64,000 nt of DNA from positions 33,976,001 through 34,040,000 of the forward strand of contig OX597835.1 of the NCBI GenBank assembly GCA_951406725.2, given 5' to 3'. Under the pieces are notes generated by a model that saw only the letters and a list, made by a program, of their open reading frames with translations, was not told the DNA's origin and searched no databases. Positions 1 through 64,000 of the stretch are shown here, piece by piece. Each line of letters begins with the position of its first letter. Positions within the stretch are counted from its first letter, which is position 1. The DNA comes from Octopus vulgaris. Lineage: Eukaryota. The translations under genes were made by a program, and so were the position numbers.

Positions 1-2401
1 GCGATGTACGCGTTCGCTACCTCCGCCCGACCTTTTAGGGATAGCTTTCTCTCAGCCCATTTCTGGGTGAGAGTAGCCACCCTAGTCGTTATCTCGCCCC
101 AGTTCTTCTCCATTTGGAGGTCCGGACCGAACCAGACCCCGAGCAATTTAACCGGTCCGTCCGTCCAGCGTCCCACGATGGAGACGCTGTTGGACGGCAT
201 GGGCCTACTTCTCCAGGTGCCTAGCCGCAAGCCCACTGACTTTTCCCGGTTAATTTTTGCTCCCGTTACCGCTTCGTATTCTTTTAGTGTCTCGCCGACC
301 AGCTCGATGTGCTCGTAGCTCGACACTATGACGGTGACGTCATCCGCGTATGCAGACACGCTCCTCCCGCATCCCAGCTCTCGTGGGATGTCCCTCAGCG
401 TCGCCAGTTCCGCAGTAGTAGCTCAAGAGTCAATACATACAGCAGCGATGAGAGGGGGCATCCCTGACGAACCGAACGCATGATGTTAAAAGGTCTGGAT
501 AGATGACCATTTACGCGAACTACTGAGCGGATGCCGCTGTATAAGGCAGCGATCCAACCGCGGAAAACTGGACCGAAATCAGCCGCTTTAAGGACAGCCT
601 CCAAGTAGTGATGGTCTACCCTATCGAAAGCTTTTGATTGATCCAAATTGATCCGCGCCCCACCCATGCCAGGATTCTTAACTACCCTGTCTATGATGTA
701 GCGCATCAGATGGAGGTTGTCATGAATACTTCTACCCGGCACAGCGCATGTTTGCGCCTTGTCGATTAGTTTCTTGATGACAAGAGCCAACCTCTCGGCT
801 AACACCTTGGCCAAAATTTTCAAATCTGCGTTGAGCAGAGTGATGGGCCTGAAATTATCTATGACGTCCCCCTTGTTTGGGTCTTTCTTAATCAGTGCCA
901 CTGCTCCTCGCTTTACAAAAGCAGGAATACTCCCGTTTTGCTGCCAGTTGCAGTAGACAGCTGCCAAGACGCCTCCAAACAAGTCTGGCATATGAAAATA
1001 AAGTTCGTAGGGCAGACCATCCAAGCCTGGTGACTTGTCTCTCGCGCAGCCTACCATCGCATCCTGTACGTCCGCAGCTGTGATAGGCCTTTCACAAGAC
1101 TCCACCTCTCTTGCTGAGAGTCGTGGCAAGGCATGCAGGTAGGCACTAAAGTCCACTCTGCGTTCTGACCCACCACTTGTCCCAAACAGTTGGGTGAAGT
1201 GTTGTTGAAAAGCCCCACACATCCTTTTAGGCTCGAGCAATTCGCGCCCCTGTTCATCTATAAGAGACTTGATGGTGGCTCTGTTGCCTCGTTGCGTCTC
1301 CACCACTCGGGCCTCTTGGGCGGCTCCAACTCCTTCGTTCCTCAGAGCCCGCATTCTAGCTCTGACAACGCATCCTTCGTGTTTGGCGTTGAGGTGTTGG
1401 TCGAGGGCCAATCTCGCCGCCAGCACGTTGGACGCGATGCCAGGTCTAAGTGCCTCTCCTAAAACCCTAACTAATTCTCCCTCTATTCTATTTCGGTCTA
1501 ATGCTAGGGCTTTACTGTATCTGACTGATTCTGCTTTAATTGCTTTTTTTAGGGCATACCACCATCTGTTGTTGATGATGGTACCCGTCAAAGCTCTCTT
1601 AACTAATGTGCTGATCCGGTCCCTGTAAACCTGTCGTGCTGTAAAAGACGCGTTCAGTTTCGAGTAACCAGGACCCTGCCTATGTGTCTTATCTAAGTCA
1701 AGTGTACAAGTTACAAACTTGTGATCTGTGTAACTGACTATATGAAATTGTGGACAACCTACACTATTTTTATCTATTGTCCTACAGAATACTCTATCTA
1801 AGTATGATCTGGACGACCCGATGCGGTTACTCCATGTCCACATTGGCACATTCGGGTGGTCCAGTCGGTACCTGTCAGACAGTTGGAAACGTCTGAGCAG
1901 GTCTTTGAGGCATTTGCATCCCCTTCTATTGCTATCTCTACCCACGTAGTCTACATGCGTGTCCAGGGTGGCATTCCAATCCCCCACGAAAAGTAAAGGA
2001 CGAGACGTTCCCATGAAAGACTCTAGACGTCGAAAGAAATCTGGTCGGCCTGTTAAGGACGGAGCATAAACTGCTATCAGTCGAAAAGCACACTCATTGC
2101 TGCCATCGACATCCAAAACGACCAGCCTACCCTCCGGGTCTAGGAAAATTGCTCTTACTTTGAGATCCAGACTCTTCCGGAGAAGCACCGCGGTGCCACC
2201 TCCGCCCATTCTCGGTAGACACGGAGAAAAATAAATGTTGAAATGTGTACCGAAACTGTGCTGGAGTGCCCGCAAGCTGTGGAGTCTGGTCTCACTGATG
2301 GCTATGATATTCAGATTTAGTGACTTGATGTCATTTAACAGGTAGCCTTGTTTCCAAGGCGACCCCAAGCCACGTACATTTATACTGCCTATTCTGAGCA
2401 T
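1..2401 (-). pseudogene. ORF2 of Tx1 copy A: APE endonuclease + reverse transcriptase, frameshifted near 410
   Basis: ORF 395-2401 has SINVRGL, SET, GDWN, YLDR, TDH (APE) and KSPGLDGL, RPITLLN, KAFDRV, RQGCPLS (RT); YADD lies at about 340-352 in another frame after an apparent 1-bp deletion. Confidence 0.93.
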
Positions 2402-2469
2402 GTTCCGATTAAAAATTGTGTTTTACACACGAAAAGAAAGTGCAAAAAAGGAAAGAGAGAGAGAAAAGG

Positions 2470-2751
2470 TTACTTGTTGTTCGAAAGTCCTTTGTTTTTC
2501 ACCTCACAGTCTTCTTCCATGAGGTTTTTGTATAGTTTCTTTGATGAATACTTTTGAAATCTCCCTACTGCATCAGGGTAAAGAGATTTCAGGGTGCTGT
2601 ATGTGTTCTGTGTTACGTGTATTATTTTAATGTGTTGTGGTGGTGTTGTGCGTGGGTGGTTACTTGTTTTTATGTCGTTTTCAGTTATGTTGGTGTTTGA
2701 CCTAATGTGTCCCATTAGGTCGTGGTTGTTTGTGTTTATGGCTGTCAACAT
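2470..2751 (-). CDS. Conserved 93-aa ORF between ORF1 and ORF2 of Tx1 copy A (function unknown)
   Basis: TPPQHI..TY...K..YP..VG......SKKLYKN aligns with ORF 18219-18617 of copy B. Confidence 0.6.
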   Translation of the reverse strand: MLTAINTNNHDLMGHIRSNTNITENDIKTSNHPRTTPPQHIKIIHVTQNTYSTLKSLYPDAVGRFQKYSSKKLYKNLMEEDCEVKNKGLSNNK

Positions 2752-4660
2752 TGTTGTGGGGTTTGATTATGGTGTGTTCGTGTTGATGTGTTTGTTTTCT
2801 GTGGATGTTTTTGTTTCGGGAGTGGTAAATCTTCCTGCTTTGTTTGTTATCTTTTCTTTTCTTTTTTCCCCTTTTTCTTCTACCCACTGTGGCTATTTGC
2901 CAATCTTCTGTGTCTTCTTCGTCTAATGACAAATCAGAAGAATCAGAGCGTGGAAGAGGAAAAATATTGGGGTCTATTGTAGACTGTGTTGATTTTGTTG
3001 TTGGTGTTGGTTGGTGAGCGTTAGGTTGTGGTGTATGCGGTTTTGGAGATGGGGTGTGGGTATTTTGTGTTTGAGTGATTGTAGGTATTGTTGTATTGTT
3101 TGGGGTGTCAATTTTGTGGGGATTTGGAGTAGTAATTGTTTCTTCATTTTCGATGAGTGTCTTTTTGGCAGATGTCCTTGGTTTGGGAGTTGGTTTATTC
3201 TTGGTTGTTGTTGTTGGTGGTGTTGCTTCTGTTCTTGGTGCAGTTGGTGTGGTTGTTTGGTTGGTGAGGTTTGTTTTTTGTTGATTTTCTGTGATTAGTC
3301 CTGTTCGTGCAAAACGTGGTGTGGGTAGTAAAGCTGGTTTATTTGTTTATTCCGGCTGCTGTTGTTGTTGCTGTTGTTTTCTTGCGGCAGATTTGCAATC
3401 TTGTTTTAGGTGTTGCTCACTGCCGCATATGTAGCAACATGGTCTTCTGCCATCGACGACCACATACAACTTGTGGTCTTCTGATACACATATCTGGGTG
3501 GGTATTTTCTTTATGTCCTCTTGGTTTATATGTAGTAGAAATTCTACTTTTTTTCCCACCCAGTTTTTGTGCTCCGTGACGGTTGTTTCTAAAATTGTGA
3601 AATCTTCCATTTTCACACATAAGGCCTTTACTAGCCATAGATTGTTAGCTATTTTTGGAACATTGTTTAAAGTGATCTTAGTCACTTTCTGTCCACGATA
3701 GCTTGGTGTTAGTTGAAGTTCATCTGAATGAAGAGTTAGCGTTGAGAAACGTCTTGCTAACTCTTCAATGTGGAAGACCACTTGTATGTGTGCGAACTTG
3801 TTCCACCGGGTCACATACTCTTTGTAGTTCCAGATGGGTTTCAAGCATTTTTCGATTTTGCTTGTGTTAGCCCTCTCTGGACTTTTTGTTTTCTTATTAA
3901 TTATTTTATAAATAATTGTTCTTTTTTTTTCATCTTCTAATATTTCTTGTGGTATGTTTATTTTTACAATACCATCCACTTCCGTTATTAAAATGTTCAT
4001 GTCTTTTATTTGTTGTGCAGTAAAACATACTTTTTTTCTTTTATCGCCTCGGCGAAATTTGTTGTTGTTTTGTTATTGTTGTTGATGGTGGTGATGTTGT
4101 TGTTGGCTGCAGTTGGTAAAATCGGTGTATTTGGTTTGATTGTGCAAGTAGGAAGGGGTGGAAAATTACTTGCATTGTTTATCCCTGTATTCAAGCAGCT
4201 TTTGTCAATTTGTTTGGTGGTCAGTCTTTTGTTTATTCCCTTCAGTTCTTGTTGTTGGAGTAGACAAGGTCTGAACGGGATTGCTGTTGTTGTTATTGTT
4301 GTTTTTGTTGTTGGCGGTGGTGTCAGTGGCAGAAGAGACTGCCGTGGCAGTAGATGTCGAAATGGTGGCGCAAATGTTGTTATTCTTGTTGTCATTGTTA
4401 TTGTTGTTGTTGTTGGTAGTTGAGGTAGTGGATGAGGTGGCGGTGGTGGTAGCAGTAGTAGTCTTGTTGTTGTTGTTGTTGTTAGTGGTGGTGGTGACAG
4501 TGCTGTTATCGCAAGTGGTTGCAGCGTTCACTGCCACGTCATTCAGGTTTGCACTTTGCGTGCATGAGTTCTTTTTTCCTTCTCCTAGCGTTTCCAGACT
4601 AGGAGAATGTTGGTCGATAAAGGAACGCGACCAGCGTTCTACAATACAATTTCTCGACAT
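2702..4660 (-). pseudogene. ORF1 (gag-like, zinc knuckle) of Tx1 copy A, broken by frameshifts and a stop at 3347
   Basis: Fragments 4205-4660, 4006-4395 (NFPPLP, NFAEA), 3347-4000 (TIIYK, CYICGSEQHLKQDC) and 2702-2932 (W + basic tract) match copy B ORF1 in order. Confidence 0.85.
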
Positions 4661-4857
4661 TTTCGAAATGTCGTGAAAAAATTACACAAATTAAATAGGG
4701 TTGAAACTGCCCCTAGGGGCGAATTCCTCCCTTGCAAAAACACTCAAACGAAAGTTGGGTGCCTTACACACCTTATTTACAAAAATGTACACAAAAATTA
4801 GGCTATAAATAGCCAAAATAAACGATTACCTTCGGAGCCGAAGTGACAGCACGTCCG

Positions 4858-4951
<94 letters not shown>

Positions 4952-4980
4952 CATACATACATACATACATACATACATAC

Positions 4981-5056
<76 letters not shown>
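4858..5056. repeat. (AGAT)n/(ACAT)n compound microsatellite
   Basis: Direct reading. Confidence 0.98.
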
Positions 5057-5057
<1 letters not shown>

Positions 5058-5205
5058 AAGATATAAAGGCAGAGAAGGATAGAGACAGGAAAGGATATTC
5101 GTTTATATATAATTGTGTACATATATACATATGTGTGTCAGTGTGCGTATCATATATACGTCTATATATACATTTATATATATTTGTGATATATACATAT
5201 TTATT

Positions 5206-5251
<46 letters not shown>

Positions 5252-5257
<6 letters not shown>

Positions 5258-5340
5258 TTCTACTATAGCCTCGGGCCGACCAAAGCCTTGTGAGGGGATT
5301 TTGTAGATGGAAACTGAAAGAAGCCCGTCGTATGTATATA

Positions 5341-5378
<38 letters not shown>

Positions 5379-5581
5379 TGTGTTTGTCCTCCCCAACATC
5401 GCTTGACAACCGATGCTGGTGTGTTTACGTCCCCGTAACTTAGCGGTTCGGCAAAAGAGAGACCGAAAGAATAAGTACTAGGCTTCCAAAGAATGAATAA
5501 GTCCTGGGATCGATTTGCTCGACTAAAAGGCGGTGTTCCAGCATGGCCGCAATCAAATGACAAGTAAAAGAATAAAAAGAG
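5252..5581 (+). mobile_element. tRNA-derived SINE family A, 5'-truncated
   Basis: Matches the full copies at 37430 and 52940; internal (TA)n(TG)n. Confidence 0.9.
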
Positions 5582-5585
5582 TGTG

Positions 5586-5624
<39 letters not shown>

Positions 5625-5818
5625 ATTAAATATGGATTTTAAATATTAAGCTGCCGCACACACATAGAAAGACAAACACCCACTATATTAATACACACCA
5701 AAAAAAAAAAAGGAACTCCGTATTAAATATTAATCCCAGCAACAACCTTTATCAACAATTGACAAAAGGAAGCACGTGTCGGTGTTTTATTTTAAACAAA
5801 ACAAAAGTACTGCTTCAC

Positions 5819-6250
5819 ACTACTACTACTACTACTACTTCCGCAACTACCACCACTACTACTACTATCAATACCTCGACTACTACCACTTTCATCATCA
5901 CCATCACCGCCACCACGACCACCACCACCTTGAACAACGGCACAACTACTACAATTGTTACTACTACCACTACTACTACTACTACCACTACTACTAACAC
6001 TACTACTACTACTACTACTACTACTACCACTACTACTACTACCACTATTACCTCCACTACCACTACTACTACCACTACTACCACTACTACTACTACTACC
6101 TCCTTCATCAAGAGTGCAACCACTGCTGCTTCCGCTACCAGTAATACTACTATCATTTATACCACCGAGATCACATCTCGCACCACCACCACCACCTCCA
6201 GCAAAGACCAAAAACTCTTACAACTTCCGCCACCACCACTACTACTACTG
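5819..6250. repeat. (ACT/ACC)n degenerate trinucleotide tract
   Basis: Direct reading; source of the poly-Thr/Val/Ser ORFs. Confidence 0.9.
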
Positions 6251-6668
6251 ATCGCATTTAAGTCTATGTATGATCGCACTCCCTTTGCTAGAAATAGCAG
6301 TCAAATTGCCCACAAATTATAGAGCGTTGTCATAGAAACAAAAGGGAGAAAGATAATACAGTATATCTGGAATTTAGGAGAGAAATATGTTAACCGTTTG
6401 AAACAAAAAAAGCAACACCTTTAATTACTGTCCTATCTAATTAGCACTGACCTAGAACTGAACGACTTATATATATTTATTCGTAAAGGTATATATATAC
6501 GCTATTGTAATTAACTGCTGCTGTTATTATTAAGTATTGTAAATATTATTTATTATAAACTAAATTCTCTACAGGTGAGTAAACTTTTTCTTCACCATTT
6601 ATTTTCTGTTTATTTCTAATTTATTAAGTGCCAGTGTCTTTAACGCACGCGCACATACATATGCTTAA

Positions 6669-6931
6669 ACGGTACTACTTAAGAAAGAGTGGTCCCGGTG
6701 CGCGCACTCGCGTATCCGCACTAGCTAGTCGTGACTAGTCGATCCTAGCGAAAAGATCCGTGTTTTTTGTTTTATTTACTTTGTTTTAAAAAAGTTATTT
6801 ACTTTGTGTAAAAAAAATTATTTATTGTGTGTTTTATTTACTTTGCTAGGTAGTCGTTGTAGGATCGACTAGTCATGACTAGCTTGCGCGAGTGCGCGCA
6901 TCCGGACCACTCTTCTTAAATAGTACCCGTA
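6669..6931. mobile_element. MITE with about 80-bp imperfect terminal inverted repeats
   Basis: GGTACTACTTAAGAAAGAGTGGTCC...CTAGTCGATCCTA is mirrored by TAGGATCGACTAG...GGACCACTCTTCTTAAATAGTACC; AT-rich core. Confidence 0.8.
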
Positions 6932-7329
6932 TATATATGTGTGTGTTTGTGTGTGTGTGTGTATGTATGTATATATACGACACATATGTCCACTTAGTGT
7001 TTGTAGATCTTCATATTTTCTTATGTATTGATACCTAAATTCATGCAGAAAAGATCCCCATTTGCTATTGATTATATTGATATACAGGTAGAACCCCGAC
7101 TCTCTGGACACAGGTAGCCCGAAACCTCCGATCTAATTTACGAGTAAGAACTTCAAATTCCCGCGGCCATCAGATTAATTTATTGGGACTTTGTATAGTA
7201 TAGTATTGATAAATTTGTATCGTTCATACTAATGTACAGGTACCTGTAAACAAATAAATTTAATATTTGTTTAATTTAGAGTTTGTTGACCGAGGTGGCC
7301 TCACCTGGTTCGGAAAAGTGGATAGTCGT

Positions 7330-7520
7330 GCAAGCTGAACGGTCGGTACTCCGGACAAAGTGTTTAGCGGTATTTTTTCCGGCTTTACGTTCTGATTTCA
7401 AATTCCTCCGAAATCAACTCTGCCTTTCATAAGTACTAATGAAATACTGGGGTCGATGTAATAAACTAAGCACACTCTCCCAAAATTACAAGCCTTGTAC
7501 TTATTGTAGAAAGAATTATT
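7330..7520 (+). mobile_element. tRNA-derived SINE family C, degenerate, non-Tx1 tail
   Basis: TTCAAATTCC B-box-like, GCCTTTCAT, CTGGGGTCGAT, (ATT)n tail. Confidence 0.7.
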
Positions 7521-8313
7521 ATTATTATTAATGCTTTGTTTATATTTAGTAATCTATTTTGCGAGTTCATATTCGCTTCAAATAAAATTAAAGGAAATAT
7601 ATTGAGAGTTCAATTAAATAGCACACCACATACAAATCTACAGCTAAATATATGGTCTTTGCGTAGACTAAAACTAATTAAAGAAGGTATGAAAATAACT
7701 AATTATGGATTAGTGTTATTTTTATGACACAAAGTAGAGTGAAATAACAGTTTGAATGCGAAGAAAAAGTGTTTTGTCTTGATATAAAGTAAATGTTTTA
7801 AAAACTATTTCGATAAGATTTTATTCCCTTTAGTTTGTCTATGTTTGTCATTCAAAACTTAACGACTTCCTCTCGATTCTGTGTGTATATGGAGGCGCAA
7901 AATGTCGTCTACCTTAATTGAGGACAAACTGACCAGGTGAGTTACAACCTGTGTCGAACATAACATCGCCACAAAAAAATCACCCCCCCCACCTCTATTT
8001 CATTTATTCATATTTCTATTATCAGACACAGATATATTTGTGTACAGTATATACCTTGGCTGTATGTTAAGTATATATATATATATATATATATTGATTA
8101 ATTATATATATATATATATATTGAGGACAAGTTTACCAGGTGAGTTACAACTTGTATCGGACGACCATCTAACTGCCGCAAATATAACTCGCATCTCAAT
8201 TTCATCTAGTTATACTTTTGTTATTGAGCATGTTTGTGTGTATAATATATATAGGATATATACTAAATGCATAGACACCTACATTTTACCTGCATATATA
8301 TTAACTTCATAAA

Positions 8314-8355
<42 letters not shown>

Positions 8356-8831
8356 CCTGTCGTCTGTTTTCACTGAAAATGGCGCCCACTGTAAACATTT
8401 TCTATTAATTATTCAAACTCAAAAACATTGTTATAAAATATTTGTCGGCGCCGTTTTAAACCAGTTTATTTACTTGTTTTCTCCATGGTTCCACTAAAGA
8501 TGTTTTCCTGCAGGTGAAAATCTATATCCCCTGCATTCTTTAACTGTTTACATGATCATATGTTTACACCGCTATCTCGTTAAACTATAAACAAATACTT
8601 GTATTTAGTTGCTTAAACGTTATTTGTGTATTTTGTTTAAATGTACTCGGGGAAATTTTTCGAAGGATAATTTAGATGTCGACTTAGTGGGAAAAACGGA
8701 TTCAAAGAAATAGTATTTTAGATTTGTTTAATATCGTAAACATTAGTATTGGAGAGCATGTGTGTATGTATATATATAAATCTTTCTCCTTGCCAACTTA
8801 TGTTGCTAGACAGATAAATAGATTTAGCTTC

Positions 8832-8876
<45 letters not shown>

Positions 8877-8888
8877 GTGCGTGTGTGT

Positions 8889-9116
8889 GGAGGCGCAATG
8901 GCCCAGTCGGAGGATCGCGGTTTCGATTCCCAGACCGGGCGTTGTGAGTGTTTATTGAGCAAAAATACCTAAACTTCCACGAGGGTTCGGCAGGGGTGGT
9001 GGCGATACCTGCTGTACTCTTTCGCCACAACTTTCTCTCACTCTTTCTTCTGTTGGCCTGCGAAGCGCATTGTGACCAGCGATATGTAACAACATCTGAT
9101 AGTCTGGTCAGTCAAG

Positions 9117-9121
<5 letters not shown>
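8889..9121 (+). mobile_element. tRNA(Arg)-like SINE family B with a deletion in the head
   Basis: GGAGGCGCAATGGCCCAGT..GGTTTCGATTCCC; matches 25159-25462 and 27669-27860. Confidence 0.85.
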
Positions 9122-9157
<36 letters not shown>

Positions 9158-9159
9158 TA

Positions 9160-9315
9160 CTAATATAGGATAAACATTTTTTCAGAAAAAATTTCATCGA
9201 AAGTGGCAGCATATTAAAAGGTTAAAATTTTATAAACAACTTATAAACAAGGGCAAGAGAAAAATTATTTATGCTATAGAAATAATTTTTCTTTTGCCCT
9301 TGTTTATAAGTTGTA
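9160..9315. mobile_element. Fragment of the 59615-60124 Penelope-style element with a fold-back end, between (TA)n tracts
   Basis: TAATATAGGATAAA and AAAGGTTAAA..ATAAACAACTTATAAACAAGGGCAA are shared with 59640-59720 and 60077-60123. Confidence 0.7.
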
Positions 9316-9337
9316 TATATATATACATACACATAAT

Positions 9338-9725
9338 CATCATCATCATCGTTTAATGACTGTTTTCCATGCTGGCATGGGTTGGACAGTTTGACATGGA
9401 GCTGGCTAGCAGGGAGTTGTTCAGACTCCAATTGTCTGTTGGGGCATTATTTCTACAGCTGGATGCCCTTCCTAACGCCAACCACTTAGCAGAATGTACT
9501 GGGTGCTTTGCACGTTCACTGGCACAATTGCGCTAATGCAACACTAACATGGATGCTTTTTATAGGACACCGGCACTTGAAAGAACAAGTCTGTGAGGGG
9601 TCGGTAGCGATTTTACTTAGCTTGATGCGTCTTATCCAATACAGCAAATTGCCACATCTTTATTTCCTCGGAGAAGCCCAGTGTCCAAAGATCATTTCTC
9701 GCTACTTCATCCCATGCCTTCCTGG
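9338..9725 (-). mobile_element. RTE-like 3' end / RTE-tailed repeat
   Basis: Reverse complement of GGTTGGCGTTAGGAAGGGCATCCAGCTGTAGAAA...CCAACCCATGCCAGCATGGAAA with (GAT)n tail; many copies in the window. Confidence 0.75.
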
Positions 9726-9738
9726 GTCTACCCCTTAT

Positions 9739-9772
<34 letters not shown>

Positions 9773-9840
9773 TCAAATACCAGTGGTAGAGTAATATGCT
9801 TTATTTTAATATATTGTCTGTTTAATTGGAAAATTCTGTA

Positions 9841-9928
9841 AGTGGCTGAAGATTGGTCGACATTTTAAAACTGATGTAATACTTACAGTGTTTAATAAAA
9901 TGAAGTAGCATGAAACAATTGTACTACT
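9841..9928 (+). ncRNA. Candidate type I hammerhead ribozyme with long stem II
   Basis: AGTGG-CTGAAGA-[59-nt hairpin]-GAAA-CAATTG-TA-CTACT. Confidence 0.5.
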
Positions 9929-10114
9929 CTACCTTGGATATACTTGTTGCTTATTTTGATTATAATCACCCCATTTGATTTATATGGATAATACCATACA
10001 AAATTCTGGTGCCTTTAACTTAAGTACCATATTCATCTGAATCTAAATTTTGCTGAACTTATATATATCTGTGTATATGTATGCATGTATATCTATACAT
10101 ATATCAAGCTTAAT

Positions 10115-10245
10115 TATTTCGTTTTGGGGTTTGGTTTGCAAGATTCTTTATGTGAGTTCATGTGTTGAAGCATATTCTGTTGTGTCTGGGGAAACCCATT
10201 TCTCTTTTGGTGCCTTATAATTTAACACACTCACCGGTAAAATAT
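10115..10245 (-). mobile_element. 3' fragment of the repeat family at 11950-12255 and 52610-52916
   Basis: Shared TTTGCAAGATTCTTTATGTGA.TTC.TGTGTTGAA and AACACACTCACCGGTAAAAT. Confidence 0.75.
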
Positions 10246-10319
10246 GTAATTCGAGATTCTGTCACTGTGTTAAATACTTTCATGAAGTCAGCTAGTCTTC
10301 ATTCTTTTATTTATTTATT

Positions 10320-10715
10320 TTTTACTTGTTTCAATCATTTGACTATGGCCATGCTGGAGAACCGCCATGAAGAGATGTAGTCAAACAAGTCAATCCCAGG
10401 ATTTATTTTTTAAGCCTAGTACTTATTCTATTGGTTTCTTTTGCCAAACCACTAAGTTACAGGGGACATAAACACACCAACACTGGTTGCCAAGCAGTGA
10501 TGGAAGGACAAACACGAAGACACACACACACACATGCACATATATATATATACACGACAGGCTTCTTTCAGTTGCCATCTACTAAATCCATTCAAAGGCT
10601 TTGGTTGGCCTGAGGCTATAGTAGAAGTCACTTGCCCAAGGTGCTATGCAGTGGGACTGAACCCAGACCCATGTGGTTTGGAAGCAAGCTTCTTACCACA
10701 CAGCCACACCTACAC
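10320..10715 (-). mobile_element. SINE family A
   Basis: Reverse complement of family A head, body and tail. Confidence 0.88.
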
Positions 10716-10982
10716 CTATGATTACATATGTACAGAAAAGGTTTGGGAGAGCAACAATATGATAAAACCATGGATAGATGAAAAATAGGAGGATGACGTG
10801 AAGTGTTTTGGGGTTAGTAAAAAAGGGATGCAATGTGATAGATGGCAGAGATACAGAGTTAGATATAATGAATGATGAACAATGGTTGGTGTGGGAGCTG
10901 GGAGCCAATAATGGAAAATATGAGAAGGTATCAAGGGTAACTGGTAGCATAAAGTGGGGATCAAATACGTATTCTGCTCTCA

Positions 10983-11213
10983 GGGTGGCGAGCTGGCAGA
11001 ACCGTTAGCACGCCAGGCAAAATGCACAGCCATATTTCATCTGCTGCTACGTTCTGAGTTCAAATTCTGCTGAGGTCGACTTTGCCTTTTATCCTTTTGG
11101 GATTGATAAATTAAGTACCAGTTATGCACTGGGGTCAATGTAATCGACTTAATCCATTTGTCTGTCCTTGTTTATCCCCTCTATGTTTAGCCCCTTGTGG
11201 GTAATAAAAGAAA
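10983..11213 (+). mobile_element. SINE family C, Tx1-tailed subfamily
   Basis: GGTGGCGAGCTGGCAGAACCGTTAGCAC head, GAGTTCAAATTC B-box, tail CCCCTCTATGTTTAGCCCCTTGTGGGTAATAAAAGAAA. Confidence 0.88.
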
Positions 11214-11364
11214 CATATATAATTACAGCAGCTGAATGAATAGTGCCATAGTTAGAAGAGTGATGGAGGGATGGGTGCTAAGAAGATTAGTTGATGGAGA
11301 GAGCATGACAGAGGTAGATTGGGGGCCAGGATATTGGCACAAATGATATGGCTTACTGAGATGG

Positions 11365-11945
11365 ATGAGTTTTCTTAAGCACAACAAATTGCTAATCATC
11401 TTAGTCCTTCATCATCTCTTCCTTCGAGTTCAGCATCTTAGCATCAGTCTTCACTACTTTTTCCCACATCTTCGTGGATCTCCCTCTTCCACGGGTTCCA
11501 TTCACATTCGACAATCAATATTTCTTACAGAACTGTCCTTGTCCATACCCATCACATGACCATACCAGCACAGTGTTCCCTCTTACAGACTACATCTGAT
11601 GCTTTTATGCTCAATTTTCTCTCAACACATTTGCTTTTTGTATACCCTTTGCATATCAAATACAGCATACTAGCTTAATCTCTTTGTAGCCTTTGTATAC
11701 CCTTTGCATTCACCATCCAGCTTTTACTACTAGCTAGAATTGCTGTTTGTACACAAGCATCATACAATCGGCCTTTCACTCTGAGACACAACAAAAGTAA
11801 TGGCTCTCTGAATTTTCTCCCGTCTGTTCTTATTCCAGCAACTATAATTTCAGAACATCTTTCACCACTGCTAATTAAGTCACCTAGGTAACAAAATCTA
11901 TCTACTACCTCCAAGCATCCTCCTAAACATTCAAGAAAATCTATT
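11365..11945 (-). pseudogene. RTE-clade LINE RT C-terminal fragment
   Basis: LEVVDRFCYLGDLISS...LRVKGRLYDACVQTAIL..S.SW in ORF 11675-11977. Confidence 0.75.
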
Positions 11946-11949
11946 TCCA

Positions 11950-12255
11950 ATATTCTGTTGTGTCTGGAGAGAGTCATTTTCTTTTTGTGCCTTATGATTT
12001 AACACACTCACCTGTAAAATTTCTACTTATTCCTTATTTATATTTTCCTAAGTTTTCGTTGCGTCTTGCAACCTTTTCAAAGATACAATGAAAATTTTAG
12101 GAAATTAAAAATAAGAAATAAGTGGAAATTTTACCGGTGAATGTGTTACATTATAAGGGACAAAAAGAAAATGACTCTCCCCAGACGCAACAGAATGTGC
12201 TTCAACACATGAACTCAAATAAAGAATCTTGCAAACCAAATCCAAAAACGAAATA
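11950..12255. mobile_element. Fold-back (head-to-head inverted) Penelope-style element with a truncated hammerhead at the turn
   Basis: 11950-12057 is mirrored by 12090-12210; minus strand TTGAAAA-G-GTTGC-AAGAC-GCAAC-GAAA at about 12054-12080. Confidence 0.7.
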
Positions 12256-12296
12256 TTTCCAATATCTTCTTTGTGATTATTGCTCTTGTGCATCTA

Positions 12297-13619
12297 CGAA
12301 GGGCGTTCAATAAGTAATGCCCCTGACCCACTTCCCATAGCAGTAGAGCAACGAAACTTGGCACAGTTATTAGTCTTTTTCTACATAGGAACCACCCAGA
12401 GTTACGCATTTCTACCATCGTTTGATGCAGCTCTGGAGACCGTTTTTGTAGAAGACTCCAGCTTGGTCCTCCAACCTGAACGTGACTTCAGAAATCAAGG
12501 CTGCATCATCTGGGAAACGCTTTCCTTTCAAAAACAACTTCATGACTGGGAAGAGGTGAAAATCAGAGGGTGCAATGTCAGGAAAGTAGGGGGGATGGGG
12601 GAGGAGTTCATAGCCATACGCCTGTGCTTCTGATCTGGCGACAAGCAAGTTGTGGACCGGAGCGTTGTCCTGCAGGAGGCGGATGCCTTTGCTGATCTTG
12701 CCCCGCCTCTTGATTTTGATAGCTTCTCTTAATTTCCTCAAAAGTGAAGCATAATAGGCTCCTGTAATTGTGGTACCCTTTGCCAGGAAATCTGTCATCA
12801 CTACTCCGTCCTGGTCCCAGAAGACTGTGAGCATGACCTTGCCAGCGGAGGGCTACACCCTTGCCTTCTTTGGAGGAGGTGAGTCACGGTACTTCCACTG
12901 CATTGACTGGGCTTTGGTCTCTGGATCATAGTGATGGACCCAGGTTTCATCCTGTGTAATCAGTCTTTTGAAAACTTTTGACTCATCTTCTTGGCACATC
13001 TTCAAATTCATTCTCGCGCTATCGACGCGTTCTTGCTTCTGGAAAGGTGTGAGCAACCTGGGAATCCATCTGGCAGACACCTTTTGTATATGCAAATGGT
13101 CATGAATGATAGTTTCCCCAGACCCGGTACTAATCTTGACCTTATGGGCTATTTGGCGGATAGTTATGCGTCAATCTTCCAAAATGGCAGCCTCAACTTG
13201 ACGGACAGATGCCTCATCAATGGCAGAAGTGGGGCGACCAGAAGTGGGGCGACCAGAAGTGGGGCGACCAGATCTGGGAGCTGTTTCCACAGAGTTCTGA
13301 CCATGTTCGAATTCAGGATGCCAGAGTTTTACAAGGTCATATGATGGGGCATCATCACCATAAGTTACTTTCATTTCATCAAAAGTCTCCAGTGGTGTGC
13401 GTCCTTTCAAATACAAAAACCGGTTCACTGCTCGACACTCGACAGGCTCCATTTCACACCTGACTCAGTTCAAACACCTGTAAATCAGAAACCACAATTA
13501 GTTCAGAGCTGTAATTTTCCACTTAATCTATAGAGATATAAATTATTGTACATGCAAAATTTCAGCTAGATCAAACAAATGCAAGTGGGTTAGGGGCATT
13601 ACTTATTGAACGACCCTCA
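12297..13619 (-). mobile_element. Full-length mariner (DD34D) DNA transposon
   Basis: TIRs CGAAGGGCGTTCAATAAGTAATGCCCC / GGGGCATTACTTATTGAACGACCCTCA; TA on both sides. Confidence 0.95.
12370..13452 (-). pseudogene. Mariner transposase with three in-frame stops (13171, 12853, 12412)
   Basis: Three same-frame ORF pieces with WIPRLL, DETW, QDNA and HPPYFPDIAPSDFHLF; 34 residues between the last two Asp; in-frame 15-bp SGRPT duplication. Confidence 0.93.
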
Positions 13620-13754
13620 TATCTTCCACATTCAAAGTCAACCTTCCTGTGAGTCCATTACCCCACTTATGTGTCCGTAGTCTCCACTGGTTGCTTTCTA
13701 TGGAATTTCTACCTACATCTTTTCTACATGCTCCACCCCACCCCCCAACCCCAC

Positions 13755-13945
13755 TGCCAGTGGCACGTAAAAGGCGGCCACCACACTCTTGGAGTGGTTG
13801 GTGTTAGCAAGAGCATCCATCTGTAGAAGCCTTGCCAGATCAGATTGGAGCCTGGTGCAGCCTCTTGGCTTGCCAGTCCTCTGTCAAACCGTCCAACCCA
13901 TGCCAGCATGGAAAGCGGACATTACACAATGATGGCAGTGATGAT
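13755..13945 (+). mobile_element. RTE-tailed repeat
   Basis: Same 3' sequence as 15840-16030. Confidence 0.75.
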
Positions 13946-14008
13946 ATATATGCTTACATACATGGACAACGGATGTTAAATGATGATATATAGTCATACA
14001 TACATGCA

Positions 14009-14042
<34 letters not shown>

Positions 14043-14119
14043 TTATCGCCATACTAATATGGCATTCTTATAAAAATAAGAATAAAGTTGACCGCTTATT
14101 AGCTCCATGGTTTGGCTAC

Positions 14120-14161
14120 GCTGCATTGAAAAGGGGCAATACCCCAAAACGCGTCTGTAGC
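14120..14161 (+). ncRNA. Type I hammerhead, unit 1 (GAAA mutated to AAAA, probably inactive)
   Basis: GCTGCA-TTGAAAA-GGGG CAATA CCCC-AAAA-CGCG-TC-TGTAGC. Confidence 0.65.
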
Positions 14162-14482
14162 TGCCGGCCAAGTAGTGTGGAGCGACTGACCTCCCTTGTT
14201 CAAAGGTTATATGGATACAGTTTGTGTATCAAATAGCTAACTTAAGGCGATGGCCTCATGGAGCTAATAAGCGGTCAGCTTTATTCTTATTTTTATAAGA
14301 ATGCCATATTAGTATGGCGATAACTAATATTTTCCGGGAACGCTGCCGTTGTTCTCTTTTAGAGAGACTTAGTAATTTTAATATTTCTATTATTGAAAAC
14401 AAGTGGATGTATTCCACCGAAGCTAGGTAAATAAAACCTTTGAACAGAGATTGTCAGAAGCGACACCTACTGGTTTGGCTAC

Positions 14483-14524
14483 GCTGCATTGAAAAGGGGC
14501 AATACCCCGAAACGCGTCTGTAGC
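14483..14524 (+). ncRNA. Minimal type I hammerhead ribozyme (U3-A8 core), unit 2
   Basis: GCTGCA-TTGAAAA-GGGG CAATA CCCC-GAAA-CGCG-TC-TGTAGC; palindromic stem III ACGCGT; GUC site. Confidence 0.82.
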
Positions 14525-14845
14525 TGCCGGCCAAGTAGTGTGGAGCGACTGACCTCCCTTGTTCAAAGGTTATATGGATACAGTTTGTGTATCAAATAGC
14601 TAACTTAAGGCGATGGCCTCATGGAGCTAATAAGCGGTCAGCTTTATTCTTATTTTTATAAGAATGCCATATTAGTATGGCGATAACTAATATTTTCCGG
14701 GAACGCTGCCGTTGTTCTCTTTTAGAGAGACTTAGTAATTTTAATATTTCTATTATTGAAAACAAGTGGATGTATTCCACCGAAGCTAGGTAAATAAAAC
14801 CTTTGAACAGAGATTGTCAGAAGCGACACCTACTGGTTTGGCTAC

Positions 14846-14887
14846 GCTGCATTGAAAAGGGGCAATACCCCGAAACGCGTCTGTAGC
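14846..14887 (+). ncRNA. Minimal type I hammerhead ribozyme (U3-A8 core), unit 3
   Basis: Identical to unit 2. Confidence 0.82.
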
Positions 14888-15207
14888 TGCCGGCCAAGTA
14901 GTGTGGAGCGACTGACCTCCCTTGTTCAAAGGTTATATGGATACAGTTTGTGTATCAAATAGCTAACTTAAGGCGATGGCCTCATGGAGCTAATAAGTGG
15001 TCAGCTTTATTCTTATTTTTATAAGAATGCCATATTAGTATGGCGATAACTAATATTTTCCGGGAACGCTGCCGTTGTTCTCTTTTAGAGAGACTTAGTA
15101 ATTTTAATATTTCTATTATTGAAAAAAGTGGATGTATTCCACCGAAGCTAGGTAAATAAAACCTTTGAACAGAGATTGTCAGAAGCGACACCTACTGGTT
15201 TGGCTAC

Positions 15208-15249
15208 GCTGCATTGAAAAGGAGCAATACCCCGAAACGCGTCTGTAGC
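15208..15249 (+). ncRNA. Minimal type I hammerhead, unit 4 (one stem II mismatch)
   Basis: As unit 2 but GGAG/CCCC in stem II. Confidence 0.72.
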
Positions 15250-15475
15250 TGCCGGCCAAGTAGTGTGGAGCGACTGACCTCCCTTGTTCAAAGGTTATAT
15301 GGATACAGTTTGTGTATCAAATAGCTAACTTAAGGCGATGGCCTCATGGAGCTAATAAGCAGTCAGCTTTATTCTTATTTTTATAAGAATGCCATATTAG
15401 TATGGCGATAACTAATATTTTCCGGGAACGCTGCCGTTGTTCTCTTTTAGAGAGACTTAGTAATTTTAATATTTC

Positions 15476-15516
<41 letters not shown>

Positions 15517-15517
<1 letters not shown>

Positions 15518-16030
15518 CTGGCATCCGTGCTAGCGGGGTGTAAAGAGCGCCATATGAGTGTGATCGTTTGACAGAGTGACTAACCGGCATCCGTGCCCGT
15601 GGCACATAAAAGGGCACCATTCAAGTGTGATTTACTAGCGTTGCCTTACTGGCACTTGTGCCCATGCTAGTAGGGTGCCAAGAGCACCATCCGAGCATGA
15701 TCATCGCCAGAGCAGCCAACTGGCTTCCATGCTGGTGGCACATAAAAGGGCACCATTCAAGCGTGATCGTTACCAACGTCACTTTACTGGCACATGTGCC
15801 GGTGGCATGTGTAAAAAGATTCGAGCAAGGTCATTGCCAGTGCCGGTGGCACGTAAAAAGCACCCACTATACTCTCGGAGTGGTTGGCGTTAGGAAGGGC
15901 ATCCAGCTGTAGAAACTCTGCCAGATCAAGATTGGTGCCTGGTGCAGCCATCTGGTTCGCCAGCCCTCAGTCAAAATCATCCAACACATGCTAGCATGGA
16001 AAGCAGACATTAAACGATGATGATGATAAT
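15517..16030 (+). mobile_element. RTE-tailed repeat with internal sub-repeats
   Basis: Duplicated GGCACATAAAAGGGCACCATTCAAG and TTACTGGCAC blocks, then GGAAGGGCATCCAGCTGTAGAAA and a (GAT)n tail. Confidence 0.75.
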
Positions 16031-16759
16031 ATATATGATGTACTTCCCACTGACAATGCATTAGTCATCTCAGGGCTATATAGTCTATGACACCTGCACA
16101 AAGAGCTATGCATTTGGATCAAACTTGGAACCATTTAGTTGCAAAATAAAACTTCTTAACCACATCACCATTCTTTAGTTATTACAATGAAGAATTCGGT
16201 AATAATAAAAGAAAAAACATCCTTGTTTACAAGAGACAATTTTACCATAGTTCAGATCCATGGCATCATGGAAATACAAACATGAAAATGATGAGTGATG
16301 AGGATAACTGTTTTTCTTTACCAATAACTTTTGAATAAATATTTTCATATGTGACATAAATCAAACCTTTTACTTGACACATCTCAGCTAACCAATATTC
16401 ACCTTGAGAGATCAATTCATCTGTGATCAATAAATATTGAAACTGAACAATCGCTCGCCTCACAGCAATCAGTTGCAAATTGTATAGATCAAGTTTTCCC
16501 ATTTTGCTATTATTTTATTATTATTTTTCCTTCCGATGCCGATAGACGTACGTGAATCAGCTCCGTGAATTTGACACCAATTTCATTGGAAATCTATTAA
16601 TAGGTTTGAATATTTTTTAATATTTTTGTAGCCAAACCGACCGGCTTCTTGCGGAGCTCGTCGGTTGGGCGAAATTTTGCCCCATTCGGGGTGAAATTAT
16701 GTTTTAAAATTTTGAACATTTGACATTTTTCAACATTTTGAATATTACAACAAAAAAAC

Positions 16760-17783
16760 ATGGCTATGAAGCGAACAGTTGGCTGTTCCTTCCTTCAAGA
16801 TACATTCCCTCCGCAAACACACACAACTCGTACAAAACACCCACTTCACGCCTTAAAAGGCAACAAAGATTCTCCTTCCGAACCGCAGACCACGAGCTCG
16901 GTTCAAAAGGAGAATGCAAGCCAGGACGTCGCGTTCGACGTAATTCTCGATTTTCCCCCTCTGCCTTCACCCAATGCTTTGGTACGGAAGGAGGAGGAAG
17001 AAAAAACAAATGCAAAAATCAACACAAACATTGACACGGAGATAAAAGAAAAAACTTCCAACAATTTTGCTTCTGCTGCGAAGCAAATTTCGGAGGAAGT
17101 TAAGATAACTCTAGAAGATGTGAAAAGAGCGAAGGAATTGTTAAGGAAGGATGGCAATGGTATCTTCCTCAATACTCCACAAGAGGTGATTGAAAGCACC
17201 AACAAGCAAACAATAATTTACAAAGTTTTCGACAGAAAACTAAAAAGAATAACAAATGCCACACCCCAACAGTTGGAGATAGCTCTAAAGCCCATTTGGG
17301 CCCAAAAGAGCTACGTAACCAAGGGGAAGCGTTTTGGAACCGTGGAGGTTCGCTTCCCAACAGAGGAGCTTGCAAGGGCGAACGCCATTTCGCCCTTGCA
17401 AACTGAGAATTTGTTACTAATTCCGACCCACCTCGGGCGAAGAGTAACAAAAATAAAAATCGACCTCGTCCCCCCTGAGCTAAATATGTCATGGCTGGTG
17501 GCAGCTGTCCTCTATGATATAGAGGACACTACCACCATTCTAGATGTCAGGAGAGTGAGGGCGAAAAACTGGTTGGGGATGGGAGTGCTTCTTCTTGCGC
17601 AAATTCAGCAAGAGAATATAAGTAAAGTCCCTGATTTCGTAAGTTTGCCGGACGGCACCAGGCTAAACGTTGCTGTGGAGGGGCGAAAGCCAAAATGTTT
17701 TCTCTGCAGCAGCGAAAGCCACTTAAAGAGGGACTGTCCCATTCACAAAAAGAGGATGGAGGCTTTCAGCAAGAGGCAGCAGC

Positions 17784-17814
<31 letters not shown>

Positions 17815-18394
17815 CAAGCAACAACAACAGAAACAACAAAAACAGCAAGAAACACCAAAGGCTGCCACACCACCAACACCATCACCAACACCAGCACCAA
17901 GACGAACAACACCACCTCCAACAACAACAACCACCACCAAACCAACACCGACAACCACCACCAAACCAACACCGACACCAGTACCTCGAAGGTCGACAGC
18001 AGCGACATCAACAGTAACAGGAGCAGCGGCACCACCGATACCGGTGGAACCAGAAACTTTTCGTCCTGCTACTGAAGCAGACCCCTCAACCATTCCTTTG
18101 CCGGATGAAGAGTCGGATTGTGCGAGCTCTGATTCCAACAAAGGAGAATGGAGTATAGTGCCTCCAAAGAAGAAAAGGAGGAAGAAACAAAAAGATTTAC
18201 AGGAAGCACGAACAAATAGTGCTTCCCAACATCAACAACAACAACAACAACAACACACACTCACAACAACAAACAACAACAACACTTTCGACACCACTAC
18301 TGCCACTGCCACACACACAAACACACACAGACACAATTACATCAATAAACACAAAGAACCAAAAACTAGTGGAGTACTTAAAAAACAAAACTAG
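16760..18394 (+). CDS. Tx1 ORF1, gag-like nucleic-acid-binding protein (544 aa)
   Basis: CFLCSSESHLKRDC CCHC knuckle, poly-Q, Pro/Thr linker, KKKRRKK basic tract. Confidence 0.88.
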
Positions 18395-18617
18395 TACAAA
18401 TATAACCGATTTCATCATACCAACACAAAACACACCACCAGCACACATTCTCACAATAAAAATAAATGCAAAAACATATGATGAAATCAAACAAATATTC
18501 CCTAACGATGTGGGATCGCTAGGGAAAAGTTTCTCGAAGAAACTTTATAAAAACATTGTGGAAGCACCCGTGCAAAAGCACAAGGGAGCCACCCCCACCA
18601 CCAACAACAGTAAGTAG
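18219..18617 (+). CDS. Conserved +1-frame ORF overlapping the end of ORF1 (no ATG; frame open from 18159)
   Basis: TPPAHI..TY..IK.IFP..VG......SKKLYKN homologous to 2470-2751. Confidence 0.6.
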   Translation: MLPNINNNNNNNTHSQQQTTTTLSTPLLPLPHTQTHTDTITSINTKNQKLVEYLKNKTSTNITDFIIPTQNTPPAHILTIKINAKTYDEIKQIFPNDVGSLGKSFSKKLYKNIVEAPVQKHKGATPTTNNSK

Positions 18618-18654
18618 AGCCTTTTTCTCCTTTTTTTTTTCCCTACTTTGAGAC

Positions 18655-21600
18655 ATGGCAAATCTTAGAATCGGTTGCTTGAATGTGAGAGGCCTCAGGT
18701 CACCTTGGAAACAGGGTCACCTGTTAAACGACCTGAGGTTTCATGATGTGGATGTAGCAGCCATCAGTGAAACCAGGCTCTCCGACCCGCAGGAACTCGC
18801 AGCCCTTTTCGGCGGATACGAGATATTTCTATCTCCGTGTCGGCCGGGAGCGGGCGGTGGTGGTACTGCGGTGTTGTTTCGGAAGGGCCTGGACCTGAAA
18901 ATAAGGACAGTCTTCTTGGATCCGGAAGGTAAGTTGGTGGTCCTCGACGTCGACGGTAGTGACGGCGGTGCTTTCAGACTGCTGGCTGCCTACGCTCCGA
19001 CAGGAGCATGGCAGTCGGATTATTTCAAACGTCTGGAAGTTTTCCTGGGAACGTCACGCACTCTAGTACTAGTTGGGGATTGGAACGCTGTCTTAGACGA
19101 ACGTTTCGATCGGGTGGGCAGGGGAGCGTCTGTTAGGAGAGGGGGAGGGTGCAAGAGCCTCGCCAACCTACTCGGCCGCTTTCAGCTGTCCGACAGGTTT
19201 CGACTAGACAACCCGAATGTGCCAATGTGGACTTGGACAAACCGCATCGGGTCGTCTAGATCGTACTTAGATAGAGTGTTTTGTAGGCCAGCGGATAAGG
19301 ACAGCGTAGGGTGTCCACAATTCCACCTAGTCGAATATACGGACCACAAATTAGTGATCTGTACGGTCGACTTAGATAGGCTACATAGACAGGGACCCGG
19401 CTACTGGAAGCTGAACGCGTCGTTAACGGCGTGCAAAGCTTACAGAGACCGGATTAGTTTACTAGTTAAGCGGGCGCTCACGGGGGCAATCATCAACAAC
19501 AACTGGTGGTTTGCCCTCAAGAGAGCAATTAGAGTAGAGTCGATTAGGTAAAGTAAGACTCTAGCTATTGAACGTAGGAAGAGAGAGCGGGATTTAGTTA
19601 AGAAACTAGACGAGGCTCTTGACACTGGCATCGCGACCGACGTGTTGGCGGCAAGGTTGGCCCTCGACCAACACTTCGACGCCAAACACGAAGGCTGCGT
19701 TGTCAGAGCTAAGGCACGTTCGCTAAGCGGGGAGGGGACTAGAGCCGCTCGATGGGCCCGCGTGGCGGAGGCGAAGCGAGGCAACAAAGCAACCATTCGG
19801 TCTTTGGTGGACCAGAACGGGCGCGAGGTTACCCAACCGAAGCAGATGTGTATGGTGCTTCAGCGGCACTTTGCTCAACTGTTTGGGACGAGCGGTGGAA
19901 CGGACACCAACGGTACAGACTTCGGTGTGTACCTGGACGGACTGCCGCAACTCTCGGACAGCGAGGCGGAGTGCTGCGAAGGACCGATATCTGCCTGGGA
20001 AGTACAGGAAGCGATGAAGAGTTGCACGAGAGGTAGATCGCCGGGTTTGGATGGTCTGCCCTACGAGCTTTACTTTTCGATGCCAGACTTGTTTGCGGAC
20101 CTGTTGGCAAACGTCTACTGCAACTGGCAGCAAAACGGGAGAATTCCTGCTTTTGTCTGTCGAGGGGTGGTGGCTTTGCTAAAGAAGGACCCAAACAAGG
20201 GGGACGTTATAGGGAATTTCCGGCCCATCACTCTGCTCAATGCAGAGTTGAAGATTTTGGCCAAGGTGCTAGCCAAGAGATTGGCGCTTGTCGTGGACAA
20301 GCTGGTCGGCGGGACGCAGACATGCGCCGTGCCGACCAGGTCGATACACGACAACCTCCATCTCATGCGCTACATCATAGAGAGGGTGGGTAACGACGCT
20401 GGCGCGGGTGGGGCTTTGATCAACTTGGATCAGAGTAAAGCCTTCGATAGGGTCGACCATCGGTACCTGGCAGCTGTCCTCAAGGCAGCCGGCTTCGGTC
20501 CAGTCTTCCGCGGGTGGATCGCTGCTTTATACAGCAACATCTGCTCGGTGATACGGGTGAACGGTCACCTTTCGGAACCGTTCGACATCTCGCGTTCGGT
20601 CCGCCAAGGATGCCCTCTCTCCTCCCTCTTGTACATTTTGACTCTCGAGCCATTACTGCGCAAGTTGGAGGCTTTGAGGGGCATCCCGCGCGATCTAGGA
20701 GGCGGAAACAGCGTGTCTGCTTATGCCGACGACGTCACCGTGGTGGTGTCGAGCCACAGGCACATTGGCCTGATTGGCGAGACGCTAAACCAGTACGAAG
20801 CGGTGACAGGGGCAAAGATTAACGCGGAAAAGTCTGTGGGCTTGCAACTGGGCACCTGGAGAGGCAAGCCCATGCCGTTCAACAGCGTCGTAGGGCGCTG
20901 GACAGACGGACCCGTTAAACTGCTCGGGGTCTGGTTCGGTCCGGACCTCCAGGTGGATAAGAACTGGGAAGAGGTGACGAGCAGGGTGGCACGTCTCACC
21001 CAGAAATGGGCCGAGAGGAAGCTGTCCCTGAAAGGTCGAGCGGAGGTGGCGAATGTGTACATCGCATCCGTCATCTATTACCGCTTGACCGTCGTCCCTT
21101 GTCCCGACCGCTGGTTGGCCAAGCTGGTACGCCTGCTCTTCGACTTTTTGTGGAAGGGTCAGGTGCCACTGGTCAGGCGATCCATCTGCTGTCAACGACC
21201 GCTGAACGGAGGCCTTGGAATGCCGTGGTTGCTGTTGCGCAGACATGCGCTCAGGCTGCGGCATCTCAAGCGCTTCCTAGACGGTGAACAGGTGTGGTCG
21301 TCTTTTGTCAGACGCGATTTTCCGCAGCTCGTCTCTTTGACGGAGCTGCAGACCTGGATCAAACGTAGACCGAGAAAGGGCGCTTGGCACCTCGAGTGCC
21401 GTCAAGCCCTCTCCGCCCTCCACCAGGCGGGCAATGCGGTCGGTTACAGCTCCACTCTAGCGTTCTATAGAGGGTTAGTGGAGGAAAAATGCGACGACGT
21501 TCTCGGGGAAACTCTAGGCGTTGAAGATGACGAACTGTGCGGTCTGTTCGGGAGGACTTTCGGGCCGGGGCCGATGGATAATTTCCAGAGGTCTCTCGCT

Positions 21601-22089
21601 TGGCAGTGCTACCGAGGGGCTCTGCCTGTTCGAGATAAACTCTACCGGCACGGAAGTGCCGTCAGCCGGGCCTGCCCGAGGTGTTGCCAGGACGATGAAA
21701 CCGTTCTGCACGCACTCGTTCAGTGCCCGAGTATTGCTGAAATATGGGTTTATGTCGAACAGCTACTGTCACGTGTAGGACGGATCCGACTATCGGCCGA
21801 ATCCATAGTGAAGATTGCCCCGCCGACCTCCTTTAACAAGGAGGGCGAGGCCGTTTTCTTGTGCCTAGTGGCTGTGGCGAAAGAGGTCGTGTGGTGGACT
21901 CGTTTGAAAGGGCTAAAGACAGACACTTTCCTCTTTGGTCAAGGCCTCATCAACTTTTTCAAGTTTCACCTGAAAAGGAAGATGAGGTTAGAGAGGAAAG
22001 TGCTGTCCGATAGCAAGTTTTATGAAAGGTGGGTGAATTGTGCGAGACTGGCCTGTATAAATGGACCAGTTCTCAGGTTTCGCCTGTGA
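18655..22089 (+). CDS. Tx1 ORF2: APE endonuclease, RT, C-terminal Cys/His domain (about 1144 codons; one in-frame TAA at 19549-19551)
   Basis: ORFs 18655-19551 and 19642-22089 share a frame; GDWN, TDH, QGCPLS, YADD, CPRC..ETVLHALVQC; the stop sits where copy A has Tyr. Confidence 0.93.
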
Positions 22090-22368
22090 TTTCAAAGAAA
22101 AAGGTAATGTAAAAGGAGAAGAAAGGGGACTCTCTACACCCCCTTTTTTTGACCAGGCTCCCGTTGGCTTTTGTAGGGTTTTTTCACCAGGAACCTTTCG
22201 AAACGTCTCCCCCTTTTGGGAGTTTTTCATTGTTTTAATAATCATTGTTTTAAAGTTTTTTACACGGATTTTTTAACAAACGGACAAAACCCTTTGTAAC
22301 CTTTCGTCCTGTCTTGTCCCTTTATGTAATCATGCGTGTCAGCCCTTGTGGCCAATAAAAAAGAATTG

Positions 22369-22462
<94 letters not shown>

Positions 22463-22540
22463 CTATTGTAGAACAGATTATTATTATTTTTATTATTATT
22501 ATTATTATTAGTAGTAGTAGTAGTAGTAGTAGTAGTATTT
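22369..22540. repeat. (ATT)n/(AGT)n tail or target tract
   Basis: Direct reading. Confidence 0.95.
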
Positions 22541-22786
22541 CTATTATAGAACAGATTATACTTGTTGTTATACACTTAGATTGTAATTTCTGCAATGTGG
22601 TGCAGAGATTGTCAAGTAAATAAGAGGCATATTTGACCCAACTGATTCAGTTGCAAAGTGTTGAGTAGAGTTATTTGGTTGCTGACCTCCTTTCAGTTTT
22701 TTTTATTATCACTGGGTCACACATAGTCACCAGATGGTAACATTGATTTCAAGGCCTTCCAAGATGAGTGACTGGTTATTCATTAT

Positions 22787-23348
22787 TGAGTGAGTGAGAG
22801 AGCAGTGCATGCCATCAAAGTGACACTGGGGTAAAATATACAAAACCCAGTATACTCATCATGACTACCCGTCTGATAAGGGTACACCAGGCACATGCAT
22901 CACAACCAAATGTATGCAATATGGTGATCTCATATCAAGATAAACAGCACATGACCTTGCAAGTGGGGCCCAGTTAGAATTTTCTTCAGGTCAAGTAGTC
23001 CATCTCACTCAAAAGGTCCCTGAATAAGGGTTGTTTAAGGATGTTGAACGAAACACCCATGTTTCCAGAGGTGGATTATCCAAACCCCAAAGAATTCCTC
23101 TCAACACATGGCTATGATGCTCCCCCACTTCTTCTGCTGATAATCAGAGATTCACATATCATCAGCCACTAAGGGACATGCTCAACTGGTTATAGCCAAA
23201 CAACTGACAAGCAAATCTGTGGTATTGAGCAGAATATTTGCTGTAGCCCATCTTTTATACCAAGACAAAACAATGTACATGATAATGCTTCCAATCAGTT
23301 AAGATCAGAAGCCACGAGAGCCACTGCCTGGTACTGCATTAGGGCATA
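22787..23348 (-). mobile_element. About 560-bp non-coding element associated with (TAA)n (family D)
   Basis: Near-identical copies at 23382, 45365 and 56180; 3' end GCTCTCTCACTCA-(ATA)n. Confidence 0.85.
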
Positions 23349-23381
23349 TCATCATCATCATTATTATTATTATTATTATTA

Positions 23382-23997
23382 TTGAGTGAGAGAGCAGTGC
23401 ATGCCATCAAAGTGACACTGGGGTAAAATATACGAAACCCAGTATACCCATCATGACTACCCGTCTGACAAGGGTACACCAGGCACATGTATCACAACCA
23501 TATGTGCGCGACATGGTGATCTCATATCAAAATAAACAGCACATGACCTTGCAGGTGGGGCCCAGTTAGAATTTTCTTCAGGTCGAGTAACCCATCCCAC
23601 TCGAAAGGTCCCTGAATAAGGGTTGTTAAAGGATGTTGAACGAAACACCCATGTTTCCAGAGGTGAATTATTCAAACCCCAAAGAATCCCTCTCAACACA
23701 TGGCTATGATGCTCCCCCACTACTTCTGCTCGTGATCAGAGATGCACATATCGTCAGCCACTAACGGACATGCTCAACTGGTTAAGGTCAAACAACTGAC
23801 AAGCAAATCTGTGGTATTGAGCAGAATATTTGCTGTAGCCCATCTTTTTATACCAAGACAAAACAATGTACATGATAACACTTCCAATCAGTAGGGTACA
23901 CTAGGCACATGCATCACAACCATATGTGCGCGACATGTAGTAGTAGTAGTAGTAGCATGAGAGCCACTGCCTGGTATTGCATCAGGGCATCAGGGCA

Positions 23998-23998
<1 letters not shown>
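23382..23998 (-). mobile_element. Family D element with a small internal rearrangement at about 23893-23955
   Basis: Tandem with the previous copy; flanked by (ATT)n. Confidence 0.85.
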
Positions 23999-24029
<31 letters not shown>

Positions 24030-24147
24030 GCATTTATTTTTAGCGATGTTGTGGGGGACAACATCCTTATTCTGTCTTTTGGAATGTGGTAGACATTTGT
24101 CATGTTAAAAGTTTAGTAGATCTAACTCGGGTTATCTTTTGTCTTCT

Positions 24148-24330
24148 GTGGCCATGCTGGGGCACCACCTTGAAGAATTTTAATTAAATGAATTGAACTC
24201 TTGTACTTATTCTATCAGTCTTTTCTGCTGAACCATTAAATTATGGGGATGTAAACACACCAACACTGGTTGTCAAGAGGTTGGAGGGAGAAGGGGAAAG
24301 CACACACACACACACACATACATATATATA
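24148..24330 (-). mobile_element. SINE family A, 3' half
   Basis: TGTGGCCATGCTGG, GTACTTATTCTATC, GTAAACACACCAACA. Confidence 0.7.
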
Positions 24331-24359
24331 CATACATACATACATACATATATATATAC

Positions 24360-24578
24360 CAGTGCCCCTTGACTGGTTCTTGTGCCGATATAACATAAAA
24401 AGCACCCATTGCACTCCCGGGTGGTTGGCATTAGGAAGGGCATCCAGCTGTAGAAACATTGCCAGATCAGATTGCAACCTGGTGTAGCCCACTAGCTTGC
24501 TAGACCTCAGTCAAACCATCCAACCCATGAAAACATCATTTAACGTCTGCTTGGAAAGCAGATGTTAAATGATGATTA

Positions 24579-24613
<35 letters not shown>

Positions 24614-24872
24614 TGGTGACCCTGCTGGTACTGGTGCCACAGAGAAAGCATCCGGTCTACACTGTAAAGTGGTTGGCATTTTAAAAAGCATCCAGCTGTA
24701 AAAACCATTCCAAAACTGACCTCACCTGTGCTGGTGCCACATAAAAAGCATTCATCCCACTCTGTGGAGTGATTGGTGTTAGGAAGGGCATCCAGCCATA
24801 AATACCATGCTAAAACCATCCAACCCATGCCAGCATGGAAGGCAGACGTTAAATGACAATGATGAAGATGAT
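24360..24872 (+). mobile_element. Two RTE-tailed repeats separated by (TA)n
   Basis: TTAGGAAGGGCATCCAG and CCAACCCATG motifs. Confidence 0.7.
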
Positions 24873-25158
24873 ATAAATATATATCCAGACATGTTCTTGA
24901 CCACCAGACAGAAGATAAACTATTTTTACTGCAAATGTTTCAAATTTTTATAAATTTTTACTAATGTTTGATGAGATGAAATACATGGAAACCGGTAATA
25001 TTAATATTTTTATTTATATAATATTTTATTAAATTCACTTTTAGACTGAAATGTCTTACATTTAATTCTGTACTATTTCCACCTCCATCTTTTTATTATA
25101 TAAAAATTTGATTTGTATAGATCTCTAATCTTTTTACATCTATCTATATATATATATA

Positions 25159-25462
25159 TCACCGTGACCGACCAGGCTATCAGATGTTGCTACACATCGC
25201 TGGTCACAATGCGCTTCGCATTGTTTTAGCCTTCAAATGATGCCACCCCGCTGGCTAAGCGAGCAGGCCAACAGAAGAAGGATTGAGAGAAAGTTGTGGC
25301 AAAAGAGTACAGCAAGGATCGCCACCCCCACCCCCTGCCTGAGCCTCATGGAGCTTTAGATGTTTTCGCTCAATAAACACTCACAACGCCTGGTCTGGGA
25401 ATCAAAACCGCGATCCTCTGACCGCGAATCCGCTGCCCTAACCACTGGACTATTGCGCCTCC
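25159..25462 (-). mobile_element. SINE family B, full length
   Basis: Reverse complement GGAGGCGCAATAGTCCAGTGGTTAGGGCAGCGG...GGTTTTGATTCCC; inside (TA)n. Confidence 0.88.
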
Positions 25463-25481
25463 ACATATATATATATATATA

Positions 25482-25858
25482 TACTAGCAGTATCGCCCGG
25501 CGTTGCTCAGGTTTGTAAGGGAAATAACTATAAAGCATTTTTAGAGAGTTATAGCCAAAAAATAGCAAAAAGATGGAAAAAAATGATGGTAAATTTTTTT
25601 TTTAGTTAAAAAAGGTGGAGTTGCGTCCCCTAGACAGTTTGCGGTTTGTGTTTCTGATTCTCGACCCCATGTCGAATTTATCGATTTTTTTCAGAACTGG
25701 GGGAACTTTTCAAAATTTTTGCTGCGTTAGTTTTGAATTATGACATTGGGCTATGTGTGTGTCAAGTTTCATCAGAATCGGTTGAAAGCCGTGGTCAGGG
25801 TGAGGGTACAAGAAAACAGACACACAGAAACACGCACAGACAAACTGCTGTTTATATA
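25482..25858 (+). mobile_element. Helentron/DINE-1-like non-autonomous element
   Basis: ACTAGCAG..GCCCGGCGTTGCTC end, AAGTTTCATCAGAATCGGTTGA core, (CAGA)-type microsatellite, TTTATATA end. Confidence 0.65.
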
Positions 25859-25958
25859 NNNNNNNNNNNNNNNNNNNNNNNNNNNNNNNNNNNNNNNNNN
25901 NNNNNNNNNNNNNNNNNNNNNNNNNNNNNNNNNNNNNNNNNNNNNNNNNNNNNNNNNN
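25859..25958. other. Assembly gap (100 N)
   Basis: Direct reading. Confidence 1.
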
Positions 25959-26176
25959 AGATCTTATGATTATCATTACAGGTTGACCAGCCCATACCCT
26001 TTCTAGTTAGAAAATCTTTTTCAGATGATGAATATGTATGGCCCAAGATATTTGTAATCAGAAACCATATTTAAGAGCGCATTGTTGAGAGTATGGATGA
26101 TGCAATCACTGTTGGACAGGCACTTGTTTACATATTCAGTCTTGGACTCATTGAGGTAAAGACCTACACAATTTGA

Positions 26177-26350
26177 TGATAATGAAACTATGTGCAAGTG
26201 TGTGTGTGTGCAGGTTCATGGCCTTGTGGTTAGGCTGGTAGCACTTACAATCACAAGGTTATGGTTTCACTTTCAGGACCAGGTGATGCATTGTGCACTT
26301 GAACAAAACACATAATTTCACATTACTTCAGTCTGTTCAGCTGTATGTGG
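26177..26350 (+). mobile_element. Degenerate tRNA-derived SINE (family E)
   Basis: TGGCCTTGTGGTTAGG head and TGTGCACTTGAACAAAACAC resemble 42310-42545. Confidence 0.5.
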
Positions 26351-26514
26351 GTAACCATGCAACAGGCTGGCATTCTGTTCAGGACAGGCAGCGGGTATTG
26401 GCTTGCTTGCCTACCATCCTGCTCTCCAGCCTGCCTGTGTTCTATATATATAGAAAGAGAGAGACATACGCACATATGCATGCACACATACATATATACA
26501 CAGGCACAAACACA

Positions 26515-26618
26515 CTCACTCATTCACATACACACATCACACACACACATCATACACACACACATCACATCACATACACACATCACACACACACACACAC
26601 CACGCACACACATCACAT

Positions 26619-26652
<34 letters not shown>

Positions 26653-26892
26653 CATGCACACACATCATGCACACACATCACGCACACACATCACGCACAC
26701 ACATCACGCACACACACGCACAATCACACACATCACACACACACACCATGCACACACATCACGCACACACATCATGCACACACATCACACATCACGCACA
26801 CACATCACGCACACACATCACGCACACACATCACACACACACACGCACAATCACACACATCACACACACACATACACATACATTCACACACA
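26515..26892. repeat. CA-rich minisatellite (about 13-bp ACACACATCACGC units)
   Basis: Direct reading. Confidence 0.9.
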
Positions 26893-26979
26893 TGGAGATG
26901 GAATTCACTTTGACTACCTTGTGTCCTGGTAAATGTTGAAATATATAAGACTTGGTATAATCTAGAGAAATATAATTTG

Positions 26980-27200
26980 GAATGCTAAGAGCTGTCAAAA
27001 ACACCGCCAAAAATATCACATACCCACACACATTGAATAACATGTTTGTGTATGCACGCATACATACATACATACATACATACATACATGCATGCATGCA
27101 TGCATGTATGTATGTATGCGTGCATACACAAACATGTTATTCAATGTGTGTGTGTGGGTATGTGATATTTTTGGCGGTGTTTTTGACAGCTCTTAGCATT
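26980..27200. repeat. Near-perfect palindrome centred on (ATGC)n
   Basis: AATGCTAAGAGCTGTCAAAAACACCGCC... mirrored by ...GGCGGTGTTTTTGACAGCTCTTAGCATT. Confidence 0.9.
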
Positions 27201-27668
27201 TGTGTAACATACATACATACATACATACATGCATGCATGCATGCATGCATGCATGCATGTGTGTGTACGTAACTTCTAGAAGGTCTTTTCCAATTCCTTG
27301 AATGTCGAGTTTACATGATAATGTCAATGCAGGAAAAATATCTGACAACAGAAGCAAATTTCCCATATGGAATATGTAATGGATTGTCAAATACAGCTGT
27401 TCATTTAGTTCTTTACAATAAACAGAATCTATTCAATCCTCAATTACACAATATACATAAATGTGTGTGTGTGTGTCATATGCTTGTAAATGTCTTTAGA
27501 TATGTGTGTGCATGTATAAGGGAAATTTGTAATAGAATACAGTGGAATCACAGTTTACAAATGCCTGTCACTATGATCAAATCAGTTTATGAACAGTTTT
27601 TTCGAACACAAGACATTTAGGGTGATGATGAACGGAGTAACAAACACGCAAGCCGGCAGCAACAGCTG

Positions 27669-27860
27669 TGGAGGCTCAATGGCACAGTGGTTAGGGCAGC
27701 GGACTCGCGGTCGGAGGATCGCGGTTTTGATTCCCAGACCGGGCGTTGTGTGTGTTTATTGAGCGAAAACACCTAAAGCTCCACGAGGCTCCGGCAGGGG
27801 GTGGTGGCGACCCGTGTTGTACTCTTTCGCTCCAACTTTCTCTCACTCTTTCTTCCTGTT
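27669..27860 (+). mobile_element. SINE family B
   Basis: A box TGGCACAGTGG, TCG anticodon-like loop, B box GGTTTTGATTCCC. Confidence 0.85.
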
Positions 27861-28206
27861 TCTTGTCCCTGACTTCCTACACAACCACTGAGCTTGGATG
27901 CACATTCATCCATCCGTTGATGCTCTCAGTGTCGGGGATTGACCTGCTTTCTCTTCTGCAGGTCTTACTAATAGCAAAGAACCACATTTTGGACTTCTCC
28001 CATCTTGCGAGCTCTGGAACGAAGACCGTTCGCTCAACAGCTGGCATCAAGCTGGGGGTATTGGTGACCGATACTGTCAGTTGCTGTCTAGATTTTGCTC
28101 CTTGCTCATTCCTGCTCGACTTCAATGTGCTTCCTCTTGAATTCTCCTTGGGACAAAATAGTTTTGGTTTACGAGCATTTCAGGCAACAAACAGCCTTCT
28201 GGGATG

Positions 28207-28447
28207 GAAGCACACCAGCATCAGTTGTCAAGCGATGTTGGAGAGACAAACACAAACACATAAACACACACACACATACATATATATATGCGACGGGCTC
28301 CTTTCGGTTTCTGACTACCAAATCCACTCTTTGGTTGGCCCAAGGCTATAGTAGAAGACACTTGCCCAAGGTACCATGCAGTGGGAATTAACCCGGAACC
28401 ATGTAGTTGGTAAGCAAGCTACTTACCACACAGTCACTCCTGCGCCT
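28207..28447 (-). mobile_element. SINE family A, 5' part
   Basis: Reverse complement of family A head. Confidence 0.85.
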
Positions 28448-28580
28448 CCCTTTTTTTTAATCCTTTCTTGTGTTATTTCAATTAATTCAAAAAATATTTT
28501 TACCGTAGTTTTTTTTTTTCTTTTTTGTTTTTATCTATGTTTTTGTGTAACTCTTTTCATCCTTTACAACTTTTTCATTT

Positions 28581-28893
28581 ATTACCTCTGCCTTAGCGAA
28601 GGCAGAGATATCGTTTTCAGTCATGTTTGTTTGTTTGTTTGTTTGTCCATGGACAAGATATCTCAAGAACCCCTGGATGGATTAAGATGAAACTTTAAGG
28701 CATGTTTGACCTCGTGAGCGGCATGAACTGATTAGATTTTAGAGAGCAGTCGGGTTCATTTTTAGTATTCCCATTTGTGAGAGCAGTCAAGTTTATTTCA
28801 GATATTCTCATTTTAAAAACCATCTCCAGCTAATCATTGAGAGGACATTAGTGTTGTCTTGGTGGAGGTTTTCACTCTCTGAGTGCACTTACT
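28581..28893 (+). mobile_element. Helentron-associated (HINE-like) element
   Basis: Subterminal IR TACCTCTGCC...GGTGGAGGT, (GTTT)n microsatellite, 3' hairpin CACTCTCTGAGTG. Confidence 0.7.
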
Positions 28894-28913
28894 ATTATTA
28901 ATTAGCCACAAAA

Positions 28914-29067
28914 GGTGACGAGTGGGTGAATGGTTAGCACGTCAGGCGAAAAGCTTAGTATTATTTCGCCCATTGCTATGTACCGAGTTCAAATTCCACT
29001 GAGGTCCACTTTACCTTTCATCCTTTTGGGGTCGATAAATTAAGTACCAGCTGAGTACTGGGGTCAA
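28914..29067 (+). mobile_element. SINE family C, partial
   Basis: GAGTTCAAATTCC...GGGGTCGATAAATTAAGTACCAG. Confidence 0.8.
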
Positions 29068-29318
29068 ACATTGGTGTTGACTTAGTGGTGATTTGCACTC
29101 TCTGGGTGCTCTTGTTGGTTTTAAAATTTGAATAAAAACCTTCCTTCTTTTCAGACATATGTCAACAGAGTGCCGAGTAGAAAAACCACAAATGAACTTC
29201 TCAATGACAATCTAATACTCTATTCCTTGGGGTTTTGGTACCAGCTAATATAAATAATCACTATCTTAGACATGCTTCCTGGTTCTTTTATATAAATTTT
29301 ATCTCCTTTATTCCTTAG

Positions 29319-29498
29319 GTCGCGGTTTTGGCAGCATTCTCACAGGAGTACTATTTACCATAGTCGGTGGTCTCTGGACATGGAGAATCTACAGCATAGC
29401 TGCATTCCTCATGATTCTCATAGCTATTCCTCTGCAGTGGTTTTTCTCAAAGGAAACTCAAAGAATGGAAGTTCCAGAACAAGCAAATAAATTTGAAA
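29319..29498 (+). CDS. MFSD6: Exon of an MFSD6-like major facilitator transporter (last two TM helices)
   Basis: Polypyrimidine-TAG acceptor, GTAAGT donor, 180 nt, phase 1-1; GRGFGSILTGVLFTIVGGLWTWRIYSIAAFLMILIAIPLQWFFSKETQRMEVPEQANKFE resembles the GxGxG...GG...G...R region of MFSD6 (family recognised from memory). Confidence 0.68.
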
Positions 29499-29569
29499 GT
29501 AAGTATAACGGAAAGAATGGAATATGAAATCGGAATAATTTATCACATTCATATCATTATTTCTAGGTC

Positions 29570-29969
29570 TCTTTACTCTTTTACTTGTTTCAGTCATTTG
29601 ACTGCGGCCATGCTGGAGCACCGCCTTTAGTCGAGCAAATTGACCCCGGGACTTATTCTTTGTAAGCCCAGTACTTATTCTATCGGTCTCTTTTGCCGAA
29701 CCACTAAGTGACGGGGACGTAAACACACCAGCATCGGTTGTCAAGCAATGCTAGGGGGACAAACACAGACACACAAACACACACATACATATATATATAT
29801 ACATATATACGACAGGCTTCTTTCAGTTTCCGTCTACCAAATCTACTCACAAGGCATTGGTCGTCCCGGGGCTATAGCAGAAGACACTTACCCAAGATGC
29901 CACGCAGTGGGACTGAACCCAGAACCATGTGGTTGGTTAGCAAGCTACTTACCACACAGCCACTCCTGC
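29570..29969 (-). mobile_element. SINE family A, full length
   Basis: Reverse complement near-identical to 37430-37831. Confidence 0.92.
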
Positions 29970-30379
29970 TGAACAAAGATTGAACTTGGGACTTGTTTGT
30001 CTATATTTCCTCATTATTCTTGCGCATTTGTGTCACCTTGTACTCTTTTAACTTTGTCTGGTTGAGAGATCTTTCAGCTTCCTCATCTTCTCTGAATTTT
30101 CTTGTGTTTCTGCTTCTGTCAGGCTCTTAGTTTGTTGCATCTAGTCCATGTTTAGTGATACATTCTGCATCCACTAACAAAGAGCCTGAGCTGGGATCAG
30201 GCCATTATGAGACATGTTACTTTTATCCTACTATTGCATCACATGTATACAGCAACCCAAGTCATTGGAAGCTGGGCAAGCACACTCATGCATCATTCAT
30301 TGAAACACCTCTGGCCAACAACAGGGCCAGCAACATCTACTCAACTATAGCTATCCAGTCCAACACAAAAAAAGAAACT

Positions 30380-30920
30380 TATTTACATTATTTACATTTG
30401 ACGGATATTTGCCCTCATCTTGTTTGTTGTTAACACAACGTTTCGGCTGATATACCCTCCAGCCTTCATCAGGTGTCTTGGAGAAATTTCGAACCTGGGT
30501 TCTCATTCCTAAGGTATTTTTCAATGTTGTTGTTATTGTTATTATTATTATTATTATTTAGGTCACTGCCTGGAATTGAACTTGGAATCTTGGGGTTAGT
30601 AGCCCGTGCTCATAACCACTACGCCCACAGGCATATGGTGCAGTGGTTAAGAGCACAGGCTACTAACCCCAAGATTCCAAGTTCAATTCCAGGCAGTGAC
30701 CTGAATAATGATAATAATAGTAATAATAATAATAATAATAATAACATCGAAAAATACCTTAGGAATGAGAACCCAGGTTTGAAATTTCCCCAAGTGACCT
30801 GATGAAGGCTAGAGGGTATATCAGCCAAAACGTTGTGTTAACAAAAAACAAGATGAGGACAAATATCTGTCACATGTAAATAATGTACATAATTCCTCAT
30901 CTCTTAAATATAGAGCTGAA
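30380..30920. mobile_element. Head-to-head inverted pair of a tRNA-headed, hammerhead-containing element
   Basis: About 30380-30625 mirrors about 30630-30890; TGGTGCAGTGG A box and AGTTCAATTCC B box; CTGATGA...GAAA core. Confidence 0.85.
30432..30477 (-). ncRNA. Minimal type I hammerhead ribozyme
   Basis: Minus strand GACAC-CTGATGA-A-GGCTG gagggtatat CAGCC-GAAA-CG-TT-GTGTT. Confidence 0.75.
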
Positions 30921-31109
30921 CAAAAGAAACTGTCAGACCAGAGCAATATGGGTTTACTCGACAGAGCAATGGTGCCATGCTGCCTCTGAACAATAATGGC
31001 TAAACACTGCTAAGCCAGAATCATTGCCAAACCCAAGGCACATGCTTTAGCTCAGCATGTTCTATCTGCACATCCTGTCATTCATCGCCAATATTCTGCA
31101 AAAACATAT

Positions 31110-31258
31110 CTAGCCATGGAGAAATATTACCTTACCTGGAAACAGGTGAGGTTTGACAGCAGTAAGGGCATCCAGCTGTAGAAAACCTGCTGCAAAAACA
31201 CTCGTTCTACCCCATGGAAATGCAGATGCTAAATCATGCTAAATGATGATGATGATGG
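31110..31258 (+). mobile_element. Degenerate RTE-tailed repeat
   Basis: AAGGGCATCCAGCTGTAGAAAA, (GAT)n tail. Confidence 0.55.
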
Positions 31259-31594
31259 TACAGATTGTGATGTATATACACAGATAGTGGGTGTATATAT
31301 ATATATATATTGTTGCTAACAATAAGTTGTCAAGCTTAATTATCATTATGTTGCTGAAGCTTAATTATTTTCTCACACATCTGACTGCCTCAATTATTTT
31401 ATCTATTTCTATGCTGAAAATTAAATATTTAGGAAGAGCTTAATGATAATTACACTTTTGGTCATAGACACAATTATATGAATGATTTATGTACATTTTC
31501 TCTTTCGCGAACTAATTTAATTAAATTGATTCAGTCATTCATTAATTTTTTTTTTTTTTTTATATATATATTATTTTTGATGATTTTAATTTAG

Positions 31595-31713
31595 ATTTGG
31601 AAGATGGAACGGCAAATGAGTCAACAATAGAGAGATTATTAACCGAAGAACATCAGTCACCAGAAACGAAGATTAAAGGCGGCAAACTGGCATGGACAAG
31701 AGATGAATTGTAA
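31595..31713 (+). CDS. Probable terminal coding exon of the MFSD6-like gene
   Basis: T-rich TTTAG acceptor, phase matches the 29498 donor; NLEDGTANESTIERLLTEEHQSPETKIKGGKLAWTRDEL-stop. Confidence 0.55.
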
Positions 31714-31766
31714 TGGTTCTCCCCACCCTCTTATCATTTAATGAGGACCACAGGAAATTGTGCAAC

Positions 31767-31802
<36 letters not shown>

Positions 31803-32654
31803 AACACACATACATGTACATGTATGCATTATATATATATCTACTTACACAAAATCACACACATGCATGTATAATTGTATTTATACACACATATATAAAT
31901 GAATTTTTATGTGTATAAAAATATGAATTGATATATATTGAAGCAATATGTATCTATAAAATGTGTTTATTATTATACATATATATATATATATACATAT
32001 AATTATACATATATATACACACACAGTCACATGCATACATACATATATATATATAAATGAACTTCCATGTGTGTAAAATATGACTTACAATATTTGTGCA
32101 TGGGTGTTTATAGAATGTGTATAAGATATCAAGTAACCTCTTATGGTTTCATATGAAAATGTGTATTTACTAACACACACAATGTGTGTCTGTGTGTGCA
32201 TACACACACATACTTATATATATATGTATATATATATATTATTGCTATACGGTTGACTGAGAAGAATGGCTTTCTCTTCAAGTTTCACCTATTGTGGCTT
32301 ATTCTACAAGACTCATTAAACAAGCCAGAAAAGGAGAAACTTGTACTTCCAGCAGTGAATCTGTTACCTGTAATAAAGTCAACACATGTGTGTATATATA
32401 TATGTGTGTGTTTGTGCTAAGTGGTCATTGATCTCTGGTCTTTATCCTCCATTCTACATGAATAAAAGACCAACCAATATTATCAGAAGGAGCTCCTCAT
32501 AACTGGAGCAACACATTAACAGACACCTCTACCTGTTGCATATCAGTCCTTCTGCACAGAAAAAAAAACATGCTTTCTCATTCTCATAGACATATTCTCA
32601 TATGTATATACACATTATACACAAAGATATGCATTCTCAAATAAACATGTGTAT

Positions 32655-33488
<834 letters not shown>

Positions 33489-33608
33489 TTGATCAGATTC
33501 CAAAGAGACAAATGTTGGTCATGTCCAGAAAATTCACTGTGAGACAATTTTCACCATATGGACAATGATAAAGCTTATTATATCGGCATTGTTTTTAATA
33601 AAAAAAAG

Positions 33609-34019
33609 GGATCTTTTCGGTTTGAACAGCAGTTTTTTCTAGCGGTGTCATATGAAATTGTCACCCATAATTATGACCCTAGAATCGATCTATTGCTTTT
33701 CAATCTCTTTTAGGGTTAGGGGTTGGCGAAGGGTATCTTTTTTTCTTCAGAAATGTAAATAAACCCAATCTGTTTCTTAAACGAGGGACATATTCATACG
33801 GCACAGAATGCTTTTTAACTCAATAGACTTCACTGATTGGTTGAAATTGCAGAAATTGAAGAAAAAAAAACAACAAATATCTTACAAACTATAGAATTTT
33901 CTCAATAAAGCCAAGAGAAAAAGATGTTTTATAAACACATTCTACCAGTATACGAAGTTTAAAATTTTTTAGTTACCTAGAAATTATGTTAAAAACTGCC
34001 ATTCAAACTGAAAAGATCC
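33609..34019. mobile_element. Merlin-like MITE, family M1
   Basis: TIR GGATCTTTTCGGTTTGAAC.GCAGTTTTT, internal TTAGGG repeats; copies at 54599 and 62313. Confidence 0.85.
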
Positions 34020-34269
34020 CAAAAAATGATAAAAGATTTTATAAAGGTATTAAGTAAACAAGTCTTTATTCAACATCAAACATAAAAAAAAAAAGTGATG
34101 AGGTCATTTAAAATAAAATTTCTTATGGTGAATTTTTTTCTGTGGCAAAAATGTTTTTGGCAAAATTTCCATTAAGCAGTGTTGTGGACTGTGTTGGAAA
34201 TATTTGTATTATGTAATGAAATCAACAAAAAGAAAGAGTACAATGAATTTGCTGTGAGGAGTGGAAAAT

Positions 34270-34470
34270 CTAATGTTTTGGACACAAGAGTCCTTCTTCA
34301 AGGAAAACGTTGACATGAGAGAAATTAAAGAAAGGCAGCAGAGTTGGTGGCCGAACTCAGGACCACCGGCCTGACATGGGAAGCAGTCAAGAAACATGCT
34401 AATGACTGCAAAAAGTGGAAAACAACTGTTGAGGCCCTATGCTCCACAAGGGACAAAAAGGATTAAGAAA
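34270..34470 (+). mobile_element. Decayed 3' end of an RTE-like LINE
   Basis: Reads GLTWEAVKKHANDCKKWKTTVEALCSTR, typical of an RTE C-terminus. Confidence 0.55.
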
Positions 34471-34477
34471 AAGACGA

Positions 34478-34698
34478 GAAACAGAGTTTTAATTCTTTTA
34501 AGTTAGAAAATTGGCTGCAACTGATGAGGATTACAGGGCCACAGGAGCTTCAAATGTGAACAGGAAGTTCTTAGTTTATCAAACTTTTTCATATCCTTCA
34601 ACTCTCCACTCACCTAATTTTTATCTCTTCACCTCAATTTTGCCTTCATCTACTTCTCATTTCCCACTCAGTACCTCTTTCCTTCTTCCACTCTCTGC

Positions 34699-34789
<91 letters not shown>

Positions 34790-34994
34790 TCTACTTCTGG
34801 TTTGCACCTGAGGTTCTTGTGGCCCTGCATTCTCTACCAATTACAACTAGTTCTTCTAAAGCTTATGAACTAAAACTCTGCTGTTCCTCATTCATTTCTC
34901 TCGTTTCAACTTTTCCCTGAAGAGGCACACTGTTTGAAATGGTGGATTTTCCGCTCCTCACAGCAAGTTCACTGTCCTCTTTCTGTCAAAAATT

Positions 34995-34995
<1 letters not shown>
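34478..34995. mobile_element. Old Penelope-style element with a degenerate inverted arm and (CT)n
   Basis: 34478-34570 imperfectly mirrors 34794-34885; CTGAAGA-GGCACACTGTTT-GAAA at 34917. Confidence 0.4.
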
Positions 34996-37210
<2,215 letters not shown>

Positions 37211-37429
37211 GTCAATGCATCATGTATCCGAAAAAGAAGCACAGTCTAAAGTGTAGAACAGTAATATATTAAAAGTAATCATGTCCAGTCATACAATGAC
37301 CAATGGTTTCACACCCACAAAGGCCTTAGACTCGACACGTCCGCAAAGCTAAGGTCTTTTTAAATGCAAAACCATTAGTTTCTCTATAACCGGACATCAT
37401 TACTTATAATAAATACACACAGACACATA

Positions 37430-37831
37430 GGTGCAGGAGTGGCTGTGTGGTAAGTAGCTTGCTAACCAACCACATGGTTCCGGGTTCAGTCCCACTGCGT
37501 GGCATCTTGGGCAAGTGTCTTCTGCTATAGCCCCGGGCCGACCAATGCCTTGTGAGTGGATTTGGTAGACGGAAACTGAAAGAAGCCCGTCGTATATATA
37601 TATATGTATATGTGTGTGTGTGTATGTGTTTGTGTGTCTGTGTTTGTCCCCCTAGCATTGCTTGACAACCGAAGCTGGTGTGTTTACGTCCCCGTCACTT
37701 AGCGGTTCGGCAAAAGAGAACTGATAGAATAAGTACTGGGCTTACAAAGAATAAGTCCCGGGGTCGATTTGCTCGACTAAAGGCGGTGCTCCAGCATGGC
37801 CACAGTCAAATGACTGAAACAAGTAAAAGAG
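37430..37831 (+). mobile_element. SINE family A, full length
   Basis: A box TGGCTGTGTGG, B box GGTTCAGTCCC, internal (TA)(TG), tail GACTGAAACAAGTAAAAGAG. Confidence 0.92.
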
Positions 37832-38184
37832 TATATGTACATAAAGTAAATGCTCAACCATCAGTTGTTTGATCAAGAGAACTGCATACTCATTGAATCT
37901 AAATTTCGATGGTTGAGTATTCCACAGCCACTTGTACCATTGACACAATCTTCAAGTGGAGTTAACAAGACACAGTGTATGACACTGCTGGAACTTTAAA
38001 GAACAGGTGTAGTGTGGCCAAAGGGCTTCTGCACAATTTCCATCTACAGAATCTCATTCGCAACACTTGGATCGACATGGGGCTATGGTAAAGGACATAC
38101 TCAAGATAACGTGCTGTGGGATTGAACCTGAAATCTCACTGTTACTAAACAAAGTTCTTAACATTTGGCCATGTATGTATATAT

Positions 38185-38218
<34 letters not shown>

Positions 38219-38281
38219 GCACACATTCCAAAACACATAATTAAGATTATATATATACACATACACACTCATGTGTGTCTA

Positions 38282-38355
<74 letters not shown>

Positions 38356-38399
38356 TACATGCATACATAGGTACACATATATGTGCAAGTGAATATGTA

Positions 38400-38449
<50 letters not shown>

Positions 38450-38866
38450 CATACAGAAGCCTACATGTGTGTGTATATATAAACATGTATGTATGAATAT
38501 ATATATATATATATATATCATATACTCAAGCACAGAAGCACGCATACATATGTATATACATGTACCCAAACCATGACAGACTTACATATGCATATGTATA
38601 TATACACATATATATGTGTATGAGTGCACACATATGTGTGTGTGTGAGTGTATAGTTGTTTGACTAAATGACTGGAAACATTGTGTACTAACACAGAAAG
38701 GAAAATAATTAAGAAAATTTACTAATTAAAAAAATAGATTTTCTTGTTTGTTTGTTGTTTTTTTTAATTATTTTGTCTCACCAACCATAATGAAATGTTA
38801 AACATTTATTATACACACCACATACACACATCTGAATACATATATATATATGTATATATATATATG

Positions 38867-38919
<53 letters not shown>

Positions 38920-38930
38920 ATACATATGTA
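38185..38930. repeat. (TA)/(TG)/(CA) low-complexity region
   Basis: Direct reading. Confidence 0.85.
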
Positions 38931-39169
38931 TGTTTATCACACTATCAAAGATAATGTTTATATATTTTCACATTCTTCTCCAACTCTCTATGAAAATTTC
39001 TATATAAAAAGAAAATAAATTTCGTATTAACTAAATCTATAATTGTTTGTTTTGTATTTATTTATTTATGTATATATTTATTTACTTATCTATTTTAACT
39101 TCAGGTACAACAATCTTGTAGAATCTTTGATTCCAAAAGACTCTTTGGACTTTTATCTTTTACAGGCTT

Positions 39170-39535
39170 CGCTCATTAGACTGCGACCATGCTGGGGCAC
39201 CGCCTTGAAATTTTTAGTCCAACGAATCAACCCCAGTACTTACTTTTTAAGCCTGGTATTTATTTTATCAGTTTCTTTTGCTGAACTGCTAAGTTACAGG
39301 GATGTAAGCATACCAACACCAGCTGTCAAGTGATGGTGGTGGGGGACAAAAACAGACATACACACACAGATATCTATCTATACATATATATATATACAAT
39401 GGGCTTCTTTCAGTTTCCATCAACCAAATCCACTTACAAGGCATTGGTCAGCCCAAGGCTATAGTAGAAAACACCTGTCCAAGATGCCATGCAGTAGGAC
39501 TGAACTTAGGACCATTTGGTTGGGAAGCTTCTTAC
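39170..39535 (-). mobile_element. SINE family A, diverged
   Basis: Reverse complement match along its length. Confidence 0.8.
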
Positions 39536-39619
39536 CATATTTTTCTTAACCAGGGATGGTCACCTGAGTTGAAATATTCTTAATTAAACAAATATTAAAT
39601 TTACTTTAATGAAATAAGG

Positions 39620-39830
39620 TACTCTTTACTCTTTTGTTTCAGTCATTTGACTGTGGCCATGCTAGAGCACCACCTTTAGTTGAGCAGATTGACCCCGGGA
39701 CTTATTCTTTTGATGCCTAGTACTTATTCTATCGGTCTCTTTTGCCGAACCGCTAAGTTACAGGTATGTAAACACATCACCATCGGTTGTCAAGCAATGT
39801 TGGGGGACAAACACAGACACACAAACATAT

Positions 39831-39883
<53 letters not shown>

Positions 39884-39995
39884 CATACGATGGGCTTCTT
39901 TGAGTTTCCGACCAAGGCTTTGGTCGGCCTGAGGACTGAGCCTAGAACCATGTGGTTTGTAAGCAAGCTACTTACCACACAGCCACTCCTACGCC
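39620..39995 (-). mobile_element. SINE family A with internal deletions
   Basis: Reverse complement match. Confidence 0.85.
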
Positions 39996-40185
39996 TATAC
40001 ATGCACATTAGTATAAATGATACAAGTTTATTAGTTAATGTACTGTGGAAGGTACCAGCAAACTAATCTGGTGGCTGTGTTAATTTGAAGTTTCTTCTCA
40101 TAAATTAGTGCAAACTATAAAAGGTTTAAACCATCAGTGTCTGATAACTTGGTGTTGTATTAATATTACAACGCAACGTTTTCAA

Positions 40186-40637
40186 GGTGGCAAGCTGACA
40201 GAAACCTTAGCACATCAGGTGAAATACTTAATGGCATTAATGGCAGTGAGCTGGCAGAACCGTTTGCACTCCGGGAGAAATGCGTAGCCATATTTCATCT
40301 GCCGTTACATTCTGAGTTCAAATTCCGCCGAGGTTGACTTTGCTTTTCATCCTTTTGGGCTCGATTAAATAAGTACCAGTTATGCACCGGGGTCGATATA
40401 ATCCGTTTGTCCTCTCTGTGTTTAGCCCCTTGTGGGTAGTAAAGAAATAGGTATTTCGTCTGTCTTTACATTCAGAGGTTGACTATCTTCATCTGTCTAT
40501 GCATTCTGAGGTCGACTATGCCTTTCATCCTTTCGGGGTCGATAAATTAAGTACCAGTTGCATACTGGGGTCGATCTAATCGACTGGACTCCCCCTCCCC
40601 AAAAATTTCGGCCCTTGTGCTTAGAAAAGAAAAGAAT
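40186..40637 (+). mobile_element. Nested SINE C: Tx1-tailed copy (about 40239-40449) inside a non-Tx1-tailed copy
   Basis: Host head 40186-40238, insert, host resumes GGTATTTCGTCTG at 40450. Confidence 0.85.
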
Positions 40638-41274
40638 ATCACTACATGTTTTCAAATTTCATCTCAGGGCCACTTTTCAATATCTTCAATTTTTGTTCTA
40701 ACCGATTTCGTATTTGGTGCCTTTGTGTAGTTATGTAAAGCTATCATTGACATGAAATACATTTTCACCATAAATAAAGATTTAATGGTTCTTAAAGTAT
40801 GCAAATTTAGGGTCATTTTACACAATCGAAAGCCACAGACATACAGGTGCCGGTTTTCATAGTAACAAGCCAAGCTTTTTGCCAAGCAGCTTACTACATG
40901 TTCTTTCTGTCGTTTCTTAAATGCTTAAAACACGTGGTATGAGATCTGCTAAAAATAACAGCTAAATCAGCCTTAATGATGCACGAAGATTTTGCTTTTC
41001 CATAACCATATGAATTCTCATGTGCAGAAAACAAATTCGCAAAAAAATTTCTGAAAATTGTAATGAGGGATTATATGGCGTGCATAAAGCAGAATTCCAA
41101 TATCTGTTTTGTTTACAGTTGACAACACATGCAGTCATGCAAAAAATGACAGCTTCCAAATCCTGTTTTCTGACTAAGTAAAAAAAATTATCAAACTTTG
41201 AACCTCTGTAACTTTTATTTAAAAAATCTTCTGGAAAAAGTGAATCACCTCCCGAGATTCAGTGTGGTAAATTA

Positions 41275-41839
41275 TTGGGTTGTCCGGAAAGTTCGTGCCG
41301 ATTTTTAAAGGAAAAAAAAGGTCAATAAATAATTGCCATCACATTTTCAATCAACCAAATATGAACCATTTTGTTGCACAATGCGTCTCCATCTTTCCTT
41401 TAGCTTGAAAATACCCTCTTCCCTGAATTGGGGTGGTTTCATGTCAAAGAATTCATCAAGGTATCTTTTTACGTCATCCAAAGAATTGAAATTTTTACCA
41501 TTAAGACTATTCTGTAAAGACCTGAATAAGTGGAAATCCAAAGGAGCAATATCTGGTGAATATGGAGGGTGGTATAACACATCCCAGCCGAGCTGCAGCA
41601 ATTTTTGCCTAGTTCCCAAAGCATCAAGTGCCGAATATGAACTTTCTTATCTTCCATTTTAAAGGGTTACAGAATTAACACAGGTTATAGGAATATAAAT
41701 CTTCTTCCACGAAAAGATAGCTTAAACTGTGCTCTAAATGGAGGTGTAGTCAAATCCTATTTTATGGACTCAACCATGTTCTAAAATAAGTCGAAAGGTA
41801 AGCTACTATAAATCGGCACGAACTTTCCGGACAACCCAA
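41275..41839 (-). mobile_element. Internally deleted mariner element
   Basis: Perfect TIR TTGGGTTGTCCGGAAAGTTCGTGCCGATTT, TA flanks; N-terminus MEDKKVHIRH joined to the HPPYSPDIAPLDFHLFRSL C-terminus. Confidence 0.93.
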
Positions 41840-41894
41840 TACATCAATACACCAAATTTTAAAATTTTCACTGAACAGAAAGATACTTAAACTG

Positions 41895-42032
41895 GTATTT
41901 ATTTTATCGACCCCCGAAAGGATAAAAGACAAAGTCGATCTTGGCGGAATTTGAAATCAGAACACAAAGGCAGATGAAATACTGCGAAGCATTTTACTCG
42001 ATACGCTAACGATTCTGCCAGCACACCACCTT
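41895..42032 (-). mobile_element. SINE family C, partial
   Basis: Reverse complement GGTGGTGTGCTGGCAGAATCGTTAGCG...TTCAAATTCCGCC. Confidence 0.8.
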
Positions 42033-42309
42033 ATTTCGTTTCTGTAAATTGACTTTGTCTGTGATCTGACGTCTGCAGCGATGGGCAAACTGTAGCATCA
42101 GGTCTGTGATGCGACAACCATAGCGTTAAGTGATTGTTGTGTCATATTTGTAATTAGATATCTTTCGGGCGAAGTAATTTGTCAGTTGTCAATGATGATA
42201 CCTCTGTAGTATCTGTATAAAAGATTATCGAATAATACTGCGTTATTAGCCTTACAAATCTCCTCAAATCGGCTCTTGGTGCATACTTTTGTATACATAT
42301 AGATCATGA

Positions 42310-42545
42310 AGGTGCGTAGCTTAGTGGTTAGGAGTATTGGGCCTACGATCGTAAGGTCATGAGTTCAGTTACCGGCGACGCATTGTGTCCTTGAGCAAGG
42401 CACTTAATTTTTCATGTTGCTCAGCTGGTAAAAATGAGTAGTGCCTGTATTCAAAGGGGCCAGCCTTGTCATGTTCTGTGTCACGCTGAATCGCCCAGAA
42501 AACTACGAAGGTTCGCGTGTCTGTGGAGTGCTCTTACACCTTGCC
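42310..42545 (+). mobile_element. tRNA-derived SINE family E
   Basis: TAGCTTAGTGG A box, GAGTTCAGTTAC B-box-like, GTGTCCTTGAGCAAGGCACTT central motif. Confidence 0.75.
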
Positions 42546-43835
42546 TGTCTGGAAGTCAAAGTCCCAGAGGATTTTTGCTGTAACATTTTCATCCATTACC
42601 TTTTTCCGGTGTATGTTGAGACCAAGCACTTGTTACCTTGTACCCATACTTCCAACATAGTAGCCAGTGGAGGTTTGGGGGCTATCTTGTCGTGTCTGTG
42701 CTTGTACTCTTTCTACACAAGACTTTCACAAGCAATAACAATGAGTCACGCTTCCGATCCTCTTCCACACATTCTGCAGAGGTTCGTTGCACTTGTGTGG
42801 TATATATCCTTTTTCACTGAGTTGGTATTCAATGCCTGATCTTGCGTAGGTATGAGCAGACTTTCAGTCTTCTTTCTGAGGTCACCTTTGCTGAGCCAGC
42901 TCCATGATGCTTCCTGATCTTATAAATTGTTAGTTTCACGGTGGAACTGACCATGTAATTCCATGCGGGGTAGGGTTTCTTCTCTCTCGTTGGCTATTCG
43001 TAATCGGAATTCATGAGCACTCTCAAATCAATTTTGAGTAAATCCTTCTGCATTAGAAGCATATTTAACAGGTCTATTTTGCCATGTTTCTTCTTTCACT
43101 GTTGATGCACTCCCTTACGCTAATCAGCCCACGTCCACCCTTACACCTCTTCATATAGAACCTGTATACGTTCGCCTTACGGTGGAGGGTGCCATACATT
43201 GTCATTGTCTTCCGGGTAGTGCGATCGAGTTGGTCAATCTCCGCTTGTGTTCATTTCAAGATGGGTGCACTATAGCGGACTACAGCAACAGCCCATATGT
43301 TGACGGCAGTTACAAGATTCCTTGATTCGAGCTTCGATTTCAAGAGAAGTTTGAGGCGCTTCAAATATGCAACGATGACCTTGTCTTTCATTTCTCTGTG
43401 CAAGATATTGTCCAGCTCCAGGATCCCAAGCTACTTGTACCCTACCCATCATTATCCAGGTCTTCCATTCTCTCTCCGTTTGGCAATTCTATGGCCCTAA
43501 CATCTGCTCTTTTCCACCAGGCTCTGTTTTTGCAAACAGTCTTAAATCATCCACGAAGAGAAGGTGATCGAGACGAGGTCCATTCTTTCTCAGTTCATAG
43601 AGCACGTTAACTTTACGCAGGACTACAGAAAGTGGGATCAAGGCTATAGCAAATAATAAAGGTGAACAAGAGTCTCCCTAGAAGATATCTCTTTTTGATT
43701 GTTATCTCAGCTAAATGCTAGTTGTTACAGAAAAGAAGTGTTTTCCAACTAGGCTTGCTGTTCTTTATTGGTTCACACACTTTCTCAACTATTCCACACA
43801 TGTGTTTCCAAAATCCATGAATACGACATGTCGTA
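42546..43835 (-). pseudogene. Old R4/Dong-like RT fragment
   Basis: Decayed motifs on the minus strand: GDS.SPLLFAIALIPLS, FVDDLRLFAK, YK.LGI, YKHRHDK. Confidence 0.7.
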
Positions 43836-43866
43836 AGCTTTATTATTATTATTATTATTATTGTTA

Positions 43867-43899
<33 letters not shown>

Positions 43900-43902
<3 letters not shown>

Positions 43903-45243
43903 TATGTTTGACTTTTGCTTTATATTTGTACAAGTTGGCTCCAAGTCTCACTCAGAGACCTCAAGAGACAACAGGGTTGGAAGTTCATGTTGTTGTTATG
44001 CCTAGTGTGCCATATATTTGGGGGGTCGGGATGTTGTACTAATGAATGTCTAAAAAAAAAGGTTTTTTTTTTTTTTTTTTTTTAAAACCGAAAATTATGT
44101 TTGTTTTAAACCTTGAGATTACATAGAGAGTATTTTGCGTAGGATATGAGCAGTTCCCATGAGCACTATCTTTTGAACTTCTGCCATTTTTGGGTTTCCT
44201 GGTATCTGAGTTAGGTAGCTATCAGCCCCTTTTGCTATCATTCCCAGGGCACCTATGACAACAGGTATTGTTTTAGTCTTCAGCTTCCACATTTTGCTGA
44301 TTTCTATTTCAAGATCTTTATATTTGCTCAGTTTTTGGTAGGTCTTGACAGATACGTTTATATCGATTGGGACAGTCATATCAATGAGGAGGCATGTTCT
44401 TTGTTTGAAGTCTTTCAATATGATGTCTGGCCTATTTGCATCTATCTTCCTGTCAGTTTGAATGATGAAGTTCCAGAGGAGTGAGATGTGGTCATTTTCA
44501 AGCACTGGGGGTGGTTTGTGTTCCCACCAGTTTTTTTCATGGGTCAAATCCAGGTTTTTACAGATTACCCAGTGAATATATTGTGCAGCTCTATCGTGCC
44601 TGTTGAGATACTCTGTAAGCGCTAGAAGACTGCACTTGGAGACCACATGGTCAATGGTTTCATTTTGTTGCTTGCATACACGACACGTTGGACTGCTTCT
44701 GATATTTAATATGTTGGCCTGGTAGTTTCTTGTTGGTAGGCATTGATCTTGAGCTGCTATGATAAACCCCTCTGTTTCAGATTTTAAGCCAGAGGCCATT
44801 AGCCATTGATGGGTCAGGGCTTTGTCGATATCTGCATTATTCGCTCTCTTTGGGTATTTGCCATAGAGAGGTTTTTCTTGCCATTTATTATTCAGAATAT
44901 CTAAGGCCGCAGTTTTGGCACGGGTTTTCATGCGCCTAGCTTTTTCTGTGCTTGTTTCTTGTATATCTATCTCTAATTCCGAAATTGGTTGTATTCGGAA
45001 TTCACTTAGATATTTCTTTGCCTGTTTTGTGACTGAGTATGATGCTTTCTTGTTTTCATGTTTTGAGACAAGTTTTAACATCCAGTCCTCAGAGTTTTTC
45101 AGGTAGGTGTCTAGGCCAATTGTAGCAATCTTCATTGTTATTGCCAGTTGCAAAAGACCACGGCCTCCCTCTTTTCTTGGCAGATAGAGTCGTTCTGTAT
45201 CTGCCTTAGGGTGGTGCATTCTATGCATTGTCAACAGTTTCCT
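43900..45243 (-). mobile_element. 5'-truncated R4/Dong-clade retrotransposon in (TAA)n
   Basis: Flanked on both sides by TAA repeats; 3'UTR shared with 55917-56115. Confidence 0.9.
44119..45234 (-). CDS. C-terminal part of R4/Dong ORF: CCHC finger + restriction-like endonuclease
   Basis: LYLPRKEGGRGL, CRVC..ETIDHVVSKC, RHD, RPDI...LID, K..KYKDL. Confidence 0.88.
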   Translation of the reverse strand: MTMHRMHHPKADTERLYLPRKEGGRGLLQLAITMKIATIGLDTYLKNSEDWMLKLVSKHENKKASYSVTKQAKKYLSEFRIQPISELEIDIQETSTEKARRMKTRAKTAALDILNNKWQEKPLYGKYPKRANNADIDKALTHQWLMASGLKSETEGFIIAAQDQCLPTRNYQANILNIRSSPTCRVCKQQNETIDHVVSKCSLLALTEYLNRHDRAAQYIHWVICKNLDLTHEKNWWEHKPPPVLENDHISLLWNFIIQTDRKIDANRPDIILKDFKQRTCLLIDMTVPIDINVSVKTYQKLSKYKDLEIEISKMWKLKTKTIPVVIGALGMIAKGADSYLTQIPGNPKMAEVQKIVLMGTAHILRKILSM

Positions 45244-45280
45244 TATTTTTTATTATTATTATTATTATTATTATCATTAT

Positions 45281-45362
<82 letters not shown>

Positions 45363-45364
45363 TG

Positions 45365-46015
45365 TAGTGAGTGAGAAAGCAGCGCATGCCATCAGTATCA
45401 CTAGGGTACGAAATACAAAACCCAGTAGGAGCACTCTATCGGTTGCGACGACGAGGGTACCAGCTGATATGATCAACGGAACAGTGGACTGGAGCAACAT
45501 GAAATAATGTGTCTTGCTCCAGGACACAACGCGTCGCCGGGAATCGAACTCACGACCTTACAATCGTGGGCCAAATACCCTAACCACTAAGCCACGTTAT
45601 ACCCACCATAACTACCTCTCTGATAAGGATGCACCAGGCACATGCATCACAACCATATCTGCGCCTCATGGTGATCTCATATTAAGGTAAACAGTGCATG
45701 ACTTTGCAGGTAGGATCCAGTTAGAATTTTCTTCTGGTCAAGTAGCGCCACCCACTGAAAAGATCCTTGAATAAGGGTTGTCTAAGGACGATTAATGAAA
45801 CATCCATGATTCCAGAGATAAATTATTCAAACCCCACAGAATCCCTCTCAATACATGACTATGATGCTCCCCCACTACTTCTGCTTGTGATCAGCGATGC
45901 ACTTACCGTCATGCTCAACTGGTGAAGGTCAAACAAATGACAAGCAACTCTGTGGTATTGAGCAGAATATTTATTGCAGCCCATCTTCTATACCAAAACA
46001 AAACATATACATGAT
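45365..46015 (-). mobile_element. Family D element interrupted by a family E SINE (about 45428-45597)
   Basis: Matches 22787-23348; the insert has minus-strand TGGCTTAGTGG and GAGTTCGATTCCC. Confidence 0.8.
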
Positions 46016-46174
46016 GATGATGATAATAATTATCATCATCATCATCATCATCATTATTATCATCATCATCATCATCATCATCATTTTTATTATTATCATC
46101 ATCACCATCATCATCATTACCACCACCATCATCATCATCATCATCATCATCATCATTATTATTATTATTATTGA

Positions 46175-46240
<66 letters not shown>
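46016..46240. repeat. (CAT)n/(ATT)n tract
   Basis: Direct reading. Confidence 0.95.
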
Positions 46241-46849
46241 ATATTGCTGTTTTATCCCAAATATTGATGTTGCTTTTGTTTTGTTTTTCTTTTTTTTCTG
46301 TAACAAGTGATCTCCAGATTGACTTCCTATCTCAAACTTAAACAGTTTTATCTTAATGGTTATTTTTATTCCTCTTCTTCTTGTTATGAATACCGTTGTT
46401 TATGCAATTTTTTAAAATTTTTGTTTATGCTTTCGCCATAATTGTTGTTGTTGTTGCTTTTCTTGATCGTTAATTTTTTTCTTTCCTTTACATTTATTTA
46501 TTTATTTATTTATATATTTATTCTTTGTGTATCTATATGAGAGTTGAGTTATTCCAGAAACAACCATTAAGCCGCCCCACCCCCTCTTTCGCTCACCACC
46601 ATCTTCCTTCTCTGTATTCTCCTCCATCTTCTCATTTGCCATCTTGGACTCTATTAAAGAAAAACATTATACATTATCATCACTGTCGTGTCCCACCTCC
46701 ACCGCCTAAACCACCGCCCTCACCAACACCGACACCACCACCAACATCACAACCACAAACACCACCACCACCACCACCACCATCTCCATCACTATCATCA
46801 CCAGCACAGTCATCACCACTAACATCATCATCGTCGTCGTTGTCGTTGT

Positions 46850-49800
46850 TATCATCATCATCATCATCATCTTCGCCACCATCATCACCATCATCATCAT
46901 CTTCGCCACCATCATCACCATCATCATCTTCTTCGCCATCATCATCACCATCATCATCATCTTCGCCACCATCATCATCATCTTCGCCAACCATCATCAC
47001 CATCATCATCATCATCGTCACCATCATCACCATCATCATCATCATCGTCACCATCATCACCATCATCATCATCTTCGCCATCATCATCACCATCATCATC
47101 ATCTTCGCCACCATCATCACCATCATCATCATCTTCGCCACCATCATCACCATCATCATCTTCTTCGCCATCATCATCACCATCATCATCATCTTCGCCA
47201 CCATCATCACCATCATCATCTTCGCCACCAACATCACCATCATCATCATCTTCGCCACCATCATCACCATCATCATCATCTTCGCCACCATCATCACCAT
47301 CATCATCATCTTCGCCACCAACATCACCATCATCATCATCTTCGCCACCATCATCACCATCATCATCATCTTCGCCACCATCATCACCATCATCATCATC
47401 TTCGCCACCAACATCACCATCATCATCATCTTCGCCACCATCATCACCATCATCATCATCTTCGCCACCAACATCACCATCATCATCATCTTCTCCACCA
47501 TCATCACCATCATAATCAACTTCGCCACCATCATCACAATCATCTTCATCTTCGCCACCATCATCACCATCATCATCATCTTCGCAACCATCATCATCAT
47601 CATCGTCACCATCATCACCATCATCATCATCACCACCAACATCCCCATCATCATCATCATCGTCACCATCATCACCATCATCATCATCGCCACCAACATC
47701 CCCATCATCATCATCTTCGCCACCATCATCACCATCATCATCATCGCCACCATCATCACCATCATCATCATCTTCGCCACCATCATCACCATCATCATCA
47801 ACTTCGCCATCATCATCAACTTCGCCACCATCATCACAATCATCTTCATCTTCGCCACCATCATCACCATCATCATCATCTTCGCCACCATCATCATCAT
47901 CATCGTCACCATCATCACCATCATCATCATCGCCACCAACATCCCCATCATCATCATCATCGTCACCATCATCACCATCATCATCATCGCCACCAACATC
48001 CCCATCATCATCATCTTCGCCACCATCATCACCATCATCACCATCATCATCATCGCCACCATCATCACCATCATCATCATCTTCGCCATCACCATCATCA
48101 TCATCTTCGCCACCAACATCACCATCATCATCATCTTCGCCACCATCATCACCATCATCATCATCATCGCCACCATCATCACCATCATCATCTTCTTCGC
48201 GACCATCATCACCATCATCATCATCTTCGCCACCATCATCATCATCTTCGACAACCATCATCACCATCATCATCATCATCGTCACCATCATCACCATCAT
48301 CATCATCGCCACCAACATCCCCATCATCATCATCTTCGCCACCAACATCACCATCATCATCATCTTCGCCACCATCATCACCATCATCATCATCTTCGCC
48401 ACCATCATCACCATCATCATCTTCTTCGCCACCATCATCACCATCATCATCATCTTCGCCACCATCATCACCATCATCTTCATCTTCGCCACCATCATCA
48501 CCATCATCATCATCTTCGCCACCATCACCATCATCATCGTCACCATCAACACCATCATCATCATCGCCACCAACATCCCCATCATCATCATCATCGTCAC
48601 CATCATCACCATCATCATCATCGCCACCAACATCCCCATCATCATCATCTTCGCCACCATCATCACCATCATCATCATCTTCGCCACCATCATCACCATC
48701 ATCATCATCTTCGCCACCATCATCACCATCATCATCATCTTCGCCACCATCATCACCATCATCATCATCTTCGCCACCATCATCACCATCATCATCATCT
48801 TCGCCACCATCATCACTATCATCTTCATCTTCGCCACCATCATCACCATCATCATCATCTTCGCCACCATCATCACCATCATCTTCATCTTCGCCACCAT
48901 CATCACCATCATCATCATCTTCGCCACCATCATCACCATCATCATCATCTTCGCCACCATCATCACTATCATCTTCATCTTCGCCACCATCATCACCATC
49001 ATCATCATCTTCGCCACCATCATCACCATCATCATCTTCGCCACCAACATCACCATCATCATCATCTTCGCCACCATCATCACCATCATCATCATCTTCG
49101 CCACCATCATCACCATCATCATCATCTTCGCCACCATCATCACGATCATCTTCATCTTCGCCACCATCATCACCATCATCATCATCTTCGCCACCATCAT
49201 CACCATCATCATCATCTTCGCCACCATCATCACCATCATCATCATCTTCGCCACCATCATCACCATCATCATCATCATCGTCACCATCATCACTATCATC
49301 TTCATCTTCGCCACCATCATCACCATCATCTTCATCTTCGCCACCATCATCACTATCATCTTCATCTTCGCCACCATCATCACCATCATCATCATCTTCG
49401 CCACCATCATCACCATCATCATCATCTTCGCCACCATCATCACCATCATCATCATCTTCGCCACCATCATCACTATCATCTTCATCTTCGCCACCATCAT
49501 CACCATCATCATCATCTTCGCCACCATCATCACCATCATCATCATCTTCGCCACCATCATCACCATCATCATCATCTTCGCCACCATCATCACCATCATC
49601 ATCTTCGCCACCAGCATCACCATCATCATCATCTTCGCCACCATCATCACCATCATCATCATCTTCGCCACCATCATCACCATCATCATCATCTTCGCCA
49701 CCATCATCACTATCATCTTCATCTTCGCCACCATCATCACCATCATCATCATCTTCGCCACCATCTTCACCATCATCATCATCTTCGCCACCATCATCAC

Positions 49801-52235
49801 CATCATCATCATCTTCGCCACCATCATCACCATCATCATCATCATCGTCACCATCATCACTATCATCTTCATCTTCGCCACCATCATCACCATCATCATC
49901 ATCTTCGCCACCATCATCACCATCATCATCTTCGCCACCATCATCACCATCATCATCATCTTCGCCACCATCATCACCATCATCATCATCTTCGCCACCA
50001 TCATCACCATCATCATCATCTTCGCCACCATCATCACTATCATCTTCATCTTCGCCACCATCATCACCATCATCATCATCTTCGCCACCATCATCACCAT
50101 CATCATCATCTTCGCCACCATCATCACCATCATCATCATCTTCGCCACCATCATCACCATCATCATCATCATCGCCACCAACATCCCCATCATCATCATC
50201 TTCGCCACCATCATCACCATCATCATCATCTTCGCCACAAACATCACCATCATCTTCATCTTCGCCATCATCACCATCATCATCATCATCGCCACCATCA
50301 TCATCATCATCATCATCTTCGCCACCATCATCACCATCATCATCATCTTCGCCATCATCACCATCATCATCATCATCGCCATCATCATCACCATCATCTT
50401 CATCTTCGCCACCATTATCACCATCATCATCATCTTCGCCACCATCATCATCATCATCGTCACCATCATCACCATCATCATCATCTTCCCCACGATCATC
50501 ACTATCATCTTCATCTTCGCCACCATCATCACCATCATCATCATCTTCGCCACCATCATCACCATCATCATCATCTTCGCCACCATCATCACCATCATCA
50601 TCATCTTCGCCACCATCATCACCATCATCATCATCATCGCCACCAACATCCCCATCATCATCATCTTCGCCACCATCATCACCATCATCATCATCTTCGC
50701 CACAAACATCACCATCATCATCATCTTCGCCATCATCACCATCATCATCATCATCGCCACCATCATCACCATCATCATCATCTTCGCCACCATCATCACC
50801 ATCATCATCATCTTCGCCACCATCATCACCATCATCATCATCTTCGCCACCATCATCACCATCATCATCATCTTCGCCATCATCACCATCATCATCATCA
50901 TCGCCACCATCATCACCATCATCTTCATCTTCGCCACCATTATCACCATCATCATCATCTTCGCCACCATCATCATCATCATCGTCATCATCATCACCAT
51001 CATCATCATCGCCACCAACATCCCCACCATCATCATCATCGCCACCAACATCCCCACCATCATCATCTTCGCCACCATCATCACCATCATCATCATCTTC
51101 GCCACCATCATCATCATCATCGTCACCATCATCACCATCATCATCATCGCCACCAACATCCCCATCATCATCATCTTCGCCACCATCATCACCATCATCA
51201 TCATCTTCGCCACCATCATCACCATCATCATCATCTTCGCCACCATCATCACCATCATCATCATCACCGCCACCATCATCACCATCATCTTCATCTTCGC
51301 CACCATCATCACCATCATCATCATCTTCGCCACCATCATCACCATCATCATCATCTTCGCCATCATCACCATCATCATCATCATCGCCACCATCATCACC
51401 ATCATCTTCATCTTCGCCACCATCATCACCATCATCATCATCTTCGCCACCATCATCATCATCATCGTCACCATCATCACCATCATCATCATCGCCACCA
51501 ACATCCCCACCATCATCATCATCGCCACCAACATCCCCACCATCATCATCATCGTCACCATCATCACCATCATCATCTTCGCCACCATCATCATCATCAT
51601 CGCCACCATCATCACCATCATCATCATCTTCGCCATCATCACCATCATCATCATCATCGCCACCATCATCACCATCATCTTCATCTTCGCCACCATTATC
51701 ACCATCATCATCATCTTCGCCACCATCATCATCATCATCGTCACCATCATCACCATCATCATCATCGCCACCAACATCCCCACCATCATCATCATCGCCA
51801 CCAACATCCCCACCATCATCATCATCGTCACCATCATCACCATCATCATCATCTTCGCCACCATCATCATCATTATCGTCACCATCATCTCCATCATCAT
51901 CATCGCCACCAACATCCCCATCATCATCTTCGCCACCAACATCACCATCATCATCATTTTCGCCACCATCATCACCATCATCATCATCTTCGCCACCATC
52001 ATCACCATCATCATCATCTTCGCCACCATCATCACCATCATCATCTTCTTCGCCACCAACATCACCATCATCATCATCTTCGCCACCATCATCACCATCA
52101 TCATCCTCTTCGCCACCATCATCACCATCATCATCATCTTCGCCACCATCATCACCATCATCATTTTCTTCGCCACCATCATCACCATCATCACCATCAT
52201 CATCATTGCCACCAACATCACCATCGCCAGCATCA
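46850..52235. repeat. 30-bp minisatellite TTCGCCACCATCATCACCATCATCATCATC, derived from (ATC)n
   Basis: Exact 30-bp periodicity visible (e.g. 47281-47490); variants differ mostly by whole triplets. Confidence 0.97.
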
Positions 52236-52609
52236 GCACGAATCAACTCCATCATTGTTGTTATCCTCTCATCATTATCTCCATCTCTGTTTATTTGCAA
52301 AATGTGTGTGTGTGTGTGCATGTGTGCGTGCACATGCGTTTGTGTGCGTGCTCGCGTGTATCGTTATATATAGACAGATCTGAAATCACATACGCACACA
52401 CATATCTGTATTCATACGCCTATACACAGACACACCTAGGATCTTGTCAAATTTCTTCCAGTCACTTCAAGTTTTTCAAATTTTCACCAGATTATTTTCA
52501 AAAGAAAATGTAATTCTTGTGCAGTTCTGCATGCTGATGGCAACACGAAAATTGCAGCAAGGCTGCGTGATACTGCCAGACGTGGCATCATAAGACTGGT
52601 TTGAGATTG

Positions 52610-52916
52610 CGTTTTTTATTCTTCTTCACTTTTGTCTTTGATTTGCAAGATTCTTTATGTGAATTCGTGTGTTGAAACAAATTTGTTTAGAGAATCCTTG
52701 GATCCTATAAAAGAGCTGTTGTGCTAGCAGACCACGAAACACGGTTGTAATTCCTCCTGTATCTGCAGAGTATCATTATGCCTATATTATTAACACACGA
52801 ACTGGTTTAATTCCCCACTCCTTTATTATTAGTTACCTGGTTAAAATCCAAATAACTTATCGATTGTTAGTCATTGAAAAGGTTGCAGGAAGCAGCGAAA
52901 GAGCTTTGACAAACAA
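52610..52916. mobile_element. Diverged member of the 11950-12255 family
   Basis: Shared TTTGCAAGATTCTTTATGTGAATTCGTGTGTTGAA and the same hammerhead stem II. Confidence 0.6.
52864..52916 (+). ncRNA. Type I hammerhead candidate (U3-A8 core)
   Basis: TTGTT-A-GTCA-TTGAAAA-G-GTTGC aggaa GCAGC-GAAA-GAGC-TT-TGAC-A-AACAA. Confidence 0.6.
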
Positions 52917-52939
52917 AAACAAAACAAATTAAACAATCG

Positions 52940-53108
52940 CGCAGGTGTGGCTGTGTGGTAAGTAGCTTGCTTACCAGCCACATGGTCACGGGTTCAGTCC
53001 CACTGCGTGGCACCTTGGTCAAGTGTCTTCTACTATAGCCTCGGGCCGACCAAAGCCTTGTGAGTGGATTTGGTAGACAGAAACTGAAAGAAGCCCGTCG
53101 TATATATG

Positions 53109-53147
<39 letters not shown>

Positions 53148-53372
53148 GTGTGTGTGTTTGTGTGTCTGTGTTTGTCCTCCCTCAACATCGCTTGACAACC
53201 GATGCTGGTGTGTTTACGTCCCGTTACTTAGAGCTTCAGCAAAAAGAAACCGATAGAATAAGTACTAGGCTTACAAAGAATAACTCCTGGGGTCGATTTG
53301 CTCCACTAAAAGGCGGTGCTCCAGCATGGCCACAGTCAAATGACTGAAACAAGTAAAAGGGAAAAGAGAGAG
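52940..53372 (+). mobile_element. SINE family A, full length
   Basis: A and B boxes, body and tail as at 37430. Confidence 0.92.
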
Positions 53373-53420
53373 TAACCAACAACGGCCAGAGTTGAATTAT
53401 CCAAACGATGGTTGAAGATA

Positions 53421-54066
53421 TGTTTCTTTATTAGCCACACAGGGCTGCACACAGATAGAACAAATTACAAGGTAGAGCTTTTCTTTTGAAGGTTTAAGAA
53501 AAAAAAAAAAAAAAAAAAAAAAGGAAGGGGGAGTTTCGATCAAAAGGGATCGTAAAAGGAGAGAAAGAGGACAAAAAAAGGGGGTTTAAAAAAAAGGGGG
53601 GAGGAAAAAAAATTGATCAATAGGGATCGTTATCACAGAAATGTCAATATGAAGTGTAAAGGGGAGGACAGGTGAGGTTTACCCGTGCAAAGAAAAGCCT
53701 ACGGAAAAGACCACGGTAACCTCGGTCAATGATGTCACATTTTATATTTCTTTTTTTTTTTTTTTTTTTTGCAAATAAGCAACTCTCTGTTTTCGATTTC
53801 TGGGTTCATAGGACTATGCTCAAGGTGGCTTCGTCATTCATACGTGCCATTCTTGCTACATTCACCCATCTTTTTTTAAAACATTCGCTAGACAAAACTT
53901 GCCTCTCTACTCTCACTTTCCTTTTCAAGTGGTACTTGAAGAAGTTGATGAGAGATTGACCAGAGAGGAAAGTGTTTGTCTCCAATCCTTTCAGACGCGT
54001 CCACCAGATACATTCTTTCGCCACAGCCACAAGGATGATGAAAATAGCTCTTCCTTCCCGTTTGAA
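53421..54066 (-). mobile_element. 5'-truncated Tx1 copy (ORF2 C-terminus + 3'UTR)
   Basis: VAVAKECIWWTRLKGLETNTFLSGQSLINFFKYHLKRK matches the end of copy B ORF2; 3' end GCCCTGTGTGGCTAATAAAGAAA. Confidence 0.9.
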
Positions 54067-54598
54067 GATAGATAGATAGATAGATAGATAAATAGATAGA
54101 TGGATGGATGGATAATTTCTTTATTGGCCACACAGGGCTAAACACAGAGGGGACAATTACAATGTAGTTTTTCTTTTCGATGGGGGGGGAGGGGCAGAAG
54201 AAAAAAACAAGAACAAAAAAAACCAATGGTGTTGTTTGTGGCAGAGTTGTCCGTAGTAGTAGTAGTGGTTGATTGTGAAGCTGTCGTCTGGGTTCTTCCA
54301 ATTTTCGTGGGTCGGTGGCGGCGGTGTTGGCGTCCAATGCTCACACCTGCACCTGTGTTGCTTCTCCCCTTCTTCCCTACACCCCTTCATGAAGCTATGG
54401 GGAAGGCAGGGTAGGGAAATGAACGTCGTAAGCGTTGTCAAGGAGACCAACGTTCTTTGCAACGACGACGACTTCATGGCTTGAAGACGCCATGCTCAAA
54501 ACAGAAAATGGCTTAGAAAGCCAAAAACAAATTTACAAAATCGAGAAACACGCCACACAGGGCAGGTTTCCCGTGCAAAGAATTTGCACAACCGAATG
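54067..54598 (-). mobile_element. Short internally deleted Tx1 derivative with (ATCC)(ATCT)n tail
   Basis: ORF1-like start MASSS...AYDVHFPTLPSP (54493-54395) joined to a Tx1-type 3' end. Confidence 0.65.
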
Positions 54599-55013
54599 GG
54601 ATCTTTTCGGTTTCAACGGCAGTTTTTTTCTAGCGGTGTCATATGAAATTGTCACCCACAATTATGACCCTAGTATCGATCTATTGCATTTCAATCTGTT
54701 TTAGGGTTAAGGGTGGTGGGAAGGGTATCTTTTTTCTTCACATATGTAAATAAACCCAATCTGTTTCTTAAACGACGGACATATTATTCATACGGCACAG
54801 AACGTTTTCACCTCAATAGACGGTCATTGATTGGTTGAAATTGCTGAAATGCAAGAAATTAAAGACCAAATATCTTACAAACTATAGAATTTTCTCAATA
54901 AAGCCAAGAGAAAAAGATGTTTTATAAACACATTCTACCAGTATACGAAGTTTAAAAGTGTTTAGTTACGTGGAAATTATTTTAAAAAACTGCCGTTCAA
55001 ACCGAAAAGATCC
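54599..55013. mobile_element. Merlin-like MITE M1
   Basis: Same TIRs and body as 33609-34019. Confidence 0.85.
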
Positions 55014-55523
55014 CTCACGGATATTTTAAATTTAGTTTCTTGTATTATTTTCACGAATTAACACTCAACACATGTTATATAATGGCATGCAAGATGCCGT
55101 AGTAAACCAAGAGAGTCATCACACAGCTAAAACACCATAACGTTAAAAAACAGACACCGTATTGTGCTATAGTAGCGTTTATTTTCTGTCTTGAGGCAAT
55201 CACGCTTGTTAAGGAATTATTGATAAAATTTAAATTAAAGTCAATCTTCATGGATGTGAACTTTTGTCGAACTCACGCCTCTTCAAACACTCTCTGAGCC
55301 CCGCAGATCGATATTAAATGTACAGGATGATCCAAAAGTCACGCACAAAATAAGTTCAGTTTGCTCCGAAATCGGCAATTAAAAATGCTTCAATTATTCT
55401 AAATTTAATTAAAATGAATTAAATAATGATAGATACATACGTACTTGTACAAGATGAACAAAGTGAATGAATGAACGAATAATAATAATAATAATGATAA
55501 TAACAATAATAATAATAATAATA

Positions 55524-55584
<61 letters not shown>

Positions 55585-56115
55585 CTCCTTTGGAATTTCA
55601 CCAATTCAAACTGACAAATAGGGCAGACATTGCATTGAAAGATTTCAGAAAAAAATCATGCCTCCTCATTGATATAAACGTATCTGTCAAGACCTACCAA
55701 AAACTGAGCAAGTATAAAGATTTTGAAATAGAAATTAGCAAAATGTGGAAGCTGAAGAGTAAAGCAATACCTGTTGTCATAGGTGCCCTGGGAATGATAG
55801 CAAAAGGGGCTGATTGCTATCTTTTTCAGATACTAGGAAACCCCAAAATGGCAGAAATTCAAAAGATAGTACTCATGGGAACTGCCCATATCCTAAGTAA
55901 AATACCGACTATGTAATCGCAAATTTTAAAACAAACTCATGATTTTCTTATGGTTTCTTAAACATTTTCTAGAACAATACTACGTACAAAAAACAAAATA
56001 TATGGCACCGTAGGCATAACACCAACGTGAACTTCTAACTTATTGTCTCTTGAGGCCTCTGGGTGAGACTTGGAGCCAACTTGTACAAATGCAAAGCAAA
56101 TGTCAAACATAAAAT
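55585..56115 (+). mobile_element. 5'-truncated R4/Dong copy between (TAA/TGA)n and (TAA)n
   Basis: CLLID...KTYQKLSKYKD...QKIVLMGTAHIL near-identical to 44119-45234. Confidence 0.9.
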
Positions 56116-56117
56116 AA

Positions 56118-56179
<62 letters not shown>

Positions 56180-56183
<4 letters not shown>

Positions 56184-56690
56184 TAATTGGAAGTGTTATC
56201 ATGTACATTGTTTTGTCTTGGTATAAAAGATGGGCTACAGCAAATATTCTGCTCAATACCACATATTTGCTTGTCAGTTGTTTGACCTTAACCAGTTGAG
56301 TATGTCCCTTAGTGGCTGACGATATGTGCATCTCTAATCATGAGCAGAAGTAGTGGGGGAGCATCATAGCCATGTGTTGAGAGGGATTCTTTGGGGTTTG
56401 ATTAATTCACCTCTGGAAACATGGGTGGTTCTTTCAACATCCTTAAACAACCCTTATTCAGGGACCTTTCGAGTGGGATGGGTTACTCGACCTGAAGAAA
56501 ATTCTAACTGGGCCCCACCTGCAAGGTCATGCGCTGTTTATCTTGATATGAGATCACCATGTCGCGCACATATGGTTGTGATGCATGTGCCTTGTGTACC
56601 CTTATCAGACGAGTAGTCATGATGGGTATACTGGGCTTCATATATTTTACCCCAGTGTCACTTTGATGGCATGCACTGCTCTCTCACTCA
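56180..56690 (+). mobile_element. Family D element in (TAA)n
   Basis: Reverse complement of 23382-23893; (TAA)n tail. Confidence 0.88.
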
Positions 56691-56899
56691 ATAATAATAA
56701 TAATATAGACAAAATGTTTAATGTTTCGGTGCGTGACTTTTGGCCCGCCCAATATCTTCTCTTTTCTTATGGCAAAATTGCTTTGCAAGGTTTGGTGGTG
56801 TTATGTAAGATTCGTTGAAAAACTTTAAACATTTTTGTTGAAGGTAAATCACCCGGTTTTTAAAACATGAGGATTCGCTTCGTATAGTTTATAAATAGT

Positions 56900-57062
56900 A
56901 GACGTAGAAGTGGCTGTGTGGTAAGAAGCATGCTTGCGAACCACATGGTTCCGGGTTCAGTCCCACTGCGTGACGCCTTCGGCAGGTGAATTCTACTATA
57001 ACCTCGGGCCAACCAAAGCCTTGTGGGTGGATTTGATAGACGGAAACTGAAAGAAGCCCGTC

Positions 57063-57096
<34 letters not shown>

Positions 57097-57333
57097 GTGC
57101 GTGTGTGTGTGTATACGTTTGTGCATCTGTGTTTGCCCCCCACCCACCAACATAGTTTGAGAAACGATGCTGGTGTGTTTATGTCCCCGTAACTAAGCGG
57201 TTCGGCAAAAGAGACCAATAGAATAAGTACTAAGCTTACAAAGAATAAGAACCTGGGGTCAATTTGCTCGACTAAATGCGGTGCTCCAGCATGGCCGCAG
57301 TCAAATGACTCAAACAAGTAAACGAGTAAAAGA
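56900..57333 (+). mobile_element. SINE family A, full length
   Basis: A and B boxes, body and tail. Confidence 0.9.
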
Positions 57334-57769
57334 GTAATAGTCCTGTGCTTGTTTGCTGGTAACATCTTTCGTGGGTACCCGTTAGCCACCCCTTTTTTTA
57401 TCTCAGGATCCGTCGCGCGTAACTACGTGACATACCTGAAAGTTTTATATTCACTTGATGACGTTAATAGCACTTAGCTCAAAATGAATTAGCGCAGCAT
57501 CATTAAAATGACAACTAATTATGAACACGAATAATAATGATACAAATCGGTAACTTGATGTAAATTATCACAGGTGGTGCAGAAAGAACACTACCGCCAC
57601 CACCACCATCACCACTAGTATCACCACCGGCGCTACTGCCCTCGCTACAACCACAATCATTACCACCGCCACCACCAATACCACCATCACCATTGATACC
57701 ACCACCATCAATATCACCGCTACCACCACCATCACCACCACCACATACATACATATATACATGTATACA

Positions 57770-57805
<36 letters not shown>

Positions 57806-57955
57806 AGCACATTTACACTTACACACACATACACGCTCATGTATATTCACATACATACACACTCACATATACAAGTATATGTAGGGAAACAGAAGATGAA
57901 GAAGAAGGAGGAGGAGGAGGAGGAGGAGAAAAAGGAGGCGGAGAAGGAGGAGGAG

Positions 57956-58360
57956 GGGGAGCTGGCTGAATCGTTAGTGCCTCAGACAAAATGCTCAACG
58001 GTATTTTTGGCAGAATCGTTAGCACGCCGGGTGAAATGCTTAGCGATATTTCGTCTGCCGCTACGTTCTGAGTTCAAATTCCGCCAAGGTCGACTTTGCC
58101 TTTCATCCTTTCGGGGTCGATAAATTAAGTACCAGTTACGCACTGGGGTCAATGTAATCGACTTAATACCTATGTCTGTCTTTGTTTGTCCCCTCTATGT
58201 TTAGCCCCTTATGGGCAATAAAGAAATAGGTATTTTTTCCCTTTCTAAGTTCAAATGCCGATGGTGTCGACTTCGCCCTTCATCTTTTCGGAGGTCGATA
58301 TAATATGTACCAGTCAATTACTATGGTCTATGTTAGCCATGTGTGCCAATATTAGGAAGA
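57956..58360 (+). mobile_element. Nested SINE C: Tx1-tailed copy (58009-58228) inside a sister copy
   Basis: 9-bp direct repeat GGTATTTTT at 58000-58008 and 58229-58237. Confidence 0.85.
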
Positions 58361-58987
58361 AATATGTATACAAATAGTCACCTATAAACATAGATAAGCC
58401 GCCACGAAGAGAGTAGATCGTGAACTATTTTCAAGTGCAAACTGATAAATAATTGAAAGTAGTGATTTGTCCTCGGGCATAAATACATTATGATTCGCAA
58501 ATAGCCTCGAACCAAAAACAGTTTTCTACAAGCTTTTATATATTTCATTTATTTTCACACAACTACATGTACACATAATCCCTTAATATATATGGACACA
58601 TCAACGGTTACACATACATACACACACGTACGTTTAGTTATAGAAAAGGTCACTAAAAGTGAAACATGGACTATTTTCAAGAGCAAAGTGTTAAGTAATT
58701 TAAAATGGAGCTTGTCCTGTGGCATAAATACGTCTTTTTTCCCCCTTTTATAGCCTTTATATATCTTATTTATTTTCAGCTTTTTCAATAATAAATGTCA
58801 TGATTTACTACAAAAGTTGGTGTTTACTTTGATATTCTTTTCAAATATCTTTCAAATTATCCAAATTCCAGAAAAAACATTATCGACTCGTTTCTGGATA
58901 TGTTTTGAGGATATAAATCAACGATACAACCAGAAAGAAAGGGGGGAAAATGGGCATCAGGAGCGAATACTCTACGTAACAACAGCA

Positions 58988-59615
58988 AGAAAAAGAAGAA
59001 GAAGAAGAAGAAGAAGAAGAAGAAGAAGAAGAAGAAGAAGAAGAAGGAGAAGAAGAAGAAGAAAAAGAAGAAAGGGAGAAGGAGGGGAGGAGAGGAGAGG
59101 AAAGGGAGAAGGAGGAGGAGGAGGAGGAGGAGGAAGTGGAGAAGAAGCAGAAGAAGGAGGGGAGGAGAAGGAGAAGAAGAGAGAGGAGGAAGAAAGAAGA
59201 AGAGGGAGGAGGAGGAGGAGAAGATAACGAAGAAGAAGAAAAAGAGGAGGAAGAAGAAGAAGAAGAAGAAGAAGAAGAAGAAGAAAAAGAAGAAGAAGAA
59301 AAAGAAGAAGAAGAAGAAGAAGAAGAAGGAGAAGAAGAAGAAGAAAAAGAAGAAAGGGAGAAGGAGGGGAGGAGAGGAGAAGAAAGGGAGAAGGAGGAGG
59401 AGGAAGTGGAGAAGAAGCAGAAGAAGGAGGGGAGGAGAAGGAGAAGAAGAAGAGAGAGGAGGAAGAAAGAAGAAGAGGGAGGAGGAGGAGAAGATAACGA
59501 AGAAGAAGAAAAAGAGGAGGAAGAAGAAGAAGAAGAAGAAGAAGAAGAAGAAGAGAGAGGAGAAGAAAAAGAAGAAGAAGAAAAAGAAGAAGAAGAAGAA
59601 GAAGAAGAAGAAGAA
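58988..59615. repeat. (GAA/GGA)n polypurine tract with an internal duplicated block
   Basis: GGAAGTGGAGAAGAAGCAGAAG and AAGATAACGAAG each occur twice. Confidence 0.93.
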
Positions 59616-60124
59616 ATTTTTTCGAAAAAAATTTATCAATGGCCAGCATATTAAAAACATACCTCTAAAGGTTAAATTTATAAACAACTTATAAACAAGG
59701 GCAAAAGAAAAAAAATTCTAATGCCAAATATGCCGAAAATAGACAAATTGTCAATAACCATATTATTTATCACTATAAACACGCGTCTCGAATAAGCCGA
59801 CAGAAATTTCTAAAAATTCCGTTATTATCGTATCGGTCCCAATTTCAGAGTTAATTCATAAGAATTTTCTCCTCGTCAGCGATAAATACGTAAGAAATAA
59901 ATGAAATACTTACTCATACCCATGGAAGAAGCAAGCACCAAGTCATGAGCACACCTAAGTACCCCAAATATATCCAAAATAGAGATTTTCCAGCACATCT
60001 CGAGACACATGCGATTCGAACTGAAAACTCTCATAGAGTGAGAGAGTCCGGAAGTGAACACTATTAAATTTACATCTAATATAGGATAAAATTTTTCGAA
60101 AAAAATTTTATCAATGGCCAGCAT
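59615..60124 (-). mobile_element. Penelope-style non-coding element with terminal direct repeat and hammerhead
   Basis: TTTTTCGAAAAAAATTTATCAATGGCCAGCATAT at about 59617 and 60093; between (GAA)n and (TA)n. Confidence 0.7.
59825..59885 (-). ncRNA. Type I hammerhead ribozyme
   Basis: Minus strand TTATCG-CTGACGA-GGAG aa AATTC ttat GAATT aa CTCT-GAAA-TTGG ga CCGA-TA-CGATAA. Confidence 0.78.
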
Positions 60125-60163
60125 ATATATATATATATATATATATATTTATTATATAGAAGG

Positions 60164-60214
60164 AGCTTCTACAGGACTAGTACTGTTTCATTCAAGAGAA
60201 ATCTTCAGGAAGCT
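60164..60214 (-). ncRNA. Type I hammerhead ribozyme (inverted copy)
   Basis: Reverse complement of 61215-61265. Confidence 0.8.
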
Positions 60215-60628
60215 ATTTAACAAGAATTGTATTAGCATTTATACATTTAGGCAGGTTTAAAGGAGTGGTGGTGGGGGACTTTTTGGGGGGTAGGCATAGC
60301 GCAAAATATCATACTTGGGGGAGTGGTCAAGGAGTCAGTGGTAAGTTAGATGAAAGAATAGATAAATAAAAAAATAAAAAAATAAAAAAATAAAATAATA
60401 AAAAAATAAAAAAATAAAATAAAATAATAAAAAAATAAAAAAATAAAAAAATAAAAAAATAAAAAAATAAAAAAAAATTAAAAAATAAAAAAATAAAAAA
60501 TATATATAAAAAATATATATATAAAAAAAATATATATATAAAAAAAGGGGGGATAGAGTTATAGGTAAATAAGGAGATTCTCACTTATACCTATACACAT
60601 ATGTATACGTATCTACACACATATATAT

Positions 60629-60669
<41 letters not shown>

Positions 60670-60968
60670 CATACATACACATATACATACATATCTACAT
60701 ACACACATACATACACCCGCCCACATATACAAATTTATACACATGCACATGCATATACCTGTCTACACATACACACACGTATATATGCATACACTCACTC
60801 CCATGCATGCACGCATACACACATGTATATATATACCCACGACCACACATACATATATACACAGAAAAATATATATTCATACGCACATACACTCATGCAC
60901 ACACAACACACCTAGTTCCCTATATACACATATTTACACCTATATATACATACACCCACATACACATA

Positions 60969-61018
<50 letters not shown>

Positions 61019-61214
61019 CACGCATACATATATATATATGTATCTTTTATTTAATTTTTTTATTTATCTATTCTTTCATCTAACTTACCACTGACTCCTT
61101 GACCACTCCCCCAAGTATGATATTTTGCGCTATGCCTACCCCCAAAAAAGTCCCCCACCACCACTCCTTTAAACCTGCCTAAATGTATAAATGCTAATAC
61201 AATTCTTGTTAAAT

Positions 61215-61265
61215 AGCTTCCTGAAGATTTCTCTTGAATGAAACAGTACTAGTCCTGTAGAAGCT
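61215..61265 (+). ncRNA. Type I hammerhead ribozyme
   Basis: AGCTTC-CTGAAGA-t TTC tctt GAA t-GAAA-CAG tactagtc CTG-TA-GAAGCT. Confidence 0.8.
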
Positions 61266-61348
61266 CCTTCTATATAATAAATTAATTTTACTCTGCTATG
61301 TATTGAGTACCTTACTTACTGTGGTTAACCCCGAATCAACCCGGGACC

Positions 61349-61430
<82 letters not shown>

Positions 61431-61501
61431 GTTGTATGTATGTATCAAAACAAACTGCTTGGAGAGGCAGGTTGTAGCTATGCTACGAGCTTCCTGTCTT
61501 C

Positions 61502-61922
61502 GGATCTTTTCATTTTGAAGGCCAGATTTTCCTAGTAAACTAAACAATTTGAAACTTCGTATACTGGTAGAATGTGTCAAAAGAAAACATTATTGTAAAC
61601 AAAATTGAAAACAAAATTGTAATTCGTAACTTAAACGTAGTTTAATTTTAAGAATTTTAACCAATGAAATCGCAGCATTCGAGCTCAAATTATTTACCTC
61701 TTCTTCTGTCTTCTACATGTGCTACAAATAACAGGCCATTGATAAATTAAATCGATTAATTTCGTCGCCCAATAAAAATATTAACGATATTTTTTTAATA
61801 TTTTCTTTATTTTTTTCAATTTTGTTTACAATAATGTTTTCTTTTGACACATTTTACCAGTATACGAAGTTTCAAATTGTTTAGTTAACTAGGAAAATCT
61901 GGACTTCAAAATGAAAAGATCC
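61502..61922. mobile_element. Merlin-like MITE M2 with about 110-bp TIRs and 8-bp TSD
   Basis: GGATCTTTTCATTTTGAAG ends; CTGTCTTC at 61494-61501 and 61923-61930; GG termini plus an 8-bp TSD fit Merlin/IS1016. Confidence 0.88.
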
Positions 61923-62312
61923 CTGTCTTCTATTGCAGACAGTTATTACCGTCTCCTGTTGCTTTCTTTGGGTTCTGTATACTACAGAATGCCCTACGTC
62001 TTCTAGACATTTTTCAATTGATGCATTTGTGAACAATGATTCGTTTTCGCGAACAAAATCTCCAGGCGAAAAACATCGGCTTTTCTCTCGAAAGAATGTG
62101 AAGTCCATTGTTTTAAGAGAAGCGTGAAGGACTCCAGCCCTATCTCAAACTATTCCATGGACTGAGACCTTTACTATGAAAATACCCTGAATTTCGATCT
62201 ATTCTTCTGGTAGTAACATTTGGAAGTACAAATTTAAGCCTTAATTGACCAAGCCGCAAAATTGTTTGACCAATGCTATCGGTATTACTGTAGTATTCAC
62301 ATTCACAATTTT

Positions 62313-62736
62313 GGATCTTTTCGGTTTGAACGGCAGTTTTTTAAAATAATTTCCACGTAACTAAACACTTTTAAACTTCGTATACTGGTAGAATGTTTTT
62401 ATAAAACATCTTTTTCTCTTGGCTTTATTGAGAAAATTCTATAGTTTGTAAGATAGTTGGGGTTTTTTCTTCAATTTCTGCAATTTCCAATCAATGACGT
62501 CTATTGAAGGTGAAAACATTCTGTGCTGTATGAAAATGTCCCTCGTTTAAGAAACGGATTGGGTTTATTTACATTTGTGAAGAAAAAAAGATACCTTCCC
62601 CCCACCCCTAACCTTAACCCTAACCCTAACCGTAAAACAGATTGAAATGCAATAGATCGATACTAGGGTCATAATTATGGGTGACAATTTCATATGACAC
62701 CGCTAGAAAAAACTGCCGTTCAAACCGAAAAGATCC
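62313..62736. mobile_element. Merlin-like MITE M1, opposite orientation
   Basis: Same TIRs; internal (TAACCC)n. Confidence 0.88.
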
Positions 62737-63421
62737 ACATTTGGAAGTACAAACATTTGGAAGTACAAATTTAAGCCTGAATTGACCAAGCCGCAAAATT
62801 ATTTGACCAATGCTATCGGTATTACTGTAGCATTTACATTCACAAATTTTTTTTTCGTCTCCTTTAAGAAAAAGAAAACAAACTACCGTTAACCTTTCGA
62901 ACACGAAGTATTACAGAAGCTATTTTTTACGCCAGTTCAATTGACTGAAGAAACATGTCCACCAAACTTGAAGGAAGACTTCTCCCATCTTGTTTTATAA
63001 CGTCGTTTCTTTGAATATATCTTCCACATCTTTCGGTGGATCTTCAGTAGCCTTGTTTTCTTAGAAATTGCACCCTCATACATCGTTTTTTCTTTTCCTC
63101 TTAGTTATCTCCCTCGTAAAATTATTTTGAGATCTGTAGTCGTATATCTCTTTTGACGTATGACTGTGCTTCAGATTTCCCATACAACTCTACCTTGGTT
63201 TTCATTTTATACAGTCAAACTACTTTTCATGCAAATGTAATTTTCGTTTCCTTCGCTACCATCTTTATCATTTGCTTTATTTATTTATTTATATATTTAT
63301 TTATCGATTTATTTGTTTATTTATTTCTTTTGAAAAAGGCTTATGTTGTCTTTATTGTTGTTATTGCTGCAGGTCAGTCTTACTGCAAATACTAATGCTA
63401 ATGTCGTTGTTGTTGCTATCA

Positions 63422-63424
<3 letters not shown>

Positions 63425-63479
<55 letters not shown>

Positions 63480-63644
63480 CATATATATATGTGTATGTAT
63501 GTATATATCTATATATATATATATGTGTGTGTGTGTGTCTGTGTGTACGTACACACTCACACAGGCACACACACATATATGTATGTATGTATGCATTTGC
63601 TTTTATGTATATATATGTATATGTGTGTATATGTACCTGTGTGT

Positions 63645-63682
<38 letters not shown>

Positions 63683-63685
63683 ATG
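63425..63685. repeat. (TA)n/(TG)n compound microsatellite
   Basis: Direct reading. Confidence 0.93.
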
Positions 63686-64000
63686 TACCTCATTTTTGTG
63701 TTATTACCATGTTGTAAAAGAAATCACCGCCCTTCGCGTTTTAGAAACCTCCTTCCACTGTCAACCACCGCAGACATATGCAAAACCATGCAGAAACAGA
63801 AATGCTGCCAAGAAGACAGAAATAAATAACCAATGCATTCTCCTAAATGAGCAAGAAATACCAACAACAATAAAACAAACATAAATAATGAAAACGAAAA
63901 CACACTAACAATATAACTGCAAATATAAGCTGCATTAGCAAAATAAAAACCAACTAGCGATTGGAAGGCGTATAAAACATGGATAAAATAATATGGCGCT

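Follow-up and report, generated by a model that had tools for sequence, protein, structure and literature searches.

A Tx1-type LINE family and a SINE with a similar tail share one insertion site in SINE heads of Octopus vulgaris

Our analysis suggests that a Tx1-type LINE family in the Octopus vulgaris genome inserts almost only at one position of a SINE head, and that a SINE with a similar 3' tail and the same landing position is likely mobilised by the endonuclease and reverse transcriptase of that LINE, the site probably being set by the enzyme with RNA help. The two elements share the site and its register, target duplications flank the insertions, the LINE has intact copies, and the SINE inserts into copies of its own kind. 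Under this explanation the site would be nicked by the enzyme on its bottom strand, reverse transcription would begin at a fixed point past the tail, and the duplication would restore the site so that elements can stack, while the read-through RNA of nested source copies probably aids by pairing with the nicked target.

Nested SINEs in the window

The window is the whole stretch of DNA analysed, 64,000 nucleotides at positions 33,976,001-34,040,000 (G000:C22), and the genome searched covers 2.8 Gb. SINE positions follow the numbering of a solo copy of 232 nt (L007:1296-1527), in which site 1 is position 51 (window position 58000 in a host) and site 2 is position 18. The features of the window are as follows.

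10983..11215, + strand: solo Tx1-tailed SINE of the CG sublineage, ending in a TA-type flank
40186..40232, + strand: 5' half of the host SINE of locus 1, with a tRNA-like head and an A-box-like motif, from a sister family with a non-Tx1 tail
40233..40238, + strand: 5' copy of the target duplication at site 1, locus 1; 6 bp with one mismatch to the 3' copy (40450-40455)
40239..40449, + strand: full-length Tx1-tailed SINE insert of locus 1, CG sublineage with CpG decay at the site
40450..40638, + strand: 3' copy of the duplication (40450-40455) and the host 3' half, which contains the B-box, the central domain and the tail of the sister family
57957..57999, + strand: 5' half of an old, diverged host SINE, locus 2
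58000..58008, + strand: 5' copy of the target duplication at site 1, locus 2; 9 bp, a perfect match to 58229-58237
58009..58228, + strand: 5'-truncated Tx1-tailed SINE insert of locus 2, starting at reference position 15
58165..58173, + strand: 9-nt tail-variant segment of locus 2, the reverse complement of the 3' junction 58226-58234, with a predicted RNA hairpin
58229..58333, + strand: 3' copy of the duplication (58229-58237) and the host 3' half, locus 2

The original prediction held that one column, lying between the A-box-like and the B-box-like motif, is the point of interruption in both hosts, and that the two inserts differ in their 5' ends; both points are confirmed. The host of locus 1, whose 3' half ends near 40638, is bracketed by an outer direct repeat (40176-40185 and 40646-40655, 9/10 identical). 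In the insert of locus 2, site 2 corresponds to 58012 and the insert's own site 1 to 58045. The copy at 10983 lies outside any nest, as had been cautioned. All three tailed copies of the window were described as having no GG at the site column (11031, 40289 and 58045), which is correct for these copies but not typical of the family. Two belong to the CG sublineage and have undergone CpG decay, and the third has a rare single change present in 8 of the 456 tailed heads that we typed.

The elements have the features of tRNA-derived SINEs, i.e. a head with A- and B-box-like motifs (read by eye against the box consensus), a short non-coding body and target duplications. An Rfam search with the SINE gave no match. 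Its central domain may resemble those of the MetaSINE superfamily and of the octopus OK, OR1 and OR2 SINEs.

Site-1 junctions across the genome and the partner LINE

The tail is abundant, a 27-nt tail pattern having 94,295 exact matches in the genome and none in the control. A shorter tail pattern was found 31,541 times in exact junctions with site 1, 2,812 times before site 2 and 13,353 times before a TA run; different prefixes were used for these counts, which are hence not exact fractions. The first 100 consecutive tails of contig 1 lead into site 1 in 43 cases, site 2 in three, other SINE positions in two and other DNA in 52, and a stricter rule leaves 39 at site 1 and three at site 2. If an element is called target-specific when more than 20% of its flanks lie in one repeat, a threshold given in the target-specificity definition of (PMC4494074), at a fixed position and with a target duplication, the SINE is target-specific by its 43 tails of 100. 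It is less precise than the LINE, many copies lying in unique DNA with a partial match to the site or in (TA)n. Self-arrays of the tailed SINE with a 184-bp unit are common.

An ORF2 scan of the gathered loci revealed the LINE through a 3' end that continues into site 1. Its 3' UTR was used as a query; 40 of the 365 candidates were scored, and 39 besides the query were fetched. The LINE enters the SINE at reference position 51/52 in 36 of these 39 (once after a short deletion), two others show the site followed by a stacked element, and one is off-target. Site 1 thus adjoins 38 of the 39 3' ends, and the LINE is target-specific in the above sense. A 5' end stacked behind two LINE copies has 36 matches in the genome, and each of the 16 fetched is preceded by 13 bp of site 1. 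From its pairing with ORF2 ends on the same strand, this 5' end probably belongs to a GG subfamily of the LINE.

Three LINE copies have an open frame of 1,134 aa, and all three end at site 1. L663 is a full-length LINE inside a SINE with a 15-bp duplication, and the stacked 5' end above does not match it. Its 1,134-aa ORF2 contains PF03372 (APE endonuclease), PF00078 (RT) and PF13966 (C-terminal zinc motif), all above cut-off. The best solved relative is the human L1 ORF2, and the best match among named proteins is annotated 'Transposon TX1' (E=2e-90, 31% identity), the Tx1 placement being a probable one by similarity. L663 is 58% identical to the (ATT)n LINE of the window, and 48% in the endonuclease. 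That LINE of the window (16515-22370) was itself considered as the partner at site 1 and rejected, as 30/30 of its loci end in (ATT)n. A truncated minus-strand LINE of L557 was also rejected, with 0/20 of its family loci ending in the SINE.

The 35 typed LINE junctions divide into 18 CG-type and 17 GG-type, a split that matches two tail variants. The three intact copies are CG-type. L663 is the one CG-type LINE whose 5' junction was read, and its host is of the CG lineage; no CG-lineage head was found at the 16 other LINE 5' junctions, half of which are headless array junctions. The real carrier of the SINE may be the older GG subfamily, because the intact LINEs end on CG while 372 of the 421 SINE junctions have the standard GG form; no intact copy of that subfamily was seen among the copies examined. 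The SINE tail is similar over ~45 nt to several Tx1-type families, of which the site-1 LINE is not the closest: the tail alignment scores 46 with the site-1 LINE, whereas a family that targets (TATC)n reaches 65 and the ORF1-only family at site 2 reaches 64. Pattern searches found no LINE with the exact SINE tail and no non-SINE tail at site 1, the matches, where there were any, being SINE variants.

Site 2 lies in the A-box. A different SINE subtype lands there, as do ORF1-only elements, e.g. that of L567 with a 17-bp duplication. Among the 30 loci on which this non-SINE class rests, 12 ORF1-only relatives end at site 2, and weaker matches are found elsewhere. Sister Tx1 lineages would serve this site.

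Independent nests, composites and self-insertion

Nesting is above chance, with 420 genome matches to a two-headed pattern and one to its reversed control. Reading the first 30 rows by eye, we found 17 true nests at 16 loci; the remaining rows have microsatellite or unique flanks, or are without the tail. Another 20 loci, picked for their nested look, show the same behaviour. The original prediction inferred independent, site-specific insertions by a Tx1-type machinery, and named the descent of all nests from one amplified composite as the contrary case. The former is supported by target duplications of varied length (~6-17 bp) and by the autonomous LINE with an identical nick register. The latter fails, since the duplications vary and the hosts span several tail families.

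The predicted target, the sister SINE, is indeed the host at the window loci but not the sole host family, as at least three tail types are hit and tailed copies are hit too (L107, L112, L129/130, L377 and L383, with a re-insertion at the same site in L129/130). We typed 456 tailed heads across the loci gathered in the analysis, which are not a random sample, and read CGG in 215, TGG in 32, CAG in 66, the CG lineage in 102 and other forms in 41. GG is therefore kept in 247 of the 456, and among 40 two-headed cases with 37 typable inserts it is present in 23, with 8 of the CG lineage. Self-avoidance is hence refuted for the tailed family as a whole. We regard it as very improbable that the tailed family has no site and that only the sister family is targeted. 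The three window copies without GG agree with this proposal, as does the rarity of the CG sublineage at SINE junctions. However the majority of tailed copies retain the site and serve as hosts, and one LINE subfamily ends on the CG form of the site, as in the host of L663. The splitting of the host promoter, also proposed, is not supported as the outcome: a full-length insert comes with an A and a B box, and one head is still intact in most composites.

A narrower form of avoidance is suggested for the CG sublineage, which has CG in place of GG in ~22% of tailed heads. Only 2 of the 421 SINE-type site-1 junctions (441 rows minus 20 LINE-type rows) start with CG, and the lineage is slightly younger (mean divergence 0.054 vs 0.067). 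Its escape from SINE insertion is suggested rather than demonstrated, because arrays make GG look too frequent and a G copied from RNA could mask CG hosts. We found no linked body variants that mark the CG lineage, and the hosts of CG-ending LINEs are therefore not typable from their 3' halves. We tentatively consider a target chase within one genome, in which the younger SINE sublineage changed GG to CG at its own landing site and largely escaped insertion by other SINEs; later, the specificity of a younger LINE subfamily would have moved by one base to match CG, possibly through the RNA and not through a change of the endonuclease. We think such a chase possible but doubtful.

The 100 tails of contig 1 make up 85 elements, and 38 of these have a junction (sites 1 and 2 pooled). 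The 38 comprise 27 single-headed, 9 headless and two elements flagged as two-headed, one of which resembles an internal deletion. The two-headed form seen at the window loci is thus a minority among junction-bearing elements. It can be objected to the LINE-carrier view that one or two of 38 are two-headed, and that many junctions may reflect composite amplification or local duplication. The single-headed composites may have arisen by homologous 5' joining, as modelled for R1 in the account of (PMC2718515); alternatively one head may have been lost afterwards, or the composites may have been amplified as units.

Could most junctions then be something other than separate targeted insertions, a few nested sources having been amplified as single-headed composites and spread locally by tandem duplication? 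We lean against this but give it appreciable weight. It would account for the excess of single-headed and headless elements and for duplications that bracket whole dimers (L017/018). Rare variants are common to neighbouring tailed units (9 vs a permutation mean of 1.2), and among single heads joined to sister-family 3' halves 8 of 38 are of the CG lineage, vs 4 of 55 among solo sisters. However the two-headed nests with their varied duplications and hosts are left unexplained, and so is the LINE. The sister halves in composites differ pairwise by 0.134, more than the tailed units (0.098) but less than solo sisters (0.167). Age tests on the composites were not significant (p=0.075 and 0.15), and a test for in-place duplication by shared variants in tailed-to-sister composites gave 0 in 12 pairs. 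Such amplification concerns the single-headed majority and can be compatible with mobilisation by the LINE.

Target choice and comparison with known systems

In L1, the APE-type nick site is read mainly on one side. Starting from 180 terminal tails, we kept 114 with a head and without a SINE head directly upstream, and scored 58 duplications on their distal part. These lie mostly in non-SINE DNA and include a few poor calls, and old SINE hosts may account for two or three of them. The pre-existing target in them matches the site motif only rightward of a fixed register, and nothing is conserved to the left save the lack of G at -1. Such a one-sided match would fit both an APE-type nick and RNA pairing.

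RNA guidance might also dominate, with a weakly specific nick and a site picked by pairing of the read-through 3' extension with the target, so that a subfamily would keep to the site at which its source copy sat. We think this rather unlikely. In its favour, one tail base inside the SINE is sorted by site: T outnumbers C by 90 to 10 in the first 100 site-1 rows, and C outnumbers T by 88 to 12 in the site-2 rows, as counted by eye on rows that include arrays. The sorting extends to unique DNA, where the first target base is G in 22/32 T-type and A in 16/26 C-type copies (Fisher p=1.5e-6). However the C-type sample was partly chosen by its junction, and sites 1 and 2 are served by different LINE lineages, so the sorting can mirror the carrier LINE. 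The tail variant seen at locus 2 is complementary to the junction, and therefore its source copy would have sat at such a site; copies with this variant have GG-type junctions in 86 of 106 cases and TA-type in none. The predicted hairpin has -18.4 vs -8.3 kcal/mol without the extension, and z is -2.1 for the copy in the window. In the 3' copy, mismatches close to the junction tend towards the family motif (~13 vs 6, by eye), and SART1 and R1Bm offer a precedent as described in (PMC7265360). Against dominant guidance, the 3' junctions of L115, L123 and L381 retain the deviant first base of the host, and the register is sharp. We prefer, as fairly probable, a site set by the LINE enzyme with help from RNA.

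The closest published case that we found is the crocodilian Tx1-Mar/SINEU system, which targets a DNA transposon (PMC4494074). According to the results given there, the LINEs and SINEs share targets, with a SINE fidelity of 13-90% (PMC4494074). As in Octopus vulgaris, Tx1 LINEs and SINEs have a common target preference inside another repeat, two hot spots belong to different LINE families, tandem insertions form around the duplication, and the SINE can be less faithful (PMC4494074). Unlike there, where the target is a Mariner DNA transposon, the target here is the passenger's own head and those of sister SINEs, hit with single-base precision, and the SINE has a tail similar to those of the LINEs (PMC4494074). 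Tx1L in Tx1D, Keno in U2 and Kibi/Koshi in microsatellites are likewise sequence-specific insertions of the Tx1 clade into multicopy targets, but no SINE is among the targets listed in that source (PMC4494074). Sister LINE families in the Octopus vulgaris genome use (ATT)n and (TATC)n.

R1, R2 and SART1, as described in the sources cited, also form tandem arrays via re-insertion into the duplication, and flanking target RNA permits seamless 5' junctions and accurate priming (PMC2718515, PMC7265360). Unlike the present system, they target rDNA or telomeres and are described there without a SINE passenger as target (PMC2718515, PMC7265360). SINE multimers and SINE-derived satellites are similar in having tandem units from part of a SINE, but the account in (PMC10702118) attributes them to recombination or same-locus insertion, without a site-specific LINE. 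No LINE-SINE pair targeting the SINE's own head was found in the open-access literature searched.

For repeat annotation, the dimers are best treated as nests or composites and not as unrelated families. Closely related LINE families that have intact copies but differ in target (the CG and GG forms of site 1, site 2, (ATT)n and (TATC)n) provide a natural panel for the long-open question of how far the APE endonuclease and RNA-target pairing each contribute to site choice, which is relevant to targeted insertion based on retrotransposons. By offering its own carrier tens of thousands of landing sites, the passenger would reverse the usual relation between LINE and SINE and explain a large class of 184-bp tandem arrays.

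Tx1-type elements and other repeats of the window

The window contains the following repeats:

1-4700, - strand: second Tx1-type LINE, 74% to the LINE at 16515-22370
14036-15481: 363-bp tandem unit in about four near-identical copies
16515-22370, + strand: near-full-length Tx1-type LINE, its ORF2 with one stop
44119-45246, - strand: LINE fragment of another clade
46700-52285: long low-complexity tandem array, units of trinucleotide type
53420-54070, - strand: sister 3' fragment, next after the element at 54115-54600
54115-54600, - strand: Tx1-type element with an internal deletion

The family of the LINE at 16515-22370 is very young; it has numerous copies at 99-100% identity, an intact ORF2 of 1,145 aa and head-to-tail arrays of ~5.87 kb on the contigs C47, C50 and C4 (at 93.8 Mb), and it terminates in (ATT)n at 30 of 30 loci. 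The closest match to the tail of the tailed SINE, the tRNA-type SINE with a Tx1-type 3' tail, is that of the internally deleted element at 54115-54600, and the families of this element and of its sister fragment at 53420-54070 both terminate in (TATC)n. The 363-bp tandem unit was also found at another locus of this genome, L179.

Other recurrent flanks of Tx1-type elements

The relatives of the ORF1-only element, a Tx1-lineage element that sits in the A-box at SINE position 18, have two additional recurring terminal flanks (L585-L588 and L596; L591, L593, L594, L597, L601 and L602), one of which is likely a stacked element and the other another short repeat. A further Tx1-type LINE family (L604-L623) terminates repeatedly at a single position of a different repeat.

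Unusual SINE landings and the GA form of site 1

At L084 and L340 the tailed SINE has landed within another SINE on its antisense strand; the position is identical in the two cases, and the target there matches the site motif partially. Another locus shows a different arrangement:

L565, about 550-700: 5S-rRNA-like piece, 3' of the site 1 (SINE position 51) of a host and 5' of a tailed SINE

We take this piece to resemble 5S rRNA.

The GA form of site 1, present at window position 58045 within the truncated tailed insert, was also observed in 3 of the 16 LINE 5' junctions (L666, L675 and L678), and hence it does not look protective.
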